Assembly (NCBI RefSeq): GCF_021054785.1
Contig: NZ_CP088239.1
Span: forward strand, 1,740,001-1,772,000
From: Tannockella kyphosi
GTDB lineage: Bacteria > Bacillota_I > Bacilli_A > Erysipelotrichales > Coprobacillaceae
DNA length: 32,000 nucleotides
Direction: 5' to 3'
The translations under genes were made by a program, and so were the position numbers. This document shows positions 1-32,000 of this stretch, one piece after another (the stretch's first letter is position 1; every line of letters begins with the position of its first letter). A model generated the notes under the pieces. The model was given only the letters and a program-made list of their open reading frames with translations, did no database searches and had not been told where the DNA came from.

Positions 1-899
1 TTGCTTGGAATATAGCCAAGACTATTAAGAATAGCCATCATTACAAACCCAACAATAAACCAAGGAAATAAAGCTAAGAAAGGAACTGATTTCTTTTCCA
101 CTTGATGATGATGTAGAATCTCTCCTATTTGTTCTGTTTGACTTACTTCATAAGCATTTATTTGTAACTTAGTTGCTTCTTGATTTTCTTTCTTTTTTAA
201 ATACATATGAATACAAGCAAAAATTACTACCGTAGGTATAATCGCTAATGTTCTTGTTAGCTTTACCATTGTCGCAAAATCACCAGCTGCTTCACTAAAA
301 GCATACCCTGCAGCAACAACACTCGAAGTATCATTGACAGCTGTTCCAGCCCATAAGCCATATGCCATATCACTCAATCCTAATGCATTCCCCATAATTG
401 GAAAAGCCAAAATCATTAACATATCAAAAATAAAAGTAGCAGACATTGCATACGCTATTTCTTCATCTTTTGCCTCAATAACTGGAGCTATTGCCGCTAT
501 CGCTGAACCTCCACATATTCCTGTCCCAGCAGATATAAGATTTGATATCTTCCAATCTAATCCTAATAATTTCCCAATAAAATAACCACCACCAAAACAT
601 GTCAATAACGTAAAAAACATCACCGTAAGAGACATTCTCCCTACCGTTAATATCGTTTGAATACTTAAAGAAGCCCCTAATAAAATAATCGCTAATTTTA
701 ATAACTTCTTTGATGTAAACTTAAACCCTTCTTTTAAAGAATCTACCTGAAAGAAATGATTCCCAAACATTCCCAAAAACATCGCTATAATCGATGCTCC
801 AATCATATGAATCGGTAACAATTCTTCGATCCATTGTGCTACAAATGCAACCAAGAAACAAACCAATACTCCTGGTATAATTTTTATTATTTTATTCAT
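1..899 (-). CDS. YeiH/UPF0324-family putative exporter, N-terminal ~299 codons (3' end runs off the left edge)
   Basis: Absent from the ORF track because it is open at the window edge. Manual reverse translation from ATG 899-897 gives MNKIIKIIPGVLVCFLVAFVAQWIEELLPIHMIGASIIAMFLGMF...SAGTGICGGSAIAA...LWAGTAVNDTSSVVAAG...PWFIVGFVMMAILNS with no stop down to position 1. GGAGG lies 7 nt upstream. It has a divergent LysR partner, as in yeiH-yeiE pairs. Confidence 0.8.
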   Translation of the reverse strand, partial: MNKIIKIIPGVLVCFLVAFVAQWIEELLPIHMIGASIIAMFLGMFGNHFFQVDSLKEGFKFTSKKLLKLAIILLGASLSIQTILTVGRMSLTVMFFTLLTCFGGGYFIGKLLGLDWKISNLISAGTGICGGSAIAAIAPVIEAKDEEIAYAMSATFIFDMLMILAFPIMGNALGLSDMAYGLWAGTAVNDTSSVVAAGYAFSEAAGDFATMVKLTRTLAIIPTVVIFACIHMYLKKKENQEATKLQINAYEVSQTEQIGEILHHHQVEKKSVPFLALFPWFIVGFVMMAILNSLGYIPS

Positions 900-997
900 T
901 TTCATACCTCCATGGTTGATTATATAACAAATTATTGATAAAATAAATTAATTAGATTTTATGAATTGATAAATATATCTTATTAAAGGAGAATGCT

Positions 998-1852
998 ATG
1001 ATTGATACTAGAATTTATACTTTTTTAGAATTATGCAAACAAATGAATTATCGCAAAACAGCAGAAGCATTACATATTACCCAACCTGGTGTAAGTCAAC
1101 ATATTAAATATTTAGAAAACTTATATGAATGTACTTTATTTAATTACCATAACAAAATACTTACAAAAACAAAAAAATGCATTGAATTAGAACAATCTGC
1201 TCGTTCTATTCTTTCTTTAAATGATTCTTTAAAAGAATCATTACGTTCCAATGATTTAGTATCTATTCATATTGGAGCTACTAGAACAATAGGAGATTAT
1301 GTCATTGATCAAATAGTAATGGAATTATTAAAAGATCCTTCTATTGATTTTCATTTAACTATTGATAATACTGAAGTATTATTAAAGAAACTAAATAATT
1401 TTGAATTAGATTTCTTATTATTAGAAGGTTATATTGATAAAAATATTTATGATTCTAAACTTATTTCTAAAGAAGAATTAGTTGGTATTTGTTCTAAAGA
1501 ACATCCTTTTTCAAATAAAGAAGTATCTTTATTTGAAATCTTCCAAGAAAATATCATCCTTAGAGAACAAGGCTCTGGTACTAGAGCCTTGTTAGAGAGT
1601 TTTTTATTAGAAAATAATTATTCTTTTGATTCTTTTTGTAACAAGTCTGTTATTAATAGTTACCCATTAATAGAAAAAGCCGTAGAAAATAATATCGCTA
1701 TCTCTTTTGTATATGATGTAATTCCTAAAAAGAATCCTAACTTAGCTACTTTTAGAATCAAAGATGCTTCTATTTATCATGAATTTAACTATGTTTTTTT
1801 AAAAGGAACAAACAAAGAAAAGAAGCTTCAGCTTTTGTCTATTAATCAATAA
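998..1852 (+). CDS. LysR-family transcriptional regulator
   Basis: 284-aa ORF. N-terminal HTH YRKTAEALHITQPGVSQHIKYLE, then a LysR substrate-binding-type C-terminal half. AAGGAG RBS upstream. Divergent from the YeiH-like gene. Confidence 0.9.
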   Translation: MIDTRIYTFLELCKQMNYRKTAEALHITQPGVSQHIKYLENLYECTLFNYHNKILTKTKKCIELEQSARSILSLNDSLKESLRSNDLVSIHIGATRTIGDYVIDQIVMELLKDPSIDFHLTIDNTEVLLKKLNNFELDFLLLEGYIDKNIYDSKLISKEELVGICSKEHPFSNKEVSLFEIFQENIILREQGSGTRALLESFLLENNYSFDSFCNKSVINSYPLIEKAVENNIAISFVYDVIPKKNPNLATFRIKDASIYHEFNYVFLKGTNKEKKLQLLSINQ

Positions 1853-1972
1853 ATGAAAAATATTACCAACGATTACGCTCTTCATTTTGAAGAATGTTTG
1901 AAATGTGCTGATACTGCATTATCTATTTCGAAAAACGCTGGTAAGAATACTTTTACTGCCTATTTTGAATAA
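1853..1972 (+). pseudogene. Probable remnant of a GGDEF-domain (diguanylate cyclase) gene, last ~39 codons only
   Basis: The ORF starts directly after the LysR stop (TAA ATG). It encodes MKNITNDYALHFEECLKCADTALSISKNAGKNTFTAYFE. The CADTALSISKNAGKNTF stretch fits the conserved C-terminal end of GGDEF domains (ADxALYxAKxxGKN). There is no RBS and no upstream domain. Confidence 0.35.
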
Positions 1973-1975
1973 TAG

Positions 1976-2005
1976 AAAAGCTTCCTTTTTAGGAAGCTTT
2001 TTTAA
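1976..2005. terminator. Bidirectional intrinsic terminator between the LysR unit and the convergent ABC operon
   Basis: Perfect 11-bp stem AAAAGCTTCCT / AGGAAGCTTTT with a TTTT loop. It is flanked by an A-run and a T-run. Confidence 0.7.
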
Positions 2006-2686
2006 TTAATGAGATGCTTTTTTCTTTTTTGTTTTCCCTTTTGCAGTTGATTTAAGTTCATGTACGATATCTACACGACTTGCTACATCTGGTGAATGGG
2101 TTACTAAGATAATACATTTATTTCTTTTATGAGCTAAGTCACAGAAGATATCCATGATATTTTCTTCTGTTTCTCCATCTAAGTTACCTGTTGGTTCATC
2201 TGCTAAGATAATACTAGGATCATAAGCTAATGTTCTTGCAATAGCTACCCTTTGTTGTTCACCACCTGATAATTTTAAGATTTTACGTTCTTGCATTTCT
2301 TCATCTAAACCTACTTCAAATAATAAGTCTTTTGCTACTTGTTCCTTGTTTTCCATTTTTTTACCACTTATATCCATTGATAGTACTACATTTTCAATTG
2401 CTGTTAAGTGTGGTAATAAGTTATATGATTGGAAGATTACTCCTACATATTGACTACGATATAAATATTGATTTATATCAGAAATATCTTTATCTTCATA
2501 AAGAATCTTTCCTTGTGTTGGTTTGGTAAGTCCAGATAACAAAGATAATAATGTTGTTTTACCTGCTCCTGATTTACCTACTATTGCATAAACTTTGCCA
2601 CTTTCAAAGATATAATTACAATCATTAATAATGGTTCTTCTTTTATCATAAGAATGATAAACATTTTCTAATCTAAATATATTCAT
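2006..2686 (-). CDS. ABC transporter ATP-binding protein (MacB/LolD/FtsE-like)
   Basis: Walker A GKSGAGKTT, signature LSGGEQQRVAIAR and Walker B ILADEPTGNLD. AGGAGGG RBS. Lies 12 nt downstream of the FtsX-type permease gene. Confidence 0.9.
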   Translation of the reverse strand: MNIFRLENVYHSYDKRRTIINDCNYIFESGKVYAIVGKSGAGKTTLLSLLSGLTKPTQGKILYEDKDISDINQYLYRSQYVGVIFQSYNLLPHLTAIENVVLSMDISGKKMENKEQVAKDLLFEVGLDEEMQERKILKLSGGEQQRVAIARTLAYDPSIILADEPTGNLDGETEENIMDIFCDLAHKRNKCIILVTHSPDVASRVDIVHELKSTAKGKTKKKKASH

Positions 2687-2698
2687 CTTTCTTCCCTC

Positions 2699-4252
2699 CT
2701 AAGATCTATTACTTAATATTGTTAATGGATCATAACGTAATACAGAAACAACACCTACACTACTTGCTACTACTGATAAAATTAAGGCAATTGCTAGTAA
2801 TTGTGCAATTACTTCAACATCCATAGAAACACTAATAGAATCAACATAATCAACATCACTAGTTCCCATCATACTCAAACTAGCTCCTTGTTCCATACCA
2901 CCAGCCATGCTTTCACCTTGGAAGTTTCCACCAAAGTTTTCTGAAACATCACTATAATCTGTTGATAATGATTCAATTTGATCTGCTAATAAAACATTTG
3001 CTAATGGAGTAGCAACTATTGTTCCTCCAACACCACCTATTACAATAGCTAGGATTGTAATCATAAATGTTTCACAAATAAATTGTTGTGCTACTTTTAC
3101 TTTTGGCATACCAATAGCTGCCAATACACCTATTTCATATTTTCTTTCTCTAATTGTAAAGATATTAAATAAGATTAAGATAACAGAACCAATGGCTAAT
3201 ACTACTAAGAAGAAATAAGTAGTAAAACTTGTTAAGTTTTCTAATGGTGTGATACTTGCTTCATATTCTGTTAAATCACTTGATACAACAGTATATGATT
3301 CTTCATCTAAACCAGCTTCAAATACAGATACACTAAATGATTCATAATCATCTACTGAAGCAAATGTAAATACGCCAGAAGTAGTAGCTACTAAAGTAGT
3401 ATCTAATTCAATTGTTTCATCTTCATCTACATAATATGATTCGGCTACTGACTCTGAATTAGCAGCGATTACTTGATAATAATCTTCACTAATATAAATA
3501 TTATTAGCGTAAGCATCTGTTGTTTCACAACTAAAGATACCTGTTACTTCTATTTCATATAATTCACTATCTAATGAAGGATTTGCTAATTCAATTGTAT
3601 CTCCTACTGAAATATCATTTAAATAAGCTACTTCTTGAGAAATAATACAACTAGCACTATCATCCATATCAAATACAGTTCCATCATAAATCACACATGT
3701 ACCATCAATAAAATTAGTCATACCATCATGAGTAGAAAAACTTGTTACTTCAAAATCTCCAGATGACTCTACAGAGATTCCCATCTCCATACCGCCAGCC
3801 ATACTCATACTTCCACCCATCATTTGAGATTCTCCAAATCCGGTAGTAGAAGTTTCATAAGCTTCCAAACTTGAACCATCTAATCCAATTGTTCTTGTAT
3901 AATAGAAAGAAGCTACTTCTTCTAAATCTTCATATTCTTGCAATTCTTCTAAAGATAAGCCTTCTTGCATTGCAGCCATTTCTTCCATAATTGCATCACT
4001 GTCTAATTCGAAATCTTCTCCCTCAGTTCCACGTTCAGCGAACCCTGATTCCATCATCCCAGTACGATTGGATGTAATTGTCGCACTAATAGACATACTT
4101 TCATACGTACTTTCTTTTGCTGCATTTGCACTACTACGAATACATAATGCTACACAGCTAGAAAAAGCAATCGTTACGATTAAAATAAAAATTAATATAC
4201 TTCTTCCTTTTTGTCTTGTAATGTTTTTAAAAGCATTTTTAAATATATACAT
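2699..4252 (-). CDS. FtsX-like ABC transporter permease with a large acidic extracytoplasmic domain
   Basis: Typical N-terminus MYIFKNAFKNITRQKGRS preceded by AGGAGG, so I prefer ATG 4252 over the track start at 4282. Layout is one TM, a ~310-aa loop, then three C-terminal TMs (FtsX/MacB topology). Confidence 0.85.
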   Translation of the reverse strand: MYIFKNAFKNITRQKGRSILIFILIVTIAFSSCVALCIRSSANAAKESTYESMSISATITSNRTGMMESGFAERGTEGEDFELDSDAIMEEMAAMQEGLSLEELQEYEDLEEVASFYYTRTIGLDGSSLEAYETSTTGFGESQMMGGSMSMAGGMEMGISVESSGDFEVTSFSTHDGMTNFIDGTCVIYDGTVFDMDDSASCIISQEVAYLNDISVGDTIELANPSLDSELYEIEVTGIFSCETTDAYANNIYISEDYYQVIAANSESVAESYYVDEDETIELDTTLVATTSGVFTFASVDDYESFSVSVFEAGLDEESYTVVSSDLTEYEASITPLENLTSFTTYFFLVVLAIGSVILILFNIFTIRERKYEIGVLAAIGMPKVKVAQQFICETFMITILAIVIGGVGGTIVATPLANVLLADQIESLSTDYSDVSENFGGNFQGESMAGGMEQGASLSMMGTSDVDYVDSISVSMDVEVIAQLLAIALILSVVASSVGVVSVLRYDPLTILSNRS

Positions 4253-4330
4253 AATGTGTCCTCCTTTATGTTCATTTACCACTATAGCCTTTAAATATGA
4301 TGGAAATGTGAGGAGAATATATATAAATAA

Positions 4331-4352
4331 AGGAAAAAGGGCTTTTGCCCTT
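4331..4352 (-). terminator. Intrinsic terminator after the 470-aa membrane protein gene
   Basis: Minus-strand RNA AAGGGC-AAAA-GCCCUU followed by UUUUUCCUUU. Overlaps the stop codon at 4351-4353. Confidence 0.6.
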
Positions 4353-5739
4353 AGTCATATAGTTCTATATCATCTATGTTTTCTTTTGTATAACGTAAAT
4401 CATTTATCTTTTCATATATTTCACTTGCTTCATTTGACTCCATTTTATAACAATACCATGATATATCACCATCACTATTTTTTATTAAAACAGAGACTTC
4501 ATCAAAATAATAACCATACGTTAATGCACTTACATACTCTTTATGTTTTAGACAAGCTTCATCCATTAATAAAAGCAGTTCTTCATAGTCCACAAAGTTA
4601 GTAAACTCTACTTCTTTTCCACCAGAAGATACGGAAACACTCACCACTTCTTCTTTTACATCATAACTTGTAAAAGTACCCAAACCATTACTCATTAAAA
4701 ATCCAGCAGTAGCTATAAAAGCACTACTCATACAAACCAAGAATAAACCGACTGTCTTATAATGTAAGAAGGGTTTCCCGGCACATTTCAATAACGCTAA
4801 ATAAGCAACCAAAGTAATTGATAATACAGTCACGGTAGTAGTAATACTGGCATATAATCCTGTAAACAAACAAACAAAACTACTATATACTAACATCGAA
4901 CAAATAATAAATGGATATCCCCACCATATTTTTGGTGTTTCTAATATATCTTCATGTTTACGTAACTTCATTTTATGATACGTATAGAATCCAATTAGAA
5001 CAACAAGAACAAACCAAGCAAGTTTATAGGGCATCATTGTCCATCTTAATGCATCACTTGTCGTTAGAATCTCAAAATCAAATAACATACTAGTAATTGG
5101 ATTTTGATTTAAAAACTCTTGAATATAATAAAATCCTTTATACTCATAACTTGTATATAATATCCCTGTACTATAAGCACTTGTTCTTACAATCGCTAAT
5201 CTACTAATCGTTACATATATCAAATAGCTAAGAGAAGGTATCCCTATCGTATAGGCACCTAGAAATAAGAAGGCATCTATTTTTGAATTTGCTAGTGAGC
5301 AAATACAATAAACTAATATATAAAGTATTGTCCCTGTTAAAGCTATCAAAAAACTACCAGCCGCATATAAAGAAGCATCGATATTTAATAAAGAAGCATT
5401 TAAAAACAACGCAACAATAGAAAAGCATATGTATGGTAAAAATACAATTCCATAACCAATTGCTCCATCTAATAAAAATAATTTCTCTTTTTTTAGTGGT
5501 AAAGAGCCATATACATCCATTGCTGGCTTTGAATAGTGTTTCTTAAACATCCTATATCCAACAATATAAACACTACCTAAAACATATAGAGCACTATAAA
5601 AACTAGAACCACTATAATAAGAAGAATCTAAATTATATAAATATGGTAAAACAGCTACAAATAACAAGGCACTAATACATTCAATCAATAGAAACTGTTT
5701 ATTATGTTTTATAAAATAATATATATATTTCTTAATCAT
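4351..5739 (-). CDS. Polytopic membrane protein, presumed permease partner of the upstream ABC ATPase (family not recognised)
   Basis: Roughly 10 or more hydrophobic segments followed by a ~110-aa soluble C-terminal domain. The track start at 5763 is a TTG overlapping the ATPase gene. ATG 5739 lies 1 nt after the ATPase stop, which suggests translational coupling. Confidence 0.6.
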   Translation of the reverse strand: MIKKYIYYFIKHNKQFLLIECISALLFVAVLPYLYNLDSSYYSGSSFYSALYVLGSVYIVGYRMFKKHYSKPAMDVYGSLPLKKEKLFLLDGAIGYGIVFLPYICFSIVALFLNASLLNIDASLYAAGSFLIALTGTILYILVYCICSLANSKIDAFLFLGAYTIGIPSLSYLIYVTISRLAIVRTSAYSTGILYTSYEYKGFYYIQEFLNQNPITSMLFDFEILTTSDALRWTMMPYKLAWFVLVVLIGFYTYHKMKLRKHEDILETPKIWWGYPFIICSMLVYSSFVCLFTGLYASITTTVTVLSITLVAYLALLKCAGKPFLHYKTVGLFLVCMSSAFIATAGFLMSNGLGTFTSYDVKEEVVSVSVSSGGKEVEFTNFVDYEELLLLMDEACLKHKEYVSALTYGYYFDEVSVLIKNSDGDISWYCYKMESNEASEIYEKINDLRYTKENIDDIELYD

Positions 5740-5740
5740 C

Positions 5741-6610
5741 TTATTTAGCCATCTTAGAAACAAAAATCTCTTCTAATGATAAATCCAGTACCTTACTCAT
5801 TAGTGGTTGATACGTCTCTATTTTCCTTTCTATTTCTTCTAAGTTCCCTTGTACAACCAATGTGACAATTTGTCCATTAATCGAACATTCTACTACATTT
5901 AAATCTATAAATAAATCTTCACAAACAGGTGATGCAAAAGCCATTTGAATACGATGATAACTTTCCAAACTTTCTTCTACATCATCATGACTAACAATTG
6001 TTTGATTATCTAAAACAACATAATGATCTGCAATCTTTTCAATATCACTTAAACTATGGGAACTAATAAAAACAATACTTTGATAATCCATTACTAAATC
6101 AGTAATTGCCTTTTTAATAATAGACTTCATTACTGGATCCAATCCATCAAAAGATTCATCCAACAATAACACTTTTGGACATAACGCTAATTGCAAACAA
6201 ATAAAAGCCTGTTTTTTCATTCCTTTACTAAACTTACGAATTAACTCATTTTGATTTAACTTTAATACATCCATATATTCTTGAAACTTCTCTTTATCAA
6301 AACAATCATAAAATATTTCATAAAACTCTATTAAAGAAGCAATAGTAGCATCATTTTCATAATATAAATCATCACTCAAAAACAAGATATCTTTTTTAAT
6401 TAATTCATTTTCATAAATATCCTGTCCATTATATTGACATATACCACTATCTCCTTTATAAACACCAGCAATACAACGTAATAAAGTTGTCTTACCAGCT
6501 CCATTAATACCTATTAATCCTGTAATAGATCCTTGTTCTATATGTAAACTAATATCCTTCAATACTAATTTATTACCTAATGTTTTATCAAATCCATTTA
6601 TCTCTAACAT
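5741..6610 (-). CDS. ABC transporter ATP-binding protein (ABC-2/YtrB-like)
   Basis: Walker A GINGAGKTT, signature-like FSKGMKKQ and Walker B LLLDESFDGLD. GGAGG lies 7 nt upstream. The start abuts the GntR stop codon. Confidence 0.9.
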   Translation of the reverse strand: MLEINGFDKTLGNKLVLKDISLHIEQGSITGLIGINGAGKTTLLRCIAGVYKGDSGICQYNGQDIYENELIKKDILFLSDDLYYENDATIASLIEFYEIFYDCFDKEKFQEYMDVLKLNQNELIRKFSKGMKKQAFICLQLALCPKVLLLDESFDGLDPVMKSIIKKAITDLVMDYQSIVFISSHSLSDIEKIADHYVVLDNQTIVSHDDVEESLESYHRIQMAFASPVCEDLFIDLNVVECSINGQIVTLVVQGNLEEIERKIETYQPLMSKVLDLSLEEIFVSKMAK

Positions 6611-6976
6611 CTAATTACCTCCATTATATAACTCTTCAATATAAGCTACTATTTGTTCCTTACTTACCTCAAATTGTTTTAGTCTTTCCACTGAAACTTC
6701 TATTTGTTTCATTTCTTTTTCTATTAAAACATCTTTTGCTTGATAATCCCCTATAAAATATCCTCGTTTATACGAAGAATAAATAACACCCTTTATTTCT
6801 AAATGACTGTATACTTTTGCTACCGTATTCGAATTAATATTTAATTCTTGTGCTAAACTACGAATAGAAGGCAATTTATCATCTTTTTTTAGAACACCAA
6901 TACTAGTAAAGTAAATAATTTGATTTTCTAATTGTTCAAATATAGGCGTTTTATCTTTATAATCTATTACAAACAT
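6611..6976 (-). CDS. GntR-family transcriptional regulator, short YtrA-like subfamily
   Basis: Winged-HTH segment LPSIRSLAQELNINSNTVAKVYSHLEIKGVIYS. Only ~121 aa, with no effector domain. AAGGAG lies 6 nt before ATG 6976. The 21-codon track extension (to 7039) runs through a palindromic operator-like site. Confidence 0.85.
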   Translation of the reverse strand: MFVIDYKDKTPIFEQLENQIIYFTSIGVLKKDDKLPSIRSLAQELNINSNTVAKVYSHLEIKGVIYSSYKRGYFIGDYQAKDVLIEKEMKQIEVSVERLKQFEVSKEQIVAYIEELYNGGN

Positions 6977-6996
6977 CCTGTACTCCTTTCTCAGTG

Positions 6997-7036
6997 TTGT
7001 GCTATCTGTACTACTACAATAATACAGATAGTACAA
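6997..7036. promoter_or_regulatory. 14-bp inverted repeat, candidate GntR operator
   Basis: TTGTGCTATCTGTA (6997-7010) and TACAGATAGTACAA (7023-7036) match at 13 of 14 positions as an inverted repeat with a 12-nt spacer. The site sits 21-60 nt upstream of the GntR start. Confidence 0.45.
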
Positions 7037-7123
7037 CATGTCAACTAAAATAATTATTTTTATTAAATCTATCGTCTACTCATTTCTTAAATATCATGAT
7101 AATAACCTAGCTATCTAAATTTC

Positions 7124-7152
7124 TTGACAAGGGAATATTATTTCTATATTAT
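7124..7152 (+). promoter_or_regulatory. Sigma-A type promoter for the 7186 membrane protein gene
   Basis: TTGACA (7124-7129), a 17-nt spacer, then TATTAT (7147-7152). Followed by the GTTAGC-GTAA-GCTAAC hairpin (7157-7172) and an AAGGAGG RBS. Confidence 0.5.
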
Positions 7153-7185
7153 CTTAGTTAGCGTAAGCTAACAAGGAGGCTTTAT

Positions 7186-7860
7186 ATGTTATTTATTATT
7201 TCATTGTTATTATCTTTTATATTTATCATTACTTTGTCAAAAGTTATTAAAAAATATAAAAAAACAACTTATGTACTAACTATTCTGTTTAGTATTTTCG
7301 TTACCTATGTTTATTATTCATCATTATATTTAGATTCATCACTTATTAAAACAATACTTAGTATACTTTGTGCACCTTTTGTTTTTGGTTCTTTTACAAC
7401 TGCTTTGTTTGTAGTAGTAATGTATTTAGGAATTTCTAATAAAGATGCTAGATTCACCAAAATAGCTATGCCTATTCGTAGTGAGTTAAGTATTATTGCT
7501 TGTATTACTACTTTTGTTCATAATATTAGTATGGTTTTTTATATCCATCATTATGGTTTGAATAATATGGAATTCCGTTTTGCTGCACTTATTTCACTTG
7601 TTTTAATTTTACTTTTATTGCCTTTGTTTCTAACTTCTTTCCATTGTGTAAAAACAAGATTAAAGGGGAAAACATGGAAAAGAATACAGTCACTTGCTTA
7701 TTTGTTTTATGTATTACTTTATGTTCATGTACTAATAGTAAGTATTCCAAGTGCCTGTAATGGACAAGTACGTTCGATTATAAACATTATCATCTATAGT
7801 ATTGTTTTCTTATACTATTTCCAAGCAAAAATAAAAATGATAACTAAAAAAAGTACCTAA
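7186..7860 (+). CDS. Ferric-reductase-like (YedZ/MsrQ-type) transmembrane domain protein
   Basis: Six predicted TMs. Conserved-looking segments PIRSELSIIACITTFVHNISMVFY and WKRIQSLAYLFYVLLYVHVL resemble the His-bearing helices of the ferric reductase TM family. Assignment is from memory of the motif only. Confidence 0.5.
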   Translation: MLFIISLLLSFIFIITLSKVIKKYKKTTYVLTILFSIFVTYVYYSSLYLDSSLIKTILSILCAPFVFGSFTTALFVVVMYLGISNKDARFTKIAMPIRSELSIIACITTFVHNISMVFYIHHYGLNNMEFRFAALISLVLILLLLPLFLTSFHCVKTRLKGKTWKRIQSLAYLFYVLLYVHVLIVSIPSACNGQVRSIINIIIYSIVFLYYFQAKIKMITKKST

Positions 7861-8285
7861 GTACTTTTTTTGTTTATCTTTGTTTCGCAATAGATACAAC
7901 GATAGATATGTTCTTGCTTATTTGTAAGAATAGCAATATGATCTAGTCCTTCTTCTATTGAAGTAATACAACGTGGGTTACAACATTTGACTACATTTAC
8001 TACTTTATCTGGTAACTGTAGTTTTTTCTTTTCAACCGCTTTTCCATTACGAATTATCGTTACTGTAATATTAGGATCAATATATCCTAATACATCAACA
8101 TCTACTTCAACATCATTATCTATTTTTAGAATATCTTTTTTACCCATTTTATTTGATTTTACATTTTTCATAATAGCAACACTACAATCCATTTGATCTA
8201 AATTTAAAGCTTCATATACTTCCATTACTTTTCCTGCTGTAATATGATCCAAAACAATTCCATTTACAATACTATCTATTTTCAT
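7857..8285 (-). CDS. pyrI: Aspartate carbamoyltransferase regulatory subunit
   Basis: 142 aa. N-terminal VLDHITAGK-type allosteric domain. C-terminal Zn motif CCNPRCIT...YRCIYCE (4 Cys). Lies 10 nt downstream of pyrB. Confidence 0.9.
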   Translation of the reverse strand: MKIDSIVNGIVLDHITAGKVMEVYEALNLDQMDCSVAIMKNVKSNKMGKKDILKIDNDVEVDVDVLGYIDPNITVTIIRNGKAVEKKKLQLPDKVVNVVKCCNPRCITSIEEGLDHIAILTNKQEHIYRCIYCETKINKKST

Positions 8286-8295
8286 GGTATTCTCC

Positions 8296-9210
8296 TTATT
8301 GCAATTCTAGCATTTTTATAATTAATGCCATTCTTGCATATTTTCCATATAATACTTGATCAAAATATTTTGCACGAGGATCATCATCTACTTCCACTGC
8401 TATTTCGTTCACACGAGGTAATGGGTGTAAGATAGTTAACTCTGGTTTTGAGTTCGCAATCTTTTTAAGATCTAAAATATAAGTGTCTTTTAGACGAATA
8501 TAATCTTGTTCATTAAAGAATCTTTCTTTTTGAACACGAGTCATGTAAATAATATCTAATTCTTCAATAACATCTTCTATTTTTTCAACTTCAACATAGT
8601 CTAGGTTTTTTGCTTCTAATAAATCTTTTTTTAGATATTCAGGAATTTTTAATTCTTGAGGAGCAATAAACACAAACTTCATGTTTGGATATCTAGAAAG
8701 AGCTTTTAACAAAGAATGCACTGTTCTACCAAATTTTAAATCTCCACAAAAACCGACTGTTAAATTTTCCAATCTTCCATTTTCATTTTTAATCGTTAAT
8801 AAATCAGTTAATGTTTGAGTTGGGTGGTTATGTCCACCATCTCCAGCATTAATTAATGGTACTTTACTTCTTTTTAAAGCAACTAATGGTGCTCCTTCTT
8901 TAGGATGGCGCATTGCAATAATATCGCTATAACAAGATACTGTCCAAATCGTATCTGTTACACTTTCCCCTTTGGCAGCACTACTAGAATCTGCACTTGC
9001 AACGCCTAATACGTTTCCACCTAATTCCAACATTGCAGCTTCAAAGCTTAATCTAGTTCTTGTACTAGGTTCAAAGAACAAAGTAGCTAATGTTTTATGT
9101 TTGCATATCTCCTGATATTTGGTTTTATTTTTCATAATATCATTTGCGAGTTCTAATAATTCATCAATTTCTTGCAATGATAAGTCTTTAGGGTCTATTA
9201 AGTATTTCAT
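8296..9210 (-). CDS. pyrB: Aspartate carbamoyltransferase catalytic subunit
   Basis: Carbamoyl-phosphate motif STRTRLSFE, plus HPTQ and HPLPR motifs. 304 aa. Confidence 0.95.
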
Positions 9211-9236
9211 GTCACCGCTCCTATCTATTTTTACAA

Positions 9237-9245
9237 ATTATACCA
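9237..9245 (-). promoter_or_regulatory. Candidate extended -10 promoter for pyrBI
   Basis: Minus strand reads TGGTATAAT about 25 nt upstream of the pyrB ATG, in the 42-nt gap after the kinase gene. No good -35 element. Confidence 0.4.
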
Positions 9246-9252
9246 CTATTTA

Positions 9253-10677
9253 TTATTTGTTAGAAGATGTTTTTTGATACGTTGGTAAGCTAAATGAAAA
9301 CTCTACCCCTTTTTCTTTGTTTTCAACAAAGAATCTACCTTTATGATGTTGAATAATAATTTTTACAATATGTAATCCTAGCCCTGCATGAACTCCTTTT
9401 GTTCGTGTTCTTGACTCATCAACCTTATAAAAACTATTCCATATTTGTTTTATTTTTTCATCTTCAATTTTATTACCATCATTATAAACAGAAAATACTA
9501 CCTTATCCTCTTGTTTATCTAAACATATTTTAATATGACCTTCTTTTGAAACATGACTAATTGCATTATTTATATAATTGCGCATTGCTTCTTGAAGTTG
9601 TTTTCGATCGCCATGAACATATACTTCTCCATCAATTGATAATTGTAATTGATATTCACTTGTTAAGAATTGATAAGTTTGTAATACTTCATGACATAAT
9701 CCTGTTAAATATATTTCTTCAAAATGCATTTTTGATAAACCATGTTCAATATTAGAAAGATTTAACATATCTTTTACAATTGCATCTAAACGTTTTGTTT
9801 CTTCTAGTATTACGGTATAATACATTTCTTTATCAATACCTGGTGTATTACTTTGTAAACTTTCGGTATAGATTTGTAAAAGAGCTAAAGGAGTTTTCAT
9901 TTCATGAGAAACATTCGCAATAAATTGTTTTTTCATTTCTTCATTTTCTTTTTGATAATCAATATCTTTTTGTAGTTCGATAATTGTATTGTGTAATTGT
10001 GCTGACATTTCATTAATACTTTTTGATAAGCTTTCCATTTCATAAGAACTAGCTTTTTCATTTGCTTTGCTTGAAAAATCTAATTTAGCAACTTTTTTAG
10101 CAACACTCTCTACTTCTAAAATAGGTCTTGTTAAGTTTTTAGATGCGATATAAACTACAATTCCTCCAAATATAATAACAAAAATAGCGATCATTATACT
10201 AGCTTCTGTAAATAAGGAAATACTGTTTTCTATAGACTCTACGGGAGCGGATAAAGAAACATAGATAGTTTGATCTTCGTATTCAAAGCTACCTTGTAAA
10301 CCAACTACTTCCATTAAGTCATCTTCCATGGACGCTAATACACCAGCTTCAGGATCACCACTAAAAGCTTGTAATTCTAGTGGTTTTATCGGAACTATTG
10401 AACTTAGTCTAGTAGAGTAAATCATTGTATCTTCACTAAAGATAATAACAGATATTCCAGATATTTCATTTTCTTGACTAGTTAGTCCATATAATGTCTC
10501 TGTATTGTTTTCAAAATTTTCTTTTATCTTATCAAATAATTCTTGTACTTCTTGTTCTTTTTTTGCAATAAAATATTCTTTTGAAAAACCAATATTAAAT
10601 ACTATTTGAATACCTAACATACAAATAATAAGTGCTCCAAATATAAAAGTTATTCTAGTTTGAAAACTCTTTTTCAT
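9253..10677 (-). CDS. Sensor histidine kinase (two TMs, extracytoplasmic loop, HAMP, HisKA, HATPase)
   Basis: H-box FIANVSHEMKTPL. N-, G1- and G2-type motifs in the C-terminal third (NAISH, VYNDG, GLGLHIV). Overlaps the response-regulator stop by 4 nt. Confidence 0.9.
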   Translation of the reverse strand: MKKSFQTRITFIFGALIICMLGIQIVFNIGFSKEYFIAKKEQEVQELFDKIKENFENNTETLYGLTSQENEISGISVIIFSEDTMIYSTRLSSIVPIKPLELQAFSGDPEAGVLASMEDDLMEVVGLQGSFEYEDQTIYVSLSAPVESIENSISLFTEASIMIAIFVIIFGGIVVYIASKNLTRPILEVESVAKKVAKLDFSSKANEKASSYEMESLSKSINEMSAQLHNTIIELQKDIDYQKENEEMKKQFIANVSHEMKTPLALLQIYTESLQSNTPGIDKEMYYTVILEETKRLDAIVKDMLNLSNIEHGLSKMHFEEIYLTGLCHEVLQTYQFLTSEYQLQLSIDGEVYVHGDRKQLQEAMRNYINNAISHVSKEGHIKICLDKQEDKVVFSVYNDGNKIEDEKIKQIWNSFYKVDESRTRTKGVHAGLGLHIVKIIIQHHKGRFFVENKEKGVEFSFSLPTYQKTSSNK

Positions 10678-11363
10678 ACTTGCACCTCAAATAAATATCC
10701 TACTCCATGAACGGTTTTAATATAATGAGAACATCCTTTTAACTTCATTCTTAATTGTTTAATATGGGTATCTACAGTACGATTATCTCCTTGATAATCA
10801 TACCCCCATACTTGTAATAAGATTTGTTCTCTTGTTAATGTGATTTCTTTATTTAAAATAAAATATTGTAATAAGTCATATTCTCTTCTAGTAAGTTCAA
10901 TAGGTTTGTTTTCTAGTAATACAGTTCGTTTGGAAGGTACTAATGTAAGGAGGCCTAAGTTATGTGTTTGTTCTGTTTGTTTCATTGTTCTTCTAAGAAC
11001 TGATTCTACTCTTGCTATTAATAAAGACAAAGAAAATGGTTTCGTAATATAGTCATCTACTCCATATTGAAATCCTTTTATTTGATCATATTCTTCACTC
11101 TTTGCTGTTAACATAATAACAGGTGTATCAAACTTATTTTCTCTTAATTCAATTAATGTTTCAAAACCATCTTTAACAGGCATCATAACATCTAATAAAA
11201 TAAGATCAATCATCGTATTATTTTGATAATGTATATCTAATGCAACTTGTCCATTTTCAGCAAGTAATACTTCATAATTTTGTGCTACAAAAAAATCCTT
11301 TAACACAACTAACATTCTAACTTCATCATCCACAATTAAAATACATTGTTTATTTCCAATCAT
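10674..11363 (-). CDS. OmpR-family response regulator
   Basis: Receiver motifs ILIVDDE, DLILLDVMMP and LTAK, with a winged-helix C-terminus (RTVDTHIKQLRMKL, VHGVGY). AAAGAGGTG RBS precedes ATG 11363, so the track start at 11393 is rejected. Confidence 0.9.
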   Translation of the reverse strand: MIGNKQCILIVDDEVRMLVVLKDFFVAQNYEVLLAENGQVALDIHYQNNTMIDLILLDVMMPVKDGFETLIELRENKFDTPVIMLTAKSEEYDQIKGFQYGVDDYITKPFSLSLLIARVESVLRRTMKQTEQTHNLGLLTLVPSKRTVLLENKPIELTRREYDLLQYFILNKEITLTREQILLQVWGYDYQGDNRTVDTHIKQLRMKLKGCSHYIKTVHGVGYLFEVQV

Positions 11364-11383
11364 TTCTATCACCTCTTTAACAT

Positions 11384-11392
11384 AGTATAGCA
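11384..11392 (-). promoter_or_regulatory. Candidate extended -10 promoter for the two-component operon
   Basis: Minus strand reads TGCTATACT just downstream of the EIIC_2 terminator. No convincing -35 element. Confidence 0.35.
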
Positions 11393-11417
11393 TAATTATG
11401 ATAGGTATGTGAGGAGA

Positions 11418-11442
11418 TAAAAAAAAGGAGAGAAATCTCCTT
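11418..11442 (-). terminator. Intrinsic terminator after the MATE/EIIC_2 unit
   Basis: Minus RNA AAGGAGA-UUUC-UCUCCUU followed by a run of 8 U. Overlaps the stop codon at 11441-11443. Confidence 0.65.
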
Positions 11443-12445
11443 AAAATTTAGTTAACTTTAAATCTCCTGCTTTAATATAATTTAACTTACGGAATCCTTT
11501 GTAAATACCATAACAAATAAAGATCGGTAACAATATATCCACACACATTACAACTACCCATGAACTAGCACCCATAACATCAACCGCTGCAAGTGGTCCT
11601 ACAAATCCTGCAGTACCCATTCCTGAACCTACGGCACTACATTCAATACCAAAAACAATCGTTGAAATTGGTGCAATGATAGCACTAGTTATAATAGGTG
11701 GTAACCATATAATAGGATTACGAACAATGTTTTTAAATTGTAACATACTTGTTCCAATCCCAATTGCAATTACATCTCCAATATCATTATCATCCATGGA
11801 CATCATTGCAAAGCCAATCATTTGAGCACAACATCCTGCTAATGCAGCACCTGCTGCAAGACCAGATAAATTTAACATAACTCCAATAGCAGCACTAGAA
11901 ATAGGCGCAGTTAAAGCCATTCCCATTAAGACTGCTACAATAATAGACATAAAGAGTGGTTGCATAGCAACTCCTTGATTAATCAATTCTCCTATCCAAG
12001 TAATAAATAATGTAATATAAGGACCCACAAATGTAGAAACGATTCCTGCTACTACAATAGATGTAAACGGCACTAATAAAATATCAACCGGTGTTTTTCC
12101 CTGAACTAGCTTTGTTGCTTCTACAGCTGCAATAACAGCCACATAAGCACTAATTGGATTTCCAACACTAACAACACCATTCACATAAGTTCCTGCACCT
12201 ATTGCCCCCGCAATAACTGCAACGATTAAGTTTAAACCAGTTGCTCCAATTGCATAAGCAATACCAACTCCAATAGCTGGACCCATTAAGATACTTGCTA
12301 CACCACCCCAAGTAACAAGTTGTGTAATTCCACTATAGCTACCAATTTGTGTCAAAATAGTTCCTATAATTAAACTACTAAAAAATCCATAAGCCATCCC
12401 ATTTAAAGTCTTTACTACATAATTACCCTTACTAACCTTTGCCAT
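11441..12445 (-). CDS. PTS_EIIC_2-type membrane protein (orphan EIIC-like transporter)
   Basis: 334-aa, Gly/Ala-rich polytopic protein. The N-terminus MAKVSKGNYVVKTLNGMAYGFFSSLIIGTIL matches my memory of the PTS_EIIC_2 (PF13303-like) family. No EIIA or EIIB gene is adjacent. Confidence 0.65.
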   Translation of the reverse strand: MAKVSKGNYVVKTLNGMAYGFFSSLIIGTILTQIGSYSGITQLVTWGGVASILMGPAIGVGIAYAIGATGLNLIVAVIAGAIGAGTYVNGVVSVGNPISAYVAVIAAVEATKLVQGKTPVDILLVPFTSIVVAGIVSTFVGPYITLFITWIGELINQGVAMQPLFMSIIVAVLMGMALTAPISSAAIGVMLNLSGLAAGAALAGCCAQMIGFAMMSMDDNDIGDVIAIGIGTSMLQFKNIVRNPIIWLPPIITSAIIAPISTIVFGIECSAVGSGMGTAGFVGPLAAVDVMGASSWVVVMCVDILLPIFICYGIYKGFRKLNYIKAGDLKLTKF

Positions 12446-12455
12446 ACACTTTCCC

Positions 12456-13805
12456 CTATTCCGTAATATTCTTTATCCATCTTCCTTTTTGGAAAAAATA
12501 AATTGCTGCAAACATTTTTATAATATCTAACCCTTCTACAATCATATATAACGTAACAAGAGGTAGACCTGTAAACATAGACAGCATCGTTGATACAAAA
12601 ACTCCCCCTGCCCATAAAAATCCAGAATCCAATAGCAGTGTCGAAACAATATCTCCTCCCGCTCTAAGTATAAAGAAAACACAAACATTAATCACATAAA
12701 AAATCAATAATATTCCCTTCACTCTTAAAAGTATAGTTATCGTTTCTTGTACTACTAAATCTAAATTATATGCATAAGGAATATAGGCAGCAGCAACGAA
12801 ATTAATACTACATAATATAATAGCTACTATCCAACCAAAAAACAATAGTTTTATCGCATTATCTTTGGCTTCTTTTAACTCTCCTGCCCCCAGCCTCTTT
12901 CCAATCATAATTGAAACAGCCGAAGACAATCCTGCAAAAATAATAAACAAAATTTGAACAACCGTATCAACCACTGAAATAGAAGCGGCTAAATACTCAT
13001 CACATCGCATATAAGAAATATAAATAGCAGCTTGTCCTAAACTAAAAAAGATTTCATTTACTGTTAATGGAGCTGCTTTATGAAATATCCTTTGTACTAA
13101 ATCCTTATTAAAACGTACTATCTTTTTAACATCCAAACAAAAGAAATGTTTTGCACGAATAAGTGCAATAACATAAATAATCATTTCTACACATCTTGCA
13201 ATAACTGTTGCAATTGCTGCTCCTTGAACTCCCAATTCTGGAAACCCAAAATTACCAAAAATAAAACAATAATTAAAAAAAGTATTTGTTAGTACTGCAA
13301 CACTTCCTACTTTTAATTGTAACTTAGTAATACCAACACAACGCATGGACATCATACAACAAAAGCTTATTCCATAAGGTAGATAAGAAAACTTTGCATA
13401 TTCAATATAAGCCAAACTTTCATTCACTATTTCTGGTGTTGTCGTAAAAAAATGAACAATAAACTCTGGGCATATAAATAAAATACTAACAAAAAGAATT
13501 CCAATCAAAAGACAAAAAGACATACACGTATCAAACACTTCTTGACATTTATCCTCTTTTTTAGCACCTAAGTATTGTGATAAATAAATTCCTGCTGCTC
13601 CACAAAAGCCAAACAGAGTTGAATTATATAGAATATAAATCTTATTAGCGACAGTAACCGATGTCAACGCAATCCCACCAACACTACCAATCATAATATT
13701 ATCAATCAGACTGACAAAAGCAGTAATAAATTGCTGTGCCATAATAGGCAAAGCAATCATCGTAGTTTCTTTATAGAATTGTTTTGTCCCTATTAATCGT
13801 TTCAT
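12456..13805 (-). CDS. MATE-family efflux transporter
   Basis: 449 aa, about 12 TMs. N-terminal LPIMAQQFITAFVSLIDNIMIG is typical of MatE repeats. GGGAGA RBS. Confidence 0.9.
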   Translation of the reverse strand: MKRLIGTKQFYKETTMIALPIMAQQFITAFVSLIDNIMIGSVGGIALTSVTVANKIYILYNSTLFGFCGAAGIYLSQYLGAKKEDKCQEVFDTCMSFCLLIGILFVSILFICPEFIVHFFTTTPEIVNESLAYIEYAKFSYLPYGISFCCMMSMRCVGITKLQLKVGSVAVLTNTFFNYCFIFGNFGFPELGVQGAAIATVIARCVEMIIYVIALIRAKHFFCLDVKKIVRFNKDLVQRIFHKAAPLTVNEIFFSLGQAAIYISYMRCDEYLAASISVVDTVVQILFIIFAGLSSAVSIMIGKRLGAGELKEAKDNAIKLLFFGWIVAIILCSINFVAAAYIPYAYNLDLVVQETITILLRVKGILLIFYVINVCVFFILRAGGDIVSTLLLDSGFLWAGGVFVSTMLSMFTGLPLVTLYMIVEGLDIIKMFAAIYFFQKGRWIKNITE

Positions 13806-13823
13806 ATTATCTCCCTAATATAC

Positions 13824-13844
13824 AAAAAAACACCCAAAGGGTGT
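13824..13844 (-). terminator. Short intrinsic terminator after tRNA-Ala
   Basis: Minus RNA ACACCC-UUU-GGGUGU followed by 7 U. Lies 12 nt after the tRNA-Ala CCA end and only 18 nt before the MATE start codon. Confidence 0.6.
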
Positions 13845-13855
13845 CGGTTTTAACT

Positions 13856-13931
13856 TGGTGGAGCCTAGCGGGATCGAACCGCTGACCCCCTGCGTGCAAG
13901 GCAGGTGCTCTCCCAGCTGAGCTAAGGCCCC
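13856..13931 (-). tRNA. tRNA-Ala (anticodon UGC), CCA encoded
   Basis: Reverse complement GGGGCCTTAGCTCAGCTGGGAGAGCACCTGCCTTGCACGCAGGGGGTCAGCGGTTCGATCCCGCTAGGCTCCACCA. G3:U70 identity pair present; anticodon loop CTTGCAC. Confidence 0.95.
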
Positions 13932-13947
13932 AAAGAATATTAAATTA

Positions 13948-14024
<77 letters not shown>

Positions 14025-14052
14025 ATAATGTAATAATCTGCAAATTAATTAA

Positions 14053-14129
<77 letters not shown>

Positions 14130-14148
14130 ATCAATTAACTGCCATATC

Positions 14149-14177
14149 ATAATATCATGTACTACAATAATCGTCAA
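14149..14177 (-). promoter_or_regulatory. Sigma-A type promoter of the tRNA operon
   Basis: Minus strand TTGACG (14177-14172), a 17-nt spacer, then TATTAT (14154-14149). Lies about 20 nt upstream of the first tRNA-Ile. Confidence 0.6.
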
Positions 14178-14318
14178 TAGCTTTTTGTCTTTTTTTTACA
14201 CAATGCAAAAGTCTTTTCTTTCCTAAAAAATACTCAAAAATAATTCATCTATCTTTTATCTTGAATTCATCTATATAATATCATTTTATTGTTCTATTTC
14301 TATCTATTTATAAGCATT

Positions 14319-14492
14319 AAAAAAGATTATCTTATTAGACAATCTTTTGTGTTGCTTTTAGTATTTGATACATATCTTCTTCTAATAATACTTTGGCACT
14401 ACCTATTTTTCCTTTATTTCCTAGGGCACATAAGTTAGCCATTGTGCGAAGTTGTTGGTCTGTAGCGTTAACACCCAACTCTTCCATTGTAA
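14319..14492. repeat. Direct repeat copy 1 (174 bp): orphan copy of the Fe-ADH 3' end plus terminator
   Basis: Base-for-base identical to 21872-22045 by manual alignment. Identity breaks sharply at 14493 (CTGTCACC here versus TAGGCATA in copy 2) and at the end of the A-run on the outer side. Confidence 0.9.
14335..14492 (-). pseudogene. Displaced 3' fragment of the iron-containing alcohol dehydrogenase gene (last 51 codons)
   Basis: Encodes TMEELGVNATDQQLRTMANLCALGNKGKIGSAKVLLEEDMYQILKATQKIV, identical to the C-terminus of the 395-aa ORF at 21888-23075. In the track it is fused to 45 unrelated codons (ORF 14335-14625) with no RBS. Confidence 0.85.
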
Positions 14493-14640
14493 CTGTCACC
14501 ATAATACCATATTCCTTATAGTCATCACAAAACAGAGAGAATTGCCTATCAACTGAAATTCCCCTAGTCACAAAAAAGCTTATCAATAAATAAAATTGAA
14601 AATTCTTAAATGTAGCCTCAAACATAAATAAAAGAGAGTT

Positions 14641-15240
14641 TTATTTCTTGCTGTTCAACCTTTCACCAACCGCTCCTCCTGGATGAACTAAAGCAAAGCT
14701 TTCCACCTTGTAATCTATCTCTTCCATAATAGCAGTTTGCAAAACATGGAAAATCATGCATAACGCCGTAGACGAAGTCGTCCCTTGACAATTGTATCTA
14801 TCCACTTCCTTGTTTACATATTGCTTTAAAACTATATCCGATTCTAACGCCATTTCAGAACCCATATTCTCAGTTATAGTGATAACTTTAACTCCTTTGT
14901 TCTTACATATGCCAATTAAAGGAATCAACTCTTTTGTTTTTCCTCCTCTTGACGCTAAAACTAACACATCACCTTTTTGTAAAAAACCCATTCCGCCATG
15001 TATCGCTTCAGCAGGAGATATAAATTTTGATGGTCTGTCAATACAGCATAGTAAATGCGAAAAATGTTGGCACATAATTCCAGAATGCCCACAACCTGAA
15101 GTACCAATTCTAGGTGCATTAATTAAAATTTCAACTGCTTCTGATAACTTCACAACATCCAAATGAGAGCTCATTTCACTCAAACAACCAGACTCTATCT
15201 TAAACGCTTCATTAATTATTATCTTCGTTTCCTCTTTCAT
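14641..15240 (-). CDS. SIS-domain sugar-phosphate isomerase, KpsF/GutQ-like without CBS domains
   Basis: 199 aa. Contains IGTSGCGHSGIMCQHFSHLL (SIS phosphosugar loop region), VLASRGGKT and the C-terminal LVHPGGAVGERL motif typical of arabinose-5-P isomerase-type SIS proteins. Confidence 0.75.
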   Translation of the reverse strand: MKEETKIIINEAFKIESGCLSEMSSHLDVVKLSEAVEILINAPRIGTSGCGHSGIMCQHFSHLLCCIDRPSKFISPAEAIHGGMGFLQKGDVLVLASRGGKTKELIPLIGICKNKGVKVITITENMGSEMALESDIVLKQYVNKEVDRYNCQGTTSSTALCMIFHVLQTAIMEEIDYKVESFALVHPGGAVGERLNSKK

Positions 15241-15287
15241 ATTTTATCGATAAATAGCAATTAGCTATTTTCCCCTTCTACATTATT

Positions 15288-17273
15288 TCATTCTTTATAA
15301 CATAACTTCTTAAATATTTGATCTCCATTCATTTCTAGTAGTTTTCTTCTTCTATCAAAATCCTGACCAATTGAAACAATTTCTTTAAACAAGTCCGCAT
15401 GATCATCAATTCCTCTAGATGAAAAGCAAAATAGAAAATTAACAGATCTATCTCCTTCTGAAAATAAAATTCCTTTTTTTGAAACCAATAAACTTAATCC
15501 ATTTTCGTATACTTCATATTCTTTTCCTGCGTGAGCTAAAGCCACCCCACTGCCTAAAATTATATAATCACCATAGTCTTCAATATTTTGTATTGCCTTC
15601 TCAACAAAAGATGGTCCCACGCAGTTTCTTTCTACTAATTTTTTACCCGCTAATCTTATTCCATCTTTCCAGCTTGTAATTGTTTCATCCAATATCAACG
15701 AGTCCCTCGATAAAAGTTCGCCTATTAAGCTAACTTTCGAGTTATCACAACCAGATCTTTCAACATCCCATTGTCTACTAAAATTATCCGTGACACACTC
15801 AAACCTATCATTATCCATTCTCACATATCCATTCGTACTTTGAATTTCAAACGTCATTTTTTGAATCAAATTTATGTCTTCCATAGATAAAACAGGATTT
15901 ACTTTAATACTTTTTATATCTTGTTTTTCAACTTGTACAGTAGAAATTATTAAATCAATAGGTACAACACCTTCTAATCTGCTAGATACAGGAAAAACAC
16001 CCACTATTTCAAAATCAAAATAATTTCGTATTTGAACTTCTAAATACTTACCTGTTGCCATACTCCCAGGACATATAATAGCGACATTTAATTTTTTCAT
16101 TTTTTCATTTTCCTTCAATAAAGAAACACAGATATGAATAAGAATCGACTTTTTCATATTAGAGTTGATTCTGTAAGATAAGTATTTTTCTAATATGTAA
16201 ATATACTTATCTACAATACGTGAGAGATTCTGAAAGTCAATGAAGGGCATATTGCTACCTTTAAATTCAAATTCTAATTCGCCCCATTTTCTCATGTTTT
16301 TAATATGCAGTAAAAGAGAAGAAACTAGAGTATCATCAAAATGGAGGTTATATTTAGTTTCCTCATCTATTTTTGATAAAAAATACAATATAATTTCGTA
16401 TAACTCGACATCGTCAACATTTTTAACATATAAATCTATATTTTTATCTAATAAATACTTTCTAAAATATTCTAACAGATGATCATTTACTTTATAACCC
16501 AACTTATACCCAACGTACATCATTAAATTATCCATTCTATCATAATTTTGATTTAGTGAAACACTTTCATCTTTTGAAGAAAACTGCCAATTAAACGCAA
16601 CAAATAAATATAAAATCGTATTTAATAATGAATCATCTATAAAAACAAAGCCATTTATATTTAGATATTCTTGTGTTAAATCACATATCGTATTAAACGA
16701 ATTTTCACAATTAAAAGCATTTAAAATATATTGTTTAAAAAAAGACTCATCATTATTTTCTAATAATAATTTTTTCATTACATGGACAATTACAGTAAGT
16801 CTTTTCTCCAATGTTGTTTCTATTCTTACACCTTTGCCCGCTTCCGAAACAACAGACACATCTTTAGAATGGAAATATTCTTTCACTATATCAAAGTCAC
16901 TTAAAACAGTAATTCTACTCACATAAAGTTGGTCCCCCAATTCCTTCATAACAATATTATTATCCCATAATAGTAACAATATGATATATGTTTGTCTTTC
17001 TTCAGGACTTAATTTGTATTGATAGATGTCCATGCTTTGTAAAACTCTTCCGATCAAACCAAATTCTTTACCAAAACCAGGAGTAAGATATCCATCAGGG
17101 CTTAAAAGAATTTCCGGAATATTGTTCGACTTCAAAAAAACATTTATTTCAGCCAAATCTTTTCTTGCCGTTTTGTCTGATATTTTATATTTTTCCATTA
17201 TTAATCTAAGTGAATAATTTTTATCCCCCTTGAGAATAAGTCGTAAAATCTCTTCCGATCTTTTCTTCATTCT
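15288..17273 (-). CDS. PRD-domain PTS-controlled transcriptional activator (MtlR/LicR/BglG family: HTH, PRDs, EIIB-Gat-like, EIIA-Mtl-like)
   Basis: N-terminal HTH region (ISDKTARKDLAEIN). Central PRD-like helical repeats. EIIB-like NVAIICPGSMATGKY with Cys. C-terminal EIIA-like GVALAHAG with His. AGGAGGTG RBS before ATG 17273. Confidence 0.85.
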   Translation of the reverse strand, partial: RMKKRSEEILRLILKGDKNYSLRLIMEKYKISDKTARKDLAEINVFLKSNNIPEILLSPDGYLTPGFGKEFGLIGRVLQSMDIYQYKLSPEERQTYIILLLLWDNNIVMKELGDQLYVSRITVLSDFDIVKEYFHSKDVSVVSEAGKGVRIETTLEKRLTVIVHVMKKLLLENNDESFFKQYILNAFNCENSFNTICDLTQEYLNINGFVFIDDSLLNTILYLFVAFNWQFSSKDESVSLNQNYDRMDNLMMYVGYKLGYKVNDHLLEYFRKYLLDKNIDLYVKNVDDVELYEIILYFLSKIDEETKYNLHFDDTLVSSLLLHIKNMRKWGELEFEFKGSNMPFIDFQNLSRIVDKYIYILEKYLSYRINSNMKKSILIHICVSLLKENEKMKKLNVAIICPGSMATGKYLEVQIRNYFDFEIVGVFPVSSRLEGVVPIDLIISTVQVEKQDIKSIKVNPVLSMEDINLIQKMTFEIQSTNGYVRMDNDRFECVTDNFSRQWDVERSGCDNSKVSLIGELLSRDSLILDETITSWKDGIRLAGKKLVERNCVGPSFVEKAIQNIEDYGDYIILGSGVALAHAGKEYEVYENGLSLLVSKKGILFSEGDRSVNFLFCFSSRGIDDHADLFKEIVSIGQDFDRRRKLLEMNGDQIFKKLCYKE

Positions 17274-17315
17274 TTCACCTCCTCTAAAATATATCAAAAA
17301 ACATTACATACAAAT

Positions 17316-17339
17316 CAAGGACAGCCTAAGCTATCCTTG
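17316..17339 (-). terminator. Stable hairpin between the EIIB gene and the regulator gene (possible partial terminator or processing site)
   Basis: Minus RNA CAAGGAUAGC-UUAG-GCUGUCCUUG, a 10-bp stem with one G-U pair. No immediate U-tract follows. Confidence 0.35.
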
Positions 17340-17350
17340 TTATACAATTT

Positions 17351-17647
17351 CTATTCACTAGCCACTTCTAAAAGCAAATCAGTAATTTTTTTCTCTGTAG
17401 CCTCTTTATTAACACCTGATATCAAACCAAATACACTCATACATGGTTTTTCTAAGGGTTTGCGATAATTTGAGGTCGTTAAGATAACATCAACAGAATC
17501 TTGTTTACCAGGAATTTCTGATAAATTAGATTTTACAATTTTTGCTTCTATCCCTGCTTTTTTCACTAATACCTTTACTGCTTCTTGAGCAATTGTAGAA
17601 GTTGCTATTCCACTCCCACATGCAACCAATATTGTTATAGGTTTCAT
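17351..17647 (-). CDS. PTS EIIB component, galactitol (Gat) family
   Basis: MKPITILVACGSGIATSTIAQEAV carries the active-site Cys context of GatB-type IIB proteins. About 98 aa from ATG 17647 (AAAGGAAG RBS). Confidence 0.85.
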   Translation of the reverse strand: MKPITILVACGSGIATSTIAQEAVKVLVKKAGIEAKIVKSNLSEIPGKQDSVDVILTTSNYRKPLEKPCMSVFGLISGVNKEATEKKITDLLLEVASE

Positions 17648-17668
17648 TTTTCCGCTTCCTTTCATTAT

Positions 17669-18208
17669 TTATTCAATACTGGCATGTCTCTTTGACATGC
17701 TTTTGTTTTTATCTTCTCCAGCACTGCTTATCATCAAAACGATTCCATCAAAAATTATAAGTAACATTTGTTCAAACAAACTTCCTAAGGGTTGTACGCT
17801 TGCTTTAGACTCTGCATATTTAGTTGCTGTATCAATTCTAATTAAAGGCTCATGATTTGTACTTAGGGTTGAAGCATTACTTCCTGTTAAAACAATAACA
17901 GTAGCTCCTTGTTTTACTCCCTCATCCGCAGCATTACAAACGCTTGAAGTTTCTCCAGAAGCAGATGCAACTATTAACAAATCACCATCCTCGATTGAAG
18001 GCGTTGTGGTTTCACCAATAACATACGAGTTATACCCTAATTGCATCAATCTCATAGCAAATGTTTTCAACATTAATCCGGTTCTTCCTGTTCCATAGAC
18101 AAATATTCTTTTATGGCTATTTATCGCGCCAATAAAGGTACTCAACTCTTCGTCCTTCACTTGTCTGGCACTAACTTCTAATTCTTTTATAATTATTTCT
18201 AACGACAT
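17669..18208 (-). CDS. SIS-domain protein, 6-phospho-3-hexuloisomerase (PHI/HxlB)-like
   Basis: 179 aa. RIFVYGTGRTGLMLKTFAMRLMQLGYNSYVIGETTTPSI, LLIVASASGET and QPLGSLFEQMLLIIFDG match the PHI family pattern as I remember it. Confidence 0.7.
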   Translation of the reverse strand: MSLEIIIKELEVSARQVKDEELSTFIGAINSHKRIFVYGTGRTGLMLKTFAMRLMQLGYNSYVIGETTTPSIEDGDLLIVASASGETSSVCNAADEGVKQGATVIVLTGSNASTLSTNHEPLIRIDTATKYAESKASVQPLGSLFEQMLLIIFDGIVLMISSAGEDKNKSMSKRHASIE

Positions 18209-18229
18209 AATATATCTCCCACATTCTTT

Positions 18230-18673
18230 TTATCCGATTTTTTCTGAAAAATATTTGATTAAATCTTCGCCTTCTAGTTTTTGACACATATTCAAGCATT
18301 CTTTATCGTCCAAAAAAGTCATCATATTTTGCAAGAATTTTATATGCTGTGATGAATCTTTTATGGCAAGATTAAAAATAAGACTTGTTTCTATCTCTTC
18401 TTCGACATCATCCATCCTATTGAATGTAACGGGATGATCCAACTTAAGAAAGCATATGCAACTTTCCGTAATACCATCATCACCCGCATGAGGCATAGCT
18501 GTAGGAATTACAGTCGGAAGTCCCGTTGGATACTCTTCTTCACGGCAAATACAAGAGTTCGCAAATTCTTCTGAAACTATTCCTTTTTCATATAGTGCAT
18601 TCGCACATAGCTTAATCGCTTCATACTTGTCTTTTGCCGACCCTTTGATTACTACATATCTATTCGAGACCAT
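18230..18673 (-). CDS. PTS EIIA component (mannitol/fructose/galactitol-type, EIIA_2)
   Basis: 147 aa. Phosphorylatable His context VIPTAMPHAG. Sits between the EIIC and PHI genes. Confidence 0.85.
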   Translation of the reverse strand: MVSNRYVVIKGSAKDKYEAIKLCANALYEKGIVSEEFANSCICREEEYPTGLPTVIPTAMPHAGDDGITESCICFLKLDHPVTFNRMDDVEEEIETSLIFNLAIKDSSQHIKFLQNMMTFLDDKECLNMCQKLEGEDLIKYFSEKIG

Positions 18674-18688
18674 TTTAATTACCTACCT

Positions 18689-19945
18689 TTACCCAAAGAT
18701 TAATTTAAGGAATGAAACAAATAAATTCCCAGGATTCCATCCAAAATGTGAAGCAGTGATAAATCCTTCAATTTCTACACCTGTCACTGATAACATTTGT
18801 GTTGCTTCTGGTATAAACATATTTGCAAAAAATAAAGTTGTTGTCATCATAAAGACCATACATGTTAAAGTTCTAACAATATTTCCCTTACTAGCTAATA
18901 CACACATCGGAGCAACATAGCATACCTCTGCTAAAATAGCTAATGGGAAGAATCTCATATCTGGAAGCATTAATGCAATAAGAATAGTAACTGGAATCAT
19001 AACAGCTGTACAAGTGATACAAGCTGGATCTCCAAGACCTAAAGCAATATCCATCCCAATATAAATATCCGCATCAGGACCGATTTTTTTACGCATATAA
19101 TCATTTGCTGCTCCACCCATAGGAGATAAACCTTCCATCATGATACTAACCATTCTAGGAATTAATACCATTGCCGCTGCTACTCCCATACAAATTGTTA
19201 AAATACTAGAGAAACTTTGTTGAGTTAATACCCCTAAGAAAAGCCCTACAAAAATACCAATAACTGCTGGATCACCTAAAACTCCAAATTTTTCTGAAAC
19301 TCTATCAATATTAGCATCTAAATCTTTTACTACAGGAATTTTATCTATAATTTTATTAATTACATAACAAATTGGATATGTCCAAGCACAGAAAGATAAT
19401 GTTGTACATGTTGTCCCTTCTAACCCAAAATACTCAGACCATTTTGGAGCTAACCATTGCGCAAAGAATAATGCAATCATCCCACATCCAAATGCAACTG
19501 CAAAACCAAGAATCGCACTGCCAAATAGAGCATAAGCTAAAGCACCAGGAACTAAGAAGTGCATGAAATTCCAAATATCTACATTTAATACTTTTGTTAT
19601 TTTTAATCTTACTAAAATAATATTAACGATAATAATCGCTGGTACTACAAACACAGCAAACGGAACTGTCCAAGACGCCGCACCTAATGCAGCAAATCCA
19701 ATTTCCAATGCATCATAACCAGTACCCATACTACTATAATAAACCATTACTGGATCAATAGAGTCAATTAACAAAGTTACCGCTAAACATAACCCTTGAA
19801 AACCAATACCTACTAATAAACCAGCTTTAATAGATTGTCCTACTTTCAAACCAAAAAACACGCATAAAGCAGCAATAATTACCGGAAGTAATACTACCGC
19901 ACCCAAATTCATAAATGTTTGAGTAAATTCTAAAATAAATTCCAT
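18689..19945 (-). CDS. PTS EIIC component, galactitol (Gat) family
   Basis: 418-aa polytopic protein. The N-terminus ...LGAVVLLPVIIAALCVFFGLKVGQSIKAGLLVGIGFQGL parallels E. coli GatC (LGPTVMLPIVIIIFSKILGMKAGDCFKAGLHIGIGFVGI). Confidence 0.9.
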   Translation of the reverse strand: MEFILEFTQTFMNLGAVVLLPVIIAALCVFFGLKVGQSIKAGLLVGIGFQGLCLAVTLLIDSIDPVMVYYSSMGTGYDALEIGFAALGAASWTVPFAVFVVPAIIIVNIILVRLKITKVLNVDIWNFMHFLVPGALAYALFGSAILGFAVAFGCGMIALFFAQWLAPKWSEYFGLEGTTCTTLSFCAWTYPICYVINKIIDKIPVVKDLDANIDRVSEKFGVLGDPAVIGIFVGLFLGVLTQQSFSSILTICMGVAAAMVLIPRMVSIMMEGLSPMGGAANDYMRKKIGPDADIYIGMDIALGLGDPACITCTAVMIPVTILIALMLPDMRFFPLAILAEVCYVAPMCVLASKGNIVRTLTCMVFMMTTTLFFANMFIPEATQMLSVTGVEIEGFITASHFGWNPGNLFVSFLKLIFG

Positions 19946-20037
19946 ATTTTTATCTTATAGTGACTATCACTATATTTCCCTCTCATTTTATTATTACATA
20001 TTATTTAAATTACTTCTATATTTGCGTCTCAACTAAA

Positions 20038-20790
20038 TTAAGCAATTGTTCTACCGCCATCCAATAAAATAGTTTGCCCTTGTATATAAGAATTTTCAGG
20101 ATCCGCTAAGAAAATAGTTAAGTTTGCAACATCTTGTACCGTTCCCATTCTTCTCACAGGTATGGTATTTAACACTTTATCTAAACTCTCTTGTGTTGGG
20201 TAATTAACTCTCATCATTTCCCCTGTGTCTATTAGTCTAGGAGCAATAGTGTTAACATTCACACCTTTTGGACCTAGTTCTTTCGCCAATCCTCTCATCA
20301 ATCCTTCTCCTCCTGCTTTAGCAGCTGGATAAGGTACAGCTCCACCTGTTCCACTTAATGCAGAACCAGAACTTATATAAACAATAGAGCCTTTATTTGT
20401 TAAAAAATCATTATAAAACGCTTTAACCGTTGTAAATAAACCTCCTAAATTAATATTTACAATTTTATACCAGTCATCCATAGTCACATTATCCACAGTG
20501 CTTTTCATTGCGATACCTGCATTTAACACTAATACATCGATTCTTCCAAATTTTTCAAATACTGACTCACGAATATTTTCCATTGCTACAGCATCTGAAA
20601 CATCAGCAGGTAAAAATATTGATTCACAATATTTTTCACTAATTTCTTTAGCTGTCTGTTCTCCGAAATCTTTATTGTAATCTACTATAACTGTATTTGC
20701 GCCTAGTTTTGAAAATTGCATAGCAATTTCTTTACCTATACCGTGCCCTGCACCGGTAACTAAAACAACTTTATTTTCAAATTTTTTCAT
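20038..20790 (-). CDS. Short-chain dehydrogenase/reductase (SDR), FabG/SrlD-like
   Basis: Cofactor motif TGAGHGIGK, NAG motif and catalytic YPAAK (YxxxK). 250 aa. Confidence 0.9.
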   Translation of the reverse strand: MKKFENKVVLVTGAGHGIGKEIAMQFSKLGANTVIVDYNKDFGEQTAKEISEKYCESIFLPADVSDAVAMENIRESVFEKFGRIDVLVLNAGIAMKSTVDNVTMDDWYKIVNINLGGLFTTVKAFYNDFLTNKGSIVYISSGSALSGTGGAVPYPAAKAGGEGLMRGLAKELGPKGVNVNTIAPRLIDTGEMMRVNYPTQESLDKVLNTIPVRRMGTVQDVANLTIFLADPENSYIQGQTILLDGGRTIA

Positions 20791-20792
20791 AT

Positions 20793-21446
20793 TTACACCT
20801 CTGTAGCTAAAATCTGCTTTAACTCATCATAATTTTGTTTTGGAGTACTGCTAAAAATATATCCCCCTACAACTATCATATCAGCACCAGCTTGAGATAG
20901 TTTTGCGATATTCTTATTATTAACTCCTCCGTCTACTTCTATCTTGATAGGTCTTTCTCCTATCATAATTTTTAAATCTTCAATTTTCTTAATTGTATTT
21001 TCAATAAATGATTGCCCTGGTGTTCCAGGATTTATTGACATAAGTAACACATAGTCTAAATCATCCAATAAACATTCTAACACGCTAATTGGTGTCCCAG
21101 GATTTAAAACAACCCCTGCTGATCTTCCGGCTTTTTTTATTCGCTGTAGCATGTTATGGATATGTGGAGTTGTTTCATAATGCACTGATATCATCTCTGT
21201 TCCAGTTGCTATGATGTCATCTAAATGATCTTTTGGATTTGCCACCATCATATGGACATCAAATATCATAGTAGAAGCCTTCTTCATTTCTGAGATTTGT
21301 AATGCTCCAAATGCAATGTGCGATACATAATTTCCATCCATCATATCGACATGTAAAATTTCTGTCTTTTCATCTTCTAAAAATTCTAATTCTTCTTTCA
21401 ACTTCAGTATGTTGGCTCCAAAAATTGAAGGTAGTATTTGACTCAT
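20793..21446 (-). CDS. Ribulose-phosphate 3-epimerase family protein (RPE/AlsE-like)
   Basis: LPSIFGANILKLKEELEFLE..ILHVDMMDGNYV, FDVHMMV, LLMSINPGTPGQSF and EVDGGVN align with the RPE consensus. GAGGAGGG RBS before ATG 21446; the track start at 21485 is rejected. Confidence 0.85.
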   Translation of the reverse strand: MSQILPSIFGANILKLKEELEFLEDEKTEILHVDMMDGNYVSHIAFGALQISEMKKASTMIFDVHMMVANPKDHLDDIIATGTEMISVHYETTPHIHNMLQRIKKAGRSAGVVLNPGTPISVLECLLDDLDYVLLMSINPGTPGQSFIENTIKKIEDLKIMIGERPIKIEVDGGVNNKNIAKLSQAGADMIVVGGYIFSSTPKQNYDELKQILATEV

Positions 21447-21539
21447 CGTATCCCTCCTCATTTTACGATTTTTTTTGCAAAACAACTGATCAGGTTATTT
21501 TTGCCTTTCAATAGTTCATGAATTATTACACTTTAATTA

Positions 21540-21568
21540 TATAATTATGGTAACCATTCTCAAGTCAA
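21540..21568 (-). promoter_or_regulatory. Weak candidate promoter for the islet operon
   Basis: Minus strand TTGACT (21568-21563), 17 nt, then ATTATA. Other -10 registers are possible in this AT-rich stretch. Confidence 0.3.
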
Positions 21569-21871
21569 GAAAGGTTCATTTATAAGGAAGGGAATTTACA
21601 AATATTTGAAAAAATATATTTTACAAAGGTTTTTTGGCTTTTAGTATTGTAAATATACTCATATTATTGTGATAGTTTTTTTATTTAATGTATTGACTTC
21701 ATACAATTAAATGTTTTTCACCAACCATATTTTGTGGTAAAATATCCTTTTTTACCGCCTAAATAGTGATGGATACTGTAATAAATAGTACTTCTAAAAA
21801 AATATATCGCTTTTTTATATTTCTTTGCAAATCCATATTTTAATTTACGAGTTTAGCTAGCCTTTAAATAA

Positions 21872-22045
21872 AAAAAAGATTATCTTATTAGACAATCTTT
21901 TGTGTTGCTTTTAGTATTTGATACATATCTTCTTCTAATAATACTTTGGCACTACCTATTTTTCCTTTATTTCCTAGGGCACATAAGTTAGCCATTGTGC
22001 GAAGTTGTTGGTCTGTAGCGTTAACACCCAACTCTTCCATTGTAA
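21872..22045. repeat. Direct repeat copy 2 (174 bp): native 3' end plus terminator of the Fe-ADH gene
   Basis: Identical to 14319-14492. Contains the stop codon (21888-21890) and the terminator hairpin AAGAUUGUC-UAAUAA-GAUAAUCUU plus its U-tract. Confidence 0.9.
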
Positions 22046-23075
22046 TAGGCATATCAAGTTGGACAAAGAATTCTTCCAATGTAGCTATCCCTAAAAGAGC
22101 TGTTTTTTCTTTAGATGATTGAACTTTCACTTCCATTACATCGATCGCAAACTTCACAAAACGATCCAAACAATCTAGATAGACATATCTTGCCCAACTT
22201 GGCCATACTACTGCTAATCCAGCACCATGTGCCACATCAAACATACCACCTATTTCATGTTCTAATTTATGAGATGCAAAGTCTCTTTGATCATCTCCAA
22301 AACTAGTTAAGTCATTATGTGACAAACTAGAAGCCCACATAATTTCAGCTCTTGCTTGATAGTTACTAGGATCTTTTTTAAGAATTAATGAATTCTTGAT
22401 TACTGTTCTTAATAGACCTTCTGCTATTGCATCTGTCATTTCCATTTTAGAACCATGAATAAAATATCTTTCTAATGTATGCATTAAAATATCCACACAA
22501 CCACATGCTGTTTGATAATCCGGTAAAGTAATAGTTAGCTCTGGATTCATAATCGCAAATTTCATACGAATATTATCATTATTATGACCTCTTTTTAGGC
22601 CGCCATCTTCGTTGGTAATAACACAACTATTACTCATTTCACTTCCGGCAGCTGCTATTGTTAGAACACATCCTAAAGGTATGGCTCCTGACGAAGCTCC
22701 TTTAAATGAAAACAAATCCCATACATCTCCCTCATATTTCATTCCCCATGCAATCGCTTTTGAGGAATCAATAACACTTCCTCCACCTACTGCTAAAATA
22801 AAATCAACAGATTCTTTTTTACATAATTCTATTCCTTCATATACTTTAGAAAGTCTTGGATTTGGAACTACTCCACCTAATGATACATATTCGATACCTG
22901 CTTGTTTTAATGATGTTTCTATTTCATCTAATAAACCTGTTTTTTTAGCACTATTACTACCATAATGTAATAATACTTTTTTACATTGTTGTTCTTGAAT
23001 TAATTTTCCTACTTCTTTTTGTGATTCTTTACCAAAAACCACTTTTGTAGGTGCATAAAATTGATAAATACTCAT
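21888..23075 (-). CDS. Iron-containing alcohol dehydrogenase (butanol dehydrogenase/YqhD-like)
   Basis: 395 aa. GGGSVIDSSKAIA NAD(P)-binding motif. Metal-binding His region HTLERY...HKLEHEIGGMFDVAHGAGLA. Confidence 0.9.
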   Translation of the reverse strand: MSIYQFYAPTKVVFGKESQKEVGKLIQEQQCKKVLLHYGSNSAKKTGLLDEIETSLKQAGIEYVSLGGVVPNPRLSKVYEGIELCKKESVDFILAVGGGSVIDSSKAIAWGMKYEGDVWDLFSFKGASSGAIPLGCVLTIAAAGSEMSNSCVITNEDGGLKRGHNNDNIRMKFAIMNPELTITLPDYQTACGCVDILMHTLERYFIHGSKMEMTDAIAEGLLRTVIKNSLILKKDPSNYQARAEIMWASSLSHNDLTSFGDDQRDFASHKLEHEIGGMFDVAHGAGLAVVWPSWARYVYLDCLDRFVKFAIDVMEVKVQSSKEKTALLGIATLEEFFVQLDMPITMEELGVNATDQQLRTMANLCALGNKGKIGSAKVLLEEDMYQILKATQKIV

Positions 23076-23132
23076 AATAATTCCTCCCTTATCCTCTTAT
23101 TCATTCTACTCTCATTTTTCAATAATTACTAT

Positions 23133-23163
23133 AAAAAAAGAGTTTGTCATAAGACAAAACTCT
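23133..23163 (-). terminator. Intrinsic terminator of metG
   Basis: Minus RNA GAGUUUUGUC-UUAU-GACAAACUC (one bulged U) followed by 7 U. Overlaps the metG stop codon. Confidence 0.65.
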
Positions 23164-25072
23164 ACTTTATTTTCGTACCATTCGGTAAATTTTCAACACT
23201 AAGTACTTCTAATACTTTCTTTTTACTTCCTGCTAAAATCATACCTTGTGATTCTACACCACGAAGCATTGCTGGTTTTAAGTTTGTTACCACAATTACT
23301 TTTTTACCAATCATATCTTCTGGACAATAGAAATCAGCAATACCAGATACAATTTGTCTTGTTTCTTTTCCAATATTTATTTGAGAAACTAACAATTTAT
23401 CTGCTTCAGGATGTTTTGTACAAGATTCAACTGTACCTACTGTTAATTCTATTTTCATGAAATCTTCTATTCCAATTAAGTTTTCATCTACTACTGGTTC
23501 TTTTTTAGGTTGCATTGCTTCTATTTTCTTTTCAATCTCTTTAGGATCTAATCTTGCAAATAACATTTCTGGTTTCTCTACTACTTTTGTACCATTAACA
23601 TAATTACCAAATGATTCTAAAGATGCAAGATCTTTTAAATCTGTATTAATTTGATCAAGGATTTTACTTGCAGTGGCAGGTAAATAAGCTTCTAACATAA
23701 CTGCGGCAAAGCGAATACTTTCTACTAAGTTATATAATACTGTTTTTAATCTTGGTAAAGAAGCTTCTTCTTTAGCAAGTGCCCAAGGCATTGTTTCATC
23801 AATGTATTTGTTTGTTCTTCTAAGTAATGTGAAGATTTCATCTAAAGCATCACTTGCTTTATGATCATTCATTTTAGCTAATGCCTTAGCAGGCATAGCT
23901 AAAGCAATATCAATTAGTTCTTGATCTATCGCTTCCACTACTCCTGAGTTTTCTACTACTCCATCAAAATATTTATTACTCATTGCAATCGTACGATTTA
24001 CTAAGTTACCTAAAATATTAGCTAAATCAGAATTAATTCTTTCTACTAATAAATCCCAAGTAATTGTTCCATCATTATCATAAGGAATTTCATGTAATAC
24101 ATAATAACGTACTGCATCAACCCCAAATAAATCAGCTAAATCATCCGCATAAATAACATTTCCTTTTGACTTAGACATCTTCCCTTCTCCTTGTAATAAC
24201 CAAGGATGCCCAAATACTTGTTTAGGTAAAGGAATATCTAATGCCATTAACATAATAGGCCAATAAATAGTATGGAAACGAACAATATCTTTCCCTATTA
24301 AATGTAAACTTGCAGGCCAATATTTCTTATATAACTCTCCATGATTCCCATCTACATCATAACCTAATCCTGTAATATAATTAGTTAATGCATCAATCCA
24401 CACATATACCACATGTTTTGGATCAAAATCAACAGGAATAGACCAAGTAAAAGTAGTACGAGAAACACATAAATCTTGTAATCCTGGTTTTAAGAAGTTA
24501 TTCATCATTTCATTTTTTCTAGAAACTGGTTGAATGAATTCTGGATGTTTTTCGATATGTTCAATTAAACGATCTTGATATTTTGATAATTTAAAGAAAT
24601 ATGCTTCTTCTTTTGCATCATGTACATCACCCATACAATCAGGACATTTTCCATCTACTAATTGTGATTCTGTAAAGAATGATTCACAAGCAGTACAGTA
24701 TTTTCCTTCATAATGACCTAAGTAAATATCTCCTTGATCAAATAATTTTTTAAATATTTTTTGTACTTGAGATTTGTGATAAGCATCTGTTGTACGCATG
24801 AAACGATCATAAGTAGTATCCATCATATCCCAAATACGTTTTACTTCTCCTGCTTTTTCATCCACAAATACTTGTGGTTCAATACCTGCTTCTTTTGCTT
24901 TTAATTCAATTTTTTGACCATGTTCATCTGTTCCTGTTTGGAAATAAACATCATACCCTTGTAATCTTTTTGTTCTTGCAATTGCATCTGCTAAAATAAT
25001 TTCATAAGTATTCCCAATATGAGGTTTACCAGAAGTATAAGCAATAGCCGTTGTTAAATAATATTTTTCCAT
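23162..25072 (-). CDS. metG: Methionine--tRNA ligase with C-terminal tRNA-binding (Trbp111/EMAP-like) domain
   Basis: HIGN (HIGH) motif, KMSKS motif and Zn knuckle CTACESFF...CPDCMG. 636 aa. Confidence 0.95.
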   Translation of the reverse strand: MEKYYLTTAIAYTSGKPHIGNTYEIILADAIARTKRLQGYDVYFQTGTDEHGQKIELKAKEAGIEPQVFVDEKAGEVKRIWDMMDTTYDRFMRTTDAYHKSQVQKIFKKLFDQGDIYLGHYEGKYCTACESFFTESQLVDGKCPDCMGDVHDAKEEAYFFKLSKYQDRLIEHIEKHPEFIQPVSRKNEMMNNFLKPGLQDLCVSRTTFTWSIPVDFDPKHVVYVWIDALTNYITGLGYDVDGNHGELYKKYWPASLHLIGKDIVRFHTIYWPIMLMALDIPLPKQVFGHPWLLQGEGKMSKSKGNVIYADDLADLFGVDAVRYYVLHEIPYDNDGTITWDLLVERINSDLANILGNLVNRTIAMSNKYFDGVVENSGVVEAIDQELIDIALAMPAKALAKMNDHKASDALDEIFTLLRRTNKYIDETMPWALAKEEASLPRLKTVLYNLVESIRFAAVMLEAYLPATASKILDQINTDLKDLASLESFGNYVNGTKVVEKPEMLFARLDPKEIEKKIEAMQPKKEPVVDENLIGIEDFMKIELTVGTVESCTKHPEADKLLVSQINIGKETRQIVSGIADFYCPEDMIGKKVIVVTNLKPAMLRGVESQGMILAGSKKKVLEVLSVENLPNGTKIK

Positions 25073-25093
25073 TTTCCTTTTTCCTTTCTATAT

Positions 25094-25310
25094 AAAAAAA
25101 CGCCCTAAATAAAGGACGAAAATATCGCGGTACCACCTTTTTTACATACCATGTATGTCACTCAAATCTTTTAACGCAAGAATACGTTTATCTCTACTAA
25201 TTTCAAGATAACTGCTCATGGGCCATCCAATCAAGTATCACTCTTAGTTTCCACCAACCACTAAGTCTCTATTAGCCAACTTTCTTTTCTTCCAATCATC
25301 GCATTTACTA
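25094..25310 (-). promoter_or_regulatory. T-box leader (tRNA-Met-sensing transcription attenuator) of metG
   Basis: Minus strand carries the T-box core GGTGGTACCGCG (25137-25126) just 5' of the terminator CGUCCU-UUAUUU-AGGGCG + 7 U. An AGAGA box lies in stem I. AUG specifier candidates occur in GGAUGGCCCAUGAGC (25228-25214). Confidence 0.8.
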
Positions 25311-25314
25311 TTAA

Positions 25315-25343
25315 ACTTTATCAAACTAAGATACTAATGTCAA
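25315..25343 (-). promoter_or_regulatory. Sigma-A type promoter of the metG T-box leader
   Basis: Minus strand TTGACA (25343-25338), a 17-nt spacer, then TAAAGT (25320-25315). Confidence 0.55.
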
Positions 25344-25364
25344 CCTTTTCCCATTTAGTATGAA

Positions 25365-25394
25365 ACAAAAATAGTGGGAAACATTCCCCACTAT
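25365..25394 (-). terminator. Intrinsic terminator of the DegV gene
   Basis: Minus RNA AUAGUGGGGA-AUGU-UCCCCACUAU (10-bp stem) followed by UUUUUG. Confidence 0.7.
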
Positions 25395-25398
25395 TTCT

Positions 25399-26238
25399 TT
25401 ATTTTTTAATTGTTTGTACTGCAATACAACCAGGTCCACCTTGAGTAATAAAGGCTGGTGTTAAATCATACATTCTTATATCATTGTTAGGGAATGCATC
25501 TTTTACAATCTCCATCACTTCTTTTGCTTGATCAAAAACATCAGCATGACTAACAGTAATTAAATAACTATCATCTACACCTTTTTCTTTTAATCCTTCA
25601 ACAATTACTTTCGCAGCACCTTTCATTGTTTTCTTTACACCATATTTTTCTATACGTGTACCGTCATCATTTGTACACATAATAGGTAATATTTTTAATA
25701 AACCACCTACTCTAGCTGCAACTGGAGTTAAACGACCTCCTCTTTTTAAGAAGTCAAAATCTTGAGGAACTAAGAATGATTTTCCTGTAGGAATACGTTC
25801 TTCAATATATGCTTTTATTTCTTGTAAAGATTTTCCTTCACTTTGAAATTCTAATGCTTTTTTTACTAAATAACGATGTGGTCCACATAATATTTGTGTA
25901 TTTACTACATGAATATTATCTTTATTTTTAGCTAGTTCTCTAGCTCCTTGAGTACTTTTAAATGTTCCAGATAACCCATCTGCCATACAAAGACATAATA
26001 TCTCTTCTTTTGTTTCTTCATACAGTTCAAACACTTCCATTGTTTCCCCAACAGATGGTTGTGAAGATATAGGTACAAATCCCGCTCTTACTTTTTCAAT
26101 AAATTCAGGGCTTTGTATTTCAACTAACTCTCTTGAACTTACATTATCGATTGTTACACTTAACGGTAAGACATGAAACCCTAATTCTTCTGCTTGTTTT
26201 GGTGTAAACATTGTTGATGTATCAGATACTATTTTCAT
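25399..26238 (-). CDS. DegV-family fatty-acid-binding protein
   Basis: 279 aa. MKIVSDTSTMFTP...PLSVTIDN...ISSQPSVGE pattern typical of DegV/FakB proteins. Confidence 0.9.
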   Translation of the reverse strand: MKIVSDTSTMFTPKQAEELGFHVLPLSVTIDNVSSRELVEIQSPEFIEKVRAGFVPISSQPSVGETMEVFELYEETKEEILCLCMADGLSGTFKSTQGARELAKNKDNIHVVNTQILCGPHRYLVKKALEFQSEGKSLQEIKAYIEERIPTGKSFLVPQDFDFLKRGGRLTPVAARVGGLLKILPIMCTNDDGTRIEKYGVKKTMKGAAKVIVEGLKEKGVDDSYLITVSHADVFDQAKEVMEIVKDAFPNNDIRMYDLTPAFITQGGPGCIAVQTIKK

Positions 26239-26361
26239 ATGCGCCTCCTATAGCTCTACAATAATTTATTTTGATAGTCTAAACATACCATATTTTCATA
26301 AAAAGGTATAGCAAACAATAACTTTTTATCTATTTTTGATAAAAAATAGACTATATTGTCA

Positions 26362-26546
26362 TCATTCTATTCCTTTTGCTTGTAAATCCTTTGTTTTTTC
26401 TTCAGTAGACAATGCTTCAAAAGGTATTAAATCAGGGTGTTTTCTATTTAGATTATCTCTAGACCCTAGTTATTCCTATCATTCTTTTTTATAGAAATGA
26501 ACTTTATCTTTGTTTGTTGCTTTTTTAAACAATGCATTATGTACGT
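26362..26546 (-). pseudogene. Possible decayed RyR-domain (PF02026-like) gene remnant
   Basis: Minus strand 26463-26362 reads SRDNLNRKHPDLIPFEALSTEEKTKDLQAKGIE*. This resembles the RyR motif G.xRD...K.HP.LVPY..L.EEEK.KD. The upstream piece MNVHNALFKKATNKDKVHFYKKE* is separated from it by several stop codons. Confidence 0.3.
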
Positions 26547-26560
26547 TCATCCCGCATTAT

Positions 26561-26584
26561 AAAAGGAAATATTCATTTCCTTTT
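26561..26584. terminator. Hairpin after the PHP gene
   Basis: AAAAGGAAAT-ATTC-ATTTCCTTTT, a 10-bp AT-rich stem overlapping the stop at 26583-26585. The U-tail is weak. Confidence 0.45.
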
Positions 26585-27491
26585 AAAGTAATTTATATTG
26601 TTGTAACAATGCATAGGTTACATCATGATCAATATTACATTTTGAACCACCTATTTTAATAGCAGGTTTTGTTTTACCATGATAATCACTACCACTAGTA
26701 GCAATAATATGATGTTCTAATGCTTTTGCATAGAAATAATCGATTGCTTCTTGACTATGATAGCTACTAAATGCTTCTACACCATCTAATCCTAATGTAA
26801 CCATCTCATCAAAAATAGAGTAATCATTTTTTAAGTTATTGCCGGGATGTGCTAGTACACAAATACCACCTACTTGATGAACTAAATCAATTGCTTCTTG
26901 TAAAGAAGGGAATATAATTTCAGTATAACAAGGTTTCCCTTGTGCATAAAAGTCCCAATAGAAATTCACAAATGGATTATCACTACGTGATCCTCCAGGA
27001 CGATAATTTAGTAATAATGGATGGTCTACGTACTCTGTTTTTTCTAACAATACTTCTCCAAACATTTCTCCTGTCCATACACCATTACTACTTACTTTAT
27101 CCATATCTTCTTTCGTAAGTTCAAACCCTAATTGATTTGTTAGTTTTAGTTTTGTATTAGAACAAGCTAATTCTTGTTTGTATACATTTTCTTCTAATGC
27201 ACAAATTTCTGGTACTGTGTAGTCTACACCATATCCTACCATATGTAAATTAATACCGTTATAGGTACAATCAATTTCAATTGCAGGAATATATTCAATC
27301 CCTACTTCTTTACAATAATCTTGTGCTTCTTTGTTTGCTTTTACACTATTATGATCAGCAATTGCCATTACTTTGATATTTGCTTCTACACATTTATCAA
27401 CTAATTGTTTCGGTGTAAATTCTCCGTCATCTGAATACAATGAATGCATATGTAAATCTATATAATTTTTCACACTTTTTTCCTCCACCAT
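26583..27491 (-). CDS. PHP-domain metal-dependent phosphoesterase
   Basis: IDLHMHSLYSDDG N-terminal His motif. Later AIADHN, LAHPG and GSDYHG motifs characteristic of the PHP fold. Confidence 0.85.
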   Translation of the reverse strand: MVEEKSVKNYIDLHMHSLYSDDGEFTPKQLVDKCVEANIKVMAIADHNSVKANKEAQDYCKEVGIEYIPAIEIDCTYNGINLHMVGYGVDYTVPEICALEENVYKQELACSNTKLKLTNQLGFELTKEDMDKVSSNGVWTGEMFGEVLLEKTEYVDHPLLLNYRPGGSRSDNPFVNFYWDFYAQGKPCYTEIIFPSLQEAIDLVHQVGGICVLAHPGNNLKNDYSIFDEMVTLGLDGVEAFSSYHSQEAIDYFYAKALEHHIIATSGSDYHGKTKPAIKIGGSKCNIDHDVTYALLQQYKLL

Positions 27492-27581
27492 TTCTTTATC
27501 TTAATCATACCAAAGTATTGAAATAAGGCAATGATTTGACTTCTATTTGTGTTACAATATTTGAAAAAGGGAGGACGAGTA

Positions 27582-28535
27582 ATGAAACAGATAAGTATGC
27601 ATCATATTCAGGGTATTCAAATAGGACAATCACAAAACTTAGAAGCTGGAACAGGCTGTACAGCCATTCTTTGCCCTAAAGGAGCAACGGCTGGTGTTGA
27701 TGTACGTGGAGGTGGTCCTGCTACACGAGAAACAGATTTATTAAATCCTAAAAATATGGTCCAACAAATTCATGGAGTTATGTTTTCTGGAGGAAGTGCA
27801 TTTGGATTAGATGCTGCTAGTGGTGCTATGGAATATTTAGATAAAAAGGAATATGGTTTTGAAATTCTAGGATTTCATGTCCCTATTGTATGTGGGGCTT
27901 CTTTGTTTGATTTAGGAGTTGGTGATGGTTCAATTCGACCTGATAAACAAATGGGATATGAAGCTTGTGTTGCAAGCGAAACAAACACTTATCAAAACGG
28001 AAACTTCGGAGCTGGAACTGGTGCTTGTGTTGGGAAAATGTCTCCTACTTTAAGTCCAATGAAGACTGGTCAAGGGATGTATGGTGTCGAAGCTGGTGGA
28101 ATACAAGTTTGTGCTTATGTTGCTTTAAATGCAATTGGTAATGTTAGTGATGGAAAAGGATCTTTTTTAGCAGGTATGCATCAAGATGGAATTATTATTG
28201 ATCCTTTGGATTTCTTTAGTCAAGGTCTAGAAAGCATTACTTTACCCCAAGGAAATACTACAATTGGTTGTGTTGTTACTAATGCAAAGCTAGATAAAAG
28301 CCAATGTAATAAAGTTGCAAGTATTACCCACAATGGTTATGCTTTAAGTATTTTCCCTGTCCATACAATGAGTGATGGAGATACTATCTTTGTTTTATCA
28401 ACGGGACAAGTGGAAGCTAGTGTAGACGCTATTGGTGTACTGGCAACCACATGTATGAAAGAAGCAATTCATGTTGCTACTAAAACAAGTACTCCTAGTT
28501 ATGGACTAGAAAGTTATCAATCTATCAAACAGTAA
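27582..28535 (+). CDS. P1/S58-family peptidase (DmpA/BapA-like aminopeptidase)
   Basis: GTGCTAIL, GVDVRGGGPATRETDLL and NTTIGCVVTNAKL motifs. GGGAGG RBS before ATG 27582; the track start at 27549 is a GTG without an RBS. Confidence 0.85.
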   Translation: MKQISMHHIQGIQIGQSQNLEAGTGCTAILCPKGATAGVDVRGGGPATRETDLLNPKNMVQQIHGVMFSGGSAFGLDAASGAMEYLDKKEYGFEILGFHVPIVCGASLFDLGVGDGSIRPDKQMGYEACVASETNTYQNGNFGAGTGACVGKMSPTLSPMKTGQGMYGVEAGGIQVCAYVALNAIGNVSDGKGSFLAGMHQDGIIIDPLDFFSQGLESITLPQGNTTIGCVVTNAKLDKSQCNKVASITHNGYALSIFPVHTMSDGDTIFVLSTGQVEASVDAIGVLATTCMKEAIHVATKTSTPSYGLESYQSIKQ

Positions 28536-28558
28536 AACCCTGTCATGGACAGGGTTTT
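28534..28558. terminator. Bidirectional terminator between the peptidase and GGDEF genes
   Basis: AACCCTGTC-ATG-GACAGGGTT, a perfect 9-bp stem flanked by AAAA and TTTT. Confidence 0.7.
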
Positions 28559-30698
28559 ATTCGTCTAATTCACCAATATCACTACATGAAAAGAAGACAC
28601 ATTCTCTTTTGTCAAAAGTACCAATATTAGATACATTTACTAACATCTCTTTTTTATTTTTAGGTATTTTGATGATTGTTCGATAGTGATCTTTTTGTTG
28701 TTCTTGCATTTTAAAAATAGGACAGATAGAACATGGGTGGTCAGCTCCTTGAATTGCTTGATAACATTTGTCACCTAATTTAGCATGAGGATATAATTGT
28801 TTAAAAAAGTAATTAGTATGAACAAGTTCAAATGTTTCTAAATCTACTACATAAGATAATGAATAGATTTCATCTAATACATTTAGTTTCTCTTTTAATG
28901 CTTTATCTACTTCATTTAGGGAATGAATATGTTTTAAGAACTGTTCTATGATTTTAGAAGCATGCATGATCGTTCCTATTTCTTTAGAACTCCATACTCT
29001 AGCATTTGTACAATCATCAAAGCCTAACATGGAATGTATTTGTCCTTCATAGATATTGAAACTAATTAAACAAGATAATATCCCTTGATCTACCATTACA
29101 TCATAAGTAGGTTCTCCTTTAAGCATAGTTAAGTCATTACAATAAAAGATACCTTCTTTGTTCGTTAAATCAATTAATGGTTGATAAGCTTCTCTAGGAA
29201 TATGTTGAAGATTTTCTATTTCTGAAGTAGTTCCTTCTTTACACCATTCATACGTATTATTAATATATTCCATATTATTGTCTGGTTCAAACACATAACA
29301 TCTTTCTACATTAAATTGTAGTGCTAATAATTCTAATACTTTATTTAAAGATGCTCGGTAGTCTTTTGCTTGTGATAACAAGGCAAATATTTCAACAATT
29401 ATCTGTTGATCAAAATGTTGTGATAATGCCCGATCAGCTGCATCAAATGGTGTTGTATTTGACATATTTCCTTCTTCCATTACTGGATTATAAAACTCAT
29501 AGCTATTCTTTCCTCTGCTTTTCACATCATATAATGCGATATCTGCACTATCATATAAAGAACTAAAATCAGAGCCATCTTTAGGATATACTGCAATTCC
29601 GATACTTACGGAAGTTTTATATATACGGCTATTTCCATGATATGTATTTTGAAATGCTTTGACTATTTCACTGGCACGTTCTTCAACACTATTTATTTCC
29701 TTCACGTTTTTCATGAGTACCATAAACTCATCTCCACCAATACGACCTACATAGTCACAATCTCTAAATATATCAATTAAATCTTCTCCTGTACCTCTCA
29801 AAACCGCATCTCCAAATTGATGTCCTAGATTATCATTAATCGCTTTAAAATTATCTAAATCAACAATAAACAAAGCATGTTCTTCTGTTGAATTCTCTAA
29901 AAAGTCAGTAACAGTACTTGTGAACATTGCTTTATTTAAACAACCTGTTAATTCATCATATTGCATTTTTTCTTCTAATTCTATTTTCTCTTGAATATTA
30001 ACAAACTCACCTATCAACTCCACAGGATTATCGTGTTCATCACGATTTACTACATACCTTGGTTGATACCATAAAATCTTACCTTCTTGATCATAACAAC
30101 GGAACGTATGAATTGGTGTTTTCCCTTCATACATTCTTTCCACCATACCTTGAAAAGATTCCAAATCTTCTTGTACTAATACACCAGAACTTATTACTTC
30201 TTCTGGATAGTTATGCATAATGGAACTTAAATCAAATTGTTTTCCAATAGGTCCAATAAACTGAATATCACGCGTTAAAATATCCAAACGAAATGGATAA
30301 GAAAAAGACCCTTCATATAATGTTTGAAAACAACGATTTTTCATTAAAATATCATGAATACTTTCAAAATAAAAGGAACCAATAAGATATAATTCATCTT
30401 CTGATAAATAACCTATTCTCATTGAAATAGCCATAAACCCTAATTTACCTACTGATATTTTACAATCTGATAGTTTTAGTTCTTCTTTGGTTGCAAAAAC
30501 TTTTGTACAAATCTCTTCAAATGATATCGGTAATTCTATCATTGTAAGGAAGCTTTCTAATTCCATTGAATCTTGTATTAAACCTATTTTTTTTGAAATA
30601 TCATTACAATAAACTATTTTACTTTTTTTAATATTCATAATTAATACTGGTTCTATTAAATCATTATCTATTATCTCCATTTTCCAATTTTCTATCAT
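28557..30698 (-). CDS. Multidomain diguanylate cyclase: N-terminal PAS-like region, central GGDEF, GAF-like domain, Cys-containing C-terminal domain
   Basis: Active-site RIGGDEF (29744-29724) with an I-site RDCD five residues upstream. Start of GGDEF at DELTGCLNK, end at ADIALYDVKSRGKNSY. About 300 further residues follow the catalytic domain. Confidence 0.85.
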   Translation of the reverse strand: MIENWKMEIIDNDLIEPVLIMNIKKSKIVYCNDISKKIGLIQDSMELESFLTMIELPISFEEICTKVFATKEELKLSDCKISVGKLGFMAISMRIGYLSEDELYLIGSFYFESIHDILMKNRCFQTLYEGSFSYPFRLDILTRDIQFIGPIGKQFDLSSIMHNYPEEVISSGVLVQEDLESFQGMVERMYEGKTPIHTFRCYDQEGKILWYQPRYVVNRDEHDNPVELIGEFVNIQEKIELEEKMQYDELTGCLNKAMFTSTVTDFLENSTEEHALFIVDLDNFKAINDNLGHQFGDAVLRGTGEDLIDIFRDCDYVGRIGGDEFMVLMKNVKEINSVEERASEIVKAFQNTYHGNSRIYKTSVSIGIAVYPKDGSDFSSLYDSADIALYDVKSRGKNSYEFYNPVMEEGNMSNTTPFDAADRALSQHFDQQIIVEIFALLSQAKDYRASLNKVLELLALQFNVERCYVFEPDNNMEYINNTYEWCKEGTTSEIENLQHIPREAYQPLIDLTNKEGIFYCNDLTMLKGEPTYDVMVDQGILSCLISFNIYEGQIHSMLGFDDCTNARVWSSKEIGTIMHASKIIEQFLKHIHSLNEVDKALKEKLNVLDEIYSLSYVVDLETFELVHTNYFFKQLYPHAKLGDKCYQAIQGADHPCSICPIFKMQEQQKDHYRTIIKIPKNKKEMLVNVSNIGTFDKRECVFFSCSDIGELDE

Positions 30699-31003
30699 AC
30701 TATCATTCTCCCAACTTACTTATCTTTATCCTATCACTTACAATCTCTTTTTTCCAATATTTTTTTGTATAATAGTAAATATTTATCTATGATTTATGAT
30801 TTTACCTTTTTATAATCAATAAGTTATCGTTTTAGTATATTTTATATAGAAAAACATTTATTATTATTTTAATAAGATAATTTTTATTAAATAAAAAAGA
30901 GGAGATGATTTCACTATTTTATTAATTCGTGGTAAAATAAATTTATCTTACTATTAACAAAAACAATGAAGAACTATTGGGTGCAATAGAGAAGGAGAAT
31001 AGA

Positions 31004-32000
31004 ATGATTATTCAAAGTAAAAGAGTTTGGTTTGCGGATCAATTTGTTAGTGCACAAGTTGAAATAGAAGACGGGAAAATTATAGGGATTTATGATTATG
31101 GTAAAAAAGAAGTAGATAAAGATTATGGTACTAAAAGAATTTTACCTGGATTTATTGATATTCATACTCATGGAGCATATGGATTTGATACTAATGATGC
31201 TACTGAAGAAGGATTACGTTATTGGTTAGAAAATATTACGGATGAGGGAGTTACTACTATTTTCCCTACTACTATTACACAAAGTGAAGAAGTATTAACT
31301 GCTGCACTTAAAAATGTAGCGAAGGTAGTAAAAGATGGTTATCGTGGTGCGGATGTTGTAGGGATTCATTTTGAAGGACCTTATTTAGATATGGTTTATA
31401 AAGGAGCTCAACCAGAACAACATATTGTGAAGCCTACTATTGAACAATTTGAACGTTATCAAGAAGCTGCAGGTGGTTTAATTAAATATATTACAATGGC
31501 TACAGAACAAGATGATGATTTTGAATTAACTCGTTATTTAGTACAAAATGGTGTTACTGTTAGTATTGGGCATTCTGCTGCAACTTATGATCAAGCAGTT
31601 CGTGCTTATGGTTATGGTGCTAGAAGTATGACTCATGTATATAATGGGATGACTCCATTTAATCATCGTGAAAATGGATTAGTTGGTGCTGCTTATCGTT
31701 TAAGAGGGATGTATGGAGAAATCATTTGTGATGGAAATCATTCTACTCTTGCTGCATTAAATAATTTCTTTATTTCTAAAGGACCTAATTACGCTATTAT
31801 GGTATCGGATGCCTTAATGTGCAAAGGGAAAAAAGTAGGATCTAAATTCTTGTTTGGTGGAAATGAAATAGAAATCTATCCAGATGGAAGTGCTCATTTA
31901 ACATCTGGTAAGAAAAACTTAGCTGGTTCAACATTACGTTTAAATCAAGGTTTACGAATCTTAATTGAAGAAGCTTGTGTTCCAATGAATACAGCTATTA
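31004..32000 (+). CDS. nagA: N-acetylglucosamine-6-phosphate deacetylase, N-terminal ~332 codons (runs off the right edge)
   Basis: Absent from the ORF track (open at the edge). GAAGGAG RBS. MIIQSKRVW...ILPGFIDIHTHGAYGFD...GIHFEGPY...SIGHSAATY...THVYNGM... matches the NagA amidohydrolase motifs. Confidence 0.9.
   Translation, partial: MIIQSKRVWFADQFVSAQVEIEDGKIIGIYDYGKKEVDKDYGTKRILPGFIDIHTHGAYGFDTNDATEEGLRYWLENITDEGVTTIFPTTITQSEEVLTAALKNVAKVVKDGYRGADVVGIHFEGPYLDMVYKGAQPEQHIVKPTIEQFERYQEAAGGLIKYITMATEQDDDFELTRYLVQNGVTVSIGHSAATYDQAVRAYGYGARSMTHVYNGMTPFNHRENGLVGAAYRLRGMYGEIICDGNHSTLAALNNFFISKGPNYAIMVSDALMCKGKKVGSKFLFGGNEIEIYPDGSAHLTSGKKNLAGSTLRLNQGLRILIEEACVPMNTAI

Follow-up and report, generated by a model that had tools for sequence, protein, structure and literature searches.

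Campbell-type integration, or insertion-duplication, is known from suicide plasmids, from circular donors in naturally transformable Firmicutes and from laboratory genetics. A gene end may also be duplicated by a phage: e14/phage 21 inserts into the icd gene of E. coli, at its 3' end, and leaves the fragment icdC, and excision of e14 recombines both icd 3'-end copies (PMC13626634). CIMEs are cis-mobilizable elements, decayed ICEs or IMEs that have kept their att sites for the integrase of a related element (PMC5704250).

In the window of Tannockella kyphosi DNA analysed here (the whole stretch of 32 kb), a sugar cassette lies between two copies of the end of an alcohol dehydrogenase gene. As in e14/icd, the presumed insertion is at the 3' end of a protein gene, one copy completes that gene, and a C-terminal fragment of about 50 codons stands at the far end. 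However, the prophage e14 encodes an integrase, is excised on SOS induction and has icd ends that differ at a few positions, whereas the T. kyphosi segment is free of phage and integrase genes and its copies are identical. The cassette resembles CIMEs in being without integration and transfer genes, but differs from them in that neither a remnant of these genes nor a cognate element was detected. The repeat, at 174 bp, is also far longer than the att repeats of CIME-forming ICEs, which are a few tens of bp.

The repeat pair and its surroundings

By machine comparison, positions 14319-14492 and 21872-22045 are identical at 174 of 174 positions in direct orientation, with a start-to-start spacing of 7553 and 7379 bp intervening; the preliminary description had given the same identity and distance. 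Identity stops abruptly on both sides, at the outer edge with 14318 T versus 21871 A and at the inner edge, which lies inside a codon, with 14493 C versus 22046 T. The other direct repeats of at least 40 nt in the window are the tRNA-Ile pair (95 nt) and one 46-nt family (67-72% identity), and a chance origin of the 174-bp repeat is excluded.

Copy 2 (21872..22045, minus strand) is the native 3' end of an intact gene for Fe-dependent alcohol dehydrogenase (Fe-ADH, below ADH; 395 aa; 21888..23075, minus strand), the GC3 of which (0.164) is like that of the flanking genes. It covers the 51 whole codons 345-395, preceded by the last 2 nt of codon 344 and followed by the stop codon and 16 nt of the putative terminator, in agreement with the earlier reading of copy 2 as the native gene end with its last 51 codons and stop. 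The putative intrinsic terminator of ADH is an AU-rich hairpin that encloses the stop codon and is followed by a U-run (21874..21901, minus strand). It has 12 pairs including A4:U4 (-11.1 kcal/mol, z = -4.6 on folding against shuffled sequence), and was not called by a consensus terminator scan. The U-run, counting those U residues that pair with the A-tract, is 8 in copy 2 versus 6 in copy 1, and the outer repeat edge lies approximately at its end. The '9-bp hairpin' and the identity ending 'exactly' at the U-tract, as described previously, are therefore approximately right.

Copy 1 (14319..14492, minus strand) lies 189 bp upstream of tRNA-Ile. It has the same hairpin (14321..14348, minus strand; U-run of 6), which is a putative terminator between the cassette and the promoter of the tRNA-Ile, tRNA-Ile, tRNA-Ala operon (13856..14129, minus strand; promoter-like TTGACG-17-TATTAT at 14177-14149). 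On the other side is junction DNA (14493..14640, minus strand), composed of a 15-nt gap and 133 bp of unrelated sequence reading in frame into copy 1. Copy 1 is thus an orphan, as had been noted, but not a bare fragment, since it is fused in frame to this unrelated DNA. The resulting chimeric ORF of 96 codons (14335..14625, minus strand), with 45 novel codons and the last 51 of ADH, begins 15 nt past the last cassette gene. Such an open frame from the 133-bp piece into the repeat was kept in just 2.5% of shuffles. Inspection of the sequence by eye revealed no Shine-Dalgarno motif for the ORF, strain differences within it are 3 nonsynonymous to 1 synonymous, and the ORF is probably not functional. 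Within the orphan, the alignment of an ADH-family HMM (approximately 120 ADH homologues) starts at profile position 340 and covers just the repeat plus four residues; no frame of the 133 bp gave a match.

The cassette and its origin

The segment between the copies carries eight genes, all on the minus strand, which form one Gat-family PTS operon with its own promoter; the earlier impression of a self-contained, one-strand sugar cassette was correct. From the ADH side, they encode a protein of the ribulose-phosphate/allulose-6-P 3-epimerase family (RPE-like, 217-aa call; 20793..21446), an SDR oxidoreductase (20038..20790), a PTS EIIC of the galactitol/ascorbate family (EIIC-GAT, PF03611; 18689..19945), a PTS EIIA (EIIA_2, PF00359; 18230..18673), a SIS protein of the 6-phospho-3-hexuloisomerase (HxlB) family, above its NCBIfam cut-off (17669..18208), a PTS EIIB of Gat/Ula type (PF02302; 17351..17647), a regulator of the operon that combines HTH domains at its N-terminus with an EIIA_2 domain at its C-terminus (660-aa call; 15288..17270), and a second SIS-domain protein, sugar-phosphate isomerase-like and with a KpsF/GutQ-like SIS domain only (14641..15240). 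The assignment to the Gat family follows the EIIC-GAT, which is accompanied by its cognate EIIA_2 and by an EIIB of Gat type. The PTS parts match NCBIfam Gat subunits best, yet these matches fall under the equivalog cut-offs, and among the cassette proteins only HxlB and RPE clear NCBIfam cut-offs. The set of EIIC-GAT, EIIA_2, Gat-type EIIB, RPE/AlsE-like epimerase, SDR and HxlB-like isomerase is thus like that of Gat/Ula/Sgc-type PTS operons, but matches no characterised operon at equivalog level.

Upstream of these genes are a promoter/operator with leader (21486..21603, minus strand; TTGAGA-16-TATAAT at 21563-21536) and an AT-rich spacer of 268 bp (22% GC; 21604..21871, minus strand) extending to copy 2. 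In this spacer the ADH-family HMM detected no ADH remnant, and the spacer had no match elsewhere. The promoter motif TTGTAAATT...CTTGACTTGAG...TATAAT...AATAAYTCATGA is common to homologous operons of other Firmicutes. The same operon occurs there in a 7-gene form at unrelated sites, with EIIC at most 77% identical and each operon at the GC content of its own host. Neither flanking repeats nor integrases were found around the homologous operons inspected, nor was the second SIS gene, which has the highest GC3 of the cassette (0.305).

The GC3 of the cassette is 0.229, compared with 0.155 in 17 flanking genes (Mann-Whitney p = 2.7e-4), and that of its genes exceeds that of all flanking genes. 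The cassette is compositionally foreign and ADH native-like, which favours an insertion beside a resident ADH.

A Pfam search revealed no integrase, transposase or relaxase domain, and no IS or phage domain, in the segment or in the other ORFs of at least 80 aa in the window, in line with the earlier remark that the segment has no recombinase gene. Phage, plasmid and viral collections gave no match. Non-coding DNA amounts to 148 bp at one end (133 + 15) and 386 bp at the other (268 + 118), plus short spacers, too small a space for a decayed integrase to be hidden. An e14/icd-type prophage was rejected, as the segment contains no phage genes or integrase, and so was a composite transposon or IS insertion: there is no transposase, no terminal inverted repeat lay at the cassette ends among the inverted pairs reported, and the duplication is 174 bp, not short.

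Junctions and strain variation

The preliminary description had proposed that the junctions be checked for an assembly artefact. Independent short-read metagenome assemblies (k=31, at least 9 runs), with contigs that match the window at 99.7-100% identity, contain three of the four junctions: ADH to repeat, cassette end to repeat, and repeat to cassette promoter. The contigs stop exactly 30 nt (k-1) inside the repeat at these three junctions, and the cassette contig is 7439 nt, that is, 7379 + 2x30. Since independent contigs break k-1 nt into it, the repeat is real. Note that in such de Bruijn-graph evidence the integrated form looks the same as a circle together with an empty site. A query of a protein collection did not return the full-length ADH protein, which is consistent with every k-mer assembly breaking inside ADH at the repeat. 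That the repeat was collapsed or wrongly joined when the reference genome was assembled is hardly credible: mis-assembly can produce perfect repeats, and the fourth junction (repeat to tRNA spacer) was not recovered in the independent assemblies, but the breaks at both sides of the cassette and on the ADH side were all reproduced.

The repeat structure is fixed and present in every population sampled. The sampled strains differ from the reference by about 0.1-0.3%, so that zero differences in 174 bp are unremarkable; the recent event or ongoing gene conversion previously invoked for the perfect identity is not required.

Empty sites (ADH-repeat-tRNA), circles, excised alleles and cassette-free strains were not found in any collection, and the nearest genomes are distant and non-syntenic upstream of the tRNAs. 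The tRNA-MATE-EIIC2 block is kept in relatives, and just upstream of the tRNAs synteny breaks and other genes are found.

Origin of the repeat

We consider it somewhat probable that a duplicative insertion, by a Campbell-type single crossover with no element-encoded recombinase, left the repeat behind as its scar. As such a scar should have, the insert is flanked by same-orientation copies of a chromosomal segment, one copy is continuous with the intact ADH while the other is joined to non-ADH insert DNA, and the insert is foreign to the target locus in GC3 and in its unrelated contexts elsewhere. The topology suggested initially, with the target gene intact and its displaced 3' end on the far side, stands, as copy 2 ends the intact ADH and copy 1 abuts non-ADH DNA. 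A Gat-family PTS operon, acquired by horizontal transfer together with its promoter and regulator, would have landed between ADH and the tRNA Ile-Ile-Ala operon, and after recombination both ends of the insert would carry the last 155 coding nt of ADH, the stop codon and the terminator. The simplest one-step route would be a single crossover by the host homologous recombination machinery with a donor that already bore the 174-bp ADH piece, either as a circle or as a fragment that had been turned into a circle or a concatemer. A donor circle with exactly 174 bp of ADH needs a prior, unobserved illegitimate event, and the in-frame opening of the 133-bp piece into the repeat is treated as a coincidence under the Campbell model. 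Closely related genomes, empty sites and circles were looked for without success, so that the insertion mechanism is still something that we infer.

A decayed site-specific element of the CIME or e14/icd type, the repeats being attL and attR, is an unlikely alternative. An integrative element would have targeted the ADH 3' end with a surrogate 3' end of its own, and its integrase and transfer genes would since have been lost or would act in trans. The topology equals that of e14 in icd with its icdC fragment, the definition of a CIME (att sites retained, integration and transfer genes lost) fits, and the insert adjoins a tRNA cluster where synteny breaks. In fact, direct repeats with the target-gene 3' end are present as in CIMEs, but the segment, the window and the homologous operons contain no integrase, relaxase or transfer remnants. 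The lack of any recombinase domain or pseudogene in so little non-coding space, the homologous operons without flanking repeats or integrases, and the unmatched phage, plasmid and viral collections also argue against it, as does a repeat that is perfect over 174 bp and ends sharply, where a short core would have diverged arms around it.

A rearrangement in situ, in which the cassette and ADH were already neighbours and a larger tandem duplication was followed by deletions sparing the last 174 bp, also seems unlikely, and slightly more so. Tandem duplications and deletions are common in bacteria, no circle or transfer would be necessary, and the inner repeat edge within a codon is like a deletion end-point. 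However, one duplication and two deletions would be the minimum, three events instead of one, the outer edge nearly coincides with the end of the terminator U-run, and no further trace of ADH remains beside copy 1. The composition of the cassette is also unlike that of ADH and the flanks, so its arrival by insertion would still be required.

It is very improbable that copy 1 is the remnant of an old ADH paralogue, with gene conversion from the intact ADH having made its last 174 bp uniform. Copy 1 seems to be under no constraint and yet matches copy 2 perfectly, and the adjoining 133 bp show 4 SNPs between strains; this would suit gene conversion, but the low strain divergence explains the identity without it. 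The HMM matches the orphan from position 340 on and nothing in the 133 bp, and an old tandem adh paralogue was rejected, as neither these 133 bp nor the promoter-side spacer has ADH similarity.

Consequences and comparison with known systems

If the single-crossover reading is correct, copy 2 would complete ADH and end its transcription before the inducible promoter of the cassette is reached, copy 1 would separate the cassette from the tRNA promoter by a hairpin and U-run, and the 96-codon chimeric ORF would be a by-product. RecA-dependent precise deletion between the 174-bp repeats would restore ADH-terminator-tRNA, and the 7.55-kb unit would be open to tandem amplification through them. Terminator activity of the hairpins, dependence on RecA and a circular intermediate are all inferred. 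There is a slim chance that the cassette is a recombinase-free mobile unit, which would form a 7.55-kb circle via RecA, be taken up by a cassette-free T. kyphosi cell through transformation or transduction, and re-enter by a single crossover at the resident ADH 3' end. If so, the stolen gene end would be a portable homology arm with terminators that insulate ADH and the tRNA operon, and a metabolic operon would have gene-free intraspecies mobility.

T. kyphosi is a seaweed-fermenting symbiont of the fish gut. With perfect 174-bp repeats on either side, the operon is predicted to be lost or to gain copies as one unit, which could matter to strain-level variation in sugar or polyol use. The locus would also be a natural example of a metabolic operon embedded without a mobility gene, with the target gene and the neighbours apparently left transcriptionally intact.

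The cassette insertion is most likely a tidy case of a known type of event, not a new mechanism. As in Campbell integration, direct copies of the homology segment lie on both sides of the insert and the target gene is whole again; the event would require no site-specific recombinase and would be reversible by homologous recombination between the repeats. Unlike laboratory Campbell integration, the event in T. kyphosi would be a natural one, fixed in the species, and the insert is a metabolic operon without replicon or marker.

Structure of the repeat and its recovery from independent assemblies

The two copies of the 174-bp repeat (R), the orphan copy 1 at 14319-14492 and copy 2 at 21872-22045, were identical at all 174 positions in a repeat search and a direct string comparison, as the preliminary description had found by eye, and are separated by 7379 bp. 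The sequence match stops sharply at both edges, and no microhomology or extended partial similarity was seen past either boundary. Apart from the duplicate tRNA-Ile genes and a 46-nt family with 67-72% identity, the 32-kb window contains no other direct repeat of at least 40 nt; the 174-bp repeat is thus genuine and far beyond what chance would give. Copy 2 consists of the last 2 nt of codon 344 of the Fe-ADH gene, codons 345-395, the stop codon and 16 nt more. A scan of R and the junction regions against Rfam gave no match.

The ADH stop codon lies within the loop region of an AU-rich hairpin in R (12 pairs counting A4:U4, -11.1 kcal/mol, z = -4.6 against shuffles), which is followed by a U-run of 8 in copy 2 and of 6 in copy 1. 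This putative terminator was not called by a consensus terminator scan because fewer than three of its pairs are G-C. With R at both sites, ADH and the cassette are each followed now by this hairpin and a U-run.

Logan contigs (k=31) from at least nine metagenome runs were 99.7-100% identical to the window. One of them, L001, corresponds to positions 21901-14463 (7439 nt), which matches the 7379 bases of unique sequence extended on either side by exactly 30 nt (k-1) of R. Three others (L002-L004) terminate at the same base, 14463, while L104 begins at 21901, and L093, which carries the methionine--tRNA ligase (MetRS) and ADH genes, stops at 22016, having entered copy 2 by 30 nt at its inner edge. 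An assembly artefact was rejected, since the contig ends sit where the repeat should break the de Bruijn graph. Another contig, L105 (SRR27046595; 22045-17838), crosses the whole of R with 100% identity into the cassette promoter. Three of the four junctions (ADH to R, cassette end to R, and R to promoter) are present in independent assemblies, in which R is a branch point too, whereas the junction from R to the tRNA spacer was not recovered. The k-mer graph fits the integrated state and an empty site plus a circle equally well. Note that L105 starts exactly at the inner R boundary and passes the outer one unbroken, the branch from R to the tRNA spacer being missing from the SRR27046595 graph, probably owing to low coverage or tip clipping; this is the one assembly in which R departs from two-in, two-out behaviour.

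In an exact look-up, the full-length ADH was absent from a collection of 15 billion proteins (without the reference genome), though its neighbours were present, which fits the interruption of the gene at R in every k=31 assembly; a truncated ADH of 353 aa was called in L093.

Gene order at the locus

All the relevant genes lie on the minus strand. In the order of that strand, a T-box leader (25109-25308, 129 bits) upstream of the MetRS gene is followed by MetRS and Fe-ADH (395 aa, 23075-21888), R copy 2, an AT-rich spacer of 268 bp, a promoter and leader of 118 bp, and the eight cassette genes (14641-21446), which encode an RPE/AlsE-like epimerase, an SDR, EIIC-GAT, EIIA, an HxlB-family isomerase, EIIB, an HTH/EIIA regulator and a second SIS protein. 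After a 15-nt gap come 133 bp of unrelated DNA, R copy 1, a 189-bp spacer with a promoter-like TTGACG-17-TATTAT, the genes for tRNA-Ile, tRNA-Ile and tRNA-Ala, and the MATE transporter gene.

Probable foreign origin of the cassette

The GC3 of the eight cassette genes (0.229, range 0.19-0.31) was higher than that of 17 flanking genes (0.155, range 0.11-0.20; Mann-Whitney p = 2.7e-4), ADH has 0.164, and every flanking gene but one lay below the cassette genes. The extra SIS gene (14641-15240) has the highest value in the cassette (0.305) and is absent from the homologous operons inspected. The preliminary description had proposed looking for the cassette at other loci, and the same operon with seven genes, RPE-SDR-EIIC-EIIA-SIS-EIIB-regulator, was indeed seen in other Firmicutes, in unrelated neighbourhoods and with the hosts' own GC content (closest EIIC, 77% identical). 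The promoter region of T. kyphosi carries the motif TTGTAAATT...CTTGACTTGAG...TATAAT...AATAAYTCATGA, common to these operons, and the promoter must therefore have moved together with the operon. Taken together, the GC3 values, the unrelated contexts of the homologous operons and the shared promoter motif argue that the cassette is an insert. Neither long flanking repeats nor an integrase were found at the homologous loci. Plasmid, phage, IMG/VR and JGI metagenome collections contained neither the cassette nor R, only a distant SDR-RPE similarity on enterobacterial plasmids.

The adjacent SDR and RPE genes (20038-21440) match an SDR-rpe pair on Klebsiella, Enterobacter, Pantoea and E. coli plasmids (ten matches, 66-70% nucleotide identity), and these two genes seem to form a widely shared module. 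In the homologous operons a 77-nt promoter/operator is duplicated internally, before the epimerase gene and before EIIC (8069-8145 and 9850-9926 in L096; also in L098 and L099). Of the two positions, T. kyphosi keeps a conserved copy ahead of the epimerase gene (21486-21603), whereas that ahead of EIIC (19946-20037) looks degenerate. The -10 box is followed by a conserved near-palindrome, AATAATTCATGAAYTAT.

Divergence between strains

The species Tannockella kyphosi is an isolate from the hindgut of Kyphosus sydneyanus, a herbivorous fish, and the literature naming the genus consists of Kyphosus gut studies. The metagenome strains differ from the reference by 30 SNPs in 9.6 kb on the MATE side, 10 in 1.5 kb from ADH to the MetRS 3' end, 3 in 386 bp of the cassette promoter region, 4 in the 133-bp junction piece and 2 in 6.8 kb of cassette coding DNA. 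The R boundaries are the same in all these strains, and the event that produced them therefore predates their divergence. The perfect identity of the copies had been taken as a sign of a recent event or of gene conversion. Neither is needed: for 1% down to 0.3% divergence per site, the probability of zero differences in 174 bp is 0.18-0.59, so that identity is expected, and ongoing gene conversion is possible without being required. The low SNP density of the cassette was not adopted as evidence for a recent sweep, because the density is patchy in the flanks too, with a 4.7-kb SNP-free tract. In L093 (6.4 kb) all 10 SNPs fall in ADH and the MetRS 3' end (22142-23632) and none in the next 4.7 kb (23633-28382), a mosaic typical of recombination tracts.

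From an ATG 133 bp upstream of copy 1, a 96-codon chimeric ORF runs in frame into the repeat; such a frame stays open in 2.5% of shuffles, which is somewhat unlikely by chance. No Shine-Dalgarno motif was read upstream of the ATG, the 96-aa product had no exact match in the protein collection without the reference genome, and the SNPs in the piece (three nonsynonymous, one synonymous) gave no sign of constraint. These four are all transitions, lie within 68 bp (14555, 14584, 14613 and 14622) and distinguish all four metagenome contigs from the reference; they adjoin copy 1, next to 6.8 kb of cassette genes with only 2 SNPs (Fisher p = 2e-6), and the cluster may reflect a lack of constraint at the junction or a small patch of recombination.

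Homologous loci in relatives

In a set of 5.8 billion protein clusters no ADH homologue exceeded 68% identity (best, 67-68%). The only one with usable context, in L107, was rejected as an empty-site locus: it is not syntenic and sits after a class II aldolase. A MetRS-anchored scan of 185k species genomes found no ADH, tRNAs, MATE or cassette near MetRS in the closest genera (Massilimicrobiota and others, 81-84%). The MATE homologues closest in sequence (65-67%) keep the order tRNA-Ile-Ile-Ala-MATE-EIIC2, the tRNAs being confirmed only for L108; upstream of this block are Amidase_3 and other genes, with neither ADH nor MetRS. Since relatives keep the tRNA-MATE block and differ upstream, the tRNA block is ancestral, with synteny breaking just upstream of its promoter. 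No empty site was found around ADH, MetRS or MATE homologues.

The stand-alone Ile(GAT)-Ile(GAT)-Ala(UGC) operon (13856-14129), followed by MATE and PTS_EIIC_2 (11441-13805), is kept in L108 (9680-12365) at 67% protein identity; in L109 (10001-12366, 65%) the MATE-EIIC2 pair is kept. Upstream of the block the genes vary from genome to genome, which suggests a rearrangement hotspot.

Proposed mechanism of insertion

The preliminary description had proposed that a circular element inserted at the ADH 3' end. The repeat structure on which this was based is confirmed, the interpretation as a whole is supported in part, and the mechanism is one that we infer. A circular or concatemeric donor carrying R, the promoter, the cassette and the 133 bp would, by one homologous single crossover with the resident ADH 3' end, give exactly the observed structure; the donor would itself need an earlier illegitimate join. 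A multi-step duplication and deletion could also lead to a cassette flanked by R, but needs more events, three at least. An origin like that of a CIME or of e14 would fit the topology, but, as the preliminary description had noted for recombinase genes, neither the segment nor any other ORF of the window contained a recombinase, transposase, relaxase or phage domain from Pfam, and the non-coding DNA in the segment leaves too little room for the remains of an integrase; both points speak against such an origin. An old tandem ADH paralogue homogenized by gene conversion lacks support, because in the orphan the alignment of an HMM made from some 120 ADH homologues is confined to R plus four residues, with no match in any frame of the 133-bp piece or the promoter-side spacer (six-frame translations); a 28-nt, 75% similarity at 21630-21657 was judged to be chance.

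Recombination between the R copies through RecA should be able to remove the 7.55-kb unit precisely or to amplify it in tandem. The structure is most likely the scar of a natural insertion-duplication, with a PTS operon acquired horizontally between the copies, and is a known kind of event.

Follow-up and report, generated by a model that had tools for sequence, protein, structure and literature searches.

In the Tannockella kyphosi genome, we identified a PTS-regulated cassette that is best read as a catabolic operon for one sugar alcohol, in which a hexitol would be converted via 3-hexulose-6-phosphate to fructose-6-phosphate. We infer the chemistry and put the probability of this reading at roughly 0.45. 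Core genes of the cassette recur in many bacteria, and a widespread, undescribed hexitol pathway that oxidises C3 and runs through 3-hexulose-6-phosphates to fructose-6-phosphate has, in our estimate, somewhat less than an even chance.

The cassette and its insertion

Within the window (the whole stretch of 32,000 nucleotides analysed), ORF calls and family matches bore out the eight minus-strand genes at 14641-21446 that the sequence-only reading had listed, in the order RPE-like epimerase, SDR, EIIC, EIIA, PHI-like SIS, EIIB, activator and KpsF-like SIS. All ORFs are intact (0 stops or frameshifts), with intergenic gaps of 2-92 nt. The RPE-family epimerase (20793-21446; PF00834, TIGR01163) is followed by a classical SDR (20038-20790; PF13561, invariant Arg185), a proposed polyol-phosphate dehydrogenase. 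The transporter consists of EIIC (18689-19945; PF03611), EIIA (18230-18673; PF00359, His at the expected phosphorylation-site position) and EIIB (17351-17647; PF02302, active-site Cys loop intact); an EIIC-GAT together with the EIIA His and the EIIB Cys places it in the Gat family (TC 4.A.5). A 6-phospho-3-hexuloisomerase-like SIS protein of the HxlB family (PHI; 17669-18208) is encoded between EIIA and EIIB. Downstream, a terminator-like hairpin in the minus-strand sequence (17316-17339) separates EIIB from an MtlR/LicR-type activator (15288-17270) with HTH, Mga, EIIB-like Cys and EIIA-like His elements and a PRD-like region below Pfam detection; the last gene encodes a CBS-less KpsF/GutQ-like SIS isomerase (14641-15240). 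Refined by gene calls, the starts of EIIB and the activator are probably 17647 and 17270. A sigma70-like promoter candidate on the minus strand (21536-21563) matches the consensus at 11/12 positions ~90 nt before the RPE start, the total of promoter-like sites being at chance level. Family profiles of the ORFs revealed no kinase, aldolase, HPS or transketolase inside the cassette, as had been claimed; elsewhere, the genome encodes two transketolases, a separate housekeeping RPE, EI, HPr and a separate mannitol PTS.

The cassette is probably a recent, horizontally acquired insertion. It sits in a 7.4-kb insert between 174-nt direct repeats that are 100% identical (14319-14492 and 21872-22045). 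The upstream copy forms the upstream border and comprises the last 158 nt of an intact, minus-strand iron-containing alcohol dehydrogenase gene (Fe-ADH; 21888-23075, identified by sequence and family match) plus 16 nt. The downstream copy duplicates this 3' end and creates a 96-aa chimeric ORF (14335-14625) that is probably spurious. Since the same genes are present at 99.8-99.9% identity in assemblies of four independent sequencing runs, which break off at precisely 30 nt inside the repeat, genes and repeat are not assembly artefacts. No recombinase ORF (integrase or transposase) was found inside the insert. Kin lack the cassette, but with the flanking synteny broken among them no empty site could be recognised. 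A single crossover at the 3' end of the Fe-ADH gene is the probable mode of integration of the insert, which recombination between the 174-nt repeats could excise.

A conserved six-gene core

We compared 25 non-redundant full-length loci, collected by SDR or EIIC similarity, related loci not being independent. Alongside the dehydrogenase, RPE was present in 24/25, PHI in 25/25, EIIC in 25/25 and a KpsF-like SIS in 0/25. The conserved core therefore has six genes, EIIABC(Gat), dehydrogenase, RPE-like and PHI-like, plus a variable regulator. The eight-gene block, for which a neighbourhood search had been suggested, is not conserved as a unit, because the KpsF-like SIS adjoined the core in none of the fetched loci. 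Gene order within the core varies among Lachnospiraceae, Bacillales, Enterococcus, Negativicutes, Gilliamella and enterobacteria. Carriers come from the human gut, the bee gut, soil and onion; they include ~4% of complete E. coli genomes (E. coli ATCC 8739 among them), Pantoea sp. MT58, Klebsiella and Pantoea plasmids, the bee symbiont Gilliamella and many gut Firmicutes. Several loci (in Paenibacillus, Breznakia, Megasphaera-type bacteria and Pantoea) hold nothing beyond the core; therefore, its three enzymes have to lead to a central metabolite. In the literature within reach of our search no function is assigned to this gene set, in line with the earlier view that it fits no textbook pathway; for Pantoea ananatis OVR-A, the core is listed gene by gene with no function given (PMC5817063).

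Since no other core locus fetched contains a KpsF-like SIS, the terminal SIS is, on sequence grounds, an accessory passenger from a module of the TIM-SIS-YjbQ-FGGY-transaldolase type. Its homologues (67-73%) sit in TIM/YjbQ/FGGY/transaldolase or isomerase/FGGY clusters. Arabinose-5-phosphate isomerase (KpsF/GutQ) was rejected as its identity: it scores 110 bits against TIGR00393 (KpsF; cut-off 204), and in the alignment with 3etn a His replaces the Lys of the GK[SA]G motif, which is the active-site Lys of KpsF/GutQ. The earlier idea that two SIS isomerases serve one pathway, with all eight genes needed, thus became very improbable. The KpsF-like gene is intact, lies 47 nt beyond the regulator, inside the insert flanked by the repeats, and is kept in four other read sets; but it is missing from every related locus, it follows the terminator-like hairpin and the regulator, and no close TIM/YjbQ/FGGY-type partners like those of its homologues were found in the genome.

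Transporter and dehydrogenase

The best NCBIfam matches of EIIA, EIIB and EIIC are galactitol IIA, IIB and IIC, all below cut-offs, and EIIC belongs to a clade apart from E. coli GatC and SgcC (30-32% identity). A galactitol (gat) system was rejected: GatD, kinase and aldolase are missing from the cassette, TIGR00827 scores 294 against a cut-off of 542, and GatC (32% identical) falls outside the clade.

The cassette SDR belongs to a tight family (71-78% identity among the best 120 matches), and no curated family matched it above cut-off. It carries an Asp after beta-2 and is probably NAD(H)-dependent. SrlD-type sorbitol-6-phosphate dehydrogenase was rejected (not among the best 25 family matches; 28% identity to a PRK06171-positive protein), as was FabG (TIGR01830 189 versus 298; Asp after beta-2; the host fabG is part of a fab cluster at another place). 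In sister Anaerostipes operons, a Zn-dependent MDR dehydrogenase occupies the SDR slot, which supports a polyol-phosphate dehydrogenase role for the SDR; to regard MDR enzymes as a mark of other Gat systems accordingly went too far. To our knowledge, no hexitol-phosphate dehydrogenase that oxidises C3 has been characterised.

Gat-family PTSs import aldoses too. Together with a transporter clade far from characterised members and an SDR that fits no curated family and is so distant from the SrlD-type enzyme, this speaks for another substrate (an aldose or ketose, or a branched, deoxy or seven-carbon polyol) handled with non-canonical enzyme geometry. We consider this improbable: few other compounds allow three enzymes to end in a central metabolite, and the catalytic motifs of the cassette PHI and RPE look canonical.

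Isomerase and epimerase

The cassette PHI exceeds the cut-off of the HxlB equivalog TIGR03127 (200 versus 160 bits), and its C-terminal catalytic His/Glu motif aligns with that of YckF. No HPS is encoded anywhere in the genome, which is 99.5% complete (best TIGR03128 match 27 bits, cut-off 200), so that the claim of a PHI without HPS holds genome-wide, and the RuMP pathway was rejected for want of HPS (HxlA). Among other core carriers, HPS was below cut-off or unmatched in 4/5 searched.

The epimerase scores 222 bits against TIGR01163 (cut-off 212.6), and its predicted structure (pLDDT 94) resembles solved RPEs (Z 33). In module RPEs, H32, D34, H65 and D172 are invariant, while the Phe of the canonical loop PGFGGQ occurs in 0 of ~95; a new Phe follows the active-site Ser where this position was read (invariant in 20 aligned). 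The loop Phe is kept in the solved RPEs shown, in the host housekeeping RPE and in AlsE-like neighbours. Its loss may open room at substrate C1. In a tree, module RPEs are separated from the housekeeping copy (support 94/87, with one outgroup on a long branch). D-allulose-6-phosphate 3-epimerase (AlsE) was rejected, since PRK09722 scores 171 (cut-off 271) and the beta-8 phosphate loop has the length of RPE, not of AlsE.

An RPE above the TIGR01163 cut-off would also suit a pentitol route, in which phosphorylated D-arabitol or xylitol is oxidised by the SDR to xylulose-5-phosphate, RPE yields ribulose-5-phosphate and the PHI-like protein acts as pentose-phosphate isomerase feeding the host transketolase. 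In Bacillus methanolicus, Listeria and Enterococcus avium, D-arabitol is known to be taken up and converted by a Gat-type PTS and a dehydrogenase (PMC6685057). Transketolase-family genes occur in 5/5 carriers tested and in this genome, RpiB-like and PHI-like genes interchange beside the neighbouring EIIC-455 transporter, and pentitols are common in nature. In Pantoea, the module has a xylulokinase (above its cut-off) and a sugar ABC transporter as neighbours, which hints at pentitols. However, by enumeration this route does not need the PHI found in every locus, hosts already have housekeeping RPE and RpiB, and the canonical loop Phe is systematically lost from module RPEs. Klebsiella and Pantoea carriers, moreover, generally have a different route for D-arabitol already. 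We regard pentitols as a rather unlikely substrate, to be taken seriously nonetheless.

Proposed hexitol route

In the favoured hexitol reading, the Gat-family EIIABC would import the hexitol and phosphorylate its D-threo end, and the NAD-linked SDR would oxidise C3 to give D-lyxo-3-hexulose-6-phosphate. The RPE-like enzyme, a putative 3-hexulose-6-phosphate 4-epimerase, would invert C4 to D-arabino-3-hexulose-6-phosphate, that is, catalyse the usual RPE reaction with one extra CH2OH on the substrate, and the HxlB-type isomerase would form fructose-6-phosphate by the known reaction of its family. PHI would occur without HPS, kinase or aldolase because the 3-hexulose comes from polyol oxidation and not from formaldehyde fixation. 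This agrees with the general scheme proposed earlier, in which a polyol is phosphorylated on uptake, oxidised, epimerised and isomerised into central metabolism.

The substrate was said not to be deducible from sequence. Proof is indeed not obtained in this way, but stereochemical enumeration narrows the choice: among D-series phosphates of unbranched C5/C6 polyols, and assuming canonical RPE and PHI geometry, only D-talitol-6-phosphate and D-iditol-6-phosphate, oxidised at C3, need both RPE and a strict PHI. D-altritol (identical to D-talitol), which occurs in the brown alga Himanthalia (PMC10087502), is our tentative first candidate, and D-iditol a doubtful second. Against the proposal speak the rarity of both hexitols, given how common the module is in its gut, soil and onion habitats, and an epimerase still above the plain RPE equivalog cut-off.

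Enumeration also admits galactitol (or tagatose) if PHI tolerates either C4 configuration: the SDR would oxidise C2 to tagatose-6-phosphate, and PHI, epimerase and PHI again would achieve a net C4 epimerisation to fructose-6-phosphate via the same 3-hexuloses. Galactitol is common, and GatD-like, LacC/PfkB and GatY/GatZ genes accompany close transporters (60-72% identity). But one isomerase would have to act on two C4 epimers, and the route would duplicate genes that carriers already have: GatD-like, GatZ and GatY in the same operon in L017, and an intact gat operon in E. coli ATCC 8739; gatD is also present in LF82. We therefore consider galactitol quite unlikely, and count this redundancy, together with the mannitol PTS here, in favour of the 3-hexulose proposal.

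If the proposal is true, two new activities are needed, a hexitol-6-phosphate 3-dehydrogenase (in SDR and MDR versions) and a 3-hexulose-6-phosphate 4-epimerase, both useful in rare-sugar chemistry. HPS-less hxlB genes would have a function beyond formaldehyde metabolism, some of the annotations 'hxlB' and second 'rpe' in HPS-less genomes would be accounted for, and a function would be available for the module of the E. coli, Klebsiella/Pantoea (including onion-associated OVR-A), Gilliamella and gut Firmicutes carriers.

Comparison with known systems

E. coli gatYZABCD shares the PTS family with the cassette, but identity is 32% for EIIC, 25% for EIIA and 34% for EIIB, the EIIC clade is separate, the cassette is without GatD, kinase and aldolase, and E. 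coli core carriers keep gat too. The earlier analogy with E. coli K-12 sgc is apt in that a Gat-type PTS is paired with an RPE homologue; it is loose in that SgcC and SgcE are only ~30% identical, SgcC lies outside the transporter clade and sgc lacks a dehydrogenase and PHI. The sugar genes of Pantoea ananatis OVR-A and the E. coli island beside ldtA contain the same six-gene core (SDR 68-70% identical) with a SorC or DeoR regulator and no KpsF-like SIS; as no function is assigned there, they are homologues and not a characterised precedent. The terminal SIS aligns over its full length with CBS-less KpsF-like proteins (Listeria PDB 3fxa, E 7e-39; Bacteroides 3etn) and arabinose-5-phosphate isomerases, but differs in the His noted above and stays below KpsF/GutQ cut-offs; the clusters of its homologues recall erythritol/tetrulose pathways.

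As to RuMP HxlA/HxlB (Bacillus subtilis YckG/YckF; PDB 1m3s), the cassette PHI aligns with YckF over its full length (E 7.5e-32) and the proposed last step to fructose-6-phosphate is common to both, whereas cassette and genome lack HPS and the 3-hexulose would come from a polyol. Finally, the cassette is a member of the familiar class of PTS polyol operons. Like the D-arabitol/xylitol systems of B. methanolicus (atlABCD) and E. avium (arabitol-phosphate dehydrogenase), it combines a Gat-type EIIABC, a PRD-type activator, a polyol-phosphate dehydrogenase and the RPE family (PMC6685057). Listeria axl is a further system of this kind. The cassette is set apart from the descriptions of these systems by its SDR (or a different MDR), its obligatory PHI, its modified RPE and a core without transketolase or RpiB.

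Gene content and boundaries of the cassette

All eight genes proposed by the sequence-only reading (RPE-like epimerase, SDR, EIIC, EIIA, PHI-like protein, EIIB, activator and KpsF-like SIS) were found intact and in that order by ORF calls and family profiles, running on the minus strand from 21446 to 14641 with intergenic spacing of 2-92 nt. Consensus and hairpin searches located a promoter-like site 5' of the RPE-like gene and, 3' of the EIIB gene, a hairpin resembling a terminator. A 96-aa ORF (14335-14625) was discarded, as it lacks a family match and its C-terminal 51 aa are a duplicated ADH tail. The absence of 3-hexulose-6-P synthase (HPS) from the cassette extends to the whole host genome (2.26 Mb, 30.7% GC, 99.5% complete), which elsewhere encodes a housekeeping RPE, RpiB, two transketolases, EI and HPr.

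The 7,379-nt cassette lies between two identical copies of a 174-nt direct repeat (14319-14492 and 21872-22045), which represents the 3' end of the Fe-ADH gene upstream of it. We considered an assembly artefact. However, one assembly from another sequencing run comprises the cassette and, on either side, exactly 30 nt of repeat sequence (99.9% identity), and three further assemblies end at the same repeat point. Because these four independent assemblies stop at the same position, the repeat is real. This Fe-ADH gene (21888-23075) has a 65% identical paralogue in the host genome (1332607-1333776 of the contig). A tRNA cluster at 13856-14129 (two tRNA-Ile(GAT), one tRNA-Ala(TGC)) lies away from an rRNA operon and is followed by MATE and EIIC-2 genes, a block kept in all four relatives checked.

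Cassette DNA had no counterpart among the matches listed in 30 relatives. Across 200 other genomes from the order, the SDR was present in a single one and the KpsF-like SIS in none. Third-position GC is 0.22-0.31 in five of the eight cassette genes, versus mostly 0.11-0.20 in the flanks. The insert contains no recombinase gene, and a search of relatives for an empty integration site found none. The simplest reading is single-crossover integration of a circle.

A six-gene core is widely conserved

For comparison, 52 loci were fetched by EIIC and 80 by SDR, plus further named loci. Among 25 non-redundant full-length loci with a dehydrogenase, EIIC and PHI-like genes were present in all 25, an RPE-like gene in 24 and a KpsF-like SIS gene in none. 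That is, the neighbourhood search recovered a core of EIIABC(Gat), dehydrogenase, RPE-like and PHI-like genes, but not the proposed eight-gene block. Gene order varies, and the regulator is of the PRD, DeoR or SorC type. Carriers include Lachnospiraceae, Erysipelotrichaceae, Paenibacillus, Enterococcus, Negativicutes, Gilliamella, E. coli (226-234 of 5,426 complete genomes) and 36 plasmids from Klebsiella, Pantoea and related bacteria. Several loci hold the core alone with no other genes; the three enzymes must therefore reach a central metabolite.

Some copies (L070, L071 and L086) include HPr and enzyme I genes as well, forming a self-contained PTS. In an operon from a MAG (L017), EIIC-EIIA-EIIB is repeated at both ends (2792-4548 and 10543-12299) with identical EIIC protein, reflecting either duplication or an assembly effect. 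A second Gat-type PTS, with a 455-aa EIIC of 82-84% identity, often adjoins the core (L066:1962-4610, L068:1-2429, L155:1839-4526). Its partner is RpiB-like in E. coli and Gilliamella but PHI-like in Enterococcus, as if two isomerases of unrelated fold had been exchanged.

The KpsF-like SIS has thousands of homologues, the best 120 at 67-73% identity. Three that we inspected lie within TIM-SIS-YjbQ-FGGY-transaldolase or isomerase-FGGY clusters; close partners of the TIM, YjbQ or FGGY type were not found in the host genome. Its absence from the core loci and the different cluster types of its homologues speak against the idea of two SIS isomerases in one pathway, and the protein is a passenger of the cassette. 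A clostridial cluster (L153:3547-9145) combining DeoR, an archaeal-size TIM, a KpsF-like SIS, YjbQ, an FGGY kinase, a transaldolase and an MFS gene resembles, by analogy, erythritol/tetrulose catabolism.

Enzymes and transporter of the core

The score of the PHI-like protein exceeds the cut-off of the HxlB equivalog model, and its YckF motifs are conserved. The epimerase shares the catalytic tetrad of RPE, and alignment-based structure prediction gave an RPE fold (single-sequence prediction was poor). Since its phosphate loop is of RPE length, the ketone should sit three carbons from the phosphate. The canonical PGFGGQ loop reads PGTPGQ, however. The loop Phe is absent here and in all ~95 module homologues, which have a new Phe close to the N-terminal Ser, whereas the host housekeeping RPE, the solved RPEs compared and adjoining AlsE-like enzymes retain it. 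As the epimerase is not AlsE-like, a route for allitol or allulose via AlsE was rejected.

The SDR is neither an SrlD nor a FabG. The family to which it belongs is tight and has an Asp of the NAD type as well as an invariant motif, APRLIDxG, in which the Arg could be a phosphate ligand. In sister operons of Anaerostipes and some other Firmicutes, the SDR position is taken by a 349-aa Zn-dependent MDR, which marks the SDR as a predicted polyol-phosphate dehydrogenase.

In the tree, the EIIC clade lies well apart from GatC and SgcC (SH-aLRT 100); the suggested analogy with the sgc cluster is a loose one. Near relatives within the clade are also associated with gene sets of the GatD-like/tagatose or the MDR/class II aldolase type, and these partners would fit polyols ending in D-threo configuration. 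The former sets (L020-L027, Anaerostipes; L034-L061, Collinsella and relatives) combine a GatD-like MDR and tagatose kinase/aldolase with a ketose 3-epimerase, psicose-epimerase-like in Anaerostipes and AlsE-like in Collinsella, which suggests a sorbose-6-P intermediate. Sister transporters of 50-54% identity (L045-L055, L060) accompany a different MDR together with a class II aldolase resembling FucA, which makes a candidate ketose-1-phosphate route, for example for L-fucitol.

Proposed pathway and substrate

We enumerated D-series pentitol and hexitol phosphates under canonical RPE/PHI geometry. Both enzymes are required for just two of them, D-talitol-6-P (= D-altritol-1-P) and D-iditol-6-P, with oxidation at C3. 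Galactitol joins these only when PHI takes both C4 epimers, and carriers already have dedicated galactitol and mannitol genes. For these reasons we favour, with a probability of about 0.45, hexitol catabolism through 3-hexulose-6-phosphates to fructose-6-P, D-altritol being the first choice. A hexitol would be converted to hexitol-6-P and then to D-lyxo-3-hexulose-6-P; RPE-type C4 inversion would yield D-arabino-3-hexulose-6-P, and PHI would produce fructose-6-P. D-arabino-3-hexulose-6-P is ribulose-5-P extended by one CH2OH, so this inversion followed by PHI is chemically natural. The main weakness is ecological: D-altritol, a brown-algal polyol (PMC10087502), is rare, versus so wide a spread of the core. 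It would match a host living in the gut of a fish that feeds on seaweed, should the genome come from one.

Pentitols are a less likely substrate; a xylulokinase gene next to the Pantoea loci speaks for them, but PHI would be superfluous, as no pentitol in the enumeration needs it. Galactitol degraded via tagatose-6-P is more doubtful still, given the carriers' own galactitol genes. Sorbitol was rejected, as it needs neither epimerase nor PHI and the SDR is not SrlD.

Mannitol came into question since the host genome has no MtlD-family gene. It was excluded by the host's own mannitol PTS operon (563131-568174 of the contig: mtlA, mtlR-like, EIIB/EIIA and, last, 1-phosphofructokinase) and because the enumeration leaves the epimerase unneeded. 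Elsewhere (2154229-2155482) lies a 417-aa MDR gene without curated family match; its product, which we take to resemble sorbose-1-P reductase, could provide a mannitol-1-P to fructose-1-P route.

Comparison with known systems

A literature search for the function of the core returned gene lists only. The same core appears gene by gene, without function, in a table of the P. ananatis OVR-A region (PMC5817063), whose onion phenotype was attributed to the adjoining alt genes (10.1101/2020.02.12.945675), and a hexulose isomerase reaction is mentioned in passing in B2 E. coli models (PMC5996543). We regard the cassette as real and uncharacterised. New here are the interchange of SDR and MDR between operons, the removal of the second SIS from the proposed pathway, confirmation of the repeat by independent assemblies and a short list of candidate substrates. 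Membership tests placed the cassette in none of the gat, sgc, als and RuMP systems. The proposed route would work like the PTS arabitol/xylitol systems (PMC6685057), but one carbon longer and with the RuMP isomerase as its last step.
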